Notes under the pieces: model-generated
What the model was told of the DNA's origin: nothing
What the model saw: only the letters and a program-made list of their open reading frames with translations
Databases searched by the model: none
Program-made: the position numbers and the translations under genes
DNA from: a bacterium
Lineage (GTDB): Bacteria > Patescibacteriota > Minisyncoccia > UBA6257 > 02-FULL-45-10c
Assembly: GCA_021786945.1 (NCBI GenBank)
Contig: JAJYMK010000003.1
Coordinates: 457,471 to 521,470 of the forward strand
DNA: 64,000 nt
Direction: 5' to 3'
Shown here: piece by piece, positions 1-64,000 of the stretch
How positions within the stretch are numbered: position 1 is the first letter of the stretch
How the letters are laid out: each line of letters opens with the position of its first letter

Positions 1-148
1 CTTCGGGATACTGTAAATTTTATACATAACATGCGTCATTCAGGCTCGGAGTAGATTTATACACCTTCGCCCTCATTCCTTGTTCTGTATAAAATTTACT
101 TGTATCGCGTTTGGAAGCTATTAGCAGGATAAGTTTTAAGGAGGCGTT

Positions 149-502
149 ATGAAAAGGCATAACAAGGAAAGAAAAGAGCGCCTGGAAGATGTACCGGAAA
201 TATTCAAGGATTTGTGGGGCTTCAATTTCGTCGAGGAGATAACTTTCTCTAAGTCAAAAGACGAGATGTGGCCCAAAATCCGGGTGGTTGTCACCTGCGA
301 AGACGAAAATAAGATAAAAATGCTGAAGGCTCTGTTACAGAAATTCGAATTTCCTTTCAGCAATCTGAAGATAGTCTCAAACAGCGACAAAAAAGAAGTA
401 ACCACCGAAAAAAAGCCGGAGCAGACAAAGAAGCCCGGCCAGGTACCCAGCAAGCTCTTCAAAGTGAGCGGTTCGCAGAAGTTTAAGTTCAAATGCACAT
501 AG
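149..502 (+). CDS. hypothetical small lysine-rich protein (117 aa)
   Basis: ORF with AAGGAGG 6-7 nt upstream of ATG; GC-hairpin terminator follows; no family recognised. Confidence 0.5.
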   Translation: MKRHNKERKERLEDVPEIFKDLWGFNFVEEITFSKSKDEMWPKIRVVVTCEDENKIKMLKALLQKFEFPFSNLKIVSNSDKKEVTTEKKPEQTKKPGQVPSKLFKVSGSQKFKFKCT

Positions 503-514
503 CGGCTCACAAGC

Positions 515-552
515 CATAAAAAATCCCCTCTTTCTCAGAGGGGATTTTATTT
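515..552. terminator. bidirectional intrinsic terminator
   Basis: 8-bp GC hairpin ATCCCCTC/GAGGGGAT (523-545) flanked by A-run and T-run between convergent genes. Confidence 0.7.
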
Positions 553-553
553 T

Positions 554-1477
554 TTACTTACTATTTCCGTTTAGATAGTCTTTTATATTTAATACTGCTT
601 TTATACCGTCGCTGGCCGAAATATTATTTTGCCTATAATGCAAATCGGTTATGTCCCCGGCTGCCCAAATTCCGTCCCCGGAAGTTTTTTGGGTAGCATG
701 ATCCACGATTACCTCTCCATATTCATTTTTATTTACTAAGTCTCCCAAAAATTCAGAATTAGGCACCGATCCAATTTCCACAAAAACTCCATCTAATTTC
801 AAATCTTTTTGTTCGTTATTTTTTTTATCGAGATATTTAATCCCGGCAACAAAATCTTTTCCAAGAATCTCCGAAATTTCAGAATTAAATAAAATCTCAA
901 CCTTCTTATCTTTTTTAATATCTTCAAAAAGCACAGGATCACCCTTAATTGTCTCGCTTCTTACCAATAAATAAACCTTGTCTGCATATGCGCTCAAATC
1001 CTTAACCGCGCCCAAAGCGGCATTACCCCCACCAACAATCGCCACTGTTTTTTTAGAAAACATCGGGGCGTCACAAGTAGAGCAATATGCCACACCCTTT
1101 CCATCAAATTGCTTTTCTCCTGGTACGCCGAGTCTGCGCCTTCGTCCTCCCGTTACCGCTAAAAGCGTTCTGGTTTTAAACGACTTGCCATTTTTCAGAA
1201 TAACCCTAAAATTAATGTTTTCTTTTTCAACTTTTTCCACGGATGAACCCTCCTCAATTTCAATGCCCCCCTGAGCCATCAAATGATCCTCCATTTTTTT
1301 AGCCAATTCAAAACCGGAAATAGATTTTATTCCAATCCAATTTTGTATCTCAGAAGCAACAACTGACTGACCGCCAAAACTTTCGGTAATCAATAAAAAC
1401 TTTATTTTTTTTCTTGCGGCATATATGCCAGCCGAGACTCCGGCCGGACCTCCGCCGACAATTATAAGATCGTACAT
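554..1477 (-). CDS. trxB: thioredoxin-disulfide reductase
   Basis: N-terminal FAD-binding IIVGGGPAGVSAG, redox-active CSTCD, second dinucleotide fold VAIVGGGNAA, ~307 aa. Confidence 0.85.
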   Translation of the reverse strand: MYDLIIVGGGPAGVSAGIYAARKKIKFLLITESFGGQSVVASEIQNWIGIKSISGFELAKKMEDHLMAQGGIEIEEGSSVEKVEKENINFRVILKNGKSFKTRTLLAVTGGRRRRLGVPGEKQFDGKGVAYCSTCDAPMFSKKTVAIVGGGNAALGAVKDLSAYADKVYLLVRSETIKGDPVLFEDIKKDKKVEILFNSEISEILGKDFVAGIKYLDKKNNEQKDLKLDGVFVEIGSVPNSEFLGDLVNKNEYGEVIVDHATQKTSGDGIWAAGDITDLHYRQNNISASDGIKAVLNIKDYLNGNSK

Positions 1478-1482
1478 AAAAA

Positions 1483-1725
1483 TTATTTTTTAAGACCAAG
1501 GGCTTCTTCTAAAGCCACCCTGTCAAAACCAACAATAATTTCATGCCCAACCTCAATAACCGGAACTCCCAACTGATGTGACTTGTGAACCATCTCTTCT
1601 CTGGCTTTTAAATCGGTAGCCACATTTACCTCTTCATATTTAATTTTATTTTTAGTCAAAAATTCCTTTGCTTTTTGGCAATAAAAACAAGTTGGAGTTG
1701 AATATATTTTTACTTTTTTCTCCAT
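1483..1725 (-). CDS. glutaredoxin-like small redox protein (Grx/NrdH family)
   Basis: 80 aa, CFYC active-site motif in thioredoxin-fold context (KIYSTPTCFYCQKAK). Confidence 0.7.
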   Translation of the reverse strand: MEKKVKIYSTPTCFYCQKAKEFLTKNKIKYEEVNVATDLKAREEMVHKSHQLGVPVIEVGHEIIVGFDRVALEEALGLKK

Positions 1726-1748
1726 ATTTCTATATTTTTTAATTTTAA

Positions 1749-2591
1749 TTATTGAGCATTCAATATTGTGTCGATAAGTTTCTTGAATTCGCTGAATGGC
1801 TGGGCTCCGGCTTTACTTATCTTATTGATAAAGAAACCAGGGGTACCGTTTACTCCGGCTTTTGTACCTAAATCAGTATCAGCTGTGGTTTTACCTTTAT
1901 ACTTACCCGAGTTTAAACAGGTGTCTAATTTAGAAATATCAATTCCCACTCCGCTCGCCAAATTCTTAACTTTAGCTATATCGGCAACGTCCGATTGATT
2001 ATCCGCTATAGCCTTGTGGAGTTCCCAAAATTTACCCTGATCATAAGCACAATACAAAACATTCATAGCCTCCTCACCGGTGCCGTGTCCTGGATAATAT
2101 CTATAAATCAATCTGGCTTTTCCGGTATTAACGTAGTTTTCCATTATTCCAGGAATAGGAGCCGTCCATGAAGGAGAATTACTCTTAAGATAATTTATGA
2201 CTTCCTGGTTTCCACCATCAGCTGCAGCGCAAAATGGACAAGAAGGATCTGAATATAAGAAGATAGTTACCGGAGCATTGTCTTTTCCGAAAACCAAATC
2301 ATCTTTTTTTACGACAAAGGCATCGTCATTAGCGGTTGCACCGGAATTAACCGTTGAACCCACATTGGCTTTTTGTTCGGTTACACCTAAGCCTTTTCCA
2401 TAAATAAGCGCACCGCTGATTAAGACCGCGGCAATCAGAATACTGGCTGATAAAACATAATTGGCCTTGTTCTTGTTATTGTTAGTAACTGTTTCCATAA
2501 TATTTTTTATATTTTTTTCTTCTTTCTTTTCCATTTCAATGATTTTCTCCTCTTCTTTTAAGACTTCTTTGATTTTTTCGTCGTTATTCAT
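1749..2591 (-). CDS. DsbA-family thiol:disulfide oxidoreductase, membrane-anchored
   Basis: N-terminal TM segment; CPFC active-site motif; thioredoxin-like domain; 280 aa. Confidence 0.7.
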   Translation of the reverse strand: MNNDEKIKEVLKEEEKIIEMEKKEEKNIKNIMETVTNNNKNKANYVLSASILIAAVLISGALIYGKGLGVTEQKANVGSTVNSGATANDDAFVVKKDDLVFGKDNAPVTIFLYSDPSCPFCAAADGGNQEVINYLKSNSPSWTAPIPGIMENYVNTGKARLIYRYYPGHGTGEEAMNVLYCAYDQGKFWELHKAIADNQSDVADIAKVKNLASGVGIDISKLDTCLNSGKYKGKTTADTDLGTKAGVNGTPGFFINKISKAGAQPFSEFKKLIDTILNAQ

Positions 2592-2658
2592 AATTTTTAA
2601 TTTTTACTTATACTTAAATTTAATTATATAATAATATTACTTATAACTCACCAAATCA

Positions 2659-3996
2659 ATGGAACCACTTTCTAAATTTAAACAAATAATTATTTTTCTT
2701 GGGGATATTATAGTATTCTATCTTTCCCTTATACTCACCCTGTGGCTACGATACGGCAACGGCTTCTACGGCAACCTCTTTGATTATCATATTGGACCAT
2801 TTTCGGTTATTTTGGCTATATGGCTATTAGTTTTTTATATTGCCGGTATTTACGACTTAAAAAACTTAAAAAATGATCTGGAATTCGAAAAAAAGTTCTG
2901 GTACTCTCTGCTTTTCAACGCCGGCATCTCAACCATCTTTTTTTATCTGAGCACAAATATAAATATAGCCCCAAAAACTAACCTTTTTATTTTCATTATA
3001 ATTTTCGGCGGGCTTGGCTATTTTTACAGACAGATCATCAACTCCATTCTTGGAAAAAATGAAGCGGCCACTAGAATTCTTTTGATTGGAAACAACCGCA
3101 CAACTCAAGAAATAAGCGAATACCTAAAAAACAATACTCAGCTTGGTTATGAGATAAAATTTTGGATGAAAGATGGGCTAAAGGATAAAGAATTTGAACA
3201 TCTTTTCCAAATAATTATAGCCAATAATATAAACACTATAGTTATTCCGGCCCATATTAAAAAAGACTTTGTATCTGCAAGCCTAATATATAAAACTCTT
3301 TTGGCAGGTATAGACATAATGGATTTGGCCGCTCTTTATGAATTAGTTTTCAAAAAAGTTCCTTTGTCCGAATTAGAAGAAGTCTGGTTTCTGGAAAATA
3401 TTACAAAAAAACACAAAATTTACGAATACATTGTAAATCCACTGGAATATATAATGGCCTTTATAATGCTTATCGTTCTGTCTCCCGTTCTTTTGATAAT
3501 TGCTTTAGCTGTAAAACTTACTTCAGAGGGATCGGCTATTTTCAAACAAAAAAGAGTGGGTAAAAACGGCCAGGAATTCACTATTTATAAATTCCGCACA
3601 ATGAAAATAGATGCCGAAAAAAATGGGCCGCAGTGGGCAAATTATTTTAAAGATGAAAGGGCTACTAAAATCGGTAAATTTTTGCGCGCCTCGCATTTAG
3701 ATGAGTTGCCACAACTTATGAATATACTGAAGGGCGAGCTTTCTTTTATAGGACCACGGCCAGAAAGACCTGAATTTGTGGCTAGTCTCAAAAAAGAAAT
3801 TCCCTACTATGAACTTCGCCATCTCACCAAACCAGGAATAACCGGCTGGGCTCAAATAAACTTCAGATATAGCGCTACCGTAGAAGAGGCATATGAAAAA
3901 ACCCAATTTGATATATATTATATAAAAAACAATTCTCCTTTTCTGGATTTAAGTATTTTACTAAGAACAATAAAATTTATTTTTACCAACAACTAA
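2659..3996 (+). CDS. polyprenyl-phosphate sugar phosphotransferase (bacterial sugar transferase, WbaP/EPS priming family)
   Basis: N-terminal multi-TM region plus C-terminal sugar-transferase domain with KQKRVGKNGQEFTIYKFRTM and DELPQL motifs. Confidence 0.8.
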   Translation: MEPLSKFKQIIIFLGDIIVFYLSLILTLWLRYGNGFYGNLFDYHIGPFSVILAIWLLVFYIAGIYDLKNLKNDLEFEKKFWYSLLFNAGISTIFFYLSTNINIAPKTNLFIFIIIFGGLGYFYRQIINSILGKNEAATRILLIGNNRTTQEISEYLKNNTQLGYEIKFWMKDGLKDKEFEHLFQIIIANNINTIVIPAHIKKDFVSASLIYKTLLAGIDIMDLAALYELVFKKVPLSELEEVWFLENITKKHKIYEYIVNPLEYIMAFIMLIVLSPVLLIIALAVKLTSEGSAIFKQKRVGKNGQEFTIYKFRTMKIDAEKNGPQWANYFKDERATKIGKFLRASHLDELPQLMNILKGELSFIGPRPERPEFVASLKKEIPYYELRHLTKPGITGWAQINFRYSATVEEAYEKTQFDIYYIKNNSPFLDLSILLRTIKFIFTNN

Positions 3997-4028
3997 AAAA
4001 ATCCCGCGGATTCGCGGGATTTTTTTTA
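3995..4028. terminator. bidirectional intrinsic terminator
   Basis: hairpin ATCCCGCG-GATT-CGCGGGAT followed by T8, A-run upstream; between convergent genes. Confidence 0.75.
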
Positions 4029-4979
4029 TTATCTTGTTTCAAACCACTCTATTGTTCTTTTAAGGCCTTCCAAAAAATCAACCTTGGGTTTGTAGCCGAT
4101 AGTTTTTTTGGCCAAATTTATATCCGCCAAGGTGTGCATCACGTCGCCCACCCTCGAAGCTCTTTTCTCTAATTCAAGTTTCATGCCGGTATATTTTTCT
4201 ATCAATTTTTTAATCTCTATCAAATTAGTCCTTTCACCATTAGCTATATTCATACAAATTCCCTTCAATGGTTTTTTACTAAGCATACAAGCAATATTGG
4301 CATCTACCACATTGTCTACATAACAAAAATCTCTAGATTGTTTTCCATTTCCCTCAATAAATGCCTTTTTATCTTTGGGGAAATAGAGGGCCTCCAACCA
4401 AGCGGCGACAACCGTGGAATACGGCGAATCTCCATATTGACCCGGACCAAAAACATTAAAATATCTCATACAAACCGTATCTAGGCTATATAACTGGCTA
4501 AAAATCTTGCAAAACGGCTCGCAATCATATTTTTGAACGGCGTAAGGGACTTGCGGATCCGGAAAATTTTCCGATTCTTTAGTCGGAATATATTTTGCTC
4601 CCCCATATACCGAAGACGAAGAAGAAAACATAAATCTTTTTACTTTAAACTTACGGGAAAAATCCAATAAATTTACGGTTCCTAAAATATTAACTTCGGT
4701 AGTCAATACTGGATTTTCTACAGAAAAAGAAACTCTTGGCAAAGCCGCAAAATGAAAGACATATTCGGGCTTATGTTTAGAAAATATCTTTGCCAATAAT
4801 TTTTTATTTAAAATACTTCCTTTATAAAAAATTATCGATTTTTCTATCGCATCTTTTCTACCCGTAGAAAAATCGTCTATTCCCACAATTTCAATTGCAG
4901 GAAACCTATTTTTAAATATTTTTACAAAATTACTACCTATAAATCCGGCACAGCCGGTAACTAAAATTGATTTTTTCAT
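4029..4979 (-). CDS. NAD-dependent epimerase/dehydratase (UDP-sugar 4-epimerase-like)
   Basis: Rossmann motif VTGCAGFIGS near N-terminus. ORF track extends to 5087, but the likely start is the internal ATG (MKKSILVTG) at 4979, which removes overlap with the next gene. Confidence 0.75.
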   Translation of the reverse strand: MKKSILVTGCAGFIGSNFVKIFKNRFPAIEIVGIDDFSTGRKDAIEKSIIFYKGSILNKKLLAKIFSKHKPEYVFHFAALPRVSFSVENPVLTTEVNILGTVNLLDFSRKFKVKRFMFSSSSSVYGGAKYIPTKESENFPDPQVPYAVQKYDCEPFCKIFSQLYSLDTVCMRYFNVFGPGQYGDSPYSTVVAAWLEALYFPKDKKAFIEGNGKQSRDFCYVDNVVDANIACMLSKKPLKGICMNIANGERTNLIEIKKLIEKYTGMKLELEKRASRVGDVMHTLADINLAKKTIGYKPKVDFLEGLKRTIEWFETR

Positions 4980-5048
4980 TTTTTTGGGGTTACTTACATT
5001 ATAAAACAATTCAAATATAAAAAATGTTATATTTAAAATAATATAAGC

Positions 5049-6485
5049 ATGTATTACAGAATAAAAAAATTTCTTTTTGAAAACCAAAATCTAAAACAAA
5101 CCGTAGCTAAAAATACATTTTGGTTATTTTTCGGACAACTTTCCGGTCGCCTGCTTAGAACCGGATTGATTATTTATGCCGCCAGAGTTTTAGGACCTTC
5201 CAGTTGGGGTGCATTTTCTTATGTTATGACGTTGGTTGCCTTCATGACTATTTTTTCCGATATGGGAATGGGAGCGATTGTTACCAGAGAATCCGCCAAA
5301 TCTCCGGAATCTTCAAAAAAATATTTTTCAACAGCTTTTTGCTTAAAACTTATTCTTTTGACGGTAGGTATGCTGCTTCTGATATTCGCCGGAAAATATT
5401 TCACCAATATTCCGGAAGCTCAAAGCCTCATGCCACTAGTTGCGCTTATTTTGTTCTTCGATAGCTTAAGAAATTTTGGCTTTGTCATCAGTAGAGCCAA
5501 AGAAAAAATGCAACTGGAAGCTCTAAACGAAGTATTAACTAACTTCCTCATAACAATACTCGGGCTTATATTCTTATGCCTAATTCCAACAAGCCAAAGC
5601 CTAACGATAGGATACTTATACGGTGTAGCTATAGGCTTCATCGCCGTCTTACTCACCTTAAAAGACCATTTCTATTCATCACTAACAAATTTCGATAAAA
5701 ATCTAATAAAGCCGATACTAAACGATTCACTCCCCTTTGCATTAGCAAGTTTTTTGGGCGCAATAATGATAAATACCGACCTCTTTATGATAGGCTGGAT
5801 GCGGCCGGTAGATGAAGTCGGTTTTTATTCCGCCGCGCAAAAACCTATACAAGTTTTTTACACAATTGCCTCTCTATTTGCCGTAAGTATTTTTCCTGCC
5901 CTTACCAAAACACTTAAAGACAGCTTAGAGAAAGGCGGGAAGCTTTTGGAAAAAGCAGTAGCCATGTCTTTATTAATAGCCGTACCGCTTTCTCTGGGGG
6001 GTATAATTCTTGGAGACCAAATCATCACATTACTTTTCGGACCAGATTATGCCGCGGCCACCCTCTCATTTCAGATATTAATGCTCACACTAGTAATAAT
6101 TTTCCCGTCGGTAATAGTAAGTAACTCAATATTGGCCCATGAACAACAGAAAAATTTTGTAACCTTTTCTATGATTGGTGCAATAGGCAACATTGTTTTT
6201 AATTTTCTACTGATTCCTTTCTTTGGAATTGCGGGCGCCTCAGCTTCAACCGTAATAACACAATTAGTTTCCAATTATTTTATCTGGAAAAAAATGCAGG
6301 CAGTTAACCCCTTCTCTGTTCTGCCTAATATCAAAAAAATAATCATTGCTTCAATATTAATGGCTGGTTCGGCAGCGCTTCTTAAATACATTTCGATTCC
6401 GCTTCTTATAAATATTTTATTATCTATCGCTATTTACTTCTTAATATTAAAGCTTCAGAAAGAAAAATTACTCGAAATATTTTAA
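5049..6485 (+). CDS. polysaccharide biosynthesis protein, Wzx-type oligosaccharide flippase (MOP superfamily)
   Basis: 478 aa, ~12-14 predicted TM helices, N-terminal pattern typical of Wzx/PST flippases; adjacent to sugar transferase and epimerase. Confidence 0.7.
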   Translation: MYYRIKKFLFENQNLKQTVAKNTFWLFFGQLSGRLLRTGLIIYAARVLGPSSWGAFSYVMTLVAFMTIFSDMGMGAIVTRESAKSPESSKKYFSTAFCLKLILLTVGMLLLIFAGKYFTNIPEAQSLMPLVALILFFDSLRNFGFVISRAKEKMQLEALNEVLTNFLITILGLIFLCLIPTSQSLTIGYLYGVAIGFIAVLLTLKDHFYSSLTNFDKNLIKPILNDSLPFALASFLGAIMINTDLFMIGWMRPVDEVGFYSAAQKPIQVFYTIASLFAVSIFPALTKTLKDSLEKGGKLLEKAVAMSLLIAVPLSLGGIILGDQIITLLFGPDYAAATLSFQILMLTLVIIFPSVIVSNSILAHEQQKNFVTFSMIGAIGNIVFNFLLIPFFGIAGASASTVITQLVSNYFIWKKMQAVNPFSVLPNIKKIIIASILMAGSAALLKYISIPLLINILLSIAIYFLILKLQKEKLLEIF

Positions 6486-6520
6486 ACAAAAACCCCTCAT
6501 TAAATGAGGGGTTTTAAAAA
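6486..6520. terminator. bidirectional intrinsic terminator
   Basis: hairpin AACCCCTCAT-TAAA-TGAGGGGTT between convergent genes. Confidence 0.65.
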
Positions 6521-6528
6521 TTTTTAGA

Positions 6529-9500
6529 TTAAGGAGTATATTTCATAATCGCCTTTGTTCCTCCGCTTGTCTGCACTCTAAACTTAGAGGCTGAAGAATC
6601 CGATGGATCAACAAGTTTAATATTATAAATAGGTGCGCCGCTACTATATAGCGAAGTTATTTCCGATGGTGATAGTGCCCTGTTATAAATTCTGACTTCG
6701 TCTAATTTTCCATCCAAAGTCCTACCGGAAAGTGAATACGGATCGCTACCGATAGCTATTGGATTTCCCTGATAAACAGGCAAAAGACTTGTATTTATAT
6801 AGTTATCCAAAGCCCCGTTAATATACAACGCCATATAATTTGCCGAATAATCATAAGTTCCCACAACATGATACCACTGACCAACGCCTAATTTCGTCAC
6901 GCTATTCACACCAATCCAGGTATAACCAGGATAGTAATATTCCGATACGTTTAAGGTTCCGTCTGGCGATATAGGCATAGAAAAATCATCATAATATTGA
7001 TTAACGAGTCGGGGAGCAAACACGAATGATTGGGTAGCGCTATTTCTGTAGACCCAGGCGGCCAGTGTCCATTTACCGTTAAGAGTTAAACTGGAAGTTC
7101 TTGGAACCGAAACATAAGAATCTACACCATCAAAAGTCAAACCCCCATTTATCTTTCCCGCGATTGTCCAAGTCGGACCATTTATAAGTGTTCCATTATT
7201 GTTATTGCCCGAAGAATCAGCCGCCGACAATCCCGTGCCCTCATCAAATTTCCAATACCCAACTAATCCAGAGGTAGGAGCTGTGGATTTAGCAACCTGT
7301 AATGGAGATGCCTCACTTGTATCGCAAGCAAAAGCAATTACCGCAGTTCCATCGTAAGCCCTCATACCGCAATCAACAGCCAAAGCAGCAATAGTTATGG
7401 TTGGTTCGGTAACGGTATATTTCCTAATACGAATATTATCCCAATAGGAATCATGCGCTGTGCCGCCATCGGAAATTAAACCTATATTTCCACCATTATT
7501 TGAAAATGTAAATGTTGGTGTATAATCTGTACCGTTTATATTTATCTGCGCGGCTGTTCCGGTTAAAGTCAATTTCAATTTATACCAAGTATTAAGAGCT
7601 GGCGAAAAACCCGTATCAGATCCAACTGACCAGCCATTCCAACTGGATGTTGTATACCAATTTGAGTGATCCCCTGTCCCGGTATTGGTATCAAAGTTAA
7701 AAGCCTGTCCCGTACCATTATTGTTTACCAAGAAAAAGAAATCACCTATAGCCCTGCCGCTGCTAGCTAAACGCTGATTATATTCAACAATGTTGTTGGG
7801 TTTCAAACCAACATTCTTAAACATATAATTATTAACCGAAGAAAATGGCGTATCGTAAGACGGCGGGATATAACCAACTGTAATATTTTGATAAGCACCC
7901 GAGACTGTCCAGCCGCTCCTATTACTTCCATCATCCCAATAAATAAAAGTGCTTGGGCCATCAGATCCAGGCGTGGCATTGGAATTGCCGTAATACATAT
8001 AAATAGTTTTATTGGCGGAGCCCGCAATAACCGGCACCTTAACCCAAACTTTTTTATCGGACTCTATCCAATACGGATAGCTAAAATTCCAAGTCTCATC
8101 ATTTAAATTACTAGAATCCGAAAACCTTAAATCATCAAAATTCAATTCCGCTTTTGAAGCATTGTAAAAATTTGATATATCTGCCGCCGATAAAGCCGCG
8201 TTAAATACCTTAACCTCGTCAATATAGCCATTAAAATACCACTCTAAAATATCAGGTCTAGCTCCAATAGCATTGATTGTACTCCCAGTAATATTTGGAG
8301 ACATTGCCAAAGAACTTCCACTAGCCGATCCGTCAACATAAAGCTGAACAGACGAACCATTATAAACAGCTGAAACAAAGTGCCACGCACCATTGGTAAC
8401 TGTAACCGACGACGTCGGTCCTGCGACTCCGGCTAAATCAAAAGCTAATTGATTTGAGGTATTCACATAAAGCCAAAGCCCTTGACCAGTTGCTGCGCCA
8501 CCATAGTTTATAATTCCCTGACGCGCCCCAGTAGTTGAAGTTTTTATCCAGGCGCTGATAGTAAAACTTCCCGTGCCTGTATGAGGAGGTGTGGCAAAAG
8601 TAATATATTGACTACCGCCATTAAATTGAGAACAAGTTCCAAACTTACAGCTTGAAGTAGCAACCCACGTTGGGCTATTTACCAAGGTTCCATAATTATT
8701 ATTTCCGGACATATCTCCGGCATAAAGTCCTTGGCCTTCATCTAAATGCCAAGAAGCGACTACATTTGTATTGTTATAAATAGTATTGGTTATATCTACA
8801 GGAACTTGATAATCATATAAAGTACTTGAATTTGAAGTATTATTTATAGTCACAGCTCTTTTGGTTGTAAAAGAAACTTTATTTTGCTCAGCATATAAAG
8901 AAGTAGTAGGCTCCGTTGCTGTATATTTTCTGACTCTTACCCTATCAAATATTCCAGTTGAGGCATAACTATCAAAACCCATCTTAGAATTTCCGGTAAA
9001 CAAAGAATTGGTGTAACCACCGGAATAAACTCCATTTATTGTTAATCTATCTTGGGTTCCGGTATAAGCCAGACTGGCCGTGTGCCATACCCCCGTCGCC
9101 AAAGGCACGGTACCCACAACCGTTTCTCCGGACCAAGTACCGCCAGTACGTGATTGCCATACAAAATTGTTATCAGCATCGGTATGCCTATAAAAACGGA
9201 CTAAATTGCTAGCATCATTACCTCGCGCAACTAATTGTGGGTTTCTGCCGGTATCAGCTCTGTAAAAATCAAAATCGACAACTTTAACTGCTGGAAATAA
9301 TTGAGTTGAAAACACCGGATTATCATTTGTGCTAGCGGTGGTTAAATAACCATTAGCGATACTGGATCCGGCAACTAAAGCCCAATTAGTGGAAATATAA
9401 GGAACTACAAAATCGTCAAAAAATTGAAAAGTGTTATTTCCATCACTTTGAGCCGGAGCCGAACTATTTCCATAATACATATATATAGTCTTCTGAGTGC

Positions 9501-12500
9501 TTGCGGGAATATATGGAACTTTTACCCAAGCCTTTTTGTCCGATTCCAGCCAATATGAATAACTAGAAGCCCAGGATTGGTCGTTATATGAAGCATCATC
9601 AGAGAAACGGAGGTCGGAGTAATTTAATGAAATTTCGGAATTATTATAAAGATTGGCTATTTCTAATGGGGAAAGAGCCCGGCTATAAGTCCTAAGCTCA
9701 TCTATTGATCCCACATATGGCCTCGTTGTTCCAGAATCAAACGCGCCTAAAGAATTACCGTTGGCAATTGATTGGGTTGTTAAAGGCACTGACCCAATCG
9801 CATTTACAATACCATCGATATAAATAGAAACAACAGTCCCATTCCATGTAAAACCAACTTGATGCCAGGCGCCGTTATTAACGGTTCCTGTGCCAATAAC
9901 CGCATTGCTACCCCAATTACTCACCCTAATCGAAGTTCCCTCAAGATCAAATGAAAAAGTATTAGTTCCGGTTCTCTTTGAAAACATTATTGAATCATCC
10001 CCCGCTACTCCAGTTTGAGTGGTATTTATCCACATAAAAACGGAAAATGGGGTTCCCTGTCCGCTAATATCAAAATTACCCAACCCGACGCTGCTGGAAT
10101 TAAAATATAAAGCGTTACCATATTTTCCGGTTACCCACAAAGGACCAACTTGAACACCCCTATGATTCCTATTTTCCGATGAATCAAAAATAGTCGGTCC
10201 CGCACCTTCATCAAAATGATAATCGCTAAATAATCCTTGAGTGTTATAAAAAGCAGTCGTTAAATCTACCGGAACTTGGTAATCATAAAGCGCACTACCG
10301 GAAGTGTTATCCACTGTAATCGCCCTGCGTTTTGCGTATGTTAAATTATTCTGCTCGGAATAAACAGAAGTTGTTGGTTCGGTGGCGGTATACTTTCTAA
10401 CAAAGAAATAGGAAAAATTAGCCGCAGATGCTGTTTCGTCACGATCCACCTCTAAACCAACTCCACCGGATGTCAAAGAAGAATCCGTTGCGGATGTAGT
10501 TGTAATTGCACCGGTAATATTATTTGTTACGGTATTGGTTAAAGAAGTTCCAACAAATTTGGTAAGTATTTTATAATTCACATTAGCCGTCACTCCGCCA
10601 TTTGTAGCTAAGGTAGATAAATTTGTCCAAGTTCCGCCAACACGCTTACCTAATTCAGTACTATTGATGCTCCATGCTTCTAAATCAGCAACGTACATGT
10701 TATTGGAATCACTACTTCTGCAAATCAATGCCTTACCATAACTCCCGCCTACAGTTAAAGGAGTAATGGCAGATTCCATAATGGCATTATCAATTGAAAA
10801 TTTCTTGCTTCTTAAAACGCTAAATGTAACACCGGCTGTGCCGCTGGTAGGTATTTCCGCGCCGCTCCTATTTACAGTCCAAATATTTCCCTCTTTGTTC
10901 CACTTATCAGTAGAAATAATTCCGGTGTCGAAATCGTCGCCAAAAAGAAAAGTATTTGAAATATCACTCTGACTATCAGCGGAACTATTTCCGTAATACA
11001 TATATATTGTTTTCTGTGTTGCGGCCGGAATATACGGAACTTTTACCCAGGCTTTTTTATCCGATTCGAGCCAATAAGAAAAACTAGAATTCCAAGTTTG
11101 ATCATTGTAAGAAGAGGCATCATCGGAAAATCTTATATCATTGGAATCTATACGATTTTTTGAGGCATTGTATAAATCCGATATTTCTGCGGGAGAAAGG
11201 GCCCTATTGTAAATTCTTGGTTCATCAATTTGGCCAAGATAATATTCCGTTGTACCAAAATTACCAACCGTTAACTCATTCGGCGTCACAGCCCCATATG
11301 TATAGCCGGATATAGCCTGAACTAATACGCTATTGGCATATAACTTCGAAATTCCTAAAGAATCAACTGTTGCTACAATATATGTCCAACTCGTTGTTGA
11401 TGGAATATATGACGATTTGTTTTGCGCAGCACCATGAAGCTGGATTGATCCATCGGTTGCATGCTGATAAAGAAGCCAATTTAAACCAGCGGCTGCAGAT
11501 CTATTGCCAATAATATCCTGATATTGACCACCCAATCTTCCTGGTTTTATCCATAAAGCAACCGTCAATTCTTGTCCATTTGATTTTTGAAAAGCCGGAG
11601 TAGTTAAACGGCCATACTGACTTGAACCATTAAAACTCAGACAGGTTCCAGATTTGCATCCCGATTCCACAGTCCAGGTTGGAGAATTGTATAGGGCCAA
11701 ACTATTATTCAAACCCGAAGAATCAGCCGCTGAACTTCCCTGACCCTCATTAAAATGCCAATCGCCAATAAGACCTGTATTATTGTAGGTAGTTGTAGTT
11801 AAATCTACCGGGACTTGATAATCATAAAGTGCGCTGCCGGAAGTATTATCTATTGTAATCGCCCTGCGTTTTGAGTATGTTAAATTATCCTGCTCGCCAT
11901 AAACGGAAACTGCCGGCTCAATTGCCGCATATTTACGGACGCGAATATTATCAAAATATTGATCGGCAATATCGCCGGTAGGCTCGTTCCACCATCTTGG
12001 CAATATTAAATATCTATTTGTTCCAAAAGTTATACTCTGAGTACCGCCAACTTGAATGTCGTCCTTATAAAATCCGACATTGGAACCATTCAGGATAATT
12101 TTATAGTTATTAAAAGTATTCAAGGCATAACTTCCGACGCTTCCCTGCAATAAAGTCCAAGCGCCAGGAGCTCTTTTATACAAACTGAAAGTGCTTGTTG
12201 TAAAAAACGGCCAAAAACCATTGCCATCTGCCTGATTTGAATCCATAATTCCAAGGTTTACATTATGCCCGGAAGCAATGCTTACCGTTTTTGCTGAGTA
12301 ATCAACAATAAAATCCCCATTAACTGCTATGGCTGATTGCAGGGATTTTACCGGAACGGTTCCGTCTTGATAAGACCTTAGCTGTCCACTGGAGGCAGAA
12401 ATAACATCGCTTGCCGTACCCGCACTTACCAGCCATTTATTAGAATCTATAGTACCACTATTAAAATCATCACCAAAAATAAATGTATTGGAAATGCTGC

Positions 12501-13500
12501 TCAAACTAGTGGCATCAGACTTCCCATAATACATATATATAGTGTCTTGAGTATTTGCCGGAATAGACGGAACTTTTACCCAAGATTTTTTATCAGATTC
12601 CTGCCAAAAATTAAGCAATGTACTTCCGTCACTATCAGCAAACCTAACATCTCCATAATCAAGGCGAGCTTTCGTACCAAGATATTGACTATAAACTTCA
12701 GAAGCCGAAAGGGCACGATTATAAATTCTAACTTCATCAACCATACCTTTCCATCGTCTATCTACAGTTGTGGCAAATCCGGTACCGATAGCAAAATTTG
12801 AAATTGTGCTCGGCCAATAAGTATTCGTTCCGGAAAAAACCCTAGTACCATTTAAATATCCTTCATGCCAACTTCTTGAAGTATCCCAAATATAAACAAT
12901 ATGATACCAAGTATTGATCTGCATCCCAGAAGGAATGTAATTAAAACTCGTATAAGTTCCGGCATCGTTTCCGGTTAAACCGCCAAAAGTACCAGAAGCA
13001 TTTTCTTCAAATCTTATTCCTACATTTGAACCATCAAGCTTTGTGGCTAAAGGGTTGTGATAATTTTCCATTACGGAGGCATTTACCCAAAAAGATAATG
13101 TCCCCTGAGTAGGAAAGGATCCCAAGCTTCCGGCTGAGATATAGCTACTACCATCAAAATTTCTGGCATTTCCATATTTACCAGCAACAATTGTTGTTCC
13201 AACAACCGTACCATTATAGCCATTACCAGATGAGTCAGAAGCAATTGATCCAGAACTTTCATTTAAATGCCAGCTTCCCAGCAAACCAGTTTCATTGTAA
13301 ATAGCATTTGTTGTATCTACGCCAACCTGATAATCAGTTAAAGCACTTCCGGCTGTATTGTCTATTGTAATCGCGCGCCTATTTGACCAGCCCGTAAGCC
13401 AGGCGGCTTCTGCCTTTGAAAAAGGCAAAAACCCTGCAAGCAGGGTTATGGCAAAGAAAGATACTATTGTTAATTTATTTCTGTTCATCTCCGGCTCCAA
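6529..13500 (-). CDS. giant secreted repeat protein (2323 aa): signal peptide plus four modules of split DUF2341 with nested LamG-like jelly-roll, and a fifth C-terminal LamG-like domain
   Basis: Signal peptide MEPEMNRNKLTIVSFFAITLLAGFLPFSKAEA. Recurring (R/K)RAITIDNTSGSALYDYQVPVDL ... WHxxEGxG ... (I/V/L)DExR(I/T)YNRALSxxEI..LY ... D(I/L)RFSDD ... YW(L/I)ESDKK(A/S/V)WVKVPxIPAxTQKTIYMYYGNS. DNA-level repeats at ~8.0, 9.5, 11.0, 12.5 kb. Confidence 0.8.
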   Translation of the reverse strand: MEPEMNRNKLTIVSFFAITLLAGFLPFSKAEAAWLTGWSNRRAITIDNTAGSALTDYQVGVDTTNAIYNETGLLGSWHLNESSGSIASDSSGNGYNGTVVGTTIVAGKYGNARNFDGSSYISAGSLGSFPTQGTLSFWVNASVMENYHNPLATKLDGSNVGIRFEENASGTFGGLTGNDAGTYTSFNYIPSGMQINTWYHIVYIWDTSRSWHEGYLNGTRVFSGTNTYWPSTISNFAIGTGFATTVDRRWKGMVDEVRIYNRALSASEVYSQYLGTKARLDYGDVRFADSDGSTLLNFWQESDKKSWVKVPSIPANTQDTIYMYYGKSDATSLSSISNTFIFGDDFNSGTIDSNKWLVSAGTASDVISASSGQLRSYQDGTVPVKSLQSAIAVNGDFIVDYSAKTVSIASGHNVNLGIMDSNQADGNGFWPFFTTSTFSLYKRAPGAWTLLQGSVGSYALNTFNNYKIILNGSNVGFYKDDIQVGGTQSITFGTNRYLILPRWWNEPTGDIADQYFDNIRVRKYAAIEPAVSVYGEQDNLTYSKRRAITIDNTSGSALYDYQVPVDLTTTTYNNTGLIGDWHFNEGQGSSAADSSGLNNSLALYNSPTWTVESGCKSGTCLSFNGSSQYGRLTTPAFQKSNGQELTVALWIKPGRLGGQYQDIIGNRSAAAGLNWLLYQHATDGSIQLHGAAQNKSSYIPSTTSWTYIVATVDSLGISKLYANSVLVQAISGYTYGAVTPNELTVGNFGTTEYYLGQIDEPRIYNRALSPAEISDLYNASKNRIDSNDIRFSDDASSYNDQTWNSSFSYWLESDKKAWVKVPYIPAATQKTIYMYYGNSSADSQSDISNTFLFGDDFDTGIISTDKWNKEGNIWTVNRSGAEIPTSGTAGVTFSVLRSKKFSIDNAIMESAITPLTVGGSYGKALICRSSDSNNMYVADLEAWSINSTELGKRVGGTWTNLSTLATNGGVTANVNYKILTKFVGTSLTNTVTNNITGAITTTSATDSSLTSGGVGLEVDRDETASAANFSYFFVRKYTATEPTTSVYSEQNNLTYAKRRAITVDNTSGSALYDYQVPVDLTTAFYNTQGLFSDYHFDEGAGPTIFDSSENRNHRGVQVGPLWVTGKYGNALYFNSSSVGLGNFDISGQGTPFSVFMWINTTQTGVAGDDSIMFSKRTGTNTFSFDLEGTSIRVSNWGSNAVIGTGTVNNGAWHQVGFTWNGTVVSIYIDGIVNAIGSVPLTTQSIANGNSLGAFDSGTTRPYVGSIDELRTYSRALSPLEIANLYNNSEISLNYSDLRFSDDASYNDQSWASSYSYWLESDKKAWVKVPYIPASTQKTIYMYYGNSSAPAQSDGNNTFQFFDDFVVPYISTNWALVAGSSIANGYLTTASTNDNPVFSTQLFPAVKVVDFDFYRADTGRNPQLVARGNDASNLVRFYRHTDADNNFVWQSRTGGTWSGETVVGTVPLATGVWHTASLAYTGTQDRLTINGVYSGGYTNSLFTGNSKMGFDSYASTGIFDRVRVRKYTATEPTTSLYAEQNKVSFTTKRAVTINNTSNSSTLYDYQVPVDITNTIYNNTNVVASWHLDEGQGLYAGDMSGNNNYGTLVNSPTWVATSSCKFGTCSQFNGGSQYITFATPPHTGTGSFTISAWIKTSTTGARQGIINYGGAATGQGLWLYVNTSNQLAFDLAGVAGPTSSVTVTNGAWHFVSAVYNGSSVQLYVDGSASGSSLAMSPNITGSTINAIGARPDILEWYFNGYIDEVKVFNAALSAADISNFYNASKAELNFDDLRFSDSSNLNDETWNFSYPYWIESDKKVWVKVPVIAGSANKTIYMYYGNSNATPGSDGPSTFIYWDDGSNRSGWTVSGAYQNITVGYIPPSYDTPFSSVNNYMFKNVGLKPNNIVEYNQRLASSGRAIGDFFFLVNNNGTGQAFNFDTNTGTGDHSNWYTTSSWNGWSVGSDTGFSPALNTWYKLKLTLTGTAAQININGTDYTPTFTFSNNGGNIGLISDGGTAHDSYWDNIRIRKYTVTEPTITIAALAVDCGMRAYDGTAVIAFACDTSEASPLQVAKSTAPTSGLVGYWKFDEGTGLSAADSSGNNNNGTLINGPTWTIAGKINGGLTFDGVDSYVSVPRTSSLTLNGKWTLAAWVYRNSATQSFVFAPRLVNQYYDDFSMPISPDGTLNVSEYYYPGYTWIGVNSVTKLGVGQWYHVVGTYDYSANYMALYINGALDNYINTSLLPVYQGNPIAIGSDPYSLSGRTLDGKLDEVRIYNRALSPSEITSLYSSGAPIYNIKLVDPSDSSASKFRVQTSGGTKAIMKYTP
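7990..12610 (-). repeat. intragenic ~1.5-kb tandem repeat modules inside the giant gene
   Basis: near-identical segments, e.g. ccataatacatatatatagt...acttttacccaagcctttttgtccgattc, at ~7992, ~9473, ~10992, ~12525. Confidence 0.7.
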
Positions 13501-13546
13501 ATTTTTTAATTCGTATTATTCGTAATATTTAATAAATATTCGTATT

Positions 13547-14608
13547 TTACAGGTCTGTCCTTATCCAAATTTGTCCAACGACAGGAGAAGCCGGATCGGA
13601 AGTTCTGTTTTCAATAACTAATCCACCAAGAGCCTTGATCGTTCCTTTTCCGCTGTCTACCTGAATTGCCGCGCCACCGCCGGCATTAGCAGCATAAATA
13701 GCGGGGTTGCTCGCACTGGTAGTTTCAATTTTTGCGCCGCTGTTTGCCGAAGTTTGAGAGCCAATGGTAAGTTTATAATTTGTATCTGGGGAAGTTTGGT
13801 TTATACCCACAACGCCCCTGCTTGCCGCCAATATCGCTCCATTTTCTGTATATAAAGCCGTTCGAGTATTTGTTGTTGAATCGCTACTAGAGCCATAAGC
13901 ACTACCATTACCTATATAAAGAACAGCGTTTGAGCTTGGAAATGTTAAAGTCGTATTTAAAGAAACGTGCGTATTTTGATTTGGGTAGGCGGTTACATCA
14001 TCAACAACTCCTGTAACAATAGCATTTTGGGGTCCGCTTCCACCGCCATTTCTTTTGGTATTTATAGCTAAACTTCCACCCCAATTCGCTCCATTATAAG
14101 ATGTAATTGAGTTAATAATATTTCCACTAGAATAATTTGACCTGAAATTAATAGACTGGTTTGTAGAAAGCGCGCCTAAAATTGTAAGGCTTCCTTGTTC
14201 AATATGTAATTTATCATAAGGCGTAGCTGTTCCAATACCAATATTGCCAGATCCCCTAAAAAGATATCCTCCAGAATCCCCATCTTCACCAAAATATAAA
14301 TTCGCCGAACCAATTCCCCTATTAATTACTCCAGCAACTGTAGTACCACCTTTAAAATAAATCCTTCCATAAGTAACACCGTCACCAATATCAATATTTC
14401 CACCAACGACATTTAATTTAGAAGTTGGACTCGCCGTTCCAATACCCACATTACCACTGCTTACACTAATCGCGCCCGCACCGGAAGAAGGATTGGCCGA
14501 GGGATTTGTCCATGCATAAGAAATTTGAAAAACTAAAACCAAAATTAAACTAATTAATAAAATTGTAGTGGATATTTTCCAAAAATTTATTTTTTTGCTA
14601 GTTTCCAT
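13547..14608 (-). CDS. secreted glycine-rich protein with tail-fibre-like beta-helix motifs
   Basis: N-terminal signal-anchor (…QISYA/WTNP); repeated GN(V/I)GIGTA(S/T)P..KL motifs; 46-nt gap to giant gene on same strand (likely co-transcribed). Confidence 0.5.
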   Translation of the reverse strand: METSKKINFWKISTTILLISLILVLVFQISYAWTNPSANPSSGAGAISVSSGNVGIGTASPTSKLNVVGGNIDIGDGVTYGRIYFKGGTTVAGVINRGIGSANLYFGEDGDSGGYLFRGSGNIGIGTATPYDKLHIEQGSLTILGALSTNQSINFRSNYSSGNIINSITSYNGANWGGSLAINTKRNGGGSGPQNAIVTGVVDDVTAYPNQNTHVSLNTTLTFPSSNAVLYIGNGSAYGSSSDSTTNTRTALYTENGAILAASRGVVGINQTSPDTNYKLTIGSQTSANSGAKIETTSASNPAIYAANAGGGAAIQVDSGKGTIKALGGLVIENRTSDPASPVVGQIWIRTDL

Positions 14609-14630
14609 AAGATACTTATATTATACAATA

Positions 14631-14691
14631 ACTCGGTTAACGAATTAAAGGACTAACGAGTTAAAAAATTAAGGGACTAATACATTAAGAA
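14631..14691. repeat. left arm of imperfect inverted repeats (GTTAAC/TTAACG-rich) flanking the four-helix-bundle gene
   Basis: ctcggttaacgaattaaaggactaacgagttaaaaaattaa shares TAAYGAGTTAA and AAAAAKTTAA blocks with the reverse complement of 15116-15160. Confidence 0.4.
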
Positions 14692-15087
14692 TTAACGGAA
14701 CTTCTGAATAAATTCCCCGCCCCTTCTTTTACGCTCAAGATAATTAATAAAACCCCCAATCTGTGCTGATAATTTTTCTAAATCATCGCTTAAATTTTTA
14801 AAAATTTCTTCATTAATATACCCGACAGTAAAAGAAATCAATAATTGATTTCTAACTTCCCCAGAAGAGCCTTTTGCCATTTTTAAAAATCTAATAAATT
14901 CATTGTTATTATTCTTTTCAAAACCCTCAACTATATTTGAACTTATCGAAACAGAGGCTCTTCTTATTTGATCTCTCAAACCAAAATCTTTTGAAAAATT
15001 TCCATGGGAAACAATGGCATAGATTTCTTTGGTTATTTTCATACTTAGTTTCCAAATCTCCAAATCTTCAAACTTATTTATTTTCAT
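14692..15087 (-). CDS. four-helix-bundle protein (TIGR02436; 23S rRNA intervening-sequence protein family)
   Basis: FEDLEIWKLSMKITKEIY ... LRDQIRRASVSISSNIVEGF ... GSSGEVRNQL signature of the family; 131 aa. Confidence 0.75.
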   Translation of the reverse strand: MKINKFEDLEIWKLSMKITKEIYAIVSHGNFSKDFGLRDQIRRASVSISSNIVEGFEKNNNNEFIRFLKMAKGSSGEVRNQLLISFTVGYINEEIFKNLSDDLEKLSAQIGGFINYLERKRRGGEFIQKFR

Positions 15088-15115
15088 TAAAATATTAATT
15101 ATATCTTTTAGTTCT

Positions 15116-15160
15116 CTAAGTTCGTTAACTTTTTAACCCGTTAACTCATTAACGCCCTAC
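15116..15160. repeat. right arm of imperfect inverted repeats flanking the four-helix-bundle gene
   Basis: aagttcgttaactttttaacccgttaactcattaacgccc; reverse complement resembles the left arm. Confidence 0.4.
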
Positions 15161-15253
15161 TATTCTATCATTGACATTAAAACATCCTAAAGATAATCTG
15201 TTAATAAATATAATATTTTAACTCTTTAATGCATTAACGCGTTAATTCATACA

Positions 15254-15826
15254 ATGCAACACGATAAATTAGTCATAGATATAGAAACAAAAAATACCTT
15301 CGCAGACGTAGGGGGACAGGACCATCTTTTGGACCTGGAAATGTCTTTCGTCGGCGTATATTCCTACAACCAAGATAAATACTTCGGCTATTTTGAGCAT
15401 GAATTCAAAGAGCTTGAACCAATTCTGAAAACCACCGATCTTATAATCGGATTCAGCTCAAACAGATTTGATATTCCGATTTTAAATAAATATTACGACT
15501 GCAACGTAAAAGCAATAGAAAGCCTGGATATTTTGGACGACATAGAAGAAAAACTCGGGCACCGCGTAAAGCTGGACGACCTTGCCATGACAAATCTAAA
15601 AGTGGGAAAAACTGCGCACGGCCTGGAAGCCATAAAATTCTACAATGAAAAAAGATGGGATGATTTGAAAAATTATTGCATCAACGACGTAAAAATCACA
15701 AAAGAACTTTACGATCTCGGAAAAAAACAGGGATATCTTCTGGTGCCCACCGACCACGGCCGCTCAATTGCAAAAGTAGAATTCGACTGGAACAAAAAAA
15801 TCCATTTCGGAAACTTTTTGTTTTAA
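15254..15826 (+). CDS. RNase H-like predicted 3'-5' exonuclease (PolB-exonuclease-like, YprB/RNase_H_2 family)
   Basis: LVIDIETKNTF (DxE exo motif I), GFSSNRFDIPIL, YCINDVKITKELY resemble DEDD-type exonuclease motifs. Confidence 0.55.
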   Translation: MQHDKLVIDIETKNTFADVGGQDHLLDLEMSFVGVYSYNQDKYFGYFEHEFKELEPILKTTDLIIGFSSNRFDIPILNKYYDCNVKAIESLDILDDIEEKLGHRVKLDDLAMTNLKVGKTAHGLEAIKFYNEKRWDDLKNYCINDVKITKELYDLGKKQGYLLVPTDHGRSIAKVEFDWNKKIHFGNFLF

Positions 15827-15855
15827 ATACCGGCCATTCTAAGCCTCTTTATTGT

Positions 15856-15888
15856 CATCCCGCACTTGATGCGGGATCCAGGTTCTTA
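15856..15888. repeat. hairpin motif TTGTCATCCCGC-loop-GCGGGATCCAG (copy 1); bidirectional terminator between convergent genes
   Basis: 7-bp stem ATCCCGC/GCGGGAT; inverted counterpart at 16180-16210. Confidence 0.55.
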
Positions 15889-16170
15889 TAATTCTTCATA
15901 TAAATCCTTCCAATTAGGATTTTTATTTTCAATAAGTTTCAATTTCCAAGCACGATTCCATTTCTTTAGTTGCTTTTCTCTGGTTATAGCCGCATCAACA
16001 TTTGATGTTTCTTCAAAATAAACAAGGGAATGCACTTCATACCTACTTGTAAATCCCTCTACAATATCATTTTTGTGCTGCCATACCCTTTTCTTTAAAT
16101 TATTAGTAACACCAACATACAAAGTACCATTTCTCTTACTCGTCATTATATAAACATAATAAGAATTCAT
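15886..16170 (-). CDS. GIY-YIG nuclease family protein (small stand-alone, UPF0213/YhbQ-like)
   Basis: YYVYIMTSKRNGTLYVGVTNNLKKRVWQH (GIY...YVG motif), conserved R and E downstream; 94 aa. Confidence 0.8.
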   Translation of the reverse strand: MNSYYVYIMTSKRNGTLYVGVTNNLKKRVWQHKNDIVEGFTSRYEVHSLVYFEETSNVDAAITREKQLKKWNRAWKLKLIENKNPNWKDLYEEL

Positions 16171-16179
16171 AAATTATAT

Positions 16180-16210
16180 TTTACTGGATTCCCGCCTTCG
16201 CGGGAATGAC
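16180..16210. repeat. hairpin motif CTGGATTCCCGC-loop-GCGGGAATGACAAG (copy 2, inverted relative to copy 1)
   Basis: 8-bp stem ATTCCCGC/GCGGGAAT; reverse complement matches copy 1 in both arms (TTGTCATYCCCGC / GCGGGAWTCCAG). Confidence 0.55.
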
Positions 16211-16221
16211 AAGTAATAAAA

Positions 16222-16254
16222 ATCTCCCGCGCGTAAACGCGGGAGATTTGATTT
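16222..16254 (-). terminator. intrinsic terminator for the G+C-rich gene 16255-16717
   Basis: hairpin CTCCCGCG-CGTAAA-CGCGGGAG followed (on minus strand) by TTTTATT. Confidence 0.6.
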
Positions 16255-16717
16255 CTACCTGTTGAAGGTGGGGACTCTTTCCATCCTTTCGATGAGGTCT
16301 TTGTCGCTATGGTAAGAGCAGTAATTCTTGCCCATCACCACGTCGCCGAGTATCTCGCCGATCCGCAACTGCGGATTGTGCTTCAGCGCATGCTTCAGCA
16401 TTTTTGCGAACTTGGCGTTCTGGTCGACAGTCCTGATCTTGTTCTGCATGTCCTTCGGAAAACCGAAGGCCAGCATCAGATCGCCCACGCTCGGCTGCCC
16501 CTCCCCGTGAAACGCTCTCAAGTCCATAGCGAACTCGAGATCGGTTTTGTACGAGAAGCAGCCCTCCCCGCTCATGATCCAAAAGATCAGGTTTGCCCAA
16601 GAGGTCTTGGGATTGCGGCAAGCCGCATTCTCAAACGCCTCGGCAAACCGGGCCGAATCCTTGTTCGACCTGTTGCACTTCTGCTCGCCGTAGTAGTTCC
16701 TTCTCTGATTTTTCATA
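16255..16717 (-). CDS. hypothetical protein (154 aa) encoded by a visibly G+C-rich segment
   Basis: Start set at ATG (MKNQRRNYYGEQK) preceded by AGGAGG; the ORF track's longer 16255-16824 version lacks an SD. Several overlapping ORFs on other frames/strands reflect high GC. No family recognised. Confidence 0.5.
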
Positions 16718-16924
16718 TCGTTCCTCCTGGAATTTTCACTGAAACATGCCGAAAACCAATATGCCGACACCCATAACAATCCGGATGGCGGTATCCAATA
16801 ACTCATTAAGCTTATCCGAAGCAATATTCATAAATAAATCCCCTTTTATTAAATTTTCAATGTAATTTTACTATATTAACACAAAAATTGATTTTTGACA
16901 AGTACTAATAAAAATACCCAATTA

Positions 16925-18352
16925 TTATAAAATAAACGACTTCAGCTCAATAAATTTAGCGCTTAACAAACTTTGATTATTTGCCTCCAGATTCAATCTT
17001 AGTAAATTTTCGGAATTAGAAAATCTCAGGCTAAACCACCACTTCCCATCAACGGAATCAAATTCCATTAACAATCCGTCTGTTTCAATTATTTTTTGAG
17101 CCGATTTTTTATAAAAATTTTTTAATCTGACTAATTTTTTCTCAAAAATTTTTTTATCTTTTATTTCAAAATTAGTTTCTTCAATCTGATAATATCGCGG
17201 GAGTACGTCCAAGTATTCAGAAAAATTATTTTTTAACTTAACCACAAAGTTGATTATTTCCAAAGCAGCCAAAATACCACTGTCGCAATAAAAAAACTTT
17301 TTGAAGTAATAATGTCCCGATCGCTCCATTCCCAAATTCGCTTTTTTATTCCTCATCATTTCCTTCATAAACAAATGGCCGACTTTCGATACAAAAGTAC
17401 CTCTTATATTTTTTACGCGACTGCTACTAATAGTAGAAACAACAAATGGCGGTTTATTTTTATTCGTTAATATAAAACCAACAGCGTCCGGATCAACTTG
17501 TCTTCCTAGATTATCCATAAAAAACACCCTGTCTCCGTCTCCGTCAAAAATAATTCCCAAATCGGCTTTTTGTTTTACAACAACTTCCTTAAGCCTATCC
17601 AAAGATCCCGCAACAAGCGGATTGGGGCTATGAGCCGGAAAATTTCCGTTTGGTTTTTCGTTCAAAAAAACAGCGGTTATCTTTTTATTGCTCTTAAATA
17701 AATTTTTCAACACCATTCCCGTTGTCCCACTTGAACAATCAACGACGATTTTAAGCTTTCGTGAAACCTTAAGATGTTTTTTTAAAAAACTTGCATATAC
17801 TTTTAAAGAATAGGGCGCTGGCTTATTTAAAAACTTTGTAGCCAAATGAGCATGTCGACTAAACCTAACTTTTTGAAATGAGTGTGATGAAAAACCAGTA
17901 AGTGAATTGGCTGTAATAAGCGAAGCGGCCTGGGAAGATACAAAAACCTTATTCATAACTTCCCGTCCGCTTATCGGTATCGCCCCCCTCCCCATTATTT
18001 TTAGACCATTGTATTCCTTGGGATTATGCGACGCAGTAACAATTATCCCACCGTCTGCCTTAAATTTATTGACCAAAAAATAAATCTCCGGAGTAGTAGC
18101 CAATCCGGCTTCGATTATTTTTATTTTTTTAAAAGACTTTCCTGGTTGGATTTCTTTTAATGCGGCTAAAACTGATTTATATAATTCCGGAGAACTTAGG
18201 CGCGCATCGTGCCCTACAACGATGTTTTTTTTAAAAATCGCGCTAATTCCGGAAACAATCTTAAAAACAACTTGTTTGTTTATCTCCAAAGGATATATAC
18301 CTCTTATATCATTTGCCTTAAAAATATTTTTATCCAAAAAAATAGGCTCCAT
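16925..18352 (-). CDS. phosphoglucomutase/phosphomannomutase (alpha-D-phosphohexomutase)
   Basis: active-site serine loop GGIIVTASHNPKEYNGLK, metal-binding FDGDGDR, 475 aa four-domain layout. Confidence 0.85.
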   Translation of the reverse strand: MEPIFLDKNIFKANDIRGIYPLEINKQVVFKIVSGISAIFKKNIVVGHDARLSSPELYKSVLAALKEIQPGKSFKKIKIIEAGLATTPEIYFLVNKFKADGGIIVTASHNPKEYNGLKIMGRGAIPISGREVMNKVFVSSQAASLITANSLTGFSSHSFQKVRFSRHAHLATKFLNKPAPYSLKVYASFLKKHLKVSRKLKIVVDCSSGTTGMVLKNLFKSNKKITAVFLNEKPNGNFPAHSPNPLVAGSLDRLKEVVVKQKADLGIIFDGDGDRVFFMDNLGRQVDPDAVGFILTNKNKPPFVVSTISSSRVKNIRGTFVSKVGHLFMKEMMRNKKANLGMERSGHYYFKKFFYCDSGILAALEIINFVVKLKNNFSEYLDVLPRYYQIEETNFEIKDKKIFEKKLVRLKNFYKKSAQKIIETDGLLMEFDSVDGKWWFSLRFSNSENLLRLNLEANNQSLLSAKFIELKSFIL

Positions 18353-18410
18353 CTTGCAATTAATTATATCACTGCTAGGATGTTTTTAGGACCTTAAAGG
18401 AGGAAACTCT

Positions 18411-19013
18411 ATGAAATTCGAAAACCTTTCTGTAAAAGAAGTGGCCAGGGTAATGTCCCCGCTTTTAAAAAGAAACTTCCGGGAATGGAAGAATCTTAAA
18501 AAGCAGGTAATGCTCAAAAGCAAAATAAGTTTTTGCGACAAAGACGACGAAAAAATAGAAAAGCTTCTTTCGTCTGAACCCATGGCGCTGTTCTATGCTC
18601 ACTGGCTTAAATTCGAAAACCTGCAGGACGGCAAAGAAAAACTCGAAGAAAAAATAATCAGCTACATCAAGGGTTTATTCGGCAAAGAACTGAAAGATGA
18701 AAAAAGCGTTGAAAGACTTTATTCAAAATGCAGCTTGATAGCGGGTGTCAGCCGCATAAAAACAATCAAAATGATAGAAGCGGCTGTGGCTATGCAAGAT
18801 CTGATGAATAAGGACTTTCGGGAAATATTCGAAAATAAAAACGCCTACAAAGTAATCATTAAAAGCGCTTTAAAGGCCGAGGACTGGAAACTTTCTCAGT
18901 CTATTTTACTAGGGTGGATATCCCACTTCGAAATAGATCAGGAAAACGTCCTGGATTTCTACCGCATAAGCAACGTAATCATAGAAAAAAGAGAAAAAGA
19001 AATTTTCTCCTAA
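18411..19013 (+). CDS. hypothetical protein (200 aa)
   Basis: ORF with AAAGGAGG SD; terminator hairpin at 19023-19048; no family recognised. Confidence 0.5.
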   Translation: MKFENLSVKEVARVMSPLLKRNFREWKNLKKQVMLKSKISFCDKDDEKIEKLLSSEPMALFYAHWLKFENLQDGKEKLEEKIISYIKGLFGKELKDEKSVERLYSKCSLIAGVSRIKTIKMIEAAVAMQDLMNKDFREIFENKNAYKVIIKSALKAEDWKLSQSILLGWISHFEIDQENVLDFYRISNVIIEKREKEIFS

Positions 19014-19020
19014 AAAAACA

Positions 19021-19055
19021 ATCCCCTTGCTCAACCGAGCAGGGGGATTTTTATC
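19021..19055 (+). terminator. intrinsic terminator
   Basis: 10-bp stem CCCCTTGCTC/GAGCAGGGGG with AACC loop followed by ATTTTTAT. Confidence 0.7.
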
Positions 19056-19158
19056 TAACACATAAATTACGTGTGGGATTTATTCACCTCACCATATATT
19101 AAAATATGCAAATTTTTGTTAAAATAAGTTTAATTTAATATTTATTTAGAGAAGCTAT

Positions 19159-21315
19159 ATGGCAAAAAATAAGAAAAACAAAGAGCGACAAAGCAAGGAA
19201 AATTCCGGCGGAATTTTTAAAAAATTCAATTCCTGGAGATCCCAAGTAAATCCGGAAACTGAAAAAAGCATTTTAGCGGTATTTTTTATTTGTCTGGCAA
19301 TAATTTTAATATTGGCTAGCTTCAATAACGCCGGACCGGCGGGAGATTATGTTTTTGGCGAACTTACCTTCCTTTTCGGATTAGGTTACTACCTATTCCC
19401 CCTTATTCTTTTGATTATGGCTTCTGATTTTCTTACCGGAAAAGACGAAAAGTACAGAGATCTTTCATTAAGACTATTTGGTGCATTATTTTTTGTACTT
19501 GGCGGACTCGGACTTATCGATGTGCTTTATTCCGGTAAAGGCGGACTCATCGGAGAATGGGTCGGAGGGCTTCAAACTCCGTTTGGCTATACAGCTTCTA
19601 TAATTATTACATCCACGATAATCATTTCTTCCCTTCTTCTCACTTTGAATGTACCCCTTAAACTTAAATTGCAAAAAGAAGAAGAGCTTGAAGCAGAAGA
19701 AAAGGAAGAGGAAATTAAAATAACCACGCCAAAAGAAGCTCCCGAAAAAGGAACCGAAGAAAAACCGGCCAAAAAAGCCGATAAGAAAGAAGAAAAAGAA
19801 GAGGAACAAGAAGTGAAACTCGCTTCGGATAAAGCATTTTTCATGCCCAAAAAAGCGACAATAGGAAAAATCAAAAATTATGTTGCTCCTCCTATAAACT
19901 TACTGAAAGCCAGCATCGAAAAACCGACTTCCGGCGATTTACGGGCAAATGCCAATATAATAAAAAGGACTTTGGAAAGTTTCGGTATTCCAGTAGAAAT
20001 GGGAGAAATAAGTATTGGCCCGAAAGTTACACGATACACACTAAAACCAGCTGAGGGCATCAAGCTTGCCAGAATCACAGCCCTCAACCAGGATCTTTCT
20101 TTGGCTTTGGCCGCTCACCCAATAAGAATCGAAGCTCCAATTCCCGGAAAATCATTGGTCGGCATAGAAGTTCCGAACAAAGCCGCCGCAGTAGTAAGAC
20201 TTGGCAGCTTGATGAACTATCCGGAATTCGTAAGCTCCGGATCTTTAGGATTTATCTTGGGCCGCGACGTAACAGGAGATCCGATTATGGCCGACCTTTC
20301 CAAAATGCCACACATTCTTATTGCTGGATCAACTGGTTCGGGCAAATCAGTCGCTATTCACACGCTTTTAATTTCACTTTTGTATAAAAATTCTCCGGAA
20401 ACTTTAAAACTCATTCTTATCGATCCAAAAAGAGTTGAGCTCACGATTTACAACGACATCCCGCATCTTATTTCACCGGTTATTACCGAAGGTAAAAAAG
20501 CCCTAGGCGTTTTCCGCTGGGCCATCAGCGAAATGGAAAGACGATACGAAACATTCCAAGGCGCAGGCTCTAGAGATATTAAGAGCTACAACAAAAATCA
20601 TGCCAGCGAACCACTTCCTTATATTGTAATAGTTGTGGACGAATTAGCCGATCTTATGGCTGCATACGGTAAAGACATCGAAAGTTCTATAGTAAGGCTC
20701 GCCCAGATGGCGCGTGCCACAGGTATCCACCTCGTTCTTTCCACACAAAGACCTTCGGTTGAAGTAATCACCGGTCTAATTAAAGCCAACATTCCGGCCA
20801 GAGTCGCATTGAAAGTGGCCAGCCAAGTGGACTCTAGGACAATTTTGGATATGGCCGGAGCCGAAAAACTTCTCGGTGGCGGTGATATGTTGTTTATGTC
20901 TGCTGAAGTAACAAAGCCAAAAAGAATTCAGGGTGCTTATGTCAGCGAAGAAGAACTAAATGCCGTTGCCGGATTCATCAGGGAAAATAATGAAAGCGAC
21001 TCTATTCCCGATGCCGAAAATAAATTTGATCCCGACAGAGCCGACAGAAAAGATATAAGCGATATAAATTTTGACGACTATGGCGGTGGCGATTCCGAAG
21101 ACGATCTGTTTGAAGACGCCGTAAAAGTTGTACGTGAAGCCAAAAAGGCATCCGCCTCACTTCTCCAAAGAAGATTATCGGTAGGTTATGCCAGAGCAGC
21201 TAGATTGATAGATATAATGGAACAAAAAGGAATTGTAGGTCCTGGCGAAGGGGCAAAACCAAGAGAGGTTTATCTAGACGAAAATCCCGTGGACAACAAC
21301 CAGGATAATGTGTAG
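19159..21315 (+). CDS. ftsK: DNA translocase FtsK/SpoIIIE
   Basis: N-terminal TM helices, K/E-rich linker, motor domain with Walker A AGSTGSGKS, C-terminal gamma/winged-helix LLQRRLSVGYARAARLIDIMEQKGIVGP. Confidence 0.9.
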   Translation: MAKNKKNKERQSKENSGGIFKKFNSWRSQVNPETEKSILAVFFICLAIILILASFNNAGPAGDYVFGELTFLFGLGYYLFPLILLIMASDFLTGKDEKYRDLSLRLFGALFFVLGGLGLIDVLYSGKGGLIGEWVGGLQTPFGYTASIIITSTIIISSLLLTLNVPLKLKLQKEEELEAEEKEEEIKITTPKEAPEKGTEEKPAKKADKKEEKEEEQEVKLASDKAFFMPKKATIGKIKNYVAPPINLLKASIEKPTSGDLRANANIIKRTLESFGIPVEMGEISIGPKVTRYTLKPAEGIKLARITALNQDLSLALAAHPIRIEAPIPGKSLVGIEVPNKAAAVVRLGSLMNYPEFVSSGSLGFILGRDVTGDPIMADLSKMPHILIAGSTGSGKSVAIHTLLISLLYKNSPETLKLILIDPKRVELTIYNDIPHLISPVITEGKKALGVFRWAISEMERRYETFQGAGSRDIKSYNKNHASEPLPYIVIVVDELADLMAAYGKDIESSIVRLAQMARATGIHLVLSTQRPSVEVITGLIKANIPARVALKVASQVDSRTILDMAGAEKLLGGGDMLFMSAEVTKPKRIQGAYVSEEELNAVAGFIRENNESDSIPDAENKFDPDRADRKDISDINFDDYGGGDSEDDLFEDAVKVVREAKKASASLLQRRLSVGYARAARLIDIMEQKGIVGPGEGAKPREVYLDENPVDNNQDNV

Positions 21316-21348
21316 ATTAAAGAAGTAAGATAAAATACCTTTTTAGAA

Positions 21349-21999
21349 ATGGAACAGGAAAAAACACTACAAATTATATTTGAGGAGGCGCTAGAACAAA
21401 AAAATATCAGCATGGAAAAATTAGCGGCAATAACCGAAATTCCAAAACGCTATCTGACCGCAATCCAAAATACAGAACTGAATAAATTACCATCTGCACC
21501 CTACGTACGCGGATATTTAAAAAAAATCTGCGAGGTTTTAGGACTTAACTTTCAAGAAATCTGGGAAATATACAAAAAAGAACTAAGTCATAAGACGTCG
21601 GGCGCTTTCGATAAATTACCGATAAACCGATTTGCCATACACAGAATAAACAAAAAAAGTGTTGCCGCGGCCGTGGTTGGCGGAGTCCTGCTACTCTTCT
21701 TTCTTCTTAATTTCAATAATTTCTTGGGAAAGCCATATTTGAATATCGAGAACCCTAAAGAAAATCTTATTTCTACATTTGATCCGGTTATTAATTTTTC
21801 CGGACAAATAAATCCAAAAGACAAATTAACTATAAACGGAAAAGAAATAGTAACGGACACTGCCGGAAACTTTGAAACAATATACGAATTGCAACCTGGA
21901 TTGAATACTGTAGAATTCAAAGTCAAAAAAATACTAGGCAAAGAAAATTCTCAGATAAAACAAATAATGCTGGAAATGGCTACAACAACCCAATATTAA
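21349..21999 (+). CDS. RodZ-like HTH domain membrane protein
   Basis: N-terminal RodZ-type HTH (…ITEIPKRYLTAIQNTELNKLPSAPYVRGYLKKICEVLGL), single TM helix, C-terminal domain. Confidence 0.6.
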   Translation: MEQEKTLQIIFEEALEQKNISMEKLAAITEIPKRYLTAIQNTELNKLPSAPYVRGYLKKICEVLGLNFQEIWEIYKKELSHKTSGAFDKLPINRFAIHRINKKSVAAAVVGGVLLLFFLLNFNNFLGKPYLNIENPKENLISTFDPVINFSGQINPKDKLTINGKEIVTDTAGNFETIYELQPGLNTVEFKVKKILGKENSQIKQIMLEMATTTQY

Positions 22000-22002
22000 A
22001 AT

Positions 22003-22032
22003 AAAAACCTCCGCAAAACGGAGGTTTTTTGT
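22003..22032 (+). terminator. intrinsic terminator
   Basis: hairpin AACCTCCG-CAAAA-CGGAGGTT followed by T-run. Confidence 0.75.
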
Positions 22033-22062
22033 TATAATAAATATACTTAACCAATATTATTT

Positions 22063-23070
22063 ATGACAAAAAATAAAGAAGAAAAAAAAGTTGAGGGCGG
22101 AGAAAAAGATATAGAAAATCTTTTAGAAGCACTTCAAAGCAAGTTCGGAGAAGGCTCAATAATGAAACTGGGCGACGTCAAAAAAACAAATGTTGACGTA
22201 GTTCCGACCGGTTCTTTTTCTTTGGATTTGGCTCTCGGCGTAGGCGGGCTTCCCAAAGGAAGAATTGTCGAAATATTCGGACCGGAAAGTAGCGGTAAGA
22301 CAACCCTTGCATTAAACGTAATCGCTCAAGCTCAGAAAAAAAATGGAAAGGTTGCTTTTATAGATGCCGAGCACGCTATGGATCCGGAATACGCTTCCAA
22401 ATTAGGCGTAAAAGTAAAAGATCTTCTTATTTCCCAACCAGATAGCGGAGAAGAAGCTTTAAATATTTTGGAAAGCTTGGTCCGTTCCAATATTATAGAC
22501 GTAATAGTTGTAGACTCTGTTGCAGCCTTAACACCACAAAAAGAAATTGAGGGTGAAATGGGTGCACAATTTATGGGCCTTCAAGCCAGAATGATGTCTC
22601 AAGCTCTCAGAAAACTCACCGCTATTGCCGCCAAATCCAAGACAATGATAATTTTCATAAATCAGCTCAGAGAAAAAATCGGAATTATGTTCGGTAATCC
22701 GGAAACAACTCCCGGAGGCCGCGCACTAAAATTCTATTCTTCGGTAAGAATCGATATCAGAAAAATTGCACAAGTTAAAAAAGGAGAAAATATAGTAGGA
22801 AATCGCGTGAAAGCTAAAGTTGTCAAAAACAAAGTCGCACCTCCGTTTAGAGAAGCCGAATTCGATATTATGTTCGGAGAAGGCATTTCTTATGAATCCG
22901 ATGTTCTTAATGCCGCCATTAAACACGGTGCCGTAGTAAAATCCGGAGCTACCTATTCAATGGAAGGCCAAAAACTCGGAGTAGGTTTCGACAAGGTAGT
23001 TGAAATGATGAAAGAGGACAAAAAACTTCTCGGTGAAATAAAAAAGAAAACAGCGGATATAATCAAATAA
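22063..23070 (+). CDS. recA: recombinase RecA
   Basis: Walker [14 protein letters not shown]1/L2 loop regions, 335 aa, typical RecA end-to-end. Confidence 0.95.
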
Positions 23071-23072
23071 CA

Positions 23073-23101
23073 AAAAATCCCGCTTCTAGGCGGGATTTTT
23101 A
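23073..23101. terminator. bidirectional intrinsic terminator
   Basis: hairpin AATCCCGC-TTCTAG-GCGGGATT with flanking A/T runs between convergent recA and yvcK. Confidence 0.75.
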
Positions 23102-24076
23102 TTACACCAATAATTTTATAACCCTGGCTATTTTTTCGGGATCGTGACGGACCAATCCTGCTTTTAATTTTCCCGACCTGAACAGATCGGCTTTTATAAC
23201 AGAAACAGATTTATCCAATTTTTCTAAACCGGCATCCGGTTCAACAAAATAAGATTTTTCTTTTACATAAATAGATAAATTCTTCAGCGACGGCCGGTGA
23301 TTGTTGACCACGGCAAAATCCAAAACACCCTTTCCGAGATAGGAAATAACAGTCCCTACAAAATCCGAGGCGGAAAAATTATTTGTTTCTCCGAACTTCG
23401 TCATTACATTACTCAAATAAATCACTTTTGCTTTAGTTTTTCTAAGAGCATCCACCATGCCGCCAACCAAAAGATTAGGGATAATACTGGTATACAAATC
23501 CCCGGGACCAATAATCACGGCATCCGCTCCCAAAATTGCCTTGCGGGCATTGGGATTTATTTTAACTGCCGGATACAAAGAAGCTTTTTTAATCTTAAGG
23601 TTACCGTCATGCTTCGGAATATCGATGTTCGTCTCTCCTCTGATTATTTCCCCGTTTTCCAACTCGGCAATAAGCCTGGCATTACCCAAAGTAACCGGAA
23701 CAACATGGCCTTTAATGGATAAAATATTTCCGGCTTCATTAACCGCGGCTTCAAAATTTCCGGTAATTCTTTCCAGCGCCGCAATCAATAAATTTCCGAA
23801 ATTGTGTCCGGCCAAACCATAACCATTCTCAAATCTATAAGCAAAAAGCTGGGCTAGCATCTTATCGTCGGAAGCGGAAAGCGCAATAAGAGCCCTGCGA
23901 ATATCGCCAGGTGGAAGAATCCCAAACTCTTCGCGCAAAATTCCCGTTGAACCGCCGTCGTCCGCCATAGTCACAATCGCAGTCAAATCATTAAAATAAT
24001 GTTTTAAGCCCGTTAAAACAGTAAATACTCCCGTACCACCCCCAATCACTACTATTTTTTTATTGGATTTTTCCAT
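23102..24076 (-). CDS. yvcK: YvcK/CofD-family protein (gluconeogenesis factor, UPF0052)
   Basis: N-terminal KIVVIGGGTG, ...TMADDGGSTG... motifs typical of YvcK/CofD family. Confidence 0.8.
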   Translation of the reverse strand: MEKSNKKIVVIGGGTGVFTVLTGLKHYFNDLTAIVTMADDGGSTGILREEFGILPPGDIRRALIALSASDDKMLAQLFAYRFENGYGLAGHNFGNLLIAALERITGNFEAAVNEAGNILSIKGHVVPVTLGNARLIAELENGEIIRGETNIDIPKHDGNLKIKKASLYPAVKINPNARKAILGADAVIIGPGDLYTSIIPNLLVGGMVDALRKTKAKVIYLSNVMTKFGETNNFSASDFVGTVISYLGKGVLDFAVVNNHRPSLKNLSIYVKEKSYFVEPDAGLEKLDKSVSVIKADLFRSGKLKAGLVRHDPEKIARVIKLLV

Positions 24077-24115
24077 TTTTGATTTATTTATAAAACTAGC
24101 CAGAACAACAAAAAG

Positions 24116-25192
24116 TTATGGCCTAAAAATCCGACTAAAAATGAGCTCCTTTCCAGCTTTAAAATACTTTTTCATAAGTTCGGGATTATTCACTATCTCT
24201 CTGCCTCTTTCTAAATAAATTTTTGCCAAAGATTCGCCCATTGGCACACCCAATAACTCCATAAAACCAACACCTTTAATTTTTTTACCCCCAAACTCAG
24301 CTTCTAATTTTAATCCGCCCTCCCAATAATTAATATTTCCAAAAACAATTTCCTGATTAAAATTTTTTGGTTTTGTTTTTATTTTCAAATCAAGTTCTGG
24401 AATATTTATAATCCATTCTACTTCGTATTCGGCTTTTGTTTCGGGGCTTTTCCAAATATTGTTAAGGGGCTTAAAAGAAATATTTCTTGTGGCCATCTGT
24501 TTGCCGTCGGGCATGCAAATTGTAGCAGATCTTATTTTTTGTTTATCTCCGTATTCAAAACACAAAAGATCTAATCCATTCTCAAATTGCATAGAAAACC
24601 AAGTCCATTTATCTTCGGGGTGATATCCACCATTAGACCACTGTCTATCCATCCAGACCTTACCGGAAACAGATTCAAAACCATTTTCTGTCCTAATCTT
24701 TCCCCGCGCTTCCAAATCAGAAAATGAAAAATAATACGTATCCTTAACACCCAAATCTATCCAGCCCTTTCCATCCACCAATAACGGCTTCTTTTTTAAA
24801 ACAAGATTCAAATCCAAGTCCTGATTTTTAAAATGATATTCATTGTCCCTTATGTTTTCAAAAAGAAATTCCTCCCCCGCCTTAATAAATAGCCTTTTTC
24901 CGCAAAAACTTTTTTTATCCAATTCAGGATACAAAGATATTGAAGGTTTAAAAACTTTATCATCGACGTCGGTCAAAAGACTGTGGGCAAAATAAAAATC
25001 GGGAATAGGTAATTTGTCCAAAAATGGCAAATCAACTTTTTTAGGATCCGTCTTAAAAAGACAGTGCATAAAAATAAATTCCTTGTCAGATTCGGTTTTT
25101 AAATGCCCATTAAAATACCACCATTCTATTACGGCGTTATGACTGGATTCGTCTTTTGGAAGGACCAGCGGCTTAAAACCTATTTTAGCCAT
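24116..25192 (-). CDS. CrtC/AttH-like lipocalin-domain protein (hydroxyneurosporene-synthase family fold)
   Basis: HNAVIEWWYFNGHL motif near N-terminus characteristic of CrtC/AttH family; 358 aa. Confidence 0.5.
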   Translation of the reverse strand: MAKIGFKPLVLPKDESSHNAVIEWWYFNGHLKTESDKEFIFMHCLFKTDPKKVDLPFLDKLPIPDFYFAHSLLTDVDDKVFKPSISLYPELDKKSFCGKRLFIKAGEEFLFENIRDNEYHFKNQDLDLNLVLKKKPLLVDGKGWIDLGVKDTYYFSFSDLEARGKIRTENGFESVSGKVWMDRQWSNGGYHPEDKWTWFSMQFENGLDLLCFEYGDKQKIRSATICMPDGKQMATRNISFKPLNNIWKSPETKAEYEVEWIINIPELDLKIKTKPKNFNQEIVFGNINYWEGGLKLEAEFGGKKIKGVGFMELLGVPMGESLAKIYLERGREIVNNPELMKKYFKAGKELIFSRIFRP

Positions 25193-25197
25193 TTATT

Positions 25198-25437
25198 TTA
25201 TTTGGTAATAGCGTCGAAATCTTCCGGAACCTTATCGGCTTTAGGAACAAATATCCACATTAAAATATAAAAAAGCGGCATAAAATGAATTCCTCCTAAA
25301 ATTAAAATTGCCAAAACTAATCTTACTATCCACAAAGGCCAACCAAAAAAATAGGCTATTCCTGCAGCCACACCCCCTACTATTCCTTTATCTGGAAATC
25401 TTTTTAGGTTTTTAATATTTTCTAATTTTTCTCTCAT
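25198..25437 (-). CDS. PspC-domain membrane protein
   Basis: GGVAAGIAYFFGWPLWIVRLVLAILILGG matches PspC domain consensus; 79 aa. Confidence 0.7.
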   Translation of the reverse strand: MREKLENIKNLKRFPDKGIVGGVAAGIAYFFGWPLWIVRLVLAILILGGIHFMPLFYILMWIFVPKADKVPEDFDAITK

Positions 25438-25476
25438 ATTTTTATTTTTATTAATTTAATATAACGGGTAATTTAA

Positions 25477-25977
25477 TTATATTTTAAAAACGGCCACAAT
25501 CAAATAGACAATCATGGTAAGACTAAGAACTATTTTTAAAGCGCCGTTAACCACAAATCCAAGAAAAGCACCTCTTAAAACGTAACTAATTTCTTTAGAT
25601 TCTCTTCCTTTATATATTTCACCAAAAACTAAACCCAAAAATGGTCCAATAATCATTCCTATGGGGCCGCCAATTATCAAACCAATAAAAGAACCCAGAA
25701 CGAAGCCGATCATGCCTTCTTTTGACGCCTTATAATTACCGGCTCCAAGAAGCGGCATTAAAAAATCGAGAATGCAAGCCAATGTGGTAAAAAATAAAAA
25801 AATCAAAATAATTTTCCAGGAAATAAAAATAAAATTAGTTGCTATGCCAAAAATTAAAATACCCAGCCAAGAAATAAAAATACCTGGAGGAAAGGGCAAT
25901 ATCGGAAAAACAACCCCTAAAAAACCTATAACCGCCAATACAAAAGACAGTATTATTAAAATTATTTCTAAAATCAT
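25477..25977 (-). CDS. DUF456-like integral membrane protein
   Basis: LGVVFPILPFPPGIFISWLGILIFG pattern and 4 TM helices. Confidence 0.45.
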   Translation of the reverse strand: MILEIILIILSFVLAVIGFLGVVFPILPFPPGIFISWLGILIFGIATNFIFISWKIILIFLFFTTLACILDFLMPLLGAGNYKASKEGMIGFVLGSFIGLIIGGPIGMIIGPFLGLVFGEIYKGRESKEISYVLRGAFLGFVVNGALKIVLSLTMIVYLIVAVFKI

Positions 25978-26006
25978 ATCTTTAATATATAATAAAAGGA
26001 CTCTTT

Positions 26007-26408
26007 ATGAAATTTCAAATAAAAAAAATAAATACTTCCAGAAAAAATCTACTGAGAGTGTGCGGCTATAAAGAAATTCAAAATCCATACAAAGAAAATG
26101 AAATTAGTTATGCGAGATCCTTGGAAGCCAGCAGATTTTATCCTCGCTTTCATATATACATAGAAGAAATTGCCGATTCAGAAGGTATTCAGCTAAACCT
26201 TCACTTGGATATGAAAAAACCAATTTATAAAGGAACTACTGCTCACAGCGGAGAATACGAAGGAGAGCTGGTTGAACGCGAAGCACAAAGAATAAAAAAT
26301 ATAGCCGATAAATTTATTTCGGAAAGTACCCCCCAATACCAAAGCCTCGGATTCAAAAAAGAAAAATCCGGATTTTGGAAAAAAATACTGGATTTTCTAC
26401 AGCCATAA
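26007..26408 (+). CDS. hypothetical protein (133 aa)
   Basis: ORF only; no family recognised. Confidence 0.4.
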   Translation: MKFQIKKINTSRKNLLRVCGYKEIQNPYKENEISYARSLEASRFYPRFHIYIEEIADSEGIQLNLHLDMKKPIYKGTTAHSGEYEGELVEREAQRIKNIADKFISESTPQYQSLGFKKEKSGFWKKILDFLQP

Positions 26409-26414
26409 TTTCCC

Positions 26415-26443
26415 TTGACATTTTTTTAAAAAAACAGTATATT
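26415..26443 (+). promoter_or_regulatory. near-consensus sigma70-type promoter TTGACA-17-TATATT
   Basis: TTGACA at 26415-26420, 17-nt spacer, TATATT at 26438-26443; drives the structured RNA candidate. Confidence 0.6.
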
Positions 26444-26449
26444 ATTTAA

Positions 26450-26794
26450 CAGTACATTGCTAAGGGAATGTTTAATGTTGTAAACCTCCTCGGTTAGAGG
26501 TTCTCGGCCTGTACCGGCCTTCTATGCGAAGCGCCGCAGATCGCAGCAACCCTCCTTTCCTTCCCTAAAAGTTGGAAGAGGAGGCCACCTGTCATCAACC
26601 AAACTACCTATCCGGTTGGCCCGGAAAGGGTCTAAACAGCCAGGGCTCACTCTTAAAATAGTAATAAGATTGGGGTTGGCGGCCCCTCCGAAGCTCCCGC
26701 TAGAGAGTTTTGGACACGAGCCCGCAAAAAACAAAAAAACAAAGCGAAAGAATCAGGGCCCCGCACTTACACGTGCGGGGCCCATTATTTTTTT
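26450..26794 (+). ncRNA. structured ncRNA candidate; SRP RNA (ffs)-like, long form
   Basis: Between consensus promoter and strong terminator (GGCCCCGCAC-TTACAC-GTGCGGGGCC + T-run, 26757-26794). Locally G+C-rich. 26613-26645 GGUUGGCCCGGAAAGGGUCUAAACAGCCAGGGC resembles SRP RNA helix 8 (E. coli GGUCCGGAAGGAAGCAGCCAAGG). No tRNA-like 3' end or RNase P P4 motif. Confidence 0.4.
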
Positions 26795-26875
26795 AATAGG
26801 CGTTGACTAATTTACCAATAAATCCTAGGTTAAGATTAGGAACTTAAAAAATAACCTATTCTAAAAGGAGGAATT

Positions 26876-27613
26876 ATGGCGCCGGAATGTGCTGTGGTGT
26901 TTGATTTCGATGGCACCCTCACGCCTAAATTCCACGTATCTCTTTTTAACGTCGTGGAAAAGGGTGTGCTCTCGGAAAAATATCTGCAAGAAACCGCAAT
27001 CCTGCGGAATAAGTACCTGCCAAAAGCAATGAGCGGCACTATTACACACAAAGAAGAAGCTGCCTGGCTCAGTGAAAATATAAATATTTTTATTAAAGCC
27101 GGCACAACCATAGACCAAGTAAAATATGCGCTAAAAGATGTGAGGCTAAGAATCAATGTCGTTGATTGCATGGCCCTGCTGAAATATAAACGCATACCAA
27201 TGGCTGTTATTTCTTACGGAGTCTATCAATTTATAGAAATCGTACTAAAAAACAACCATGCCTTGCCGCTTATAAATTCTATCTATGCCACAAAGCTTGA
27301 GGTAGACAAAGAAACCGGTAAAATTATCGGCTTCAATCCCGCAACAGTTCTTTTGCCAACACAAAAAGGCACTGCTTCGTTGCACTTCGCGAAATCCGTA
27401 AGAGTTGCGGAAAATAAAATACTTGCCGTTGGAGATTCACTGGTAGATTCCCTACTCGGCAGTCTCAAGGAAAACCGCTTCGGAATAGCCGAAGACGAAA
27501 CTCAATTAAAAAGAATACAAAATGTTATGGGCGAATGCGCAATTACCCAGGACTTTTCTCCGGTAATTAACTGGCTCATAAGAAAAATAGAAAATAAACA
27601 AGCCCCGCTTTAA
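26876..27613 (+). CDS. HAD-superfamily hydrolase
   Basis: motif I VVFDFDGTLT (DxDxT), later GDSLVDS (motif IV-like); AAAGGAGG SD. Confidence 0.7.
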   Translation: MAPECAVVFDFDGTLTPKFHVSLFNVVEKGVLSEKYLQETAILRNKYLPKAMSGTITHKEEAAWLSENINIFIKAGTTIDQVKYALKDVRLRINVVDCMALLKYKRIPMAVISYGVYQFIEIVLKNNHALPLINSIYATKLEVDKETGKIIGFNPATVLLPTQKGTASLHFAKSVRVAENKILAVGDSLVDSLLGSLKENRFGIAEDETQLKRIQNVMGECAITQDFSPVINWLIRKIENKQAPL

Positions 27614-27630
27614 AGCGGGGCTTTTCTTAT
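27598..27630 (+). terminator. intrinsic terminator
   Basis: hairpin AAGCCCCGC-TTTAAA-GCGGGGCTT followed by TTCTTATTATTT. Confidence 0.7.
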
Positions 27631-27641
27631 TATTTATTTTT

Positions 27642-28547
27642 TTATCCCCTAGTCAAATAAACCTTGATAAAACTGCTCTTTAGATCTGCCGCTTCCTTTG
27701 AAAGTGAAGCGCTGTCGCCATTTTTTGCCGAAATTAAAATAACTTCCAAATTTTTCCTTATATTTTGAATATCAGAGTCATTAATTACACCCTCAACCAA
27801 TTTAAGGGCCGAGTCCGCTTCCGGGTAAACAGCGATTATTCCATCGGAATCTTTATTGTCGGCGGCTGTAATAATTTTTTCCATAATATCGTGAAAATCA
27901 ACAAGGTAAACAGAAAGCATGGAAAAATTATTTCTTTTTAAAATATCCTGAAAAATCGGCCGGATAGCTTCCAGACCAGTATGGGCAACTGTCAAATCCC
28001 CGGTATAAATCACGTCTTTAAGATCGGATGATATTTTGCCAACTCGTAAAACATCTGCATTAAATTGACCGTCACCCGAAATTACAAATGGATGATAATT
28101 TAAATACTTACCGGAAAAATTTCTGTATTCAACTATAAATTTATCATAATTTTCTATAGCCTCCGGTCTTTTGGCTTGTCCGGTCTGAAAAAGTGCTTGT
28201 TTATAATATTGATTCATTGCCGCATAATTTTCCAAAAATATTTTCTTGGTAAAAAAATCACTATAATAAATTCCGATAAAAGGAATAATTAAAATAAGCA
28301 CGATAAATATAATTTTAACTTTTCGGGAAATTACTTTTTCGGAATTCTTATTTGTCGAAAAATTTAAAATTTTATATAGACCACAGAATCCGGTTATGCC
28401 GGTAACCAAAGCCACCAAAGAAAGGACGTAAAAAATAATTTGTAAAACCCCTCCAAACCAAAATAAACCGGCAATTAAAAACAACTCAGCTAAAATAATT
28501 CTTATAAATCTATCAATATCATTCTCATTTTTAACTATTTTAAACAT
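27642..28547 (-). CDS. membrane protein with N-terminal DUF2892-like domain
   Basis: VTGITGFCGLYKILNFST matches DUF2892/YgaP-like TM motif (GxxGxCPLYxLLG); C-terminal domain unknown. Confidence 0.45.
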   Translation of the reverse strand: MFKIVKNENDIDRFIRIILAELFLIAGLFWFGGVLQIIFYVLSLVALVTGITGFCGLYKILNFSTNKNSEKVISRKVKIIFIVLILIIPFIGIYYSDFFTKKIFLENYAAMNQYYKQALFQTGQAKRPEAIENYDKFIVEYRNFSGKYLNYHPFVISGDGQFNADVLRVGKISSDLKDVIYTGDLTVAHTGLEAIRPIFQDILKRNNFSMLSVYLVDFHDIMEKIITAADNKDSDGIIAVYPEADSALKLVEGVINDSDIQNIRKNLEVILISAKNGDSASLSKEAADLKSSFIKVYLTRG

Positions 28548-28555
28548 ATTTTTTA

Positions 28556-28792
28556 TTAATTAATAAGATGTTCGAAAACATCCGGGCGAAACCCAATTAT
28601 AATATTATCATCTATATCTATTACCGGCACACCCATTTGCCCGCTCTTCGCAATCATTTCTTTAACAGCATTCTCGTTTCCGGCAACATTTATATCTTCA
28701 AATTCCAAACCTTTATCTTTAAAATAATTTTTTGCCATAATGCAATAAGGGCAGGTAGGTGTGGAATAAATCCTAATTTTATGATTTTCCAT
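28556..28792 (-). CDS. glutaredoxin-like small redox protein (second copy)
   Basis: IRIYSTPTCPYCIMAKNYF with CPYC motif, 78 aa; paralog of 1483-1725. Confidence 0.7.
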   Translation of the reverse strand: MENHKIRIYSTPTCPYCIMAKNYFKDKGLEFEDINVAGNENAVKEMIAKSGQMGVPVIDIDDNIIIGFRPDVFEHLIN

Positions 28793-28888
28793 ACTATTAT
28801 TATAAAATATTTTTTTAATTAATATAACAAAAACTTCAGCTATATAAAAACGATATTACTATAAAATATAATATGTTAAAATTAATAA

Positions 28889-29266
28889 ATGGAACAAAAA
28901 AATCACTCTCATGGTGAAAAATGTAATATATACGGAGTAGATATGTGCTCCAATCATATAACACCCAAACAAGTACGGGACGCCATAATTAATTGCTTTA
29001 TTAATGCCCACGGAGGGGTGATAAAGGAATTTAAAAGCTATGAAAATCTTTCAAAAGAAGAATTGGAAAAATCCGAAAGAAATGAAATTCAAACTTTGGT
29101 AAAAAATTTTTTTGGAGAAGTTGGTGGAGATTTTGAAAATCCAACAAAAGAAAATCTAATTAGAGTAATGGATAGATTGGCGGATTTTTCAAAAAAATTC
29201 AGGGAAGAAGAAGTTATAAATAAGCATTACCAGGAAATAAAATTATTGATAGACAAATTGCAATAA
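28889..29266 (+). CDS. hypothetical protein (125 aa)
   Basis: ORF only; no family recognised. Confidence 0.45.
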   Translation: MEQKNHSHGEKCNIYGVDMCSNHITPKQVRDAIINCFINAHGGVIKEFKSYENLSKEELEKSERNEIQTLVKNFFGEVGGDFENPTKENLIRVMDRLADFSKKFREEEVINKHYQEIKLLIDKLQ

Positions 29267-29267
29267 A

Positions 29268-29300
29268 AAATGGCGGCCATAGCGGCCGCCATTTTAATTT
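29268..29300. terminator. bidirectional intrinsic terminator (perfect GC-rich palindrome)
   Basis: AATGGCGGCC-ATAG-CGGCCGCCATT 10-bp stem with flanking A and T runs. Confidence 0.75.
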
Positions 29301-29303
29301 TGA

Positions 29304-29561
29304 TTACTTTATGTTTATATCCAGCTTATATCCGAGACCTGCCGATATCTTTATGAGGGTCTTGAGGGTGATATTTCCCCTTCTGAAGTCATTTTCGATC
29401 TGACAAACCCTGGCCTGAGCCATTCCGGCTTTTTCGGCCAGCTCCGCCTGACTCATACCCGACTTCTCCCTTAGAAGCTTAACGATCCTGCCCAGAGTTG
29501 TGGGGTTCCCCGCGCCATCTCTGCACCTTCCACCTTCAAAAACTATCGAGTGTTTTTTCAT
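29304..29561 (-). CDS. XRE-family helix-turn-helix transcriptional regulator
   Basis: LGRIVKLLREKSGMSQAELAEKAGMAQARVCQIEN is a Cro/C1-type HTH; coding segment visibly G+C-richer than flanks; GGAGGA SD. Confidence 0.7.
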   Translation of the reverse strand: MKKHSIVFEGGRCRDGAGNPTTLGRIVKLLREKSGMSQAELAEKAGMAQARVCQIENDFRRGNITLKTLIKISAGLGYKLDINIK

Positions 29562-29635
29562 TACTCCTCCTTCTATTTTTAGAATAAAAACAACTGAGAA
29601 AAATAATAATTCATAAAATAACTAAAGTCAAAAAA

Positions 29636-30055
29636 TTAAATAATAATAATCAATGCGCCGGCTACCATTAAAACCGCGCCGATAACTACCTTCCAGCTCA
29701 TAGCCTCACCTAAAAATAAAGCTGATAGGATAATAACTAAGACAAAACTCAATCTGTCTACAACCGCCACCCTGCTAGCCAAGCCGTACTTTAAAGCCAA
29801 AAAATAAAATAGATAAGAAACGGCTCCGGCTAATCCTGAAAGAATTATAAATATCCAGTCCTTCGTATAAAAACTAACTAAAGAAAGTCCTTCAAATTTT
29901 TTAAGGAAAAAACTGGTGGTAGCAAAAAATAAGAACATTATTAACGTCCTCATAGTTGTTGCCAGGGTGGTGTCCACTCCGCCAAGGCCTATCTTGGCAA
30001 ATATAGCCACCAAAGCCGCCGAAACTGCCGAGAATAAAGCATAAATTAACCACAT
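29636..30055 (-). CDS. EamA-like (DMT superfamily) small transporter, 4-TM half-size form
   Basis: 139 aa, four hydrophobic helices, EamA-like C-terminal pattern. Confidence 0.55.
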   Translation of the reverse strand: MWLIYALFSAVSAALVAIFAKIGLGGVDTTLATTMRTLIMFLFFATTSFFLKKFEGLSLVSFYTKDWIFIILSGLAGAVSYLFYFLALKYGLASRVAVVDRLSFVLVIILSALFLGEAMSWKVVIGAVLMVAGALIIII

Positions 30056-30076
30056 AAATTTAAATGAGATTTAATT

Positions 30077-30688
30077 TTATTTTGACTCTCCTTCAAAATT
30101 TTGAGCCACTTCGCCAAATTTCATGGTCACGGGATCGAGTTTAAGCCAAATACTCTTACCCAATGAAGGTTGTATTGAAAATGGCTCTCCCGGCATGCGA
30201 ACAGCATAATTAACAACAATAACATTTTGTCTATTGGTTCCCAAAGCTGTTTTTCCGCTATCTATTTCTGTGGTCTGGGGAGCTATTCTATCTCCAAGGA
30301 AAAAACCTTCAGAGCCGGCATATCCGTTAACGGTATTCAAGGCCGCAACTACATAATAAAACGTTCCCGTTCCTCCAGTTTGCTGCGTCAATAAAAATGC
30401 AATATCCTCTCTTCCGTCACCATTAAAATCAGCTCTTACTTCATTGCCAAAATACCTTGTAATTATTTTGGAGGCCGAGCCAGGAGCCGCCGGAATTTCC
30501 GATAAACCATTTTTTAAAGTAACTTTAGATCCATCGATCGTATAAGTTGCATTCAAATAACTAAATCCTGTTTCAGAATTCGAGTTAGTACTATTTTTTG
30601 CAAAATAGAATTTATAAACGGCGAAACCTAAGATAGCCAGCAAAATAATACCCAATACAATTCCCAAAACAGTAGGCATTTTCTTCAT
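30077..30688 (-). CDS. membrane-anchored hypothetical protein (203 aa)
   Basis: N-terminal TM helix then soluble domain; no family recognised. Confidence 0.5.
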   Translation of the reverse strand: MKKMPTVLGIVLGIILLAILGFAVYKFYFAKNSTNSNSETGFSYLNATYTIDGSKVTLKNGLSEIPAAPGSASKIITRYFGNEVRADFNGDGREDIAFLLTQQTGGTGTFYYVVAALNTVNGYAGSEGFFLGDRIAPQTTEIDSGKTALGTNRQNVIVVNYAVRMPGEPFSIQPSLGKSIWLKLDPVTMKFGEVAQNFEGESK

Positions 30689-30715
30689 AAGATTATTATA
30701 TCTTAAAAAGAAATT

Positions 30716-31042
30716 TTACAGAATAAATCTGACGATAAAAACCGATAATGTTATAAGAGCCAGGGATAAAATCGTATAAACAAATACCAAAATGCTTTCT
30801 TTTTTTAATCCCTCCAAATAAAAATAAACGGATCTTCCGAAAACCAGCGTTCCGGTAACCGCAGCGGAAATAACCAATAACATCAGCGTCATCACCGGCT
30901 GCCACAAACTAAAATTTTTACCTATCCATTTATCCGTATTAAACAAAACCCAAACAATTCCTGAGGTATAAACAAACACCCCGATCGACTGGACCAATGC
31001 ATACAATACTAATTTTGAATTTTTCATATATACAAAAACCAA
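30716..31042 (-). CDS. hypothetical small membrane protein
   Basis: 3 predicted TM helices; overlapping shorter ORF 30696-30905 rejected. Confidence 0.4.
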   Translation of the reverse strand: MVFVYMKNSKLVLYALVQSIGVFVYTSGIVWVLFNTDKWIGKNFSLWQPVMTLMLLVISAAVTGTLVFGRSVYFYLEGLKKESILVFVYTILSLALITLSVFIVRFIL

Positions 31043-31116
31043 AAAGAAAACCCCAAAGTTTCTTTTAATTAAAATTAGTAATCAATCCAAGCTAAAATTT
31101 ATTTTTATCAAAAAAT

Positions 31117-31578
31117 CTATTGCATCTTTTCCCATCCAATCACCGGGTGAATCTCCCACCAATTATGCGGCTCATCAAATCTAGAAATACCCCAAATTCT
31201 TATTTTTTCTCCAACGGCTGGCAAATTCAAAGATTTTATCTCTGGTATAAATTCGGTAACTAGCGCGGAACCAATATTGCTTTTAACAACAACATGGGCA
31301 TCGCCGTCCGGTTCGGCTGTAACTATTTCGACAATACCCTCAACCGCAACTTTTGTTTTTTTACTTCCATTTTCAATAAAATCAACAATATCTACATCGT
31401 GATAAAGCAGATCTTGCTCTATTCCAACCCCCTTATTCAGAAAAAAAACTGAAGGGTCGGACAAAAAACTTGGAAATGCGGCCCTTGGATTTAAAGTCTT
31501 ATTTCTTGCATATATACCGATGCCAATACCCGCTACAAATACAATAATAACTATAAAAATATAAACTATTTTTTTCAT
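31117..31578 (-). CDS. membrane-anchored hypothetical protein (153 aa)
   Basis: N-terminal TM helix; no family recognised. Confidence 0.5.
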   Translation of the reverse strand: MKKIVYIFIVIIVFVAGIGIGIYARNKTLNPRAAFPSFLSDPSVFFLNKGVGIEQDLLYHDVDIVDFIENGSKKTKVAVEGIVEIVTAEPDGDAHVVVKSNIGSALVTEFIPEIKSLNLPAVGEKIRIWGISRFDEPHNWWEIHPVIGWEKMQ

Positions 31579-31630
31579 AGTTTAATTATAAGATATTTAC
31601 AAAAAAATTTTATAATATATAAACGAATAA

Positions 31631-31704
31631 CGGGGTGCCTAACGGGAATCGAACCCGTGTAACCGCTTCCACAGAGCGGGGCTCTACCATTGAGCTATAG
31701 GCAC
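31631..31704 (-). tRNA. tRNA-His (anticodon GTG)
   Basis: Cloverleaf on minus strand: extra 5' G(-1) pairing with discriminator C, anticodon loop CUGUGGA, T-arm GGGTTCGATTCCC. Confidence 0.85.
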
Positions 31705-31767
31705 CATATCAAGCAACCTGCCAATTGCTGTTTTAAATAATACCAAAAAAAATCATTTTTACAAATA

Positions 31768-31795
31768 AAAAGCCCCCGTTGTTACAGGGGCTTTG
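31768..31795 (-). terminator. intrinsic terminator for 31809-32354
   Basis: hairpin AAAGCCCC-TGTAACAACG-GGGGCTTT followed by T-run on minus strand. Confidence 0.65.
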
Positions 31796-31808
31796 GCCAA
31801 CAAGCTAT

Positions 31809-32354
31809 TTAAAGCGGGTTGGCGGAGGAAAACAGCTCGAACGCCTTTTTAGTATCCAGGCGGCCGGAACCCAGAAAAAGATCCTTAAAGAAAGCGCCCA
31901 GCCTCTTCTGTTCGGCGTTGCTGAAATAAGCCAACGACGAAAACTTCAGAGGAAAGAGCTTGGATTTTTCTTCCAGGACTCTGTACTTACACTCGTCTTC
32001 GTTGCAGCAGGTAAAACGGTGGCCATAAGAACAGCCGCCATAGCTGTAACGGACGGAAAACATCTCCACTTTCTTGCGCTCTCCGTCATACGAGCAGTAA
32101 GGACACTCTTCGGAACTCTTAATGAACTCACCGGCCCTCATCACCCAAGCCAGGTGCAGATGCAACCTGTTGGGCAAAGAACCGGAAGCCATATTTTTAT
32201 CCGCTATATTCTTCAGATAGACCAGATATCCGTGATCCGCAAACATCAGCGCCTCTACGGACTGGCCGGCTTTTTTTCCGGACTTAAACATATACGGCCC
32301 GGACAACTCATAAGGAAAATTGCTTCCTTTTATCACTACGTTTACCAGAGCCAT
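31809..32354 (-). CDS. hypothetical Cys-rich protein (181 aa) on a G+C-rich segment
   Basis: GGAGG SD 5 nt upstream of ATG; Cys cluster ECPYCSYDGE...GGCSYGHRFTCCNEDEC suggests a zinc-binding module; opposite-strand ORF 31779-32402 rejected. Confidence 0.55.
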   Translation of the reverse strand: MALVNVVIKGSNFPYELSGPYMFKSGKKAGQSVEALMFADHGYLVYLKNIADKNMASGSLPNRLHLHLAWVMRAGEFIKSSEECPYCSYDGERKKVEMFSVRYSYGGCSYGHRFTCCNEDECKYRVLEEKSKLFPLKFSSLAYFSNAEQKRLGAFFKDLFLGSGRLDTKKAFELFSSANPL

Positions 32355-32493
32355 TTAAGGCCTCCTCGATTCCTAGATTTTCAAACAACAATGAAAATAT
32401 AATGATATAAAAATGCCTAAAAGTCAATGGTAATTTTTAAAAAATAAAAACGCCTTGCGGCGAATCTATAGTGTTTACCACGAGCTTTTCGAA

Positions 32494-32568
32494 TGGTGCC
32501 TGGGGGGTGAATTGAACACCCGACGCCAGCCTCTTCAGGGCTGCGCTCTACCACTGAGCTACCCAGGC
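32494..32568 (-). tRNA. tRNA-Phe (anticodon GAA)
   Basis: Cloverleaf: GCCTGGG/CCCAGGC acceptor, anticodon loop CUGAAGA, T-arm GGGTGTTCAATTCACCC, encoded CCA. Confidence 0.85.
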
Positions 32569-32668
32569 ATTATTTAGTTTTACTGCTTAATAATAACAAA
32601 ATAAAAATATTTTTCAATAATAAATAAAAAAGCGGCTGATTAACAGCCGCTTTATTTTTTAAAAACAT

Positions 32669-33049
32669 TTAGGATTTGTTAGGTTTTTTCAATCCGTGCG
32701 CTTTTACGTAAGCGTCGAATTTCTTGCGCCTTTCTATTTCGGCATCGCGATCTTCGATGTCTTGTTTTCGGCAGTACAGCCCGCCGCCAAGATGGGTCCA
32801 GCCATCCCGTTCATTCGGATCTTTTTTATCTTTCTGATATTCCCCTAAAAATTCCTTCCGGATGCTCCGAATAGCCAAACGGCCTAAGACCGAAAGAAAA
32901 AGCCCGACGCACAGAAGAGCGGAAGCTAAATAAGGATGAAGCAGTGACACTCCTGTAAATACAGAAATTACGATGCTTATAGCCCCGACAGCCATCATCA
33001 AAAGGCCATAAATGAAAGCCTTTCTAGCTCTTTCAAATGCAGTAAACAT
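32669..33049 (-). CDS. small 2-TM membrane protein with highly charged C-terminal tail (G+C-rich segment)
   Basis: Start set at ATG (MFTAFERARKAF) with GGAGG SD; the ORF track's longer version begins at an upstream TTG. Two hydrophobic helices then a K/D/E/R-rich tail. Confidence 0.5.
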   Translation of the reverse strand: MFTAFERARKAFIYGLLMMAVGAISIVISVFTGVSLLHPYLASALLCVGLFLSVLGRLAIRSIRKEFLGEYQKDKKDPNERDGWTHLGGGLYCRKQDIEDRDAEIERRKKFDAYVKAHGLKKPNKS

Positions 33050-33158
33050 TTTTATCCTCCTAATAATTTTCAATATAAGACTAACAACGTTCTAAACAAA
33101 ACCTACCACTAGTAGATAAAAAGTCAACCGAAAACAAATATCGGATAATATATAAATG

Positions 33159-33230
33159 TGTCCCCGCAAGGAATCGAACCTTGATATCCAGCTTAGAAGG
33201 CTAGTGTTCTATCCATTGAACTACGGGGAC
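33159..33230 (-). tRNA. tRNA-Arg (anticodon TCT)
   Basis: Cloverleaf: GTCCCCG/CGGGGAC acceptor, D-stem GTTC/GAAC, anticodon loop CUUCUAA, T-arm CAAGGTTCGATTCCTTG. Confidence 0.8.
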
Positions 33231-33353
33231 AGAGTATGTATAGAAGATAATAATCCAAAAATGAATCTATTTCAACAATAATTACACAGAATAAAAAAAT
33301 GAAACTGTTGAAAATACACTAAAAATAGAATAAACTATTTCTAGTTTAAAAAA

Positions 33354-33424
33354 CGGAGTGTCGTATAACGGCAGTATGCATGCTTTGGGAGCATGCGGCC
33401 TGGGTTCAATTCCCAGCACTCCGA
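33354..33424 (+). tRNA. tRNA-Pro (anticodon TGG)
   Basis: Acceptor CGGAGTG/CACTCCG, anticodon stem-loop CATGC-UUUGGGA-GCATG (identical loop to E. coli tRNA-Pro UGG), T-arm CTGGGTTCAATTCCCAG; short D-loop. Confidence 0.7.
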
Positions 33425-33466
33425 CAAAAATTTTTCTTATAAAAAATAAAACCGGTTTTCATGGGC

Positions 33467-33494
33467 TTGATTTTTTTTAGCGATATGCTATTAT
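33467..33494 (+). promoter_or_regulatory. promoter TTGATT-16-TATTAT for cassette 1
   Basis: Homologous to cassette 2 promoter (shared CTTGAYTTT...ATGCTAWTATA). Confidence 0.5.
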
Positions 33495-33566
33495 AGCAAC
33501 TCGCTGTTTAACAACTCCGACTGCGCCCTAAGCGCTGCCGGAAATATAAAAGGACGAGGAGAAAGC

Positions 33567-33920
33567 ATGAACAAAACCACGAAAACTGCGGTACTGGTGA
33601 TAGACACGGACACGACGATCAACGAGGACATCCTCAACGTGATCAGGACCAACCACGGCACGAACACGCGCATCAAGACGGTGCGCTCGGCCAAAGCGTT
33701 CGCGACCCCCTACGGGTTCACGAACCTGGTCCAGCAGTACACCACCGGGCGCAACACTACCGTGTACGCCCTCAAGACCGATCTGAAGGGTCCGGCCCTG
33801 AAGGCGGCGATGCAGACGGGCATCAAGTTCAACCTCCTGTTCAGGAACAGGAGCAGGAACTGGAACTCGGTCAGCGCCCGCCAGATCACGGCCTCCAGCC
33901 CGCGGCCGAAGTATAGCTAA
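33567..33920 (+). CDS. small protein, cassette paralog A (117 aa), unknown family
   Basis: AGGAG SD; shares HGTNTRI(K/R)xVRS, GFTxL(V/I)QQ, T(T/A)TVYA blocks with 34169-34495; G+C-rich; antisense ORFs rejected. Confidence 0.6.
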   Translation: MNKTTKTAVLVIDTDTTINEDILNVIRTNHGTNTRIKTVRSAKAFATPYGFTNLVQQYTTGRNTTVYALKTDLKGPALKAAMQTGIKFNLLFRNRSRNWNSVSARQITASSPRPKYS

Positions 33921-33928
33921 GCCGCGCA

Positions 33929-34072
33929 AGCAGCCGCAGAGCAGAGAGAGACAATGCGGAAAAGCCTATGAAGCCCGACAAAATAGTGGCTAAGTAGGTC
34001 GGCTACGGAGCCGAAGTGTAGTAAGCCCCGCATCATCCAACAAAACACGGATGGTGCGGGGCCTTTTTTTAT
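33929..34072 (+). repeat. conserved 144-nt 3' element (copy 1) ending in long-stem intrinsic terminator
   Basis: 142/144 identical to 34571-34714; internal hairpins GCCCGAC...GTCGGC and CGGCT-ACGG-AGCCG; terminator stem CCCCGCATCATCC/GGATGGTGCGGGG + T7. Confidence 0.75.
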
Positions 34073-34083
34073 TTTTAAATAAC

Positions 34084-34111
34084 TTGACTTTTATAAAAAC
34101 TATGCTAATAT
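34084..34111 (+). promoter_or_regulatory. promoter TTGACT-16-TAATAT for cassette 2
   Basis: Homologous to cassette 1 promoter. Confidence 0.5.
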
Positions 34112-34168
34112 ATTTTCTACCGTTTTAAAAAACGGTTCGGTACTTTAAAAAACAGGAGAAGTTATTTA

Positions 34169-34495
34169 ATGAACAACAAAAAGACTGTGGTTCTGGCGAC
34201 GAAGAGCGGCAACGTGGACAATGCGGTAATACGCATCATCAAGTCCAAACACGGGACTAACACGAGAATACGCTTCGTGCGGTCCAGCAGGGTTTTCAAC
34301 ACGGACTCGGGTTTCACTACCCTGATCCAGCAGAATCGCAATACCGCTACGGTGTACGCGATCCGCGAAGAACTGCCCCGCAACTCCTTCGAAACCGCGG
34401 TGAAAACCGGCCTGGCTTTCTGCATCCTGAACAAGGACGCAAACAAGGGCTGGAACATCTTCCACCGCCGCGAAAATAACGGCCTCGCCCAGTAA
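34169..34495 (+). CDS. small protein, cassette paralog B (108 aa), unknown family
   Basis: CAGGAGAAG SD; paralog of 33567-33920 (by-eye under half of positions identical); G+C-rich. Confidence 0.6.
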   Translation: MNNKKTVVLATKSGNVDNAVIRIIKSKHGTNTRIRFVRSSRVFNTDSGFTTLIQQNRNTATVYAIREELPRNSFETAVKTGLAFCILNKDANKGWNIFHRRENNGLAQ

Positions 34496-34570
34496 GTAAA
34501 CCAGGCCGATAGCGGCACGCAGCGTAGTTGCAGCGAAAGAAAAAGCAGCAAAAACGCAGTGAAAGAGAAA

Positions 34571-34714
34571 AGCAGCCGCAGAGCAGAGAGAGACAATGCG
34601 GAAAAGCCTATGAAGCCCGACAAAATAGTGGCTAAGTAGGTCGGCTACGGAGCCGCAGTGTAGTACGCCCCGCATCATCCAACAAAACACGGATGGTGCG
34701 GGGCCTTTTTTTAT
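34571..34714 (+). repeat. conserved 144-nt 3' element (copy 2) ending in long-stem intrinsic terminator
   Basis: Differs from copy 1 at two positions only (ccgAagtg/ccgCagtg; gtaAgcc/gtaCgcc). Confidence 0.75.
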
Positions 34715-34755
34715 CCCACGTATAAGTTTTATATGAGGGATTTATTTATTTCAGA

Positions 34756-34783
34756 TTGACAAAATCAAAAAAATAAGTATAAT
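34756..34783 (+). promoter_or_regulatory. consensus promoter TTGACA-16-TATAAT
   Basis: Exact -35 and -10 hexamers upstream of 34869-35123. Confidence 0.6.
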
Positions 34784-34868
34784 TATTACCATATTTGTTG
34801 CTCTGCACCAAAGTAATAGCCACTTAACAAATAAATAAAAGCTGTTTGTAATCAAGGAGAAAAGTATC

Positions 34869-35123
34869 ATGTCTAAATTAGCTGTTATCGTCGGTACGAG
34901 CGAAGTAACCCGCGATCCGCTCGAACTTCTTATCGAAAAAGAGGAAAGGGTTAAAAGAGACAAAAAGGACGAAGAAAGCGATAATAAAGGAGAAGTCAAA
35001 GTTTCTGCGCCCTGCCTCGTATTAATTCCCAACTCTTTCAAAGAGGCCTGCGAAGATCCGTGCGAGATTCTGATAGCTCTGTCGGATCCCGAGGAAGTTC
35101 TGCGCCAGGCGTTAATAAACTAA
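34869..35123 (+). CDS. small acidic hypothetical protein (84 aa)
   Basis: AAGGAGAAAAG SD, consensus promoter upstream, terminator at 35179-35204; no family recognised. Confidence 0.5.
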   Translation: MSKLAVIVGTSEVTRDPLELLIEKEERVKRDKKDEESDNKGEVKVSAPCLVLIPNSFKEACEDPCEILIALSDPEEVLRQALIN

Positions 35124-35178
35124 ACCAGCGCAATTCAGCCAATGACATCGTGGACTTAAAGGAGGTCCGCAAAAAACA

Positions 35179-35204
35179 AAAGCCCCGCTATAAAAGCGGG
35201 GCTT
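35179..35204. terminator. bidirectional intrinsic terminator
   Basis: hairpin AAAGCCCCGC-TATAAAA-GCGGGGCTTT between convergent genes. Confidence 0.75.
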
Positions 35205-35210
35205 TAACTT

Positions 35211-35849
35211 TTAATTTATCGCACTATCAAACTCTCTAAGTTTCTGATTAAACGAGTCATTTAAAGAATTTATATCATCGCCTTCCCTGTTCATATTGTT
35301 TATAAATATCTGAACGTTATCACCGTCATAATTTTTATCACCCTCGAATTTCATCTTTAGTACCTTCAACAAACCCTCAAAATAAGCATTGTAATTCAAT
35401 AGATGGTTTATTAAAGAAACTTCCTGAGAAACAGCATCAAAAGCCAAACTCTTAGCCGTTGCTGGTTTTATACCCTGCACCGCCTGGGCCATTTTCCCCA
35501 ATTTATCGGAAAGTTCCAAGGCTTTATTTTTTGCATTCTCTATATTTTTAGTTTCTTCTTCAACTAGATTCAATGCGCTGGAAAATCTTCCGGCTTTATC
35601 CTCTTCGGATATTTTATCCAAATTTTTAACTGAAGCATCTAAAATAACAACTAAATCTGAAGCCAAAACAGAGCTCTGACTTCTGGCGTCCTTGAAATTA
35701 TCGGGAACAAAAGATCTTGAAGCGGAAAAATAAAATACTATTCCGGCCAAAACCAGGGCCAAAATAATCCACATTATTACCAATCCGGAAACCGAGGATC
35801 TTGTTTTCATAATAGATTTTATTATAATAGAATAGTTGAAATAATACAA
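35211..35849 (-). CDS. membrane-anchored hypothetical protein
   Basis: N-terminal TM helix (…GLVIMWIILALVLAGIVFYF), coiled-coil-like soluble part; start uncertain (alternative ATG at 35810). Confidence 0.5.
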   Translation of the reverse strand: MYYFNYSIIIKSIMKTRSSVSGLVIMWIILALVLAGIVFYFSASRSFVPDNFKDARSQSSVLASDLVVILDASVKNLDKISEEDKAGRFSSALNLVEEETKNIENAKNKALELSDKLGKMAQAVQGIKPATAKSLAFDAVSQEVSLINHLLNYNAYFEGLLKVLKMKFEGDKNYDGDNVQIFINNMNREGDDINSLNDSFNQKLREFDSAIN

Positions 35850-35882
35850 AACCTATGCCTACCATTTAGAAATAGGTTTTAA

Positions 35883-35953
35883 GCGGGTATCGTATACCGG
35901 TATTACCTCAGCTTTCCAAGCTGATGAAAGGGGTTCGACTCCCCTTACCCGCT
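35883..35953 (+). tRNA. tRNA-Gly (anticodon TCC)
   Basis: Acceptor GCGGGTA/TACCCGC, anticodon stem-loop TCAGC-UUUCCAA-GCTGA, T-arm AGGGGTTCGACTCCCCT, discriminator U. Confidence 0.85.
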
Positions 35954-36048
35954 CAAACAACCGCCTCAATACAATAAATACCTTATAATATAAAGTAAGG
36001 ATAGAGACCTGTTTTTAAGAAACTAAAAGCCCGCTTATTCGTTTTATT

Positions 36049-36600
36049 ATGTTAGAGAACGAGAAAAAATACATAGAAGATGCTAAAGCCGGAAATCAAG
36101 AGGCTTTCGGAATTATTTACAATCACTATATTGCTCAAATATATAGATTTGTTTTGTTTAAGGTTTCCGGAAAGCAAATAGCCCAAGATCTTACCCATGA
36201 AACGTTCTTGAGTGCCTGGCAAAATATAAAAAATTATAAACATAAAGAATTTCCGATATCCAGCTGGCTTTACCAGATTGCCAGAAACAAAGTTATAGAT
36301 TATTACAGGACAAATAAGAAAAATATTTCCATAGATACAGAGGAATTTGATGAAAGCTCATTGGGATTTGAAGAACAGAAAAACCTAGATGGGCCGATGA
36401 ACTTAGAAAAAATAAAATCTCTGATAACCTACCTGAAGCCGGAATATCAAGATGTAATAATTATGAGATATGTAGAAGACTTGGATCATGGAGAAATAGC
36501 CCATGCTATGAAAAAAAGCGAAGGGGCGGTAAGGCTTCTACAACATAGAGCAATAAAAAATTTAAAGGAATTATATGAAAAATATAGAGGAAATAATTAG
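36049..36600 (+). CDS. RNA polymerase sigma-70 factor, ECF subfamily
   Basis: Region 2 (…IYRFVLFKVSGKQIAQDLTHETFLSAWQN…) and region 4 HTH (…DHGEIAHAMKKSEGAVRLLQHRAIKNLK); 183 aa. Confidence 0.85.
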   Translation: MLENEKKYIEDAKAGNQEAFGIIYNHYIAQIYRFVLFKVSGKQIAQDLTHETFLSAWQNIKNYKHKEFPISSWLYQIARNKVIDYYRTNKKNISIDTEEFDESSLGFEEQKNLDGPMNLEKIKSLITYLKPEYQDVIIMRYVEDLDHGEIAHAMKKSEGAVRLLQHRAIKNLKELYEKYRGNN

Positions 36601-37060
36601 ACAACTAAAGAAGACTGAACCGGAAAAGGAATATACTGTTAATTCCCTTAATTTGATTTTAGCTAATCCGCAAAATCCAAAAAACAAATTTACCTTCAGC
36701 TTAGCCGATATATTAAAATACAGTGTTGCGATGGGCTTAACCGGTATTTTGATTATTTTTTCCTTAAGCGATGCTTTTTTGGGACTGAATGCAAAAATTC
36801 TTTCGCCTATTCTTCTTTCCAGCTTAGATGAACAAAAACTCAAAAACGAAGCTAGCCAGGTTGATATAAAAATATCAATTTCCGAAGCCAAATATTATAA
36901 TGACTCAATAAATAAAGTTGCCGTAGCTTTAAATGAGACGGCCCAAAACGGTCCAGATCATTTAAATTCGGCTATTATACAAAAAGAAATCCAGGGCTTG
37001 GATATAAATAATCAAAACGACAAAAATATAGATGATTTATTAAATAAATTAACCTTATAA
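36575..37060 (+). CDS. putative membrane-anchored anti-sigma factor (inferred from context)
   Basis: 26-nt overlap with sigma gene end (translational coupling), single central TM helix; no conserved motif recognised. Confidence 0.4.
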   Translation: MKNIEEIIRQLKKTEPEKEYTVNSLNLILANPQNPKNKFTFSLADILKYSVAMGLTGILIIFSLSDAFLGLNAKILSPILLSSLDEQKLKNEASQVDIKISISEAKYYNDSINKVAVALNETAQNGPDHLNSAIIQKEIQGLDINNQNDKNIDDLLNKLTL

Positions 37061-37061
37061 T

Positions 37062-37979
37062 ATGAAAAAGAAATCAAAAATATTTTCAGCAATAATAATC
37101 GCGCTTGTTATAGTTGGTTTAACAATGCCTCTTTTGAATATCTTTGCTCAAGAAAATTTACAAGCTCCATTAAAAGAAGTATCCAATAAAGTTGAAGAGC
37201 TTATAGAGCTTAAAGATGACAATACCCTCTCCGATCAAGAAAAGGAACAAAAAGAAATCCAGGTAAGAAAAGAAGCATTGGAAAAAATCCTAGATCTGTC
37301 GTTGATAGAAACAAAAAATTTAACGGACAAATTAAATTCTCTTGAACTTTCATCCGATGATCAAATTGCGATAAAAGAAAAATTTATAGAAATTCTTAGT
37401 AACAACACACAATTTTCGACTGATTTAAAATCAAAAATAAATCAAGATTCTATTAATTTAGAAGGAATAAAGGCTATGGCTCAGGAATATAAAGACTGGA
37501 GAGAAGTGAATTACAATCCGTACATTAAAAAAATAACTGTTTTTATTCTCACGTTCCAAGAAAAACAAGTTTTGAAAACCGCCAACACCCGTCTCGACAA
37601 AATAATGTCTGATATAAAAAAACTTGAAGATTTGAAAATTATAAAAAAAGACGATACGTTAAAATTTATAACAAATTCTACCAAAAACCTCAGTGATGCC
37701 CAGATACTAAATAATGACGCCGAAACAAAAATAGTTTCTATAATCAAAAAAGAGATTATTGAAGCGGCCTCTACCACACCGGAAACGGTAATGGCGGTAT
37801 CCTCCCTTACTATTCAATCTACTCCATCTCCAGAAATAGCCACATCCACGATAAAAACAATATCAGATGAAGAAAGTGCCCAATCTCTTGTAGAAAATTC
37901 ATTGCAAGAAATAAAAAACGCCTACACCAACTTTATAAATATAAGTGTATTGGTAAGCCAAAAACTTAAAATAAAATAA
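37062..37979 (+). CDS. secreted coiled-coil-rich hypothetical protein
   Basis: N-terminal signal/TM (…IIIALVIVGLTMPLLNIFAQ), K/E-rich heptad-like sequence; same operon as the ECF sigma. Confidence 0.5.
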   Translation: MKKKSKIFSAIIIALVIVGLTMPLLNIFAQENLQAPLKEVSNKVEELIELKDDNTLSDQEKEQKEIQVRKEALEKILDLSLIETKNLTDKLNSLELSSDDQIAIKEKFIEILSNNTQFSTDLKSKINQDSINLEGIKAMAQEYKDWREVNYNPYIKKITVFILTFQEKQVLKTANTRLDKIMSDIKKLEDLKIIKKDDTLKFITNSTKNLSDAQILNNDAETKIVSIIKKEIIEAASTTPETVMAVSSLTIQSTPSPEIATSTIKTISDEESAQSLVENSLQEIKNAYTNFINISVLVSQKLKIK

Positions 37980-37991
37980 TCAGTAAAAATT

Positions 37992-38016
37992 AAAACCCCC
38001 TTTTAAAGGGGGTTTT
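37992..38016. terminator. bidirectional intrinsic terminator
   Basis: AAAACCCCC-TTTTAAA-GGGGGTTTT. Confidence 0.75.
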
Positions 38017-38040
38017 AATATTTTTAAAAATATCAAAAAC

Positions 38041-38316
38041 TTATTTAACAGCTTCTTTCAAAGCTTTAGCAGCTCTGAATTTTGGCTTTATAGAAGCCTT
38101 AATCTGGATCTTTTCTCCTGTCTTAGGATTAATACCAGTTCTGGCAGCACTTTTGGCAGTTTTAAAAATACCAAATCCAGCAACCGCGACTTCTTCTCCT
38201 CGGCTCAAAGCCTTTGTAATAGCTTCAAAAACCGATTCAACAGCAATAGAAGCCTGCTTTTTTGTAGAAGTCTCAGCAGCTTTCATTACTACCTCAACCA
38301 AATCTTCTTTTTTCAT
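38041..38316 (-). CDS. hup: DNA-binding protein HU
   Basis: 91 aa; GFGIFKTAKSAARTGINPKTGEKIQI arm motif of the HU/IHF family. Confidence 0.9.
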   Translation of the reverse strand: MKKEDLVEVVMKAAETSTKKQASIAVESVFEAITKALSRGEEVAVAGFGIFKTAKSAARTGINPKTGEKIQIKASIKPKFRAAKALKEAVK

Positions 38317-38388
38317 AAAATATTTTTAAGAAAATAATCGACCTTTTAACTAACTTTATAAATTATAACAAATCAAAAAAATAAAATC

Positions 38389-39909
38389 CTATCTGGCTAC
38401 TTCCACAGCTCTCATTTCCCTAATTACATTAACTTTAATTTCACCAGGATAATTCAAATCGGTCTCGATTTTCGAAGCTATATTCTTTGCAAGCTGCAAA
38501 GCTCCAAAATCATCAATTTTTTCTGGAACAACAAAAACTCTGATTTCTCTGCCGGCTGAAACAGCATAGGCATTTTTAACGCCCTCGAAAGTAGTAGCGA
38601 TTCTTTCGAGATCCTGAAGTCTTTTAATATAGTTTTCAACCGTTCCTCTTCTAGCTCCCGGCCTAGCAGCGGAAAGAATGTCGGCAGCGGCAATTATATA
38701 AGACTCGGGCGAAGAGAATGGGTATTCTTCATGATGCGATTGCATAGCAGCAATAACCTTCTCATCAACGCCGTACTTCCTAAGAAGTTTTATACCAATT
38801 TCAACATGACTCCCTTCAACTTCATGATCAATAACCTTACCCAGGTCATGAAGTAATGCGGCTTTTTTGGCCACCTCGACATTTACGCCTAATTCAGCGG
38901 CCATCATGCCGGAAATATGGGCCATTTCAATAGAATGGATCAAGACATTCTGTCCAAAACTTGATCTGAAATAAAGCCTGCCCAACAAAGTAATAATTTC
39001 CTTAGGAATACCTATTACACCAACTTCCAAAACAGCATTTTCACCTATTTCTTCAACTCTTTTATTTAATTCCTGCCTGGCTTCCTCAACCTTCTCTTCA
39101 ATTTTTGCCGGTTGAATACGCCCGTCTTTGACTAATTTCTCCAAAGCTAATCTGGCAACCTCTCTCCTAAGCGGATCAAAAGAAGAAATGACTACCGCAT
39201 CCGGAGTTTCATCAATAATAAACTCAACTCCAGTAAGTCTTTCCAGGGTCCTAATATTTCTTCCTTCCCGGCCGATAATTTTTCCTTTAAGCTCCTCGTC
39301 CGGCAATTGGAATACGCTAGTTGTAACATCAGCGACGTGAGAACGGGAATACCTCTGAATAGCGGCAGTTATAATATCCAAACTTTTCTTTTCTATCTCT
39401 TCCCTTCTGTCTTTTTCCAATTTTTGTACAGCCTTAGCCAATTCAACGCCGTGCTGCTCTTTAATTCTCTGTAAAATCTGTTTCTTGGCGTCTTCCACCG
39501 AGAGTCTGGCAACTCGTTCCAATTCCGTAAGAATTTGTTTTCTTAATTCCTCAACTTCAGCTTTTTTTGAACCAACATCGGTCATAGCTTTTTCCAAAAT
39601 TCCTTTTTGGGTAGCTATATCGGAAAACTGCTTTTCCAGTGTTTCTTCTTTTTTAATAAGCCTTTCCTCAAATTTTGTAAGCTGAGCCTTACCTTCCTTT
39701 TCTTCTTTTTTAACCTCTTCAAGCAAAAGAGCGGCCTTATCTTTAGCCTCCAAAACAATGCCCTTTGCCTGAGTTTGAGCTTCTTCGAGTTTAAGTTTTA
39801 TTTTTTCTTCCGCAGAACTTACCTGTCTAGATACTATTAAGTGTCGGACTAAGTAGCCCAAAACCCCCGCTATGGCCAAAGAAAGCCAAAAAAATGGATT
39901 CAAAAACAT
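38389..39909 (-). CDS. rny: ribonuclease Y
   Basis: N-terminal TM anchor, coiled-coil, KH domain (…GKIIGREGRNIRTLERLTGV…), HD domain (…HSIEMAHISGMMAAELG…LLHDLGK…). Confidence 0.9.
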   Translation of the reverse strand: MFLNPFFWLSLAIAGVLGYLVRHLIVSRQVSSAEEKIKLKLEEAQTQAKGIVLEAKDKAALLLEEVKKEEKEGKAQLTKFEERLIKKEETLEKQFSDIATQKGILEKAMTDVGSKKAEVEELRKQILTELERVARLSVEDAKKQILQRIKEQHGVELAKAVQKLEKDRREEIEKKSLDIITAAIQRYSRSHVADVTTSVFQLPDEELKGKIIGREGRNIRTLERLTGVEFIIDETPDAVVISSFDPLRREVARLALEKLVKDGRIQPAKIEEKVEEARQELNKRVEEIGENAVLEVGVIGIPKEIITLLGRLYFRSSFGQNVLIHSIEMAHISGMMAAELGVNVEVAKKAALLHDLGKVIDHEVEGSHVEIGIKLLRKYGVDEKVIAAMQSHHEEYPFSSPESYIIAAADILSAARPGARRGTVENYIKRLQDLERIATTFEGVKNAYAVSAGREIRVFVVPEKIDDFGALQLAKNIASKIETDLNYPGEIKVNVIREMRAVEVAR

Positions 39910-40045
39910 ATATTTTGTTATTCGCCCAATATTTCATTAAAAGCGAAAAATTAATTTATTATTTAGAAACTCCGTCCGTTTTCCGGTAGAGTCAATTTAC
40001 GATATTTGTATTATAATTAACAAATATAAGTGAGTCAATCAAAAA

Positions 40046-41596
40046 ATGAGACGACAAATCGTATTAGCCATTCTTGACGGCTGGGGTATAGGAAAAAAAG
40101 ACGGATCAAATCCTATTCATATACAAGGAACTCCAAATATAGATTATATTAAAAGCCATTTTCCAAGCGGTGCGCTTCAAGCTTCGGGAATCGGAATAGG
40201 ATTACCATGGAATGAAGAAGGTAATAGTGAAGTTGGCCACCTTACCATAGGCGCCGGAAAAGTTATTTTCCAACACTACCCAAGAATAAGTATGTCTATA
40301 AGAGATGGTTCTTTTTATAAAAATAAAACCCTGCTCGATCTCGCTAATCATGTAAAAAATAACAGCGGCGCCCTAAATATTGCAGGACTTTTAACCGACG
40401 CCAACATCCATGCTTCCCTGGAACATCTTTTGGCGGTGGTAGATTTTGCCAAAAAAAATAATATTCCAAAGATAAATCTTCACTTGTATACTGACGGAAA
40501 AGACAGCCCATTAAAGTCGGCAGGCGGACTGCTTTCAAAAGTGGAAGCCGTTCTGTCCCCGACCGTCAAAATAGCCAGCTTAAGCGGACGATACTATGCC
40601 CTGGACAGAGACAAACACTGGGACCGCACTCAAAAAGCCTACAATGCTCTGACTGGAACAGCTCCGATAACCGATGACTATAAAGAACTCATAGAAAAAA
40701 ATTACGCTAAAAATCTTAGCGATGAATTTATCGAACCCCATCTTATCGGGCCCGAAAATAATGGCATCAAAGACGGAGACGGTTTGATTTTTATTGATTT
40801 TAGAGAAGATAGTATAAGACAGTTGGTGGAATCTTTTATAAATCCTGATTTTTCGAATTTCCCGGTTAAAAAATTCACTAATCTATTTATCGTCACTATG
40901 ACCGAGTATTCCCCAAGATTCAATTTGCCGGTTGTTTCCCCTCAAGAAAAAGTAGAAAATCCGCTGGGAAAAATAATTTCCGACAATGGTAAATCCCAAC
41001 TGAGAATAGCTGAGACTGACAAGTATGCCCATGTAACATACTTCTTCAACGGACTAAATGAAAAACCTTACGATAATGAATTTAGGATATTAGTCCCTTC
41101 AAAAAACGTCGTAAGGCATGACGAAGCCCCAGAAATGATGGCCGCCGAAATAACCAACCGGGTTATACAAGCATTAGACGAAAATTCTTTCGATTTTATT
41201 TTAATAAACTATGCCAATGCAGATATTATCGGCCACACGGGCAATTTTGACGCAGGAATGATAGCCGTAAAAACAATTGATGAGGAAATCGGCAAGCTTT
41301 CCCGTAAAATATTGGAAGACGACGACATCCTTATAATTACCGCCGATCACGGAAATGTAGAAAAAATGATGGATCCGCTTACGGCAAAACCAACAACTGG
41401 TCACGATGCCTCTCCTGTTCCTGTTTATATAGTAGCTAAAGAATTTTTCAGAAATAAATCTAAAGAAGAAGTAGAGGGCTCGGAAGCCGAAACAATTGGA
41501 ATACTTTGCGACATAGCTCCGACAATTTTAAGCCTCATGAATATTGCTAAGCCGAAAGACATGACTGGGCAAAATCTTCTACCTATTTTAAGATAA
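40046..41596 (+). CDS. gpmI: 2,3-bisphosphoglycerate-independent phosphoglycerate mutase
   Basis: N-terminal LAILDGWG, catalytic Ser region GNSEVGHLTIGAG, C-terminal TADHGN metal-binding motif; 516 aa. Confidence 0.9.
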   Translation: MRRQIVLAILDGWGIGKKDGSNPIHIQGTPNIDYIKSHFPSGALQASGIGIGLPWNEEGNSEVGHLTIGAGKVIFQHYPRISMSIRDGSFYKNKTLLDLANHVKNNSGALNIAGLLTDANIHASLEHLLAVVDFAKKNNIPKINLHLYTDGKDSPLKSAGGLLSKVEAVLSPTVKIASLSGRYYALDRDKHWDRTQKAYNALTGTAPITDDYKELIEKNYAKNLSDEFIEPHLIGPENNGIKDGDGLIFIDFREDSIRQLVESFINPDFSNFPVKKFTNLFIVTMTEYSPRFNLPVVSPQEKVENPLGKIISDNGKSQLRIAETDKYAHVTYFFNGLNEKPYDNEFRILVPSKNVVRHDEAPEMMAAEITNRVIQALDENSFDFILINYANADIIGHTGNFDAGMIAVKTIDEEIGKLSRKILEDDDILIITADHGNVEKMMDPLTAKPTTGHDASPVPVYIVAKEFFRNKSKEEVEGSEAETIGILCDIAPTILSLMNIAKPKDMTGQNLLPILR

Positions 41597-41686
41597 TTTT
41601 TTAAAAAAAATATTTATTTCCCCGTATTTTCGGGTTAATTTTTCTTCCTATTGCCAACCTCCTTAAAAAATGATTAAAATAGAAAT

Positions 41687-42130
41687 ATGAACGAACACTT
41701 TAAATTCAATCCAGACGATATAATAAAAAAGGCTAATGAAAATAAAGATAAATTAACCGGTAAAAAAGAGGTTGGGGGGGATATAGAAAAACACCCAATG
41801 GATCAGCTGGATATTTTAGTCGCAGAAATAAATCAGGATAATAAACTCGAAACTATCAAAAAAATAAAGAGCATTATAAATAGACACTCTGAGCTAATCG
41901 AGGATTTGATGGAAAATATAGATACCCAGAAAGGAATCGCTAATTCCCATCTTAAAAAATGCGAAGAAATACAAGATAAAAATAAAGAGGCGCGTAAAAA
42001 AGATGCTTCTTATAATATAGATAATGACGAAAATTTAAAGGAACTGATTAAATGGGAAGATAAATCTAAAGCTCTGGTTTCTTTGATTAAGGCAATTAAT
42101 GGTCAAGAGGAATCGGGAGACGAAGAATAA
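41687..42130 (+). CDS. hypothetical coiled-coil protein (147 aa)
   Basis: ORF only; K/E/D-rich. Confidence 0.45.
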   Translation: MNEHFKFNPDDIIKKANENKDKLTGKKEVGGDIEKHPMDQLDILVAEINQDNKLETIKKIKSIINRHSELIEDLMENIDTQKGIANSHLKKCEEIQDKNKEARKKDASYNIDNDENLKELIKWEDKSKALVSLIKAINGQEESGDEE

Positions 42131-42137
42131 TAAATAA

Positions 42138-42503
42138 ATGAAATTTTTATCAAGAATTGTATTTTATTTCTTGGTCAATCTCGTGGCGCTTATCACAGCC
42201 GCCCAATTTGTAACCGGTTTTTCGATAAATAATAATATCGAAAATATCTTGATACTTACCGGAATTTTTACGGCCATAAATCTTCTTATAAAACCACTGT
42301 TAAAAATAATTTTCACTCCTTTTATAATGCTGTCCCTGGGCTTGTTTAGTCTGGTAATTAATGCTATAATGTTAAAACTTCTTGATATCTGGTCGGTAAA
42401 CGTGACCATATCCGGAATTCAGGCTTTGGTATACTCCACACTTTTAATAACCGGAGTAAACCTAATCCTTACATTTGTAGCTAAATCATCATTTAAAGAA
42501 TAA
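42138..42503 (+). CDS. DUF360 / phage-holin-4_2 family membrane protein
   Basis: 4 TM helices; LVNLVALITAAQFVTGFSI...LLIKPLLKIIFTPFIMLSLGLFSLVINAIML pattern matches DUF360. Confidence 0.5.
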   Translation: MKFLSRIVFYFLVNLVALITAAQFVTGFSINNNIENILILTGIFTAINLLIKPLLKIIFTPFIMLSLGLFSLVINAIMLKLLDIWSVNVTISGIQALVYSTLLITGVNLILTFVAKSSFKE

Positions 42504-42728
42504 ATGTCTACTCTATCCATAATTCAAATAGTTATTTCGGCACTACTCATTATAGCTATAGTTCTTCAAGATAGGTCCTCTGGCTTGTCAGGAGTTTTTG
42601 GAGGAAATAGCGAGTTTTATCATACCCGAAGAGGATTGGAAAGGATAATTTTTTGGAGTTCCGTTGTTTTATCAATCGCTTTTGCAGCTATTTCGCTCTA
42701 TTCTGGCATTTTAATGCCTAAGGCTTAA
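42504..42728 (+). CDS. secG: preprotein translocase subunit SecG
   Basis: 74 aa, two TM helices with Gly-rich loop (LQDRSSGLSGVFGGNSEFYHTRRGLER) typical of SecG. Confidence 0.6.
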   Translation: MSTLSIIQIVISALLIIAIVLQDRSSGLSGVFGGNSEFYHTRRGLERIIFWSSVVLSIAFAAISLYSGILMPKA

Positions 42729-42774
42729 AATTTTTAAAAGCTTTTAAAAATTAAAGCGAAAAATTTCTTTTTAA

Positions 42775-44433
42775 TTGTTTTTTATGTTTTTTTATCAAAT
42801 TCTTAAGTCTTTTACCGAAAAAGAAAAAAAGTTGGCTATAATAAGCCTTTCTATTTTTTTGCTTTCGTCTATTTTATGGATAGCAAATTTTATAAATACC
42901 AACACCGTAGCTGTTCCCGCGGAAAGCAGTAATTATACTGAGGGCGTAATAGGTCAGCCCAAATTTATAAACCCAGTTATTGCAAATTCCGATATAGACC
43001 GAGATCTTTCCAGAATACTATACAGCAGTTTAGCCGATCTAATGGATCATTACACAATCGCTGATGACGGAAAAACCTGGGATGTATTCCTTAAATCCGA
43101 TTTATTATGGAGCGACAATAGCCCGCTAACCAGCGATGATGTGGTATTTACGGTTGAGACAATCCAAGACTCCGAAGCCAGATCTCCTTTGTTCACCACT
43201 TGGCAGGGAATTATAGTAAATAGAATAAGTGAGTTAGAAATAGAATTTAATCTAAGAAACCCGTATGCTTTTTTTCCGGACAATTTAAACGAGCTCAAAA
43301 TAATACCTAAACATATATTCGGAAATATACCGGCCGCAAATCTTAAGCTCTCCGGCTATAATCTAGAACCAGTCGGAAGCGGACCTTATAAATATTCAAA
43401 CTACAGCCTCAGAAAAGACGGCTTCATCACCCAATATACCTTTACAATAAATCCGGAATATTCCGGTAAAAAACCGTTTATTAAAAATATTTCAATAAAT
43501 TTTTATCAAGGCCAAGATGAATTAATAAATGCATTCAATTCTAGGAAAATTGATGGTTTCGGCAATTTAAATCCGATAAATGCCGACAAAATAAAAATTT
43601 CTCATAAAATTACCGAGCTTAAAATGCCTAGGTATTATGCAATTTTCATCAATCAAAATACAAATGAAGCCCTCAAGGACATCAATGTCAGAAATGCACT
43701 GAACATCTCTATAGACAAAAATAAATTAATAAACGATATCTTTAATGGAAAAGCTGAAATTGTTAATCAGCCGATTACCTCAACAATAGATGGCTTCGAT
43801 AGTCAGGTAGGAGTCGTAAATTTTTCCACGGAAAATGCTTCGGAACTATTGGAAAAAAACGGATGGAAACTAAATCCGGATACCGCGATCAGAGAAAAAA
43901 AAGTGGGTAAAAATATAATTAAATTAGAGCTTCAGCTTATTGTGCCGCAAATTCAATTTTTAACTGATACGGCCGAAAAAATAAAAACAGATTGGGAAAA
44001 AATCGGGGTAAAATTAGAAATAATAAAATTGAATCCTAGTGATATAACAGAAGATGTAATAAAGAGCAGGAACTACCAAATGCTTCTTTTTGGAAATATA
44101 CTCAGAAATAATCCCGATATTTTCTCTTTTTGGCATTCTTCGGAAAAATTCTATCCAGGACTCAATCTCTCCTTATATCAAAACAAAGAAGTGGACGATT
44201 TGATAGAATCAATAAGAAAGGAGGTTGACCCAGAAAAACGAAAGATTAGCGTACAAAAACTTCAGACAACAATAACATCAGACACGCCTGCACTATTTCT
44301 CTTTTCTCCTTATTATCTCTATGTTTCGAATAAAAATTTCGGCGGATTAGATGGCAAGGTTCTGATAACTCCATCCGACAGATTTAATAACATTAACGAA
44401 TGGTACTTACAAACAAGTAGGGCGCTTAAGTAA
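42775..44433 (+). CDS. ABC transporter substrate-binding protein, family 5 (peptide/nickel, OppA/DppA-like)
   Basis: N-terminal signal-anchor, 552 aa, C-terminal region (…TSDTPALFLFSPYYLYVSNKNFGG…) typical of SBP_bac_5. Confidence 0.65.
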   Translation: MFFMFFYQILKSFTEKEKKLAIISLSIFLLSSILWIANFINTNTVAVPAESSNYTEGVIGQPKFINPVIANSDIDRDLSRILYSSLADLMDHYTIADDGKTWDVFLKSDLLWSDNSPLTSDDVVFTVETIQDSEARSPLFTTWQGIIVNRISELEIEFNLRNPYAFFPDNLNELKIIPKHIFGNIPAANLKLSGYNLEPVGSGPYKYSNYSLRKDGFITQYTFTINPEYSGKKPFIKNISINFYQGQDELINAFNSRKIDGFGNLNPINADKIKISHKITELKMPRYYAIFINQNTNEALKDINVRNALNISIDKNKLINDIFNGKAEIVNQPITSTIDGFDSQVGVVNFSTENASELLEKNGWKLNPDTAIREKKVGKNIIKLELQLIVPQIQFLTDTAEKIKTDWEKIGVKLEIIKLNPSDITEDVIKSRNYQMLLFGNILRNNPDIFSFWHSSEKFYPGLNLSLYQNKEVDDLIESIRKEVDPEKRKISVQKLQTTITSDTPALFLFSPYYLYVSNKNFGGLDGKVLITPSDRFNNINEWYLQTSRALK

Positions 44434-45384
44434 ATGGAAAACTTCGAAAAAACAATTAAAGATTTTAGTAAACAATTGTCCTCAAAAAACATCTTCTTTT
44501 TAAACTCTGAAAATATAAAAAATACAGAAAAAATTGATGCAATAGTATTAATAGGTATGGGCGGTTCGGGACAAGTTGGAGACATAATTCTGAATTTGAA
44601 ATCAGAATTAGGAATTAAAATCCCCGTTCTGGTATGGAAAGATTGGGGTCTCCCAACAATAAAATACAAAAATCCATTATATATATTCATTTCTTTTTCC
44701 GGAAATACAGAAGAGACAATAAGCGGAATAAGTAATGCAAAAAATAAGGCGCTGGTAGCTTCTGGCGGAAAGATTATGCAAATCGCCAAAAAACAAAAAC
44801 TTCCTATCGCCTATTTTTCTAATAACGAAATAAAACCTAGACAAGCCGGAGGTATATTATTTTTTGCCGTTACCAGTTTACTAAAAAAATATTTTCCGGA
44901 AATAAAAATAAACAATCTAGAAATAAAAAATTGGGAAAAACGTGGTAAGTCCATAGCCCAAAAAATAAAAAATAAAATTGCACTCCTCTATAGTTCTTCA
45001 GAAAATTATTATTTAGCTTACAATTGGAAAACCAGACTAAACGAAACGTCTAAGACTCCGGCTTTCAGCGGAATAATTCCGGAAATTTGCCATAATGAAA
45101 TAGAAATATTTGAAAATAACGGATTTAAAAAACAATCAATTGTAATTTTATTTGAAGATAAAAATGACAGACAAGAAATAAAAAAGCGGATGGAAAAAGT
45201 TAAAAAAATATTTACCGCAAAAAAAATAAATTTCTTGATAATAAAAACTGAGAGTAGGGATAAGTCTGAAAATGCTTTTAATTCTCTTGTTTTAGCAGAT
45301 TGGGTAAGCTATTATCTGGCAAAAGGACAGAAAATAAATCCAGCTCAAACAAAGCTGATAGATGCCCTTAAGAAATTGAGATAA
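44434..45384 (+). CDS. SIS-domain protein, bifunctional phosphoglucose/phosphomannose isomerase-like
   Basis: IDAIVLIGMGGSGQVGD (SIS phosphosugar-binding loop), ~316 aa like archaeal-type PGI/PMI. Confidence 0.5.
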   Translation: MENFEKTIKDFSKQLSSKNIFFLNSENIKNTEKIDAIVLIGMGGSGQVGDIILNLKSELGIKIPVLVWKDWGLPTIKYKNPLYIFISFSGNTEETISGISNAKNKALVASGGKIMQIAKKQKLPIAYFSNNEIKPRQAGGILFFAVTSLLKKYFPEIKINNLEIKNWEKRGKSIAQKIKNKIALLYSSSENYYLAYNWKTRLNETSKTPAFSGIIPEICHNEIEIFENNGFKKQSIVILFEDKNDRQEIKKRMEKVKKIFTAKKINFLIIKTESRDKSENAFNSLVLADWVSYYLAKGQKINPAQTKLIDALKKLR

Positions 45385-45389
45385 ATTTC

Positions 45390-45473
45390 GTCGAGGTGGC
45401 GGAACTGGCAGACGCACTGGTTTCAGGTACCAGCGGTCGCAAGACCATAGGAGTTCAAATCTCCTCCTCGACA
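45390..45473 (+). tRNA. tRNA-Leu (anticodon CAG)
   Basis: Acceptor GTCGAGG/CCTCGAC, anticodon stem-loop CTGGT-UUCAGGU-ACCAG, long variable arm, T-arm AGGAGTTCAAATCTCCT. Confidence 0.85.
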
Positions 45474-45540
45474 CAACAATAAAGTCGAAACTTTTTTGTA
45501 AATTAAAATTAAATATTAAATTTTATAATTAAAAAACATT

Positions 45541-47259
45541 ATGTTTAAAAAAACGAGTGTTAAAAGGGTTAATCACAAAAAACCCTCTACTCAAGAACCC
45601 GTCGTAAGGTTTTGTCCTTTAGGCGGATTCGAAGAAATAGGAAGAAACTGTTCTTTCTATGAATATAAAAACGAAATAATAGTCGTCGATCTTGGAATTC
45701 AGTTTCCGGAAGAAGAAACTCCCGGAATAGACTATATTATTCCGAACGTTTCCTATTTGGAACCGAAAAAGAAGAATATAAAAGGAATAATACTGACTCA
45801 TGGACACTATGATCATATCTACGCTCTTCCCTATCTCATAGAGAAACTTGGAAATCCGATTATATACACCGCTCCGCTCACTAAAGCCATTGTAGAGAAA
45901 AGAATGGAAGAATTCCCGAATATGCCCAAGCCGAGGTTCCAGGTTGTTAAGGAAGGCGATAAACTAACTCTTTCCGAAAACTTCCAGGCAGAATTCTTCG
46001 ATATCGGGCACACTATTCCTGATGGAATCGGCTTTGTCTTAACTACCCCGGTAGGAAAAATGGTCAGCTTTGGCGATTTCAGAGTTGAACGCGATAAACA
46101 CGGTAATCCTATTCACACAAAATCATTCGAAAAACTAAACCGCACAGAAATTCATACGGCTTTTATCGATAGTACCAGCGCTGATATCGAGGGCGCATCA
46201 ATTTCGGAAGATACGGTAAAAGACAACATAGAAGACTTACTCAAAAAAGCCGAGGGACGCGTGATTATAGCAACCTTTGCCTCCCTCTTAACCCGTATTG
46301 CCGCTATTTTTGAAATTGCTGACAGGCTTGGAAAAAAAGTAGCACTTAACGGAAGATCTATGAAAAATAATGTGCAGATCGCCAAAACTCTTGGTTATAT
46401 CAAAAATCCAAAAGGATTGGAAATTTCCATGGATGAAGTTTCCAAATTTAAAGACGACAAAGTAATTATCCTTACAACCGGCGGACAGGGCGAACCAAAC
46501 GCTGGCCTTACAAGAATAGCCAACGGAGAACACAAAAGTGTTAGATTAAAACCAACCGATTCGGTTATATTCTCGTCTTCCGTGGTTCCTGGCAACGAAA
46601 GAAGCGTCCAAATTCTTCAGGATAATATTTCTAGGCAAGTTGATGAAATTTACAATTATGAATTCTTAGACATTCACGCCGGGGGACACTCCCACAAAGA
46701 AGACATAAAACTTGTCATAAAAATGCTGGCAAAAACTAAATTCATACTTCCTATTCACGGTTATTATTACAAGAGAAAGTCTTTGGCTAAAACAGCCATA
46801 AGCCTGGGGGTACCAAAAAATAACACCTTTCTTATCGACAACGGACAGGTCTGTGAACTAACAAAAAATGGTTTTAGGGTAACCTCAGAAAAAGTTCCGG
46901 CAAATTACGTCATGGTTGACGGACTTGGCGTCGGAGATGTCGAAGAAGTTGTTTTGAGAGACAGAATAATGCTTTCCGAGGAAGGCATGGTTGTGGTTAT
47001 CGCCACCATAGACAGAAAAACCGGAAAAATAATAAAAAATCCGGATATAATCTCTAGAGGTTTTATTTATCTTAAAGAAAACAAAACTCTTTTAGACGAC
47101 ATTCGTACCAAATTAAGAAATATTTTAACCAGAATACCGTTTAACCAAAAACCCGATCCTGATTACATAAAAGGACTGTTAAGAGATCAGATTGGCCAAT
47201 TAATCTACATAAAAACAAAGAGGAGGCCAATGATCCTGCCAGTTTTGATAGAGATATAA
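45541..47259 (+). CDS. rnj: ribonuclease J
   Basis: Metallo-beta-lactamase motif ILTHGHYDHI, beta-CASP and C-terminal domain, 572 aa. Confidence 0.9.
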   Translation: MFKKTSVKRVNHKKPSTQEPVVRFCPLGGFEEIGRNCSFYEYKNEIIVVDLGIQFPEEETPGIDYIIPNVSYLEPKKKNIKGIILTHGHYDHIYALPYLIEKLGNPIIYTAPLTKAIVEKRMEEFPNMPKPRFQVVKEGDKLTLSENFQAEFFDIGHTIPDGIGFVLTTPVGKMVSFGDFRVERDKHGNPIHTKSFEKLNRTEIHTAFIDSTSADIEGASISEDTVKDNIEDLLKKAEGRVIIATFASLLTRIAAIFEIADRLGKKVALNGRSMKNNVQIAKTLGYIKNPKGLEISMDEVSKFKDDKVIILTTGGQGEPNAGLTRIANGEHKSVRLKPTDSVIFSSSVVPGNERSVQILQDNISRQVDEIYNYEFLDIHAGGHSHKEDIKLVIKMLAKTKFILPIHGYYYKRKSLAKTAISLGVPKNNTFLIDNGQVCELTKNGFRVTSEKVPANYVMVDGLGVGDVEEVVLRDRIMLSEEGMVVVIATIDRKTGKIIKNPDIISRGFIYLKENKTLLDDIRTKLRNILTRIPFNQKPDPDYIKGLLRDQIGQLIYIKTKRRPMILPVLIEI

Positions 47260-47262
47260 GAA

Positions 47263-47287
47263 AAAGCCCCGGCATTGCCGGGGCTTT
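47263..47287. terminator. bidirectional intrinsic terminator
   Basis: AAAGCCCCGGC-ATT-GCCGGGGCTTT. Confidence 0.75.
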
Positions 47288-47291
47288 AATT

Positions 47292-47537
47292 TTATCTGAC
47301 TTTTTTCAGTCCTGTTTTTATCTTTTTCAGAGTGGAAATAACCGCTTCGTCCATGTCTTTGGTTCCCGTGCCTTCGGCAAGCATCCCGTCGCAGATAGGC
47401 TCATGGACGAAAACTCTTATTATGTTTCCGCCCTCTATCTTTTTTACAAGGGCGTATTGTATTTTTCCGTCGGCGGAACAAATGATTGCTCCGTCTTTTT
47501 TGGTTTTTATACTAAACCACCTTTTTCTGTTTTTCAT
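47292..47537 (-). CDS. hypothetical small protein (81 aa)
   Basis: ORF only. Confidence 0.4.
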   Translation of the reverse strand: MKNRKRWFSIKTKKDGAIICSADGKIQYALVKKIEGGNIIRVFVHEPICDGMLAEGTGTKDMDEAVISTLKKIKTGLKKVR

Positions 47538-47619
47538 TTATCCCCTCTCTTTTATATTAAAAAACGAGCTACCTAGAAGATACACTAGACGGCTCATTTT
47601 AGTCAATCCAAAAATGTTT

Positions 47620-48939
47620 TTAATTTTTTCTTAAAATATTTTTCAATTCTTCCAAATTATTTTCAATAAACAACGCTTTCTTTTGTTTGTTAATTATTTC
47701 CTTTAATTTTCCGGGAATTTCAATTTTTTTGCCAATTATCGGTTCAATGGCGTCTTTGAATTTTACGGGATGCGCAGTACTTAAAGAAATAATCACGTCG
47801 TCGATACCACTTTCTTGAGCAGCCTTAACAGCTACAGCGCTATGTGTATCCAATAAATATCCGACTTTTTCATAAACATTCCCGATTGTACGGGAAGTTT
47901 CTTCCTCAGTCACACTTATCCCTATAATGTCTTTTACCATTAATTTAGCGTTATTTTCGTATAAATCCAGCATCCTGGCAAAGTTAGAGGGATTACCCAC
48001 ATCCATTGAATTAGACATGGTTTTTTGCGAAGGACGAGGCTTATATACACCAGTATGGAGGTATTCCGGGACTACATCATTTATATTGGTAGCGGCAATA
48101 AACATACCTATTGGCAAGCCAATTCTTTTAGCTATAAGCCCGGCTGTTAAATTGCCGAAGTTGCCACTGGGAACACAAAAATTTACATCTTTAATTCCCT
48201 TTTTAACCAATTGGGCGAAACCAAAAATATAATAAAACATCTGTGGCAAAAGACGTCCAAAATTTATGGAGTTAGCCGAAGAAAATTCACCTTTTCCATT
48301 CAGTTCTTTATCACCCAAAATCTGCTTGGCTAATTTTTGGCAATCATCGAAAGCGCCATTTACCTCTACTGCGGTGATATTTCCGCCAAACGTCGTAAGC
48401 TGCTTTTCCTGAAGATCACTCACCTTTCCTGACGGATATAAAATATAAACTTTTATATTCGGCACATTATAAAAACCTGCGGCCACAGCGCTTCCTGTAT
48501 CTCCAGATGTGGCAACGATTATTTTCAATTCTTTTTTAGTTTGTCTTAAAAAATAACCCATCGCCCGAGACATAAATCTAGCGCCGAAATCCTTAAAAGC
48601 CATTGTCGGACCATGCCAAAGTTCTTCAACGTAAATATTATCACTGATTTTAACCAAGGGAGCCGGAAATCCTTCGCCGCAATCAATAAAAGCATCTGGA
48701 CTAAAAGCATCGTCAATTATTTCTTTCAAATCTTTTTCAGGAATATCATCAATAAATAATTTTCCGACTTCCAGGGCTATCTCGCCAAAGCTTTTGTTTG
48801 CCAAATCAGCCAAAAATTTATTATTCAAAGACGGAAAATTTTCGGGCATATACAATCCACCGTCCGGAGCCAAACCCTCGAAAAGGACGTCTTTAAACTT
48901 TTTGCCCTTTATTTGTTTATTAGTACTGTAATAATACAT
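47620..48939 (-). CDS. thrC: threonine synthase
   Basis: PLP-lysine motif region …HGPTMAFKDFGARF…, fold-type II PLP enzyme length/pattern of ThrC. Confidence 0.8.
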   Translation of the reverse strand: MYYYSTNKQIKGKKFKDVLFEGLAPDGGLYMPENFPSLNNKFLADLANKSFGEIALEVGKLFIDDIPEKDLKEIIDDAFSPDAFIDCGEGFPAPLVKISDNIYVEELWHGPTMAFKDFGARFMSRAMGYFLRQTKKELKIIVATSGDTGSAVAAGFYNVPNIKVYILYPSGKVSDLQEKQLTTFGGNITAVEVNGAFDDCQKLAKQILGDKELNGKGEFSSANSINFGRLLPQMFYYIFGFAQLVKKGIKDVNFCVPSGNFGNLTAGLIAKRIGLPIGMFIAATNINDVVPEYLHTGVYKPRPSQKTMSNSMDVGNPSNFARMLDLYENNAKLMVKDIIGISVTEEETSRTIGNVYEKVGYLLDTHSAVAVKAAQESGIDDVIISLSTAHPVKFKDAIEPIIGKKIEIPGKLKEIINKQKKALFIENNLEELKNILRKN

Positions 48940-48971
48940 ATACTTAATGATACTTTAACTGAAATAAAAAA

Positions 48972-49000
48972 AAAGCTCGCATGTTTATACGCGAGCTTTT
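48972..49000 (-). terminator. intrinsic terminator for 49012-49266
   Basis: AAAGCTCGC-ATGTTTATAC-GCGAGCTTT. Confidence 0.6.
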
Positions 49001-49011
49001 ATATTGTTTTT

Positions 49012-49266
49012 TTAAGGATTCACTTGAATCCCCCCTCCTGTTCTTATGCCAATATTACCATTTGTATCCACCCCCATAGATCCAGACTTCATTATGGTAA
49101 TGCCGACCGAAATATGGTCTTTTTTAGAACCACCCCTCTTCGAACAAGAACCGTTCTTTTTGTATTCAGCTAAGTTATAGCTGGTAAATATCATACCCAG
49201 AATAACCCCGCAGAACAAAACGACGAAGACAGCACCAATCTTCCAATCAGCTTTCCAATTCATCAT
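49012..49266 (-). CDS. hypothetical small membrane-anchored protein (84 aa)
   Basis: N-terminal TM helix, Gly-rich C-terminus. Confidence 0.4.
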   Translation of the reverse strand: MMNWKADWKIGAVFVVLFCGVILGMIFTSYNLAEYKKNGSCSKRGGSKKDHISVGITIMKSGSMGVDTNGNIGIRTGGGIQVNP

Positions 49267-49339
49267 ATCTTTTTCCCCTTTTTAGATTTTCAAAAATTCT
49301 AACATTTATAATACCACAAAAAATACTATTTGTCTAGGC

Positions 49340-49852
49340 CTAATAAATCAGTTTGATTATCTGTTCCACTAATTCCTCCTCGATTAAATTATCGGCTTTT
49401 ATAATATAATCCGCAAATTTTCTGTAAGCCGCGTCCCTTTCTTCAAAAAGCTTTTTCAATCCTTTTTCTTTCAGCCCAACTATACCACCCTTAATCGGCC
49501 TAAGCCCAAGTCTTATCTCGATTTCTTTTAGCGGAAGTTCTATATAAATAATTTTGGTCTCCCTTGCCACTTTTTCCATGGCTTCCACGGAATAAATAAG
49601 GCTTCCTCCCGGAGAAAAAATAATATCCGAATCCTCAAAATCTATTTCCAAGGTATATTGATTTTCCAAATTCAACAATTCTTTTTCTCCTTGTTTTTCC
49701 AGAATTTCATCATAACTTTTTCCAGTTTTTTCTTTTATCAAATCATCCAGATCAATAAAATCCCAGCCCAATTTATCAGCCACTAATTTTCCGATAGTAG
49801 ACTTCCCCGAAGTCGGCATCCCTATTAAAGTTATAGATTTTTTTTCTTTCAT
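49340..49852 (-). CDS. aroK: shikimate kinase
   Basis: Walker A ITLIGMPTSGKSTIGK, ~170 aa, AroK-like. Confidence 0.8.
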   Translation of the reverse strand: MKEKKSITLIGMPTSGKSTIGKLVADKLGWDFIDLDDLIKEKTGKSYDEILEKQGEKELLNLENQYTLEIDFEDSDIIFSPGGSLIYSVEAMEKVARETKIIYIELPLKEIEIRLGLRPIKGGIVGLKEKGLKKLFEERDAAYRKFADYIIKADNLIEEELVEQIIKLIY

Positions 49853-49940
49853 TAAGTTTATTATTTTCTAAATTTTATCATTTCCTCAAGCCGTTTCGCT
49901 CATCCCAGCGGATTCACTCACTAGTTCCTCGCCTCGCTCG

Positions 49941-50075
49941 TTCTATATACTAAATTGTCGTGGAGAAGATTCGGAGCTCCGACATGCTTGGTTCCGATGT
50001 CGGAGTGAGACTCAGGAGTTGTTCCGCGCCGGACGGAACAAACTCCGATTCTCGTAGACAATTTAGTATATAGAA
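49941..50075. repeat. MITE-like hairpin-rich repeat element, copy A (~135 bp, perfect 19-bp terminal inverted repeats)
   Basis: TIR TTCTATATACTAAATTGTC / GACAATTTAGTATATAGAA; internal hairpins CTCCGACATGCTTGGTTCCGATGTCGGAG and GGAGTTGTTCCG...CGGAACAAACTCC; core ~95% identical to reverse complement of 63490-63604. Confidence 0.7.
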
Positions 50076-50128
50076 CACCTTGCCCGCTCGGCTGAGCAGC
50101 TTTCGGAAAAAGATAAGATTTAGAAAAA

Positions 50129-51211
50129 TTATAAGATATATCCCTTTTTATATAATAACTCAGCTGTCAAAATAGCGCCTCCGGCTGCACCTCTTATGGT
50201 ATTGTGCGACAAAGCCACAAATTTCCAATCAAATGCAAAATCCTCACGGAATCTGCCACAAGTAATACCCATTCCTCTTCCGTAATCCCTATCCAATTTA
50301 GTTTGTGGCCTGTTCTCTTCGGCAAAATAATAAATAAACTTTTCAGGCGAAGACGGCAAACCTAATCCCGCCAAAGGATTTTTAAAATTATTTATTGAGT
50401 CAAGAATTTGCCTTAACGACGGCTTCTTTTTGAATTTAACCGCCACGCTAGCCATATGTCCATCGGAACAAGCAACTCTTATACAAGTAGCTGAAATATT
50501 TATATTTTTTGCAGGTACAATCTTTTTGCCCTTTATAGATCCCAAAATTTTCAATGGTTCTTTTTCAGTTTTTTCTTCTTCTCCGCCTATAAACGGGATG
50601 CAATTGTCCACCATTTCCGGCCAGGATTCAAAAGTTTTTCCGGCTCCGGAAATAGCCTGCAAAGTAGTCACCGAAACAGTTTTTGGGCCAAACTTTTTCA
50701 AGGCATGAATTATGGGTAAATACGACTGGAGGGAGCAATTCGGCTTTACAACTAACAAACCATTTTTCCAGCCCCGATTTTTTCTCTGAATATCTATAAT
50801 ATCCAAGTGGTCGCAATTCAACTCCGGCATAATCATAGGCACGTCATCCGTCCATCTGTGAGCGGAATTATTGGAAACCACCGCCACGCCAGCGGCAGCA
50901 TATCGCTCCTCAACTTCTTTGATTTTTTGCTTATCTAAATCTATTGCTGAAAAAACCAAATCAACGCTTTTTACGATCTCATCAAAATCTTCTTCAACAG
51001 CCTTAATAATTATATTTTTTACGTTTTCGGGAATAGCAGTTTTCATATTCCACCTTCCATTCATTACCTCTCCATATTTTTTCCCGGCTGACTGCGGCGA
51101 TGCGGCAACAACCACAACATTAAACCATGGGTGATTTTCCAAAAGAGAAATAAATCTCTGTCCGACCATTCCCGTAGCTCCTAAAATACCCACATTTATT
51201 TTTTTATTCAT
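50129..51211 (-). CDS. asd: aspartate-semialdehyde dehydrogenase
   Basis: N-terminal VGILGATGMVGQRF NAD(P)-binding, active-site Cys region NCSLQ, 360 aa. Confidence 0.85.
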   Translation of the reverse strand: MNKKINVGILGATGMVGQRFISLLENHPWFNVVVVAASPQSAGKKYGEVMNGRWNMKTAIPENVKNIIIKAVEEDFDEIVKSVDLVFSAIDLDKQKIKEVEERYAAAGVAVVSNNSAHRWTDDVPMIMPELNCDHLDIIDIQRKNRGWKNGLLVVKPNCSLQSYLPIIHALKKFGPKTVSVTTLQAISGAGKTFESWPEMVDNCIPFIGGEEEKTEKEPLKILGSIKGKKIVPAKNINISATCIRVACSDGHMASVAVKFKKKPSLRQILDSINNFKNPLAGLGLPSSPEKFIYYFAEENRPQTKLDRDYGRGMGITCGRFREDFAFDWKFVALSHNTIRGAAGGAILTAELLYKKGYIL

Positions 51212-51223
51212 ATTTTTATTAAT

Positions 51224-53665
51224 TTATATTTTCAAAATATCAGCCAATACTCCGCCCGCCGTAACATCCGCTCCGGCACCCGGCCCTTGCACAACCAACG
51301 GTCTTTCTTTATATCTCTTACTGTAAAAAGCGAAAATATTGTCCGCGCCGCGGGTAGAAGCCAACGGATTATCTTTGGACACCATCTCCAATTTTGCCGA
51401 CGCCTCGCTCTTCTGAATCTTAGCCACATACCTCAAAACACAGCCAATTTTTTCGGCTTTTTCGGAAAGTTTTCTGAATTGAGAATCAAACTTCTTTAAC
51501 TCGGACATAAACACTTCCACGTCTTTTATTTTTCGTAATTTTTCCGGAACCAGGCTTTCTATTTTTATATCCTTAAAATCCAATTCCAAGCCGATTTCCC
51601 TGGCCAATATAAGCAGTTTTCTGCCTACATCCTGGCCGCTCAAATCTTCACGCGGATCCGGCTCGGTATAACCCAATTTTCTCGCCTTAGCCACAATTTC
51701 ACTGAAAGACACGCCGCTGCCAAAATTATTAAAAATATAGCTGAGTGTTCCCGAAAATATACCCTCGATTCTTTCTATTTTATCTCCGCTAGCAATCAAA
51801 TCCCTTAAAGTCGAGATAACCGGCAAAGCGGCGCCCACATTAGTTTCATAAAAAAACTTCTTTCTATTGCCGGCCAAAACATCCCTAAGTTTTTTATAAT
51901 CTTTCATTGGCGAAACATTGAATTTTTTATTGGGAGAAACAATACTGAAACCAGCTTCGGCAATTTTAATATATTTTTTGGAAATAAATTCGCTGGCCGT
52001 GCAATCGACAAAAACCTTATTGGCAAAATTAAATTTTTGCGCGTCATCAATCCATTTATCAAAATTTGCCGCTTCTCCTCCTTTTTCCATAATCTTTTTC
52101 CAATTTTTCAAATCAATTCCCCGTTCATTGAGTAGCATTTTTTTATCGTTGATGATTCCACAAACACGGAGAGCTCCGCCGAGTTCATAAATTTGTCCGA
52201 GTAATGTTCCGCCAATATTTCCGGTTCCAACTAAAAATATATTTTTTAAACCACCAAAAACAAACTGATCATGGATAAGATTTAATGCTTTTATTTTATC
52301 TTTACCTTCCACCGTCAAAGAAATATTTCTTTCCGATCCGCCTTGGGCAATAGCGGTAACACTTATTTTGCTGTCTCCCAATGCTTTGAATAATTTTCCC
52401 GAGATACCCGGTGTTCCGCGCATATTATCGCCGACAATGGCGATAATTGCCTGATTAGAAATAAAGCTCAAATTAACCGATTTATTTCCTATTTCTTTTT
52501 TAAATTCCTGTTTTAAAGAATCCAGAGCTGCTTCCAATTCGGACGTTTTAATAGCCAGACAAATAGTGTGCTCAGAAGACGCCTGGGAAATCAAAATAAC
52601 ATTGGCTTTGGCGCGCCTAGTGGCGTCAAAAACTCTGGCTGCGCTTCCGGGAATACCTATCAAACTGACTCCGCCGACAATCACCAGTGAAATATCGTCT
52701 ATAGAAGTAATTCCTTTCACCAAAGAAACTCCGTGATCGGGATTTTTAAGCACAAACGTACCTACAGCTGCTGGATTAAACGTATTTTTTATGACAATAG
52801 GAATTCCCTTTTTAACAGCCGGCAACATAGTGGCGGGATGGATAACTTTAGCTCCGAAATAAGCCAATTCTACAGCCTCCTCATAGCTCACCTCTTTCAA
52901 AACAACGGCATTTTTTACCAATTTAGGATCGGCGCTTAAAATTCCGTCTACATCCGTCCAAATCTCAACAATTTTGACGCTCAAAGCCGCACCGAAAATA
53001 GCAGCCGAATAATCGGAACCGCCTCTTCCCAAAGTCGTAGTTTCGTTATTTTTCGTTGAACCCAAAAAACCGGTAATCACGGGGATTCCCTGTTTATCTT
53101 TAAAATATTTTTTTATGATTTTATTTGTTTCCGAAAAATCCACCGTCGCATTCACAAAATTATCATCCGTTTTCACCAATTCTCTGGCATCGACAAAATA
53201 ACTTTTTTTGGAAAGCCCGTCCTTAATATATCCCGACACTATAAAAGCCGAGAATCTTTCTCCGAAGCTGGCCACCAAATCTAGTTGTTTGGAAGAAGCT
53301 TCTTTTTTGGAAAATATTTTCTCTAAAACTTCGCTTAATTCTCCAATTAGCTTTTCAACGTATTCAAAGGCAATTGCCTGATTATTTTTGGATTTTATCA
53401 ATTTTTTAATTGATTCTATATGGCGCTTTTTTATTAACCCAACCTCATCTTTATATTTTATGTCTCCAGCCGCAGCAAATTTAGCCGACTTCAAAAGCTG
53501 ATCGGTAATTCCCTGAAAAGCCGAAACCACCATAGCGACTCCATCCCCTCGATTATGCTCGGGGCAAGCTTTTTTTGCTGCATCAACTACTATTTTAGAC
53601 GCCTTCTTAATCATTTCCGGAGTACCTACCGACGAACCTCCAAATTTTAATATTTTCGTAATCAT
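51224..53665 (-). CDS. thrA: bifunctional aspartokinase / homoserine dehydrogenase
   Basis: N-terminal aspartokinase (KFGGSSVG…), central ACT region, C-terminal homoserine dehydrogenase (LVGTGNIGGTLL… NAD-binding); 813 aa. Confidence 0.85.
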   Translation of the reverse strand: MITKILKFGGSSVGTPEMIKKASKIVVDAAKKACPEHNRGDGVAMVVSAFQGITDQLLKSAKFAAAGDIKYKDEVGLIKKRHIESIKKLIKSKNNQAIAFEYVEKLIGELSEVLEKIFSKKEASSKQLDLVASFGERFSAFIVSGYIKDGLSKKSYFVDARELVKTDDNFVNATVDFSETNKIIKKYFKDKQGIPVITGFLGSTKNNETTTLGRGGSDYSAAIFGAALSVKIVEIWTDVDGILSADPKLVKNAVVLKEVSYEEAVELAYFGAKVIHPATMLPAVKKGIPIVIKNTFNPAAVGTFVLKNPDHGVSLVKGITSIDDISLVIVGGVSLIGIPGSAARVFDATRRAKANVILISQASSEHTICLAIKTSELEAALDSLKQEFKKEIGNKSVNLSFISNQAIIAIVGDNMRGTPGISGKLFKALGDSKISVTAIAQGGSERNISLTVEGKDKIKALNLIHDQFVFGGLKNIFLVGTGNIGGTLLGQIYELGGALRVCGIINDKKMLLNERGIDLKNWKKIMEKGGEAANFDKWIDDAQKFNFANKVFVDCTASEFISKKYIKIAEAGFSIVSPNKKFNVSPMKDYKKLRDVLAGNRKKFFYETNVGAALPVISTLRDLIASGDKIERIEGIFSGTLSYIFNNFGSGVSFSEIVAKARKLGYTEPDPREDLSGQDVGRKLLILAREIGLELDFKDIKIESLVPEKLRKIKDVEVFMSELKKFDSQFRKLSEKAEKIGCVLRYVAKIQKSEASAKLEMVSKDNPLASTRGADNIFAFYSKRYKERPLVVQGPGAGADVTAGGVLADILKI

Positions 53666-53861
53666 TTTTATTTATTAATAATTATTTTTCCAAAAAAATT
53701 CCCAGCTCTTAAGCCGGGGTTAGTTTATTTTTATACAATTCAACTAAGACCTCGGCTAAGGGCTTGTGGTAGTAGTTGTAGTTGTAAAAACGACTTTATT
53801 CATTACTTCTTTATCATAACAACCGTCAATTTTTAGTCAAAGCCGGAAAAGGTGAATAAAA

Positions 53862-53905
53862 ATCCCCCTGTTCATAACAGAACAAGGGGATGTTTTTTTT
53901 TACTT
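53862..53905. terminator. bidirectional intrinsic terminator
   Basis: ATCCCCCTGTTC-ATAACAG-AACAAGGGGAT with flanking A5 and T9. Confidence 0.7.
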
Positions 53906-54532
53906 CCTGAAAGGAAGCACGCCATCGATAAGGCCGTAAGCTTTCGCTTCTTCGGCGGACATATAGAGGTTCCTCTCCATGTCCTTCTGGACCTTTTCGA
54001 AGGTCTGGCCGCAATGCTTAGCGATGATCTCGGTAAGCACCTTCTTGTTGAGCTGCATTTCCTTGGCCTCGATTTCGATGTCCGTTGCCTGACCGGAAAT
54101 GCCGCCGCCCATTATCAGGGGCTGGTGGATCATGATACGGGAGTTTGGCAGCGCGAAACGCTTACCTTTTGTTCCCGACGCCAGGATCACCGCACCGAAG
54201 CTCATCGCCATCCCCATACACACGGTAGAGACAGGGCTCTTGATGAACTGCATAGCATCGTAAACAGCCAAGCCGGCCGTTACCATGCCGCCGGGCGAAT
54301 TTATGTAAAGGCAGATATCTTTGGAATCATCTTGTGAATCCAAGTACAGCATCTGCGCGATCAGTGAATTCGCTGACTCGGTAGTGAACTCGCCTTCGTA
54401 ACCACCCACAAAGATAATGCGGTCGGTTAAAAGACGGGAGTAGATATCGTAAGCCCTTTCCACGCCAGCCACCTTCCCGATGACAGTCGGGATAACGCTG
54501 ACGGCTTTTATCACGCCACGTTCCTTTTTCAT
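53900..54532 (-). CDS. clpP: ATP-dependent Clp protease proteolytic subunit (G+C-rich paralog)
   Basis: [11 protein letters not shown]…[15 protein letters not shown], catalytic Ser in GMAMSFG, His in MIHQP; strong AAGGAGGAAGG SD; coding sequence visibly G+C-richer than the adjacent clpP. Confidence 0.85.
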
Positions 54533-54619
54533 AATCCTTCCTCCTTACCAAGAATTTCTGAATCGAACTTAATTTTCAAGCTCCTAATTTAAACCTAAAT
54601 TAAAAATAAAACTCCGTCA

Positions 54620-54652
54620 ATAATAAAAGACCTCTGTTATATAGAGGTCTTT
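54620..54652 (-). terminator. intrinsic terminator between the two clpP genes
   Basis: GAAAGACCTCT-ATATAACA-GAGGTCTTT + TATT on minus strand. Confidence 0.6.
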
Positions 54653-54660
54653 CAAAAAAA

Positions 54661-55263
54661 TTATTTTTTAACTTTTATTATCTCGTCCACTAAACCATAT
54701 TCTTTTGCTTCCTGCGGACTAAGCCAATAATCTCTGTCTGTATCTTTTTGTATTTTACTCAAAGATTGACCCGTGTGTTTAGCTAGAATCTGATTAAGCT
54801 GTTCTCTCATCCTCAAAATATGCTTTGCACTGATTTCGATCTCGGTAGCTTGGCCGCCGATTCCCTCGCTCATCACCTGATGGATCAAAACTTCGGAATT
54901 CGGAAGTATAAATCTTTTTCCTTTAGCTCCCGCGGCCAGAAGTACGGCGCCCATAGAAGCCGATATTCCTACACCAATGGTAGAAACATCACACTTCACA
55001 TGCTGCATAGTATCATAAATAGCCAATCCCGCACTCACGGAACCGCCCGGAGAATTTATATAAAGCTTAATGTCTTTTTTGGGATCCTCGTGTTCCAAAA
55101 AAAGCAGCTGGGCAATAATTGTATTCGCCATACCATCACTTACAGGACCGCCCAAGAATATTATCCTCTCCTTTAAAAGGCGAGAATAAATATCGTAAGC
55201 CCTCTCACCCATAGAACTTTTTTCAATAACTGTCGGGATTAAATATTCATTTTTTTCATTCAT
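54661..55263 (-). CDS. clpP: ATP-dependent Clp protease proteolytic subunit (genome-typical A+T-rich paralog)
   Basis: [28 protein letters not shown], Ser in GISASMG, His in LIHQV; 200 aa. Confidence 0.9.
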
Positions 55264-55458
55264 ACCAGGTCAGTAGAAATTCAATAATAATTATTTATAT
55301 TGCGACTTAAATTAAATTTATATATTTATTACCAAACAATGATTTAATTCAATACCATGGTCGCTTCGCGACCCAATTGAATTTTCACTGCCTGGCATAT
55401 ACATAATTATAACTAATTTTCACAAAATATTAATACCCGACACGGCCATAGTCAATAG

Positions 55459-55487
55459 TTGACATTTTGACCTAAAAATTTTAGTTT
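55459..55487 (+). promoter_or_regulatory. candidate promoter TTGACA-17-TAGTTT overlapping palindrome GTCAATAGTTGAC
   Basis: -35 consensus hexamer; -10 weak; perfect 13-bp palindrome 55451-55463 overlaps -35. Confidence 0.35.
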
Positions 55488-55542
55488 GTAGATAGTTTAA
55501 AGCTCTTTAAAAAAGCTACCCAAGCTAACAGGAGGATATGGT

Positions 55543-56127
55543 ATGGAAAGCAAAATAAAAGTTGTTCTGGAAGGCATCGGCCGCGGCCTCCTCATGCATA
55601 AATTTTGCATCGAGGCTTACGAAAACCAGGTAAAGAAGAACAAAGCCAAGCCTTCGCCTGAAGAAGAGGCGGAAAGAGTGGCTTATCGCCTGGCGCCCGA
55701 AAAAGAATCCGAAAAAGGACAGCTCTGCCTTCCGGCCGAGCACTTCATAGGATCTCTTATCTCGGCGGGAGCTGGCTTCAAGCAAGTCGGCGGCGGCAAG
55801 AAAACCTACAAAAGCGTACTCACCGGCAATCTGGATATCTGCCCAGAAAACGTGGGCCTCACGGACGCGAAAGGCACTCCGCTGAAGGACTACAAAATAG
55901 ACAGTCGCCCGGTATGTATCAGGGCAACTAAAGGCCGGATTATCCGCCACCGCCCGCTTATAGAAGTAGGCTGGCGCGCGGAATTCACATTAGTACTCTC
56001 GGACGATTCGGTTCCGCTAGAGGTAATCAAGGCGGTTCTCGAAGAAGCCGGTAAAAGCAAATGCGTCGGCGATTTTCGCCCGCGCTTCGGCCAGTTCCGA
56101 GTTATTTCCGTGGACAAAATTCAGTAA
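55543..56127 (+). CDS. hypothetical protein (194 aa) on a G+C-rich segment
   Basis: AGGAGG SD 7 nt upstream of ATG; no family recognised; followed by (NNGGT)n array and terminator. Confidence 0.55.
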   Translation: MESKIKVVLEGIGRGLLMHKFCIEAYENQVKKNKAKPSPEEEAERVAYRLAPEKESEKGQLCLPAEHFIGSLISAGAGFKQVGGGKKTYKSVLTGNLDICPENVGLTDAKGTPLKDYKIDSRPVCIRATKGRIIRHRPLIEVGWRAEFTLVLSDDSVPLEVIKAVLEEAGKSKCVGDFRPRFGQFRVISVDKIQ

Positions 56128-56156
56128 ATCAAGATTGCCTTCGCTCCACTTTACAT

Positions 56157-56282
56157 GAGGTATGGTAAGGTGAGGTGCGGTTAGGTGAGGTGTGGAATAC
56201 TCAAACCTAAATTGCTTTGACGTACCAAGGTCTGGTGCGGCGAGGTGAGGTGAGGTTTGGTAAGGTTGGGTAGGGTGTGGTA
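56157..56282 (+). repeat. period-5 (NNGGT)n pentanucleotide repeat array in two blocks (7 + 11 units)
   Basis: Block 1: at-GGT aa-GGT ga-GGT gc-GGT ta-GGT ga-GGT gt-GG (56157-56195). Block 2: aa-GGT ct-GGT gc-GGC ga-GGT ga-GGT ga-GGT tt-GGT aa-GGT tg-GGT ag-GGT gt-GGT (56227-56282). Contains >=7 AGGTG (Shine-Dalgarno-like) cores. Confidence 0.8.
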
Positions 56283-56286
56283 AAAC

Positions 56287-56325
56287 AAAAGCCCTCCGGT
56301 GAAAATCGGAGGGCTTTCTTTTTTA
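56287..56325. terminator. bidirectional intrinsic terminator
   Basis: AAAGCCCTCCG-GTGAAAAT-CGGAGGGCTTT + T-run; between convergent 55543-56127(+) and tig(-). Confidence 0.75.
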
Positions 56326-56329
56326 TTAA

Positions 56330-57469
56330 CTATTTAGAGCTTTCCAAAAAATCAAATACTTTTTTGTTTTTCACTATATCATAACTGTAACTATAGATTC
56401 TTTGTGGATCTATTTTTTGTGCATGCTCTGGGCGCAAAGTCGCCAAAAACTTATTGCTTTCCATTTCCACTTCTTCTGAAGTCGGCTCTATTTTTTCATC
56501 TTTGGCTATTTTATACAAAACCAAATTGGAAACAACGCTTTTTTCGGCTTCGGGTCGCAATTTCTTCCTGACTTCCTCCTCTTTAAAATCTTTTTTGAAA
56601 TACATCTTATATTCTTCCAGCATTCCGGACAGAGTTTTTTCTATCATCACTTCAGGAATCTCAATTTTTGAATCTTTTCCAATTTCTTCAAGTGCTTTTA
56701 TTCTCAACCTCTCGGATTCCTTCAATTCCTTTTCTTTTTTAATACCGTCTTTTATGCTGTTTTTCAATTCTTCCAAGGTTTTAAAATTTCCGAGCTCTTT
56801 TACCAACTCGTCATTCAACTCTGGTAATTGTCTCTCAAAAACGGAAGCTAATTTTACTCCGTCAAATTCCTCTCCTTCTTTATGACCAACTATTTTTTCA
56901 TCCAATCCTTTTTCTAAGTGTGAATGACCCAAAATAAACTGATCCGGCTTTCCTTTGTATTCTATATTCACCACATCTCCCATTTTTGCGGGATTTGCAG
57001 ATCTTACTATTTTTGCCCTGGAATTTAAAATCCAATTTATAGCCTCCTGAACCTCGTCATCGCCTGCGGTTATCTCTCTTTTTTCCTCAAAAATCTTTTT
57101 GGCGATTTTTTTATAATCTCCAAGTTTTACTTCCGGAAAAACAACCAAATCTATCTTGAAAATAATTCCTTCTGGTTTTTCTTCTAGGTCAATTTTAGGC
57201 TGATCAACAATTTCCCATTCATTTTCCTGGGTTATTTCTTTCAATATCTCCCTTATAGCTTTTGTAGCGGCTTCTCCGAAAACTTTATCCTTGTCTATAA
57301 CGGCATCGGCCATTTGTTTGGGTGCTGCGCCTTTCCTGAACCCTTTAATTTCCACATCTTTTAAAGCTTCTTGATAAACAACTTCCCAATATTTAGAAAA
57401 TTCTACTTGGGTCAGAGTAACCTCCAATTGCTTAACAGAACCCGGAAGATCTTTGTGAGTATATTTCAT
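56330..57469 (-). CDS. tig: trigger factor
   Basis: N-terminal ribosome-binding signature GFRKGAAP, central PPIase-like and C-terminal domains; 379 aa. Confidence 0.9.
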   Translation of the reverse strand: MKYTHKDLPGSVKQLEVTLTQVEFSKYWEVVYQEALKDVEIKGFRKGAAPKQMADAVIDKDKVFGEAATKAIREILKEITQENEWEIVDQPKIDLEEKPEGIIFKIDLVVFPEVKLGDYKKIAKKIFEEKREITAGDDEVQEAINWILNSRAKIVRSANPAKMGDVVNIEYKGKPDQFILGHSHLEKGLDEKIVGHKEGEEFDGVKLASVFERQLPELNDELVKELGNFKTLEELKNSIKDGIKKEKELKESERLRIKALEEIGKDSKIEIPEVMIEKTLSGMLEEYKMYFKKDFKEEEVRKKLRPEAEKSVVSNLVLYKIAKDEKIEPTSEEVEMESNKFLATLRPEHAQKIDPQRIYSYSYDIVKNKKVFDFLESSK

Positions 57470-57591
57470 AAATAATTTAAATTACTTGTGATAGATATAT
57501 TATCATAAGTAATTTAAAAATAAAAATCCTTTTTTAGTCTCAGATTAAACTGAATCCCCCTCTTTTTCAGAGGGGGATAAATTTATAAGCT

Positions 57592-58737
57592 TTATTGAAT
57601 TCCTAACTTTGTAAGCATCGCTTTCATGCCGTTATAAGAAGTGGATAATACAAATAAATTATTTGCAGTCCATCCATAATTCAAAGAGGCTCCCGTTTTC
57701 GAGAAACTAATATATCTGGTTGGGAGATTATTAGCCTTACCATCTTTAAAACTGCTGCCAATTTTTGTTCCAGGATTTTGAATATAAAGATTAGTCAAAC
57801 TCGCAGAACTTTCAATTTTTGCCATTAAAGTTTTAGCGACAGCAACATCGGCGCCATTTTTTAATTTAGCTATTAAACCAAACCATGACCCATTGGCATC
57901 ATAAAAAATAACACTAGTAAAATCATCTTCAAAAAACGGAGTTAATTCAGCTGAAGTTATCTCCGGCAAAAACAAAGGGAGCGAATCAGCAAAAACTAAC
58001 TGCCCACCCTCATTCGAAAGAACAACTTCTTTTAAGTAAGTCTGTGAAGCGGGCTTATTATTTGATTCTGCTATTAATAAATCTCTTACTGAAGCTAAAG
58101 TTGTAGATCCCACGACATTCAAATTAATTGAGCTGTCGGCAGGATTGGGAACCAATAAAGAAATATGTGGTTTTAAAACTGGTTGCAAAGGAACTTCCGG
58201 GGTTGTAGTTGCAACATCTTCGGTTGTTGTAGCCATTTCTTCAGTTGAAGTGGCGACTGGCGGAATATTTTCCGGAGTAGTTACTGTTGTGGAAGGAGTT
58301 TCGGGGATATTTGTTTGCGGGGCCGGAGTATTAACGGAAATTACCGGTTTGGCGAACATCGGATAAATATAAACGTATCCGGCATAAGCGGCGCCGGCCA
58401 ATACCAAAATTAAAATTGTTATCAAAACAAAAATTTTTCCTTTCTTTTTTGGAGCTTCAGCCGGCGGTAAAACACCCTCAGCGGCACCCGGTCTGATCAT
58501 TCCCTCTTCTTTGGATAAATCATCCAACTCCGAAGAAGCCTGTTTTTTAATTTCAGGCGGAGTAAAAGCTTCTGGTACTGGATTTTCTCCTCCGGATTGT
58601 TTAACAGACTGAAGATCGGACTGCATGGTCCTTAAAGTTATTTCCGGCGGAGGAGGTGGAGGTGGCATCGAAGGCCCACCCTGTCCCTGGCCCGGATTAC
58701 TCGTTTCTCCCCAATTTTGTTGTTTAAAATCTTCCAT
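57592..58737 (-). CDS. Pro/Thr-rich membrane protein, hypothetical
   Basis: Poly-Pro N-terminus (PPPPPPP), single TM helix, T/P-rich linker, C-terminal globular domain. Confidence 0.5.
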   Translation of the reverse strand: MEDFKQQNWGETSNPGQGQGGPSMPPPPPPPEITLRTMQSDLQSVKQSGGENPVPEAFTPPEIKKQASSELDDLSKEEGMIRPGAAEGVLPPAEAPKKKGKIFVLITILILVLAGAAYAGYVYIYPMFAKPVISVNTPAPQTNIPETPSTTVTTPENIPPVATSTEEMATTTEDVATTTPEVPLQPVLKPHISLLVPNPADSSINLNVVGSTTLASVRDLLIAESNNKPASQTYLKEVVLSNEGGQLVFADSLPLFLPEITSAELTPFFEDDFTSVIFYDANGSWFGLIAKLKNGADVAVAKTLMAKIESSASLTNLYIQNPGTKIGSSFKDGKANNLPTRYISFSKTGASLNYGWTANNLFVLSTSYNGMKAMLTKLGIQ

Positions 58738-58832
58738 AATTATTTTAATTAATACTTAACTTAATTATATAACAGCATAAAAAATAAAAAACGCCGTCCT
58801 TTGTGGATAGCGTTTTTATTGTTGAAACTTAC

Positions 58833-60965
58833 TTATTTGTCCGTCTCGGGTTTATTCAAAGCCTTTAAGGACAAACTAACTTTTCCCCCTTCGGCTCTGA
58901 TTACTTTTGCCCTGACAAAATCACCAAGCTTAACAACGTCTTCAACTTTTTTAACAAATCCTTCTTTCAATTCGGAAACGTGGATCATGCCGTCTTTATT
59001 TGGACCAAATTCCACTATAGCTCCAAAATCCAAAATCTTTACAACGTTTCCTTCAACAATCTGTCCGACTTCTATATCTGTAACAATGGATTTAACAATT
59101 TTAAATGCGGCTTCGGCGGTTTCCTTGTTCGGACCCGCAACATAAACTTTTCCGCTCTGATCGATATCGATAGTTGTAGCTCCCGTAGCGGCAATAATAC
59201 CGTTAATAGTTTTTCCTCCGGGGCCTATAACTTCACCGATTTTTTCTGGATTAATAGTTAAAGACAAAACAACCGGGGCGTATTCGGAAAGCTCTTTTCT
59301 GGGTTCTTTCAAAGCTCCTGTAATTGTTTTCAAAATATGAAGTCTGGCCAATTTAGCTTGTGCCAAAACCTTTTCAACCATTTCCATATTTATACCGTTA
59401 ATCTTAACGTCCAATTGTATCGCGGTAACACCCTCTTCGGTTCCGGCAACTTTAAAATCCATATCACCATAATGATCTTCTGGGCCTTGAATATCGGTAA
59501 GTACTTTATACTTCTCACCCTTTTCATCGGTTATCAGACCCATAGCAATACCGGCAGCCGGTCTTCTGATTGGAACTCCGGCATCCATCAAAGATAATCC
59601 TCCTGCACAAACAGTGGCCATAGAAGAAGAACCATTCGAAGAAAGAATTTCCGAAACTACACGGATAACATAAGGAAAAGCTTCATAAGAAGGCAACAAC
59701 GGACGTAAAGCTTTTTCGGCTAAAGATCCGTGGCCTATGTCTCTTCTGCCCGGACCCCTGAATCCTCCGGTTTCACCAACGGAATAAGGCGGAAAATTAT
59801 AATGAAGCATAAATCTCCTCTTTATTGAATTTCTCATGCTTTCCACGAGCTGTTCGGAGCCCGGAGGAGCAATTGTGGTAACAGATAAAGATTGTGTATT
59901 TCCTCTTACGAATAAAGCCGATCCATGAACGCGGTTCAAAATGCCAACTTCGGCATAAAGATCCCTGACTTCATCCAATTTTCTGCCGTCTGGCCTCTTT
60001 TCTTCATCAAGAATTTTTTTATGCAAAATTTCATCGAGCCTGGACTCCATATAAACCTCGGCGGCAATATATTCTTTTTCTTCACCACCCATATCTTCCA
60101 GCATGAGCCTCATATCGTCTTTTATGCGATAAAGCATTTCTTCTCTTTTAATCTTGTCCGGATTATAAAGGGCTTCTTCCAATTTATTGCCAAAAAAGTC
60201 ATTAAGTTTTTGCTCTAAATCTTTTTCAGGAACAGCCAAATAAACTTCTACTTTAGGTTTAGCCAATTCTTTTGCTACAGTCTCCTGGAATTTTGTAAGC
60301 TCGGTAATTTGCTGCTGAGCCATAGCAAATCCGCCGACAACATATTTTTCGTTAACCTCATTTCCGCCAAGCTCAATCATATTTATCTTATCTTTGGTTC
60401 CGGCTACAAAAGCATCGAAATCCAAATCGGACTCCTTGTCTTTTATATCCATCAAAGATGGATTTACCAAAACCTCTTCTTTGTTTTTGAATTTAGAAAT
60501 TTTAACTCCGGCAACAGGTCCGCCCCAAGGAATCCTGGATACGGTCAATGCCATAGAAGCGGTCAATAATCCGATAAAATCCGGATCATTAACACTATCA
60601 ATCTGCAAAACAGTCACTACCACCTGCACTTCCCTGCGCATGGCAGAGTTGAACAAAGGCCTGATTGTCCTGTCTATTAATCTTCCCGAAAGAATGGCTT
60701 CGTCTGAAGACTTACCCTCTCTTCGTGAAAATCTGCTGCCCAAAATTTTACCGGCGGCATAAAACTTTTCTTCGTAATTTACCGTCAACGGAAAATAATC
60801 CATTCCCGCTTTATCCGACTTACCCATCACCACCGTGGCCAAAACCACAGTATCGCCATATCTGCCAATAATGGCAGAATCAGCCTGTTCGCCAACCCTT
60901 GAAACCTCAAAAGAAAGCGGCCTGCCCGCAAACTCGGTTTTAAAAACTCTTCTTTTTATATCCAT
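58833..60965 (-). CDS. pnp: polyribonucleotide nucleotidyltransferase (PNPase)
   Basis: Two RNase PH-like domains, KH and S1 domains at C-terminus (…GKVIGPGGKTIN…; …VGQIVEGNVVKILDFGAIVEF…); 710 aa. Confidence 0.95.
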   Translation of the reverse strand: MDIKRRVFKTEFAGRPLSFEVSRVGEQADSAIIGRYGDTVVLATVVMGKSDKAGMDYFPLTVNYEEKFYAAGKILGSRFSRREGKSSDEAILSGRLIDRTIRPLFNSAMRREVQVVVTVLQIDSVNDPDFIGLLTASMALTVSRIPWGGPVAGVKISKFKNKEEVLVNPSLMDIKDKESDLDFDAFVAGTKDKINMIELGGNEVNEKYVVGGFAMAQQQITELTKFQETVAKELAKPKVEVYLAVPEKDLEQKLNDFFGNKLEEALYNPDKIKREEMLYRIKDDMRLMLEDMGGEEKEYIAAEVYMESRLDEILHKKILDEEKRPDGRKLDEVRDLYAEVGILNRVHGSALFVRGNTQSLSVTTIAPPGSEQLVESMRNSIKRRFMLHYNFPPYSVGETGGFRGPGRRDIGHGSLAEKALRPLLPSYEAFPYVIRVVSEILSSNGSSSMATVCAGGLSLMDAGVPIRRPAAGIAMGLITDEKGEKYKVLTDIQGPEDHYGDMDFKVAGTEEGVTAIQLDVKINGINMEMVEKVLAQAKLARLHILKTITGALKEPRKELSEYAPVVLSLTINPEKIGEVIGPGGKTINGIIAATGATTIDIDQSGKVYVAGPNKETAEAAFKIVKSIVTDIEVGQIVEGNVVKILDFGAIVEFGPNKDGMIHVSELKEGFVKKVEDVVKLGDFVRAKVIRAEGGKVSLSLKALNKPETDK

Positions 60966-61173
60966 AGGCTTAACGGAATTACGAAACTATACAAAAGCGC
61001 AAAACCAATTGTTCCGGGCTTTTGTATAACCTCGTAGCTCCGTATATTAATTTTAATAATTTTTATTTCTTCCGACAGGAAGTTTTTTGCGAAGTCTATT
61101 CTCGACTTCCGGCGTCTAAAATTAAACATTCAAAACTCCGGAAATCTAGAATAAATCTAAGACTAACATATAT

Positions 61174-61581
61174 TTATAGTTGATCAATATGCTCCTTATT
61201 ATTAATATCCTGATTTTCTGCTTTAAAAAATCCAATCCTAGAAAGAGATATCAATATTATTATTGTAGTACATACCGGTCCTAAAAAATTAAAAAAGAAA
61301 ATACTATAGTTATGGGCTTCTGGCGTAGGGGTTTCGTTAAGACTATATCCGAGAAGCGTTAAGGATGCCAGTACTAATGAAATAAAAGAGAGTAAATAAA
61401 AGATATTAAAAATAACTCTGTGGCGCGACGTAGAAAAATCAAGCTTAAAATAAATAAAAAGCGACAAAGCGACTAAAAAAATGGGGAAAAAATAAAACGG
61501 TGAATGATTAGCAAGTAAAAATCCAAAATATAAAGATATTAGTAATACCACCGAATTTAAAATAGCAAATATAACATTCAT
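61174..61581 (-). CDS. hypothetical integral membrane protein (135 aa)
   Basis: 4 hydrophobic helices; no family recognised. Confidence 0.45.
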   Translation of the reverse strand: MNVIFAILNSVVLLISLYFGFLLANHSPFYFFPIFLVALSLFIYFKLDFSTSRHRVIFNIFYLLSFISLVLASLTLLGYSLNETPTPEAHNYSIFFFNFLGPVCTTIIILISLSRIGFFKAENQDINNKEHIDQL

Positions 61582-61585
61582 TGAT

Positions 61586-62086
61586 TTATATTTTAAATAA
61601 AGCTTTGGGTATTTTTTCGATATTTATGAATTGATCGGCTATTTCCTGAATTTTTCCGGAAGTTGTCCTTCCGAAAGCCGCCACTTCAACACTCCTTCCT
61701 TTTCCGAACTGCAGATATTGAATTAATGGCACAAAATCGCCATCACCGGTTACTAAAATCACGACATCCAAAAAATCGGACATCCTCAAAGCATCAACAG
61801 CCATGCCAATATCCCAATCGGCTTTTTTGGAGCCGTCCGGATTTATCTGTAAATCTTTTACTCTCAATTCAAGGCCACAGCGTGTCAATGAATCAAAAAA
61901 GCCTTTCTCACCTAAAGCGGTATCGCTTTTTACAACGTAGGCTATAGAACGTATTAATTTTCTGCCCGCCACCAATTCCTTAATCAATTCCTTATAATTC
62001 ACCCTGGATTTATAAAGATTTTTTGAAGAATGGTATAAATTTTGAATATCTATAAAAATACCGACTCTCTGTTCTTTGTGTCTCAT
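61586..62086 (-). CDS. NYN-domain (LabA-like, PIN-fold) protein
   Basis: VGIFIDIQNLYHS…, DVVILVTGDGDFVPL motifs typical of NYN/LabA family. Confidence 0.75.
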   Translation of the reverse strand: MRHKEQRVGIFIDIQNLYHSSKNLYKSRVNYKELIKELVAGRKLIRSIAYVVKSDTALGEKGFFDSLTRCGLELRVKDLQINPDGSKKADWDIGMAVDALRMSDFLDVVILVTGDGDFVPLIQYLQFGKGRSVEVAAFGRTTSGKIQEIADQFINIEKIPKALFKI

Positions 62087-62117
62087 ATTATTATGTTATG
62101 TTAATTCCAAAAATAAT

Positions 62118-62145
62118 TCTAGCCGCTATGACAGCGGCTAGATAA
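62118..62145 (-). terminator. intrinsic terminator for rpsO
   Basis: TAGCCGCTGTCATAGCGGCTA hairpin + AATTATTTTT on minus strand. Confidence 0.65.
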
Positions 62146-62149
62146 TATA

Positions 62150-62416
62150 TTAAGCTTTTAATCCTAATTTTTTAACCAAAGAAGTGTAGTTTTTTGGCTT
62201 ATTCTTTTCAAGATAATCCAAAAGTCTCTTTCTCTTTCCAACCATTTTCAACAAACCTCTCCTGGAATGATTGTCTTTCCTGTGTTTTTTAAGATGATCG
62301 GTTAATTCCTCGATCTGTTTAGTCAAAAGACCAACCTGAACCTCGGCTGAACCTGTATCGGAATCGGTCTGTTTGAATTCTTTAATAATATTCGATTTTT
62401 TTCTTGTTGTTAGCAT
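62150..62416 (-). CDS. rpsO: 30S ribosomal protein S15
   Basis: GSAEVQVGLLTKQIEELTDHLKKHRKDNHSRRGLLKMVGKRKRLLDYL is near-consensus S15; 88 aa. Confidence 0.95.
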   Translation of the reverse strand: MLTTRKKSNIIKEFKQTDSDTGSAEVQVGLLTKQIEELTDHLKKHRKDNHSRRGLLKMVGKRKRLLDYLEKNKPKNYTSLVKKLGLKA

Positions 62417-62526
62417 AACTTATGTTTATTTTTAAACTTTTTAAATTATATACGAAAAATCAGAAAAAATCAAGCCCTCCAGAATAGAGTTAATTTACTG
62501 GTTCTGTCGCAAAATATTTTGGTATA

Positions 62527-63450
62527 ATGGTGTATATGGCAGATATTAATACATTTTTAACGCAATATCTGGATTATCTGGAGCTAGAAAAAAACAGATC
62601 TATTAAAACCAGAGAAAATTACGGGCGATACCTGAAAGCTTTTTTCGAATACAACAAAATCGCAAAACCAAACGATATAACCCTTGATTCGGTAATGCAA
62701 TTCCGCCTGCATCTGGCCAGAGAAAGTAAAGACGGAAAAAACCTCAAAAGAATAACTCAATCCTACTATATAATCGCCTTAAGAAATTTTTTAAAATTTC
62801 TGATAAAACGGGATATTGAAACCCTGTCCCCCGATAAAATAGAGCTTCCCAAAATAGCCAGAAGACAAATAGAAATAATCGAATATTCGGAACTTGAAAG
62901 ACTGCTGAATGCCCCCGACACCGGCACCTTTCGCGGACTGCGGGATAAGGCAATATTGGAAACACTTTTTTCCACCGGCCTCCGTGTTTCCGAGCTCTGC
63001 AATTTGGACAGATACATAAATCTGGAAAGGGGTGAAATCGCCGTGAGAGGAAAGGGTGAAAAATTAAGGGTAGTTTTTCTTTCGGATGGCGCCAAAGAAG
63101 CCATCAAAAACTATCTTGATAAAAGAAGCGATGCCTTGGATAAATTATTCGTAAGCCTGTCTAAAGAATCGGGAAATAAAAAACCAAAAGTAATCGGAAA
63201 AATAACTTCGCGGGCAGTTCAAAGACTGATTGATTTTTATAAACGCAAAGCCGGAATTACAAAGAAAATAACACCTCACCAAATAAGGCACCAGTTTGCC
63301 ACAGATCTCCTGATGAATGGCGCGGACCTGCGTTCCGTCCAGGAACTTTTGGGCCATAGCAATATTTCCACCACCCAAGTTTATACGCACATCACCAACA
63401 AACAACTTAAAGAAATTCACGAAAGCTTCCACGGAAAAAGAAGAAAATAA
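62527..63450 (+). CDS. tyrosine site-specific recombinase (XerC/XerD-like)
   Basis: N-terminal SAM-like domain (…ENYGRYLKAFFEY…), catalytic R…HxxR…Y (…HQIRHQFATDLLMNGADLRSVQELLGHSNISTTQVYTHI…); start may be ATG at 62536. Confidence 0.85.
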   Translation: MVYMADINTFLTQYLDYLELEKNRSIKTRENYGRYLKAFFEYNKIAKPNDITLDSVMQFRLHLARESKDGKNLKRITQSYYIIALRNFLKFLIKRDIETLSPDKIELPKIARRQIEIIEYSELERLLNAPDTGTFRGLRDKAILETLFSTGLRVSELCNLDRYINLERGEIAVRGKGEKLRVVFLSDGAKEAIKNYLDKRSDALDKLFVSLSKESGNKKPKVIGKITSRAVQRLIDFYKRKAGITKKITPHQIRHQFATDLLMNGADLRSVQELLGHSNISTTQVYTHITNKQLKEIHESFHGKRRK

Positions 63451-63483
63451 GACCATAATTATTATTTAACCTTAACTACTCTA

Positions 63484-63608
63484 CACACCGAATTGTCTAC
63501 GAGAATCGGAGTTTGTTCCGTCCAGCGCGGAACAACTCCTGAGTCTCGCTCCGACATCGGAACCGAGCATGTCGGAGCTCCGAATCTTCTCCACGACAAT
63601 TTGGTGTG
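63484..63608. repeat. MITE-like hairpin-rich repeat element, copy B (inverted relative to copy A)
   Basis: TIR CACACCGAATTGTC / GACAATTTGGTGTG (1 mismatch); core ~95% identical to reverse complement of copy A. Confidence 0.7.
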
Positions 63609-63785
63609 CAAAATCATTTATTATAAATAATTATTTTTGAGGAACATCTCGGAGGCGGCTTTGCGCCGAAAGCGAAGCAAATTTTTACGGAAGTAAAAAT
63701 TATGCTGTTTCCGAAAAGATAATTATTTATAAAATTTGGAAATGAGTCTGGCTTACTACATATATTTATATTAAAATACAAAAAT

Positions 63786-63867
63786 GCTCCCGTGGCGGAA
63801 CTGGCATACGCGCGTGGCTTAGGACCACGTCCCGAAAGGGTTAGAGGTTCAAATCCTCTCGGGAGCA
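63786..63867 (+). tRNA. tRNA-Leu (anticodon TAG)
   Basis: Acceptor GCTCCCG/CGGGAGC, anticodon stem-loop CGTGG-CUUAGGA-CCACG, long variable arm, T-arm AGAGGTTCAAATCCTCT. Confidence 0.85.
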
Positions 63868-63875
63868 CAAAAAAA

Positions 63876-63900
63876 AATCCCCCTAAGGGGGGATTTTTAA
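63876..63900. terminator. bidirectional intrinsic terminator
   Basis: AATCCCCCC-TAAG-GGGGGATT + T-run. Confidence 0.7.
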
Positions 63901-63909
63901 ATTTTCATC

Positions 63910-64000
63910 TTAGCTCAAAATGCTGGCCACTATATATCTCATTGTACCGGCGAGCAAAGCAACGGCGATAGCAATGATGGAATATAAGAGCTGATTTTTG
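63910..64000 (-). CDS. 3' end of a membrane-protein gene continuing beyond the window (partial)
   Basis: Minus-strand frame …KNQLLYSIIAIAVALLAGTMRYIVASILS* ending at TAA (63910-63912); hydrophobic. Confidence 0.3.
   Translation of the reverse strand, partial: KNQLLYSIIAIAVALLAGTMRYIVASILS

Follow-up and report, generated by a model that had tools for sequence, protein, structure and literature searches.

Two paralogous small-protein genes of Patescibacteria share a conserved, homogenised 3' module that most likely acts as an RNA 3'-end element

Why should a non-coding segment be almost the same behind two genes whose coding sequences have diverged so far? In the window (the whole stretch of 64,000 nucleotides analysed here), two small open reading frames lie in tandem downstream of a tRNA-Pro(TGG) gene (33354-33425, identified by ARAGORN and Rfam; features are on the forward strand unless stated otherwise), and each is followed by one copy of a direct repeat (33928-34072 and 34570-34714). 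An earlier note on this DNA had described an element of 144 nt differing at two positions. The repeat proved to be 145 nt long; the count of two mismatches stands, both being A/C differences (34014/34656 and 34024/34666).

We compared the two proteins with each other and with their relatives at homologous loci (designated L). ORF1 (33567-33920; A-type, 117 aa, pI 10.9) and ORF2 (34169-34495; B-type, 108 aa, pI 11.0) are 36-38% identical (BLASTP 38%, E=3e-22), in agreement with their first description as paralogs identical at fewer than half of their positions. Different codons are used at 15 of the 39 identical residues, with a difference at codon position 3 in every case, indicating that conservation acts on the proteins. 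The closest relatives of ORF1 are the A-cassette proteins of L016 (45%) and L024 (42%), and those of ORF2 are L016_B (65% over 52 aa), P0003 from L017 (56%) and L024_B (55%). Since ORF1 is nearest to A genes and ORF2 to B genes, with 36% identity between the two, the A/B duplication is, on sequence evidence, ancient. The family comprises about 25 cluster representatives, which are basic (pI 9-11). The AlphaFold2 model of ORF1 (pLDDT 87) has the topology beta-alpha-beta-alpha-beta-alpha-beta-beta, and the predicted family fold is Rossmann-like. Members had no match in Pfam, NCBIfam, PADLOC or PHROGs, and fold searches returned only generic Rossmann-like matches and no known RNA-binding family, in line with the earlier note, which recognised no family for them. 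The Rossmann-like ligand-binding domains CARF and SAVED are listed among the closest known systems. The polyvalent-protein domain LPD15 of Pfam was considered and rejected: one of 26 members (P0025) matched it, scoring 21.2 bits where the cut-off is 27, and over the C-terminal half only. Comparison of the ORF2 protein with phages and plasmids gave no match, pattern-based locus searches of genome and viral collections with the ORF1/ORF2 profile returned nothing, and a literature search on highly expressed small proteins of Patescibacteria found nothing relevant.

Each cassette possesses its own promoter, at the sequences first proposed, and a Shine-Dalgarno (SD) sequence. The promoters are TTGATT-16-TATTAT for cassette 1 (33467-33494) and TTGACT-16-TAATAT for cassette 2 (34084-34111), both TG-extended. 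From the -35 box to about +18, cassette 1 is identical at 44 of 47 positions to the A cassette of the sister species, and homologous promoters precede the B-type genes in L016, L024, L021 and L001. The cassette 1 leader (33495-33566) consists, in order, of a conserved start AGCAACTCGCTGTTTAACA, a hairpin (33516-33542), the segment GAAATATAAAAGG and the SD; it was delineated by folds, covariation and a match to covariance model R1 (33512-33554). The cassette 2 leader (34112-34168), read from the aligned leaders, has a 5'-proximal hairpin (34119-34136), then the conserved GTACTTTAA (34140-34148) and the SD. When per-sequence folds were combined with a hand-set structure on 10 family leaders, six of nine base pairs showed compensatory changes, a level reached by none of 500 shuffles. 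The 5' leader hairpin is supported by this covariation as a candidate motif.

Downstream of both cassettes, the announced third small acidic gene was confirmed: ORF3 (34869-35123; 84 aa, pI 4.6), with the promoter TTGACA-16-TATAAT (34756-34783). Its promoter and 5'UTR are 80% identical to those of L024, its product carries a repeated DPLxxLIxxEE-like motif, and a small ORF occupies the same position in L001, L021, L017, L022 and L024, so that it qualifies as a conserved downstream partner gene. A toxin-antitoxin pair formed by a basic ORF and the acidic ORF3 was rejected, as the genes have separate promoters and terminators, Pfam, PADLOC and NCBIfam gave no hits, and the position is conserved instead of patchy.

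The two copies of the repeat have the same anatomy. In copy 1, a variable purine-rich tract (33928-33959) is followed by two hairpins, P2 (33964-33999) and P3 (34000-34013), a spacer AAGUGUAGUAA (34014-34024), a terminator stem-loop (34025-34062) and a U-tract (34064-34070). The corresponding parts of copy 2 are P2 (34606-34641), P3 (34642-34655), the terminator (34667-34704) and the U-tract (34706-34712). The stem had been given as 13 bp; a terminator is indeed present, with a stem of 14 bp, a 10-nt loop and seven U, and both copies (34025-34070 and 34667-34712) have the properties of an intrinsic terminator. A scan tool missed it because of its loop limit of 8 nt. Compensatory changes in the terminator occur in L017 and L016, its 38-nt core had zero matches in shuffled controls, and the fold of the module reaches z-scores of -5.2 to -7.3. 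The internal hairpin previously drawn as GCCCGAC/GTCGGC is disfavoured both by thermodynamic prediction and by strain variation, which prefer P2, a GCCUAU..GUAGGU / AGCC..GGCU hairpin. Four distinct close sequences contain no true covariation in P2 or P3; the stems are invariant, and this neither supports nor argues against their pairing. Copy 2 is preceded by a purine- and GCAG-rich proximal 3'UTR specific to ORF2 (34496-34569), in which a 27-nt imperfect tandem repeat extends into the module. Two small ORFs within the module (MRKSL and MKPDKIVAK) were discarded, their start codons and frame being destroyed in a sister strain.

We searched for further copies of the module. The 64-kb window contains two, both behind family genes, and in 190 kb covariance model R2 found strong copies at the 3' ends of family genes only, which disposes of a dispersed small repeat of the REP or MITE kind. 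Weaker related 3'UTRs were detected by the same model in L017 (68 bits), L016 (47 bits) and L003 (38 bits). An exact 25-mer of the module was absent from genome, metagenome and viral collections, and phages yielded no blastn match. At the gathering score, Rfam recognised only tRNAs in the window; in a permissive scan of 33300-35300, the modules and leaders stayed below gathering, and the nearby matches (E 0.02-8.7) look terminator-driven.

The sister species, represented by locus L024, carries an equivalent A/B gene pair, and both of its cassettes end in one 112-nt module (3770-3881 and 4401-4512), 100% identical within that genome. The last 112 nt of the window module match it at 102 of 112 positions (about 90%), and P2, P3 and the spacer together at 57 of 67. 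Five other intergenic regions of the window are 60-83% identical to the L024 genome; the excess of the module over ordinary intergenic DNA is moderate (0.90 versus up to 0.83). At conserved residues of housekeeping proteins, the fraction of identical codons between window and L024 is 0.51-0.58, for a saturation expectation of 0.44-0.48; across all genes, synonymous sites have thus come close to saturation between window and sister species. The substitutions between the two modules affect the loops of P3 and of the terminator and the junctions of P2. None fell in the P3 and terminator stems, 10 of the 12 P2 pairs are unchanged, and spacer and stems are conserved at the level of the bases. In more distant relatives only short motifs (AAAAYAGYGGC and CAGYGUAGUA) and the terminator persist, and L001 and L021 have no module, indicating that the full module is clade-specific. 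Global-alignment identity was dropped as a measure for distant 3'UTRs, since it has a poor null (shuffled identity 0.58).

The two copies also change together. Five derived changes of a sister strain (L015 and L009) are each present in its two copies; the two positions at which the copies of the window disagree are homogenised there, and two of the shared changes strengthen P2. The cassettes flanking the module show 0-2 differences between the window and this strain, ORF1 and ORF2 being nearly invariant. Differences between strains concentrate in the 5' third of the 145-nt repeat, a hotspot of divergence, so that constraint does not cover the whole repeat. Concerted evolution by gene conversion is known in bacteria from tufA/tufB and the rRNA operons. 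As in tufA/tufB, copies in the same genome are more alike here than positional counterparts in sister genomes; unlike there, conversion is confined to a non-coding tail of 112-145 nt, next to coding regions that have diverged to 36%. GC-biased conversion in bacteria is a subject of PMC4450053.

Could conversion alone account for the identity? Recent non-allelic conversion or a segmental copy would then have produced a neutral likeness, and the module would serve termination and nothing else. Conversion clearly operates, the copy behind ORF2 looks like a patch, preceded as it is by 74 nt of 3'UTR proper to ORF2, and strains differ freely in the 5' third of the repeat. However, conversion within a genome cannot yield conservation between species, and the module stands behind both cassettes of the sister species with its non-terminator parts largely preserved while synonymous sites approach saturation. 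We therefore regard a purely neutral origin as distinctly unlikely. Conservation of about 90% across species despite near-saturated synonymous sites, together with homogenisation of the copies, indicates purifying selection as well as concerted evolution. The earlier suggestion, that conservation of the 3' module exceeds that of the genes through selection, gene conversion or both, is borne out, as both act.

Several bacterial small RNAs, such as CpxQ, SroC and DapZ, are derived from 3'UTRs. The module resembles them as the conserved 3' end of an mRNA, terminator included, whose conservation exceeds that of parts of the preceding gene; it differs from them in having no Rfam family and in standing as two copies behind paralogous genes. 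Its last 80-110 nt, including the terminator, might be released as a small RNA acting in trans, in which case the spacer CAGUGUAGUAA and the P2 loop GACAAAAUAG would be the pairing parts and the two copies would double the dose. Consistent with such a role, conservation concerns the sequence itself and not structure alone, compact hairpins precede the terminator, and GUAGUA, just upstream of the terminator, reappears in distant family members. On the other hand, we found no internal promoter-like site in the module and no Rfam match, and its presence behind family genes only fits a role in cis at least as well. Release of a trans-acting RNA is accordingly unlikely in our estimate, though quite conceivable.

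A constraint on DNA was also considered. The leader and the 3' module would serve as homology arms or recombination sites for the swapping or amplification of ORF alleles, by integron-like or cassette exchange or by unequal crossing-over. The non-coding flanks are conserved around very divergent ORFs: family proteins are 42-55% identical between window and L024, as compared with 87-95% for housekeeping proteins. This divergence may result from allele replacement or from fast evolution in place, which cannot be told apart with synonymous sites so close to saturation in every gene. L003 contains tandem arrays of at least six paralogs. Two contigs could point to rearrangement: L011 lacks ORF2 and continues from ORF1 into a copy-2-type module and ORF3, and in L010 (790 bp) both ends repeat one sequence and a copy-2-type module is joined to copy-1-type downstream sequence. 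However, both have the shape of de Bruijn assembler output for a direct repeat as long as the k-mer (their names indicate k=141). The cassettes do recall those of integrons with their attC sites, as tandem small ORFs of no assigned function, each with a structured and better-conserved 3' element, but they have their own promoters and terminators, their ORFs are paralogous and they keep the same place from lineage to lineage. A scan of 10 neighbours revealed no integrase, and no GTTRRRY-type core is visible at the module ends. Given in addition the near-invariance of ORF1 and ORF2 between strains, a recombination role appears very improbable.

Several short-read assemblies break at this site, at the repeat. 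Contig L008 (ENA ERZ27236928) has the tandem arrangement with both repeat copies and is 100% identical to the window over 3554 nt. The arrangement of the sister species was found in two separate assemblies, one from JGI and one from ENA, L025 being identical to L024 across the region. This agreement indicates that assembly collapse, which had been envisaged as a source of the identical segments, does not explain them. In the ENA contigs L008, L011 and L012, the recorded gene calls give an antisense ORF in place of ORF1. Assemblies broken at the repeat and antisense gene calls explain why protein databases hardly contain ORF1.

The block adjoins a tRNA gene and its local G+C content is high, 0.58-0.60 in ORF1 versus 0.38 across the window. 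On these grounds it had been described as a G+C-rich block at a classic integration position. The high G+C content is real; the sense of a foreign island is not supported, as the excess is limited to codon position 3 and is shared. GC3 is 0.91 in ORF1 and 0.77 in ORF2, versus 0.33 in the rest of the genome; neither GC1 nor GC2 is unusual, and the GC3 excess extends to the sister-species orthologs and to other genes of the window, for example a clpP paralog, 16255-16806. The order tRNA-Pro, family gene(s), ORF3-like gene, membrane-protein gene (reverse strand), tRNA-Gly and ECF sigma factor is found again in L001, L021 and L024, tRNA-Gly being limited to the window and L001. In the window, the membrane-protein gene (35211-35849, reverse strand) converges on ORF3, and a terminator hairpin flanked on either side by T-rich tracts (35179-35205, no strand assigned) occupies the interval. 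L016 and L017 keep the left part of the block only, with an Na/Ca-exchanger gene upstream of the family gene. Gene order of this kind is thus known from four further lineages of Patescibacteria. A tRNA-Pro gene lies at the equivalent position in L001, L002 and L024, tRNA-like 3' ends are discernible upstream in L021 and L023, and other lineages have AT-rich versions of the family gene at the equivalent position. Such conserved gene order is at odds with an island, and the scanned neighbours and a repeat search revealed neither an integrase nor a duplicated tRNA end. The tRNA-Pro gene is a conserved upstream neighbour, not an integration scar. A foreign island, or a repeat made by assembly, is hardly credible and is already refuted by this evidence: assemblies do break at the repeat, but separate ones agree on the tandem structure.

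The explanation that we hold to be probable is that of a locus inherited vertically in Patescibacteria (Parcubacteria/Paceibacteria-like), with two ancient paralogs and a shared RNA 3'-end module kept by selection and gene conversion. Each paralog forms a self-contained transcription unit, driven by a strong extended -10 promoter of the sigma-70 type and made up, from 5' to 3', of a leader hairpin, an A-rich spacer, the SD, a GC3-rich ORF, a structured 3'UTR and a long-stem terminator. The 145-nt repeat represents 3'UTR and terminator, and the conserved module with which both transcripts would end takes up roughly its final 112 nt (P2, P3, the 11-nt spacer and the terminator). Paralogy, anatomy, gene order, conservation across species and concerted evolution are demonstrated by the sequences; that the constraint acts on RNA is our inference. 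As far as sequence allows us to judge, the module is most likely an RNA 3'-end element for termination, stability or factor binding. It would protect or regulate both transcripts in cis, by stabilising their 3' ends, by docking a sequence-specific factor (perhaps the basic family protein itself), or by both. Purifying selection between species and conversion between the copies of each genome maintain it.

Parallels exist for both ends of such transcripts. The positive retroregulator of Bacillus thuringiensis cry genes is an intrinsic terminator with a 3' stabilising stem-loop, and ompA and STAB-SD are types of 5' stabiliser hairpins. Like the former, the module ends a strongly promoted gene with a long G+C-rich stem and a U-tract, with hairpins just upstream; like the latter, the cassettes have a 5' hairpin close to the SD. 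Unlike in the cry retroregulator and ompA, the sequence itself is conserved across species, with two identical copies in one genome. Leader hairpin and 3' module might also be recognition sites for the basic protein encoded between them, which would then belong to a new class of self-regulating RNA-binding proteins of Patescibacteria. As in the autoregulatory leaders of ribosomal proteins, a gene for a small basic protein follows a structure-conserved hairpin near the SD; unlike there, the family fold matches no known RNA-binding family, and we consider this proposal rather unlikely. If it were true, each paralog mRNA would be clamped at both ends, the identical 3' modules would hold both paralogs under one control, or the module might double as a released small RNA, and the extreme GC3 would reflect selection for a structured, RNase-resistant message.

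Patescibacteria contain many small genes without assigned function, and their post-transcriptional regulation is almost unstudied. The locus offers three linked handles on it: a candidate leader motif with covariation support, a candidate 3'-end RNA module conserved across species and homogenised within the genome, and a fast-evolving family of basic proteins whose GC3 rises far above that of the rest of the genome. Existing metatranscriptomes, together with simple reporter or binding assays, would suffice to test them.

Two genes of one family follow tRNA-Pro (33354-33425, + strand): the A-type ORF1 (33567-33920, +; 117 aa) and the B-type ORF2 (34169-34495, +; 108 aa). They are paralogs (38% identity, E=3e-22 by BLASTP), and each is preceded by a strong SD sequence and by its own sigma-70-type promoter with a TG-extended -10 box (33467-33494 and 34084-34111, both +). 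Codon choice differs at 15 of the 39 residues identical between ORF1 and ORF2, in all 15 cases at position 3, indicating that a protein is conserved, not an RNA. Both cassettes end in a 145-nt direct repeat (33928-34072 and 34570-34714, +; 2 mismatches between the copies), the 3' end of which consists of a 14-bp stem with a loop of 10 nt, followed by seven U. This 3' module is the common 3' end of both mRNAs. The arrangement described in the earlier note, two paralogous ORFs with their own promoters and a near-identical 3' repeat, was confirmed; a second assembly (contig L008) carries the same tandem with 100% identity over 3554 nt. ORF1 also contains an internal inverted repeat (33812-33875, core CCUCCUGUUC/GAACAGGAG). 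Against shuffled controls, the ORF1 mRNA has the better fold (z=-3.5); for ORF2 the advantage is less clear (z=-1.8). The recorded gene calls on three ENA contigs (L008, L011 and L012) give a 133-aa antisense ORF (33528-33929, -) and not ORF1, which is on record from one 619-bp contig only; several assemblies are broken at the repeat.

The evolution of the repeat was followed by comparison with contigs L015 and L009 of a sister strain, whose flanking DNA is about 98-99% identical to the window. Its ORF2 cassette showed 0 differences over 560 nt and its ORF1 cassette two. Five derived changes (G>A, T>C, G>A, +A and C>T) were present in both repeat copies of this strain, and the two sites distinguishing the copies in the window were homogenised; the copies thus undergo concerted evolution. 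The predicted hairpin P2 is strengthened by two of these common changes (U>C and +A), the folding energy going from -50.2 to -54.2 kcal/mol. Divergence between strains was concentrated in the purine-/GCAG-rich 5' part of the repeat (33923-33979 and 34576-34621), with 8 and 17 differences against L015 and L009, including a 7-nt insertion, compared with 0-2 in the adjoining cassettes. Small ORFs inside the module were rejected as genes, since changes in this strain destroy them.

In the sister species represented by contig L024, a single 112-nt module closes both cassettes (3770-3881 and 4401-4512 of that contig). Its copies there are 100% identical, and the arrangement was seen in two separate assemblies. 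The window module matches that of L024 at 102 of 112 positions (about 90%). Between the same two species, five other intergenic regions are 60-83% identical, housekeeping proteins 87-95% and the family proteins 42% (A) and 55% (B); codons at conserved housekeeping-gene residues are identical in a fraction of 0.51-0.58, with 0.44-0.48 expected at saturation. The ten differences in the module fall in the loop of hairpin P3, in the terminator loop and at the P2 junctions. No difference affects the P3 and terminator stems, 10 of the 12 P2 pairs are unchanged, and the spacer differs only at a site that also differs between the two copies of the window. This conservation, together with the identity of the copies within L024, shows that the module is under constraint from species to species and is kept homogeneous within each genome. 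Related 3'UTRs were recognisable in contigs L017, L016 and L003 (68, 47 and 38 bits with R2, a covariance model of the module), keeping the short motifs AAAAYAGYGGC and CAGYGUAGUA and a terminator with compensatory changes. No such module was found in two other lineages (contigs L001 and L021), no further copy in 190 kb of sequence searched, no further copy of an exact module 25-mer in public collections and no match in Rfam. The pairing predicted in P2 and P3 showed no covariation among the distinct sequences compared, which are too few to establish it.

Because the sequence itself is conserved, and not merely the hairpin shape, we infer a role of the module at the RNA level, namely termination together with protection of the 3' end and/or sequence-specific docking. 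The central proposal of the earlier note, a non-coding element under selection or gene conversion, was upheld and sharpened by the comparisons with L024 and the sister strain. Release of the module as a 3'UTR-derived small RNA and a functionless conversion patch are remaining rivals, as is a DNA-level role in recombination. The last is the reading on which two contigs bear. In L011 (sample ERZ27237183), ORF1 is linked to a copy-2-type module and to ORF3, the small acidic ORF downstream, and ORF2 is absent; in L010 (790 bp), a copy-2-type module is fused to downstream sequence of the copy-1 type, and both ends of the contig repeat the same sequence. These contigs could be products of unequal crossover. 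However, their names indicate k=141, and their shape is exactly that expected when an assembler collapses a k-mer-long direct repeat. They represent either such a collapse or real deletion and duplication products of recombination between the repeats.

At the other end of the mRNAs, a hairpin ending just before (G)AAAUAUAAAG and the SD sequence was found in 15 of 17 family genes (leaders at 33495-33566 and 34112-34168, +, in the window, and others in L003, L004, L016, L017 and L021-L024). In 10 aligned leaders, 87% of cells were paired, against 29-54% in slid controls; compensatory changes occurred in 6 of 9 pairs, and the observed score was reached by 0 of 500 shuffles. The leader covariance model matched family genes only. 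A linear motif directly after the -10 box is also conserved (CTCGCTGTTTAACA in A-type leaders, GTACTTTAA in B-type), and the A-cassette promoter with the first ~18 transcribed bases is identical at 44 of 47 positions between the window and L024. We regard this family-wide 5' leader as a candidate for a new cis-regulatory RNA motif.

The earlier note had also suggested an island integrated at tRNA-Pro. The neighbours of the locus are ordinary chromosomal genes (EamA transporter, ECF-type sigma factor, RNase Y, HU), in a window of 38% G+C whose phosphoglycerate mutase (iPGM) shares 76-84% identity with NCBI proteins named 'Patescibacteria group bacterium' and 60-66% with those of Pacebacteria, Harrisonbacteria and Wolfebacteria. 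The block reads tRNA-His(-), tRNA-Phe(-), tRNA-Arg(-), tRNA-Pro(+), family gene, ORF3-like gene, membrane-protein gene (minus strand), tRNA-Gly, sigma factor and a 161-aa ORF. It is complete in L001 (JGI, 210-kb contig), runs from the family gene onward in L021 (tRNA-Gly without confirmation) and is present in the sister species (L024/L025, iPGM identity 89%), where tRNA-Pro is followed by an inserted gene for a Na/Ca exchanger. L016 and L017, both short contigs, show only the Na/Ca exchanger plus family gene(s), with a small ORF downstream in L017. Recurrence of the block in these lineages rules out the island.

Nor is base composition a mark of foreign origin. Third-position G+C (GC3) is 0.91 in ORF1 and 0.77 in ORF2, against a mean of 0.33 (sd 0.04) for the 26 long ORFs of the window, GC1 and GC2 being normal. 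The shift is common to the L024 orthologs (0.88 and 0.78) and, more weakly, to relatives in L003, L004, L017 and L022 (0.44-0.80), and is absent from the AT-rich lineages L001 and L021 (0.23 and 0.29). It also extends to five other window genes, at 16255-16806(-), 53900-54532(-), 31809-32354(-), 55543-56127(+) and 29304-29561(-), the whole class spanning 0.57-0.91 with normal GC1 and GC2 and including one of two adjacent clpP paralogs and not the other. Expression-linked selection, mRNA structure and GC-biased conversion are candidate causes.

A profile of ORF1 and ORF2 matched 25 cluster representatives among 1.84 billion. The family proteins (104-162 aa) are nearly all basic (pI 8.7-11) and, as the earlier note had supposed, belong to no recognised family: nothing matched in Pfam, PHROG, NCBIfam or PADLOC, apart from a single sub-threshold match to LPD15 in one member. 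The nearest relatives of ORF1 are the A-cassette proteins of L016 (45% identity) and L024 (42%), and those of ORF2 are the B-type proteins of L016 (65% over the 52 aa available), L017 (56%) and L024 (55%); ORF1 and ORF2 are 36% identical in this comparison. The A/B duplication is therefore ancient. Non-syntenic loci (L003 2400-7481, and L004-L007) carry arrays of six or more family paralogs along with further small-gene families common to these loci, each having a promoter and terminator of its own. One such family is represented by proteins of 81 aa in L003 and 77 aa in L004, which have LYYLRPPSSK in common. The C-terminal tails of many members resemble ssrA-like degradation tags; those of P0003, P0009, P0011, P0015, P0016, P0019 and P0022 are disordered and end in small non-polar residues (..TAVGAAA, ..TAVGAAS, ..AIAVAA, ..NLAAA, ..AAVNA).

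ORF3 (34869-35123, +; 84 aa, pI 4.6), with a perfect TTGACA-16-TATAAT promoter, is a conserved acidic partner gene in which a DPLxxLIxxEE-like motif is repeated twice (counterparts at L001 6418-6705, L021 770-1069 and L024 4644-4847). Its protein is only 49% identical to that of L024, its promoter and 5'UTR 80%. With ORF1 at 42%, ORF2 at 55%, and the sigma factor, iPGM, RNase Y and HU at 87-95%, all three small proteins evolve far faster than their surroundings, by either fast in-place evolution or allele replacement, which are indistinguishable because synonymous sites are near saturation. The locus adds a new example to two known kinds of feature, structured UTR elements and concerted evolution, associated here with a fast-evolving family of uncharacterised proteins from a phylum that is poorly understood.

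What the first reader, a model, noticed from the sequence alone, without database searches (positions are those of the whole stretch)
49941..63608. Two inverted copies of a ~125-135-bp hairpin-rich MITE-like element bracketing a 13.4-kb segment; one copy abuts a Xer recombinase gene and tRNA-Leu
Copy A (49941-50075) and copy B (63484-63608) share a ~115-bp core that is ~95% identical in inverted orientation. Each has its own terminal inverted repeats (19-bp perfect in A; 14-bp with 1 mismatch in B). Both share the AATTGTC..GACAATT ends and contain two strong internal hairpins. This architecture is typical of miniature inverted-repeat transposable elements or REP-like structured repeats. Copy A sits between aroK and asd. 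Copy B sits between the Xer-type recombinase and tRNA-Leu(TAG). The flanked segment carries asd, thrA-like, both clpP, the G+C-rich orphan with the pentamer array, tig, pnp and rpsO. Inverted copies could mediate inversion of this block.
Basis: seen in the sequence. Interest (0 to 1): 0.6.

Follow-up and report, generated by a model that had tools for sequence, protein, structure and literature searches.

The report
Small structured intergenic repeat in Patescibacteria
The two inverted copies are real members of a rare, non-coding, hairpin-forming DNA repeat that appears at different intergenic sites in a few uncultivated Patescibacteria; it resembles known small mobile bacterial repeats, and nothing links it to the neighbouring recombinase gene or to an inversion.

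Summary
Observation confirmed. The arms 49949-50074 and 63480-63605 are 94% complementary, and the 111-nt cores differ at 3 sites. I call the element E1. It is 135-150 nt, non-coding and richer in G+C than its host. It folds as a 20-bp closing stem, a 5-bp helix and two hairpins on a three-way junction.

Compensatory substitutions support the fold: 14 pairs changed on both sides, against 4.6 in shuffles. E1 occurs in three unrelated gene contexts. It is missing from both orthologous spacers of the closest sampled relatives. At copy B it is a clean 133-nt insertion/deletion difference from a relative with 92%-identical Xer.

Only copy A has a possible target-site duplication. No transposase was found among the window ORFs examined, and there is no match in Rfam, phage or plasmid records. 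The Xer gene is the conserved housekeeping one, so its adjacency is coincidental. Gene order in the 13.4-kb block is the same in relatives that lack E1.

A related element (E2) lies next to copy B, and copy A is nested in the tip of a longer hairpin.

Best reading: a low-copy structured intergenic repeat resembling ERIC, YPAL and other MITE-like elements. It is a new family of a known kind. A mobile structured-RNA gene is not excluded.

The parts
49940..50076 (+). E1 copy A, sense on the + strand. Closing stem 49940-49959 with 50057-50076. Helix P2 is GAGAA 49963-49967 with TTCTC 50049-50053. Hairpin P3 is 49977-50005. Hairpin P4 is 50015-50046.
   Evidence: (covariance model R1, 158.6 bits).
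63476..63608 (-). E1 copy B, sense on the - strand. The core is 63491-63601. Its arm on the high-coordinate side lacks the outer 8 nt that would pair with CTACTCTA (63476-63483). The limits come from the alignment with the empty site in L032.
   Evidence: (154.5 bits).
49864..50127 (-). Outer long hairpin (E5) that fills the asd-aroK spacer. Its arms are 49864-49939 and 50077-50127, and E1 copy A sits in its apical part. With E1 removed, E5 folds better on the gene-sense (-) strand.
   Evidence: -47.5 against -39.4 kcal/mol; whole spacer -113 kcal/mol. The same composite is 94% identical in L003.
49927..49940 (.). Left copy of the flanking direct repeat, CCTCGCCTCGCTCG. It is a candidate target-site duplication at copy A only.
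   Evidence: 12 of 13 positions match the right copy, with one gap; p about 0.011 against shuffled flanks.
50078..50090 (.). Right copy of the flanking direct repeat, CCTTGCCCGCTCG.
63619..63734 (+). E2, a related structured element with a long A+T-rich stem and a three-way junction. It lies about 10 nt from copy B and 51 nt upstream of tRNA-Leu(tag), on the same strand as the tRNA.
   Evidence: R1 hit of 30.3 bits, E = 1e-5. Model R2. Orthologous copy in L032. Covariation.
62527..63450 (+). Housekeeping Xer-type tyrosine recombinase. It is context only and not part of the element.
   Evidence: Pfam. Homologues 68-94% identical among the listed hits, many named Patescibacteria. Same synteny in relatives without E1.
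63786..63868 (+). tRNA-Leu(tag), context only.

Best explanation
E1 is a low-copy, non-coding, relatively G+C-rich intergenic repeat of 135-150 bp, found in a narrow lineage of Patescibacteria.

Shown: it folds as a 20-bp closing stem, an internal loop, a 5-bp helix (GAGAA/UUCUC) and two hairpins on a three-way junction. The stems are kept by compensatory substitutions. The junction strands and the inner ends (AATTGTCGTRGAGAA ... TTCTCGTAGACAATT) are conserved in sequence. It sits in unrelated spacers, usually a few to 36 nt after a stop codon. It is present or absent between close relatives.

Inferred: it is a non-autonomous mobile or ectopically copied DNA cassette of the bacterial MITE/ERIC/YPAL kind. 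It tends to land in or beside other dyad-symmetric DNA. Copy A sits in the tip of the E5 hairpin and copy B lies about 10 nt from E2. Once inserted it is transcribed with its neighbours. Selection on the hairpin fold keeps it intact, most plausibly as a stable 3'-end, processing or barrier structure in the transcript.

Also inferred: the near-identity of the two cores within one genome, against much more diverged arms, is best explained by gene conversion between the copies; RecA is encoded in the window.

The inverted arrangement around the 13.4-kb block and the neighbouring Xer gene are incidental.
For: - Reality and fold; 95.3% of cells paired; 14 pairs changed on both sides against 4.6 +/- 1.7 in shuffles (0 of 500 reach 14); 0-2 such pairs when the partners are slid.
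- Dispersal: the asd-aroK spacer and the Xer-tRNA-Leu spacer in the window. L006/L007 lies between the H+-pyrophosphatase and trigger factor genes; both hairpins are rewritten there but still pair. L003 lies beside sigma-factor, HAD and RluA genes.
- Presence/absence at copy B: the relative L032 (Xer 92%) has Xer-E2-tRNA-Leu without E1, and the alignment gives a clean 133-nt insertion/deletion difference. L029-31 (Xer 94%) and L035 (Xer 90%) also lack E1 there.
- Presence/absence at copy A: the relative L023 (asd 93%) has a 72-nt spacer holding only a simple hairpin.
- Non-coding: the only long ORF across copy B (63462-63617, 51 aa) has no counterpart across copy A. A short ATG-started frame read in copy A has no ATG at the same place in L006 (read).
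- Dyad-associated sites and the 13-14-nt flanking repeat at copy A.
- Core against arms: 3 of 111 differences against 9 of 20, Fisher p = 1.2e-6. RecA is at 22063-23070.
- Published analogues with the same properties (under 200 bp, TIRs, long stem-loop transcripts, filled and empty sites, YPAL targets at or near dyad symmetry with variable duplications, copy numbers as low as 1-22): PMC2229807 and PMC10969869.
Against: - No consistent target-site duplication.
- No transposase or matching insertion sequence among the window ORFs examined with Pfam or in the gene lists of the fetched contigs. Several window ORFs were not scanned.
- Copy number is very low. There are 2 copies in 64 kb, and only two other lineages turned up in very large collections, although those scans needed exact 18-22-nt matches.
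- Only three independent lineages of E1 exist, so the covariation statistics rest mainly on L006 against the rest.
- Spacers of relatives are mostly unalignable, so gain and loss cannot be told apart except at copy B.
- Both arms of copy A changed in concert. That is unexpected if a transposase reads the arm sequence.
- Transcription is not shown. Consensus promoter and terminator scans show nothing specific.
Confidence: 0.5

Rival explanations
1. E1, together with E2, is a family of genes for a small structured RNA. Candidates are a protein-binding RNA or a ribozyme. It would be made from one strand, with one or two paralogues per genome that relocate by duplication.
For: - Compensatory changes occur in all helices of E1 and E2.
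- The sense strand folds more stably than the antisense strand in 8 of 8 elements, by 1.7-12 kcal/mol.
- G.U states outnumber A.C states 13 to 6 on the sense strand, and 8 to 2 in E2.
- The junction strands are conserved in sequence while the stems and loops vary.
- Covariance-model hits between E1 and E2 are reciprocal and agree on orientation, at 25-33 bits.
- E2 sits upstream of tRNA-Leu(tag), on the same strand, in both the window and L032.
Against: - No promoter or terminator signal is specific to the element.
- E1 folds almost as well on the antisense strand (-66 against -69.7 kcal/mol).
- The location differs between relatives that are 90-94% identical in the neighbouring proteins.
- There is no Rfam match even at E = 10.
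- The G.U against A.C excess is not significant (p = 0.08).
- The cross-family model scores are no higher than each family's own reverse-strand scores.
Confidence: 0.22
2. E1 is a classical TIR/TSD MITE, a deletion derivative of an insertion sequence, moved by a transposase that binds the terminal inverted repeats.
For: - The arms are 20-bp inverted repeats.
- A 13-14-nt direct repeat flanks copy A.
- Filled and empty sites exist.
- Size and lack of coding capacity fit the definition in PMC2229807.
Against: - No duplication at copy B, at L006 or at any E2 site.
- The outer arms differ between copies through paired transitions, so pairing rather than arm sequence is what is kept.
- There is no TA at the termini.
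- No transposase was found among the window ORFs examined or in the fetched loci.
- No similar DNA in the plasmid or phage collections.
Confidence: 0.12
3. The inverted pair is a recombination substrate. Either it is a site for the adjacent Xer-type recombinase, or it is an inversion switch for the 13.4-kb block.
For: The copies are inverted, copy B starts 25 nt after the recombinase stop codon, and RecA is encoded in the window.
Against: - The recombinase is the conserved housekeeping Xer. It sits in the same rpsO-Xer-tRNA-Leu synteny in relatives that have no E1.
- The E1 copies in L006 and L003 have no recombinase nearby.
- Gene order and orientation of the block are the same in relatives without E1, and in the two ENA contigs that span copy A.
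- GC skew is negative on both sides of copy A and through most of the block.
- The ends do not have the reversed-order attC boxes, and no dif-like layout of two 11-nt arms around a 6-nt centre was seen (sequence read directly).
Confidence: 0.04
4. The pair is a chance local duplication or an assembly artefact.
For: Only two copies lie in the window. Short-read contigs break at them.
Against: Copy A is spanned identically by two independent ENA assemblies, and the Xer-side junction of copy B is present in a Logan contig. Related copies exist in other organisms.
Confidence: 0.02

Closest known systems
YPAL / RU-2 of Yersinia (168 bp), as described in PMC2229807
   Same: Both are small, non-coding and not A+T-rich, and both form a long stem-loop. 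YPAL targets span or adjoin regions of dyad symmetry, its target duplications vary from 3 to 26 bp, and its mobility was inferred from filled and empty sites in close relatives. E1 copy A sits in the tip of a hairpin with a 13-14-nt flanking repeat, copy B adjoins E2, and both window sites are empty in relatives.
   Different: There is no sequence similarity. E1 has a three-way junction, very low copy number and a different phylum. Duplications are absent at most E1 sites.
ERIC / IRU (127 bp) of enterobacteria (PMC2229807 and PMC10969869)
   Same: Both are imperfect palindromes of about 130 bp in intergenic regions, found in either orientation. For ERIC the transcript structure matters: it affects the stability of flanking mRNA. 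I add from my own knowledge that stem pairing in ERIC is maintained.
   Different: ERIC has TA ends and target duplications, tens to hundreds of copies, and a simple long hairpin. E1 has none of these, and its transcription is untested.
CIR repeats of Caulobacter and Brucella (PMC2229807)
   Same: Both are branched RNA models, with two arms joined by a linker, whose structure is conserved across species.
   Different: CIR lacks terminal inverted repeats and carries GANTC methylation motifs. E1 has a long closing stem and no such motif.
REP / REPIN elements with RAYT transposases (PMC3116915 and PMC3337134)
   Same: Both are hairpin-forming, non-autonomous intergenic repeats in which the pairing is conserved.
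   Different: REPINs are two short REP units, occur in high copy number, and are tied to a RAYT gene. No RAYT or Y1 transposase was seen here, and E1 is longer and branched.
Correia (NEMIS) elements and Rickettsia palindromic elements (PMC2229807)
   Same: All are 100-155-bp repeats with terminal inverted repeats. Rickettsia palindromic elements also live in a reduced genome.
   Different: Correia elements have a TA duplication and an IHF site. Rickettsia palindromic elements insert into genes and can be translated. E1 is strictly intergenic in the copies seen.

Membership tests
Bacterial MITE-like repeat (criteria of PMC2229807 and PMC10969869) | Small (under about 200 bp) and without coding capacity | tested here: met
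   The element is 133-148 bp. No ORF is shared by copy A, copy B and L006.
Bacterial MITE-like repeat | Terminal inverted repeats | tested here: met
   The repeat is a perfect 20 bp in copy A and in L006, and 14 bp with one G.T in copy B.
Bacterial MITE-like repeat | Target-site duplication of constant length | tested here: not met
   Only copy A has a flanking direct repeat (13-14 nt, p about 0.011). Copy B, L006 and the four E2 sites have none. The comparison of filled copy B with the empty site in L032 shows no duplication.
Bacterial MITE-like repeat | Multiple dispersed copies, with filled and empty sites among relatives | tested here: met
   Three independent contexts, with empty orthologous sites in L023, L029, L032 and L035. 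Copy number is low.
Bacterial MITE-like repeat | A parent insertion sequence or transposase sharing the terminal repeats | tested here: inconclusive
   None was found among the window ORFs examined or in the fetched loci, and nothing similar in plasmid or phage records. Several window ORFs were not scanned, and the rest of the roughly 0.7-Mb genome could not be searched.
Bacterial MITE-like repeat | TA at the termini and A+T-rich composition | tested here: not met
   The ends are GTTC...GAAC or GACT...AGTC. G+C is 0.46-0.57, against mostly 0.32-0.45 per kb in the window.
REP / REPIN | Short REP units in inverted pairs, high copy number, and a RAYT gene in the genome | tested here: inconclusive
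   The architecture differs (branched, 135-150 nt) and there are 2 copies in 64 kb. No RAYT was seen in the window, but the whole genome was not available.
Curated structured RNA family (Rfam 15) | A match to a covariance model | tested here: not met
   Only tRNAs reach the gathering score. Nothing relevant appears at E up to 10 over copy A, copy B and E2, or at E up to 1 over L003, L007 (identical to L006 over the element) and L025.
Cis-regulatory leader or riboswitch | A fixed position and orientation relative to one gene family | tested here: not met
   E1 lies next to asd/aroK, Xer/tRNA-Leu and PPase/tig, in both orientations.
Integron attC site or Xer dif site | RYYYAAC ... GTTRRRY boxes at the base of the stem within cassette arrays (attC), or 11-nt arms around a 6-nt centre (dif), plus a functional link to the recombinase | tested here: not met
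   The ends read GTT...AAC, the reverse order, in copy A, and GACT...AGTC in copy B and L006. There is no cassette array. The recombinase sits at the same place in relatives without E1.

The most novel reading that the evidence does not exclude
E1 and E2, and perhaps the other G+C-rich cassettes E3 and E5 seen in the same spacers, may be a Patescibacteria-specific class of mobile genes for a strand-specific structured RNA. The RNA would have a conserved three-way-junction core, for example a small ribozyme or a protein-binding RNA. Such genes would hop between intergenic spacers as interchangeable cassettes without any protein of their own.
Probability: 0.15. Interest if true: 0.7.

Novelty: new member of a known kind. 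Interest (0 to 1): 0.38.

Why it matters
From my own knowledge, Patescibacteria have tiny genomes and few mobile elements have been described in them. My two literature searches found no description of small structured repeats in this group.

This work defines a new repeat family, E1, and a probable sister family, E2, with covariance models. It shows that the asd-aroK and Xer-tRNA-Leu spacers turn over quickly between close relatives. It also removes a false lead: the Xer gene and the inverted arrangement do not mark a mobile or invertible 13.4-kb segment.

If the fold acts in RNA, these cassettes would be a handle on transcript 3'-end handling in organisms that cannot be cultured.

Tried and rejected
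- Rfam at gathering and permissive thresholds: nothing.
- Exact-pattern scans of viral contigs with three patterns: 0 hits.
- blastn of E1 against plasmid and phage records: no match.
- Most single-match loci from the metagenome scan (L004, L005, L008-L017) and L002 from the genome scan are chance hits. They lack the partner end or the rest of the core.
- Search of about 340 kb of held sequence for empty palindromic targets of the form ACTACTCT...AGAGTAGT: none.
- Target-site duplications, ungapped and gapped, at eight sites: only copy A is marginal.
- Outer hairpin E5 as a member of the E3 family: not significant.
- A direct MAFFT alignment of E1 with E2 put E2 in a different register. The E1-E2 relationship therefore rests on the covariance-model hits and is only probable.
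- Reading the sequence for hammerhead, TPP-riboswitch, attC or dif features: none fit.
- Literature searches for small repeats or structured RNAs in Patescibacteria: nothing relevant.
- Look-up of the 696,638-nt NCBI contig that carries the 100%-identical 304-aa form of the window's Xer failed, so genome-wide copy number is unknown.
Full report
**Observation**

The window holds one outstanding inverted repeat. Its arms are 49949-50074 and 63480-63605, 126 nt and 94% complementary. Reading and aligning the two regions gives a shared core, AATTGTCGTGGAGAAG...CTCGTAGACAATT. The core occupies 49953-50063 and 63491-63601, is 111 nt long, and has 3 differences.

Sub-motifs of 32-33 nt occur exactly twice in the window, with none expected in shuffles. 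Either strand folds far better than shuffled sequence, at -69.7 and -66 kcal/mol (z about -8).

The host is a low-G+C Patescibacteria genome. Independent assemblies carry the same sequence. Two ENA contigs span copy A, and Logan contigs stop inside copies A and B.

**Anatomy of E1**

I call the element E1. On the strand that reads AATTGTCGTGGAGAA, which I call "sense", it has four parts:
- a closing stem, a perfect 20 bp in copy A;
- a small internal loop;
- a 5-bp helix, GAGAA/UUCUC;
- a three-way junction bearing two hairpins, at 49977-50005 and 50015-50046 in copy A.

**Other copies**

An exact-pattern scan of one genome for each of 185,579 species found E1 only in one Patescibacteria MAG contig, L003. 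There it occurs twice, in an 858-nt tandem duplication. That duplication carries a 94% identical copy of the whole window asd-aroK spacer, including a few nucleotides of both genes. Its neighbours are sigma-factor, HAD and pseudouridine-synthase genes.

A metagenome scan with a pattern that matches both ends of the element found one more lineage, L006 = L007. There E1 lies between the H+-pyrophosphatase and trigger factor genes. In that copy both hairpins are rewritten but still pair, one hairpin has gained a sub-hairpin, and the closing stem is a different perfect 20-mer. The inner ends and junction strands are unchanged.

On the four-sequence alignment, 95.3% of cells pair. Fourteen pairs changed on both sides, against 4.6 +/- 1.7 in shuffles (0 of 500 reach 14), and against 0-2 when the partners are slid. 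The fold is therefore under selection, but the test rests on only three lineages.

**Presence and absence in relatives**

I fetched orthologous loci through asd and Xer homologues.

| Spacer | Locus (identity to window protein) | Content |
|---|---|---|
| asd-aroK | window | 276 nt, almost entirely a long hairpin (E5, 49864-50127) with E1 in its tip |
| asd-aroK | L023 (asd 93%) | 72 nt with a simple hairpin |
| asd-aroK | L021 (84%) | a different element, E2 |
| asd-aroK | L025 (85%) and L026-28 (80%) | a third G+C-rich structured element, E3 |
| Xer-tRNA-Leu | window | E1 then E2 |
| Xer-tRNA-Leu | L032-34 (Xer 92%) | E2 only |
| Xer-tRNA-Leu | L029-31 (94%) | E3 |
| Xer-tRNA-Leu | L035/36 (90%) | none of these elements |

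The window and L032 align well around copy B. E1 is a clean 133-nt insertion/deletion difference (63476-63608) that replaces AATAT, with no duplicated flank. That comparison also shows that the CAAAA following copy B is pre-existing flank. Copy B therefore lacks the outer 8 nt of one arm.

**Mobility signals**

Only copy A is flanked by a direct repeat, CCTCGCCTCGCTCG / CCTTGCC-CGCTCG (p about 0.011). The other E1 and E2 sites have none. No transposase is encoded among the window ORFs I examined (20 between 554 and 37979, and 9 between 47620 and 63450) or in the precomputed gene lists of the fetched contigs. Several window ORFs were not scanned.

E1 has no similar DNA in plasmid, phage or viral collections. 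It has no Rfam match.

The sites share one feature: they adjoin dyad symmetry and stop codons. Copy A sits in the tip of E5. Copy B starts 25 nt after the Xer stop codon and ends about 10 nt before E2. The L006 copy starts 6 nt after a stop codon.

**The neighbour E2**

The E1 model R1 hits window 63619-63734(+) over its full length at 30 bits. It also hits the elements in L021, L032 and L035 at 25-29 bits, always on one strand. A model built from E2 in turn hits the L006 copy of E1 at 33 bits.

E2 has the same plan as E1: a long stem, a short helix GGAA/UUCC, and two hairpins. It shares motifs with E1: ATTGTC..GAGRAA..TCGGAG at the 5' side and TTYC.CG.A.AGAYAATT at the 3' side. Fourteen of its 41 pairs covary among four loci. 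E2 occupies three unrelated sites.

I regard E1 and E2 as probable sister families. This is not proven, because the cross-family scores are no higher than each family's own reverse-strand scores, and MAFFT aligns the two in a different register.

**Which strand**

The sense strand is the more stable in 8 of 8 elements, by 1.7-3.8 kcal/mol in three E1 copies, 6.1 in the L003 copy, and 4-12 in E2. G.U states outnumber A.C states 13 to 6, which is not significant (p = 0.08). This leans towards a strand-specific RNA or single-stranded DNA fold, more clearly for E2. The orientation relative to neighbouring genes varies.

**Xer and inversion**

The recombinase is the housekeeping Xer. The listed homologues, many named Patescibacteria, are 68-94% identical. 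It always sits in rpsO-Xer-tRNA-Leu synteny, with or without E1.

The thrA...rpsO block has the same order and orientation in relatives that lack E1, and in the two ENA contigs that span copy A. GC skew is negative on both sides of copy A and through most of the block. An inversion mediated by RecA (22063-23070) is possible in principle, but none is seen.

**An unresolved oddity**

Copies A and B differ at 3 of 111 core positions but at 9 of 20 homologous arm positions. All the arm differences are transitions, and most are compensated across the stem (Fisher p = 1.2e-6). Conversely, the arms of copy B resemble those of L006 although their hairpins differ.

Core and arms therefore have different histories. 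Gene conversion of the core between the two copies in one genome is the simplest explanation, but it is an inference.

**Comparison with known kinds**

By the published criteria for small bacterial repeats (PMC2229807; PMC10969869), E1 meets four: size, lack of coding capacity, terminal inverted repeats, and filled/empty sites. It fails on TA ends, A+T richness and a constant target duplication.

The closest analogue is YPAL/RU-2. YPAL is not A+T-rich, has variable duplications, and has targets at or near dyad symmetry. ERIC is close in size and in the role proposed for its transcript structure.

**Verdict**

This is a real, newly defined, low-copy structured intergenic repeat of a known general kind (confidence 0.5). 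The main rival is a mobile small-RNA gene family (0.22). The Xer and inversion ideas are not supported. Interest is moderate to low.

Noticed in passing
window 63619-63734 (+); L032 10955-11077; L021 1920-2041 (-); L035 16104-16224: E2 is a roughly 115-nt structured element: a long A+T-rich stem, a three-way junction and conserved junction strands. It occurs at three unrelated sites. In the window and in L032 it lies upstream of tRNA-Leu(tag) on the same strand.
   Followed up: yes
window 49864-50127 (-): E5 is a long interrupted hairpin that fills the whole asd-aroK spacer, from 1-2 nt after the asd stop codon to 11 nt before the aroK start codon. E1 copy A is nested in its tip. It is not significantly similar to E3.
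   Followed up: partly
L025 1284-1538; L026 6004-6204; L029 3148-3300: E3 is a third family of G+C-rich structured intergenic element (GCGGAA..GCGATAATCGC..GCTAAATCGC..CTCAAGARCGAAACA). It occupies the asd-aroK spacer in two relatives and the Xer-tRNA-Leu spacer in another. It has no Rfam match in L025, the only E3 locus scanned.
   Followed up: partly
L029 3349-3516; L035 11051-11290: In these relatives the tRNA-Leu(tag) gene is nested in fragments of a second tRNA-Leu. A 5' fragment (GCTCCCGTGGCG) precedes it and, in L035, a 3' fragment (GTGCGGGATTCAAATCCTCTCGGGAGCA) follows it. A 45-75-nt G+C-rich segment lies in between. It looks like an insertion into, or replacement of, the tRNA gene.
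   Followed up: no
L003 1950-3300: This is an 858-nt tandem duplication in a MAG contig. It contains a copy of the entire asd-aroK spacer of the window, including about 25 nt of the asd 3' end and 13 nt of the aroK 5' end. The copy is split by a 175-nt insertion. It could be a segmental copy or an assembly cycle.
   Followed up: partly
window 33928-34072 and 34570-34714: A 145-nt direct repeat with 2 mismatches. Each copy ends in a strong terminator-like hairpin, GCCCCGCATCATCC...GGATGGTGCGGGGC, followed by a T run.
   Followed up: partly
window 63702-63722 and the same place in the other E2 copies: A mini-ORF, ATG CTG TTT CCG AAA AGA TAA (MLFPKR*), is conserved inside E2. L021 reads MLFPKK* and L032 reads MLFLKR*. 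It may simply reflect the conserved structure.
   Followed up: no
window about 63257 (inside the Xer gene): Two independent ENA contigs (the sources of L018 and L019) both stop at this point, about 220 nt before copy B. The cause is unknown.
   Followed up: no
window 6529-13500 (-): A 2323-aa ORF with internal repeats of about 1.5 kb (repeat families D1-D3, D5 and D11).
   Followed up: no
window 60973-61043: A 33-nt-arm imperfect palindrome just downstream of pnp (I10). It scores weakly, 12 bits, with the E1 model.
   Followed up: no

Follow-up and report, generated by a model that had tools for sequence, protein, structure and literature searches.

A Patescibacterium carries, in the 64-kb window analysed here (the whole stretch of 64,000 nucleotides), two complete tandem clpP genes, of which the AT-rich one is the native Patescibacteria ClpP and the GC-rich one is supported, by the relationships of its sequence, as a xenolog of an Elusimicrobiota-type ClpP subfamily. 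The explanation that fits the data best, and that we regard as probable when taken as a whole, is that the GC-rich gene is an old import from an Elusimicrobiota-like donor and, more tentatively, that its product would act in a mixed tetradecamer with native ClpP.

Organization of the clpP locus

A sequence-only reading of this DNA had proposed a tandem clpP pair, and both ORFs are indeed present on the minus strand and match PF00574. Their products are 55% identical to each other. RNA families detected by Rfam in the window are tRNAs only. The features of the locus, in the direction of clpP transcription, are the following:

58833-60965, minus strand: pnp
57592-58737, minus strand: gene for a 381-aa protein, function unassigned
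56330-57469, minus strand: tig
55543-56127, strand opposite to the clpP pair: orf194, GC-rich, 194 aa, between tig and native clpP
54661-55263, minus strand: native, AT-rich clpP, 200 aa, with S103, H128 and D178 (PF00574, Patescibacteria homologues)
54615-54654, minus strand: intrinsic-terminator-like hairpin and U-run directly 3′ of native clpP (folding)
54592-54620, minus strand: promoter-like site of the GC-rich clpP, TTGACG-17 nt-TAGGTT (conservation)
54574-54589, minus strand: 5′UTR motif AATTAGGAGCTTGAAA (conservation)
54540-54546, minus strand: Shine-Dalgarno (SD) sequence AAGGAGG, 7 nt 5′ of the ATG of the GC-rich clpP (read from the sequence)
53900-54532, minus strand: GC-rich clpP, xenolog, 210 aa, with S111, H136 and N188 (PF00574, Elusimicrobiota type)
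53862-53891, minus strand: intrinsic-terminator-like hairpin and U-run 3′ of the GC-rich clpP (stem scan and folding)
51224-53665, minus strand: thrA, first gene of the thr operon (thrA, asd, SKI-family kinase, thrC)

Features of the two ClpP proteins

Native ClpP matches PF00574 with an E-value of 2e-84 and 279.3 bits, and the GC-rich copy with 1e-76 and 253.9 bits (cut-off 20.2). Both are above the cut-off of 249 of NCBIfam NF001368, with 322.6 and 285.5 bits, respectively, and both are under the cut-off of 308.6 of the equivalog model TIGR00493, with 305.4 and 268.8. The GC-rich ClpP also matches the closest ClpP of solved structure with an E-value of 4e-68. The closest homologues of native ClpP are ClpPs of Patescibacteria, Paceibacterota and Harrisonbacteria at 76-96% identity.

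The native copy has a normal Ser-His-Asp triad, with D178 at E. coli position 171. The GC-rich copy departs from the canonical triad Ser97-His122-Asp171 (E. coli numbering), since its corresponding residues are S111, H136 and N188; the codon of N188, assigned by alignment to E. coli ClpP and solved structures, is AAC at 53969-53971. The earlier description of both copies as canonical ClpPs is thus correct in that the catalytic Ser and His are found in both, but in the GC-rich copy Asn completes the triad and two insertions are present. The first insertion comprises three residues before helix B, at about residues 43-45 (GGYEGEF), and the second comprises three residues after the catalytic His, at about residues 140-142. 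In an AF2 monomer model (pLDDT 79), the first is predicted to lie within the loop between the strand and helix B (beta/alphaB), and the second, which follows the catalytic His, falls in a loop modelled with low confidence that runs into the handle helix. The N-terminus is extended by 12 residues, and the residue directly after the catalytic Ser is F112, where Met is expected. The Ser/His/oxyanion context is otherwise intact.

The hydrophobic pocket of E. coli ClpP that docks AAA+ partners is formed by L48, F49, Y62, F82, I90, M92, F112, L114 and L189. At the level of sequence, these positions are kept in the GC-rich ClpP as L, Y, Y, F, V, M, F, L and L, and they are L, F, Y, H, I, V, F, L and I in the native protein. 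Four clade-specific substitutions (P85C, K146R, E165Q and F172Y) were the only candidates for a compensatory change in native ClpP, and none of them is at a catalytic site.

Origin of the GC-rich copy

Database matches to the GC-rich ClpP begin with about 20 Patescibacteria orthologues (74-95% identity), which are followed by Elusimicrobiota ClpPs at 70-78%. Among the best 120 matches, Asn and the first insertion are present in 120/120 and the second insertion in most. The best 80 GTDB loci comprise 76 from Elusimicrobiota or unclassified GC-rich MAGs and four from Patescibacteria, in a scan that covered one genome per species with peptide patterns taken from the query, so that the sampling is biased towards the Asn-type subfamily. 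N171, F98 and the first insertion are common to the window protein, all eight Patescibacteria orthologues and all 76 Elusimicrobiota loci, and Asn at 171 and F98 are missing from each of 38 native-type Patescibacteria ClpPs. The second insertion, after the catalytic His, is found in the window protein and in most members, and is shortened in several Elusimicrobiota sequences.

An NJ tree, the one tree method used, was built with 200 bootstraps on an alignment of 192 sequences (190 columns) that took in 65 diverse cluster representatives and three reference ClpPs besides native-type Patescibacteria ClpPs. The GC-rich Patescibacteria copies and the Elusimicrobiota sequences form a joint clade (0.975), with the native copy and everything else outside, in line with the earlier suggestion that one of the two copies is a xenolog. 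Within this clade, the Patescibacteria copies are monophyletic (0.82), and their placement inside Elusimicrobiota rather than as a sister group has weak support (0.445). The 50%-identity representative library contains unnamed, often fused ClpPs and served as outgroup only.

The Asn-type ClpP appears to be the housekeeping ClpP of Elusimicrobiota, encoded in a tig-clpP-lon arrangement and the only ClpP at the canonical locus. At its Elusimicrobiota loci, it is the sole clpP within ±5 kb; the tig-clpP-lon context was identified by Pfam at one locus (L013), and about 25 others have a lon-type Walker A downstream. A clpX-type Walker A was not found at the Elusimicrobiota clpP loci. The GC content of these loci ranges from 0.37 to 0.72 and is at least 0.50 in all except three. 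The evidence puts the direction of transfer as into Patescibacteria, since the gene is compositionally and positionally at home across the Elusimicrobiota phylum, and since the Patescibacteria that have it form one small clade, already possess a native clpP and carry it as a compositional outlier. The Elusimicrobiota ClpPs share with the xenolog N171, F98, the GG[YP][ED]G insertion and Y49, together with the LI[MW]GGGISGQ insertion in most members. They differ from it in being encoded by a single copy in tig-clpP-lon, in having no N-terminal extension and in having V/M-I/V in place of E14-R15, whereas the Patescibacteria xenolog is an extra copy between native clpP and thrA with a 12-residue extension, an SD sequence and a new promoter.

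These relationships weigh heavily against an in-lineage tandem duplication in which the GC difference arose from expression-linked codon selection. Such a duplication would be consistent with two tandem genes on the same strand and with the strong SD sequence of the second copy. However, the 55% identity between the copies is well below that of the GC-rich copy to Elusimicrobiota ClpPs, with which it has the insertions and Asn in common, no gene-conversion tract joins the two copies, and tig, pnp and recA have ordinary GC3 and no SD sequence. We therefore give this explanation very little credence.

Phage head-maturation proteases (PHROG 94/133, NF045542) resemble the GC-rich ClpP in their S14 fold and give a partial profile match. 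This reading was rejected because the match is weak and covers the core only; it is far below the cellular ClpP models, and capsid or phage genes are absent nearby. As for a phage vector, a scan of viral contigs gave no close relative, the best match having 67% identity and the others at most 55%.

Base composition

The GC-rich clpP has a GC content of 0.521 and a GC3 of 0.673, compared with 0.401 and 0.373 for native clpP. Against a background of 22 Pfam-supported window genes (GC3 0.343 ± 0.034, maximum 0.406), the GC-rich gene deviates by 9.8 sd in GC3 and by 4.5 sd in GC, and the native gene is genome-typical and AT-rich. The contrast in base composition reported earlier is thus borne out, and the two observations that were to speak against a xenolog did not appear: the copies do not cluster together, and the GC3 gap between them is far outside the gene-to-gene variance. 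Since GC1 and GC2 are nearly equal in the two copies, most of the contrast is synonymous. The composition changes abruptly at the borders of the GC-rich ORF, and the intergenic DNA on its two sides is AT-rich (GC 0.28 and 0.32).

Such an abrupt change at the ORF borders could be produced by an assembly chimera or contamination. However, the exact xenolog protein is found with the same neighbours on eight independent contigs (independent samples and assemblers), which effectively excludes a chimera, and orthologous gene pairs are seen in JGI, ENA, NCBI and Logan assemblies. The possibility of an artefact is negligible.

The xenolog has a GC3 above the local background in nine of nine genomes, by 0.10-0.33, and this value follows that of the host, being lowest in the most AT-rich hosts (0.33 in hosts with a background GC3 of 0.20, 0.67 here). 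In the main clade, third-base identity at conserved 4-fold sites is 0.52, against 0.28 expected from composition, and is not yet saturated; between the main and deep clades it is close to expectation, the deep clade being largely ameliorated. The unsaturated 4-fold sites and the decay in the deep clade indicate that the GC-richness reflects incomplete amelioration of an old import. Selection keeping GC3 high was also considered and is unneeded in view of the same two observations.

Expression signals

Immediately 3′ of native clpP, a 12-bp stem folds at −15.3 kcal/mol (z −4.06), and none of 200 shuffled sequences folds as well; this terminator was overlooked by the terminator scan and found by folding. 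A hairpin and T-run after native clpP are also present in the seven genomes with the tandem gene pair. The hairpin 3′ of the GC-rich clpP has a 12-bp stem with six GC pairs and folds at −21.2 kcal/mol (z −4.36). An equivalent strong hairpin and T-run follow the xenolog in seven of the nine genomes; in the remaining two (L003 and L009), the first 60 nt 3′ of the xenolog fold weakly and a hairpin begins further down.

Upstream of the xenolog, TTGAC and a TAnnnT hexamer with a 17-nt spacer are invariant across nine aligned genomes. This site was missed by a consensus promoter scan, in which it falls below threshold because its −10 box is weak, and its putative promoter function is accordingly read from conservation. 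The 5′UTR columns A.T.AG.A..TTGA.A are likewise invariant in nine genomes, and AATTAGGAGCTTGAAA may be an operator or leader element; no further copies of this motif beyond chance were found in the window. Together, the terminator and the conserved promoter-like site support, at the level of sequence, the separate transcription units proposed earlier for the two clpP genes.

The SD sequence of the GC-rich copy, AAGGAGG, is as strong as had been noted, and an SD core precedes the xenolog in all nine genomes. It stands out because native genes here lack SD sequences; no SD core was found upstream of native clpP. An SD core precedes eight of the window's 53 ORFs, and seven of these eight are GC-rich. 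In terms of GC3, an SD core is present in 7/8 ORFs above 0.44 and in 1/45 low-GC3 ORFs (Fisher p = 4e-7), a split that is repeated in related genomes. Judged by this motif, SD sequences in the window are essentially confined to GC-rich accessory genes. In the closest Elusimicrobiota orthologues, a TACAAT box lies 4-9 nt ahead of the ATG and the genes look leaderless, as do many Elusimicrobiota "group-1" clpP genes, indicating that the SD sequence of the xenolog was not simply inherited from the donor.

Age, synteny and selection

The clpP pair lies at the same place in at least nine related genomes (the window and L001, L003, L005, L006, L008, L009, L010 and L065). In two of these (L005 and L065), the tig-clpP block is inverted, and the xenolog is still immediately 5′ of thrA. 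Outgroup Patescibacteria, whose native ClpP is about 81% identical, have a single clpP in the order tig-clpP-(small ORFs)-tyrS-thrA, so that the xenolog was gained on the stem of the clade, at a point between clpP and the thr operon.

Among the nine genomes, the xenolog protein differs by up to 30%, and its gene tree mirrors the divergence of native clpP. The dN/dS ratio lies between 0.045 and 0.14 for the xenolog and between 0.009 and 0.06 for native clpP, which places both genes under purifying selection. At non-synonymous sites, the xenolog evolves about 2.25 times faster than the native copy, with dS mostly above 1, and at a rate equal to that of its Elusimicrobiota orthologues. These comparisons indicate that the transfer is old and that the xenolog has been kept under purifying selection.

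The earlier proposal of a recently acquired second protease, taken here as specific to the window genome, was attractive in view of the strong GC3 contrast (0.67 against a background of 0.34). It has to be abandoned as highly improbable, given the syntenic genomes with their largely saturated synonymous sites, the protein divergence and purifying selection, the partial amelioration everywhere, the conserved promoter-like site and SD sequence, and a gene tree that parallels that of native clpP. Instead, the data support a single horizontal acquisition from an Elusimicrobiota-like donor by the common ancestor of one small, Paceibacteria-like subclade of Patescibacteria. The gene was inserted between clpP and the thr operon, has its own promoter, 5′UTR motif, SD sequence and terminator, and has been retained under purifying selection while its GC-rich codons slowly decayed towards the AT-rich composition of the host.

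Comparison with other two-ClpP systems

Two-ClpP systems are known from Listeria, mycobacteria, Chlamydia, Pseudomonas and cyanobacteria. The present arrangement is of this known kind and not a novel type of system, and an Asn-triad member is already known from Listeria. What is distinctive here is that the Asn partner comes from another phylum and from an uncharacterised housekeeping subfamily, and that the host is a reduced-genome Patescibacterium. Literature searches on ClpP of Elusimicrobiota or Patescibacteria found no paper.

The closest parallel is the ClpP1/ClpP2 pair of Listeria monocytogenes, which likewise consists of separately transcribed Ser-His-Asn and Ser-His-Asp isoforms, the Asn isoform being non-standard (PMC9257651); the same split is seen here between N188 of the GC-rich copy and D178 of the native copy. 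However, Listeria ClpP1 is a paralogue that has diverged, resembles other ClpPs little and lacks chaperone-docking sites (PMC9257651), whereas the xenolog is highly similar to standard ClpPs, keeps the docking pocket, crosses phyla and adjoins its putative partner. The ClpP1P2 system of Mycobacterium tuberculosis is similar in having two adjacent clpP genes downstream of tig, and its active form is a mixed 7+7 tetradecamer, each protein being inactive alone (PMC9035409). Mycobacterial clpP genes form one operon and both encode Asp triads, whereas here there are apparently two transcription units, one Asn triad and one foreign gene; the terminator hairpin and the conserved promoter-like site between the genes argue against co-transcription of the mycobacterial type.

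Possible modes of action

As a leading but tentative mode of action, for which we stop short of claiming a better than even chance, we propose a mixed 7+7 ClpP particle, in keeping with the hetero-oligomer suggested earlier. Expressed under separate control, the xenolog would form a heptameric ring that stacks on the native ClpP ring. The resulting mixed tetradecamer might have an altered activity or specificity, as in Listeria ClpP1/ClpP2, and by the same analogy the Asn-triad subunit may need an Asp-triad partner for its active conformation. This mode is placed first because of the Asn triad, the conserved adjacency and the host-like N-terminal loop. Listeria ClpP1, with its Asn triad, forms an inactive heptamer that is activated by ClpP2 in a heterocomplex (PMC9257651), and the D172N variant of S. 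aureus ClpP is compact and inactive (PMC9035409), so the Asn-triad ClpPs studied so far are inactive alone. The xenolog adjoins native clpP in 9/9 genomes. At the N-terminal loop, the main-clade xenologs have E-R, as does the host ClpP, whereas donors have V/M-I/V and the deep clade has T/V-M; the alignment indicates that the loop regained the canonical E-R pair (E14-R15) in the main clade. Gene conversion from the native copy was considered as the source of this match and rejected, the codon identity being scattered and no tract recurring from genome to genome; single-base paths from V-M to E-R suffice, so that conversion is unneeded.

The mixed particle is opposed by the docking-pocket residues, which are kept here, unlike in Listeria ClpP1, by the apparent separate transcription of the two genes and by the donor phylum, where the enzyme seems to work unaided. 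The same old xenolog could instead act alone, forming homo-tetradecamers that serve as a second Clp protease, separately regulated and with a substrate range of its own. This is nearly as likely as the mixed particle because of the apparent use of the protein alone in the donor, the intact pocket and the apparent lack of co-transcription. The Asn-type ClpP appears to be the only clpP at tig-clpP-lon in Elusimicrobiota, where it is presumably self-sufficient and probably a homo-oligomer, so Asn need not mean dependence on a partner. The intact Ser/His/oxyanion context, the separate promoter-like site and terminator, and the evolutionary pace equal to that of the Elusimicrobiota orthologues also point to independent action. 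Against it stand the inactivity of the Asn-triad ClpPs mentioned above, the tight adjacency to native clpP in every genome and the remodelling of the N-terminal loop towards the host type. None of clpX, clpC and clpA was found in the 64-kb window by Pfam searches of large ORFs and a Walker-A motif scan.

The extra ClpP of an ADEP producer is a protective precedent, and the xenolog might similarly be a resistance or decoy subunit against ClpP-targeting toxins or phage factors. It is acquired and apparently separately regulated, and both its active site and the region that follows the catalytic His are altered, all of which would suit such a role. However, biosynthetic or defence genes were not found nearby, and the adjacent GC-rich orf194 occurs elsewhere in unrelated contexts, so that we consider this role very unlikely.

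A link between the xenolog and orf194 (55543-56127) was considered separately and rejected. All of the approximately 50 homologues of orf194 come from Patescibacteria or from unnamed records, and three clade members that retain the xenolog lack orf194 or carry it in decayed form. No relatives of orf194 were found on viral contigs.

Biological implications

Patescibacteria have minimal genomes and are thought mainly to lose genes. A foreign core-proteostasis gene that is kept for long beside the native one represents a selective gain in a central machine. ClpP biochemists regard the Asp-to-Asn change as inactivating, and the Asn-type donor subfamily would therefore be a useful natural test case.

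A more far-reaching combination of ideas, which is unlikely to be right in all its parts, is that a Ser-His-Asn ClpP is fully active as a stand-alone housekeeping enzyme across Elusimicrobiota, that it has been recruited in Patescibacteria as a conditionally expressed ring that mixes with native ClpP, and that its gene is one of a distinct class of GC-rich, SD-led single-gene cassettes among AT-rich native genes without SD sequences. If true, the stand-alone activity would run counter to what Listeria ClpP1 and S. aureus D172N have been taken to show, namely that a triad with Asn is crippled, and the cassette class would mean that two translation-initiation regimes coexist, with foreign genes kept on the SD-dependent one.

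The confinement of SD sequences to GC-rich accessory genes bears on how acquired genes are expressed in SD-poor bacteria, and the clpP pair is a natural test of co-assembly between ClpP rings of different phyla.

Two Gene Classes by Shine-Dalgarno Sequence and Base Composition

The ORFs of the window fall into two classes, namely AT-rich native genes without a Shine-Dalgarno (SD) sequence and GC-rich genes, with a third-codon-position GC (GC3) above 0.44, nearly all of which are preceded by a strong SD. Over the whole window, the SD is found at seven of the eight ORFs with GC3 above 0.44 and at one of the 45 others (Fisher p = 4e-7). Among the AT-rich native genes of the window, none was found at tig (trigger factor), pnp, recA, ftsK, thrA, the native clpP, and others. 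The same split is also present around clpP in related genomes.

SD-led ORFs of the window (coordinates, strand, feature)
16255-16716, -, ORF
18411-19013, +, ORF
26876-27613, +, ORF
31809-32354, -, ORF
33567-33920, +, first ORF of the cassette pair
34169-34495, +, second ORF of the cassette pair
53900-54532, -, second clpP (xenolog)
55543-56127, +, ORF of 194 aa

The cassette pair belongs to a tandem duplication at 33500-34720 (+), which is very GC-rich (GC3 0.77-0.91) and lies amid a tRNA-rich stretch. Its two small ORFs, of 117 and 108 aa, are paralogous (38% identity, E 3e-22), and searches of Pfam and PHROG gave no match for either. Each is followed on its 3′ side by a 145-nt repeat (33928-34072 and 34570-34714, 99% identical), the end of which is a GC hairpin with a T-run.

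The 194-aa ORF (GC3 0.59) is located on the opposite strand between tig and the native clpP. It gave no match in Pfam and NCBIfam and a weak match to phrog_4652 in PHROG (E 1e-12). Its homologues, approximately 50 in number, all come from Patescibacteria or unnamed records and are found in unrelated contexts. Among the related genomes with the xenolog, it is not present in L005 and L065 and is decayed in L003.

Surroundings of the clpP Genes

Just 3′ of the promoter of the xenolog, a motif, AATTAGGAGCTTGAAA, occurs at 54574-54589 (-), the core of which is unchanged across the nine genomes carrying the xenolog; no further significant copy was found within the window. The trigger factor here (56330-57469, -) and in the clade has 379 aa and matches Trigger_N and Trigger_C only; those of the single-clpP outgroup Patescibacteria (L104-L106) have 416-422 aa and are matched by the FKBP_C PPIase domain too.

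In the Elusimicrobiota loci (L011-L087), Asn is uniform at the catalytic Asp position of ClpP, and the N-terminal gating loop lacks its conserved E14-R15 pair. Directly 3′ of clpP in these loci there is often lon, and no clpX-type Walker A was found within 5 kb of clpP. A TACAAT box is placed 4-9 nt 5′ of the clpP ATG in the GC-rich group of these loci, suggesting that the clpP mRNAs of this group are leaderless.

Threonine Operon and Its Leader

A thr-operon attenuator (53701-53840, -) lies between the terminator of the xenolog and thrA.

Elements of the thr attenuator (coordinates, strand, feature)
53813-53840, -, promoter TTGACT-16-TATGAT
53756-53803, -, leader peptide MNKVVFTTTTTTTSP, with seven Thr codons in a row
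53701-53718, -, terminator hairpin, 36 nt 5′ of the thrA ATG

A leader ORF with a Thr run was found 5′ of thrA in eight of the nine Patescibacteria loci checked, single-clpP outgroups among them. The threonine pathway block (47620-53665, -), which is kept beside clpP across these Patescibacteria, looks complete, comprising a fused aspartokinase/homoserine dehydrogenase, asd, a SKI-family kinase at the position of thrB, and thrC. Such a block is unusual in Patescibacteria, where amino-acid biosynthesis is generally missing.
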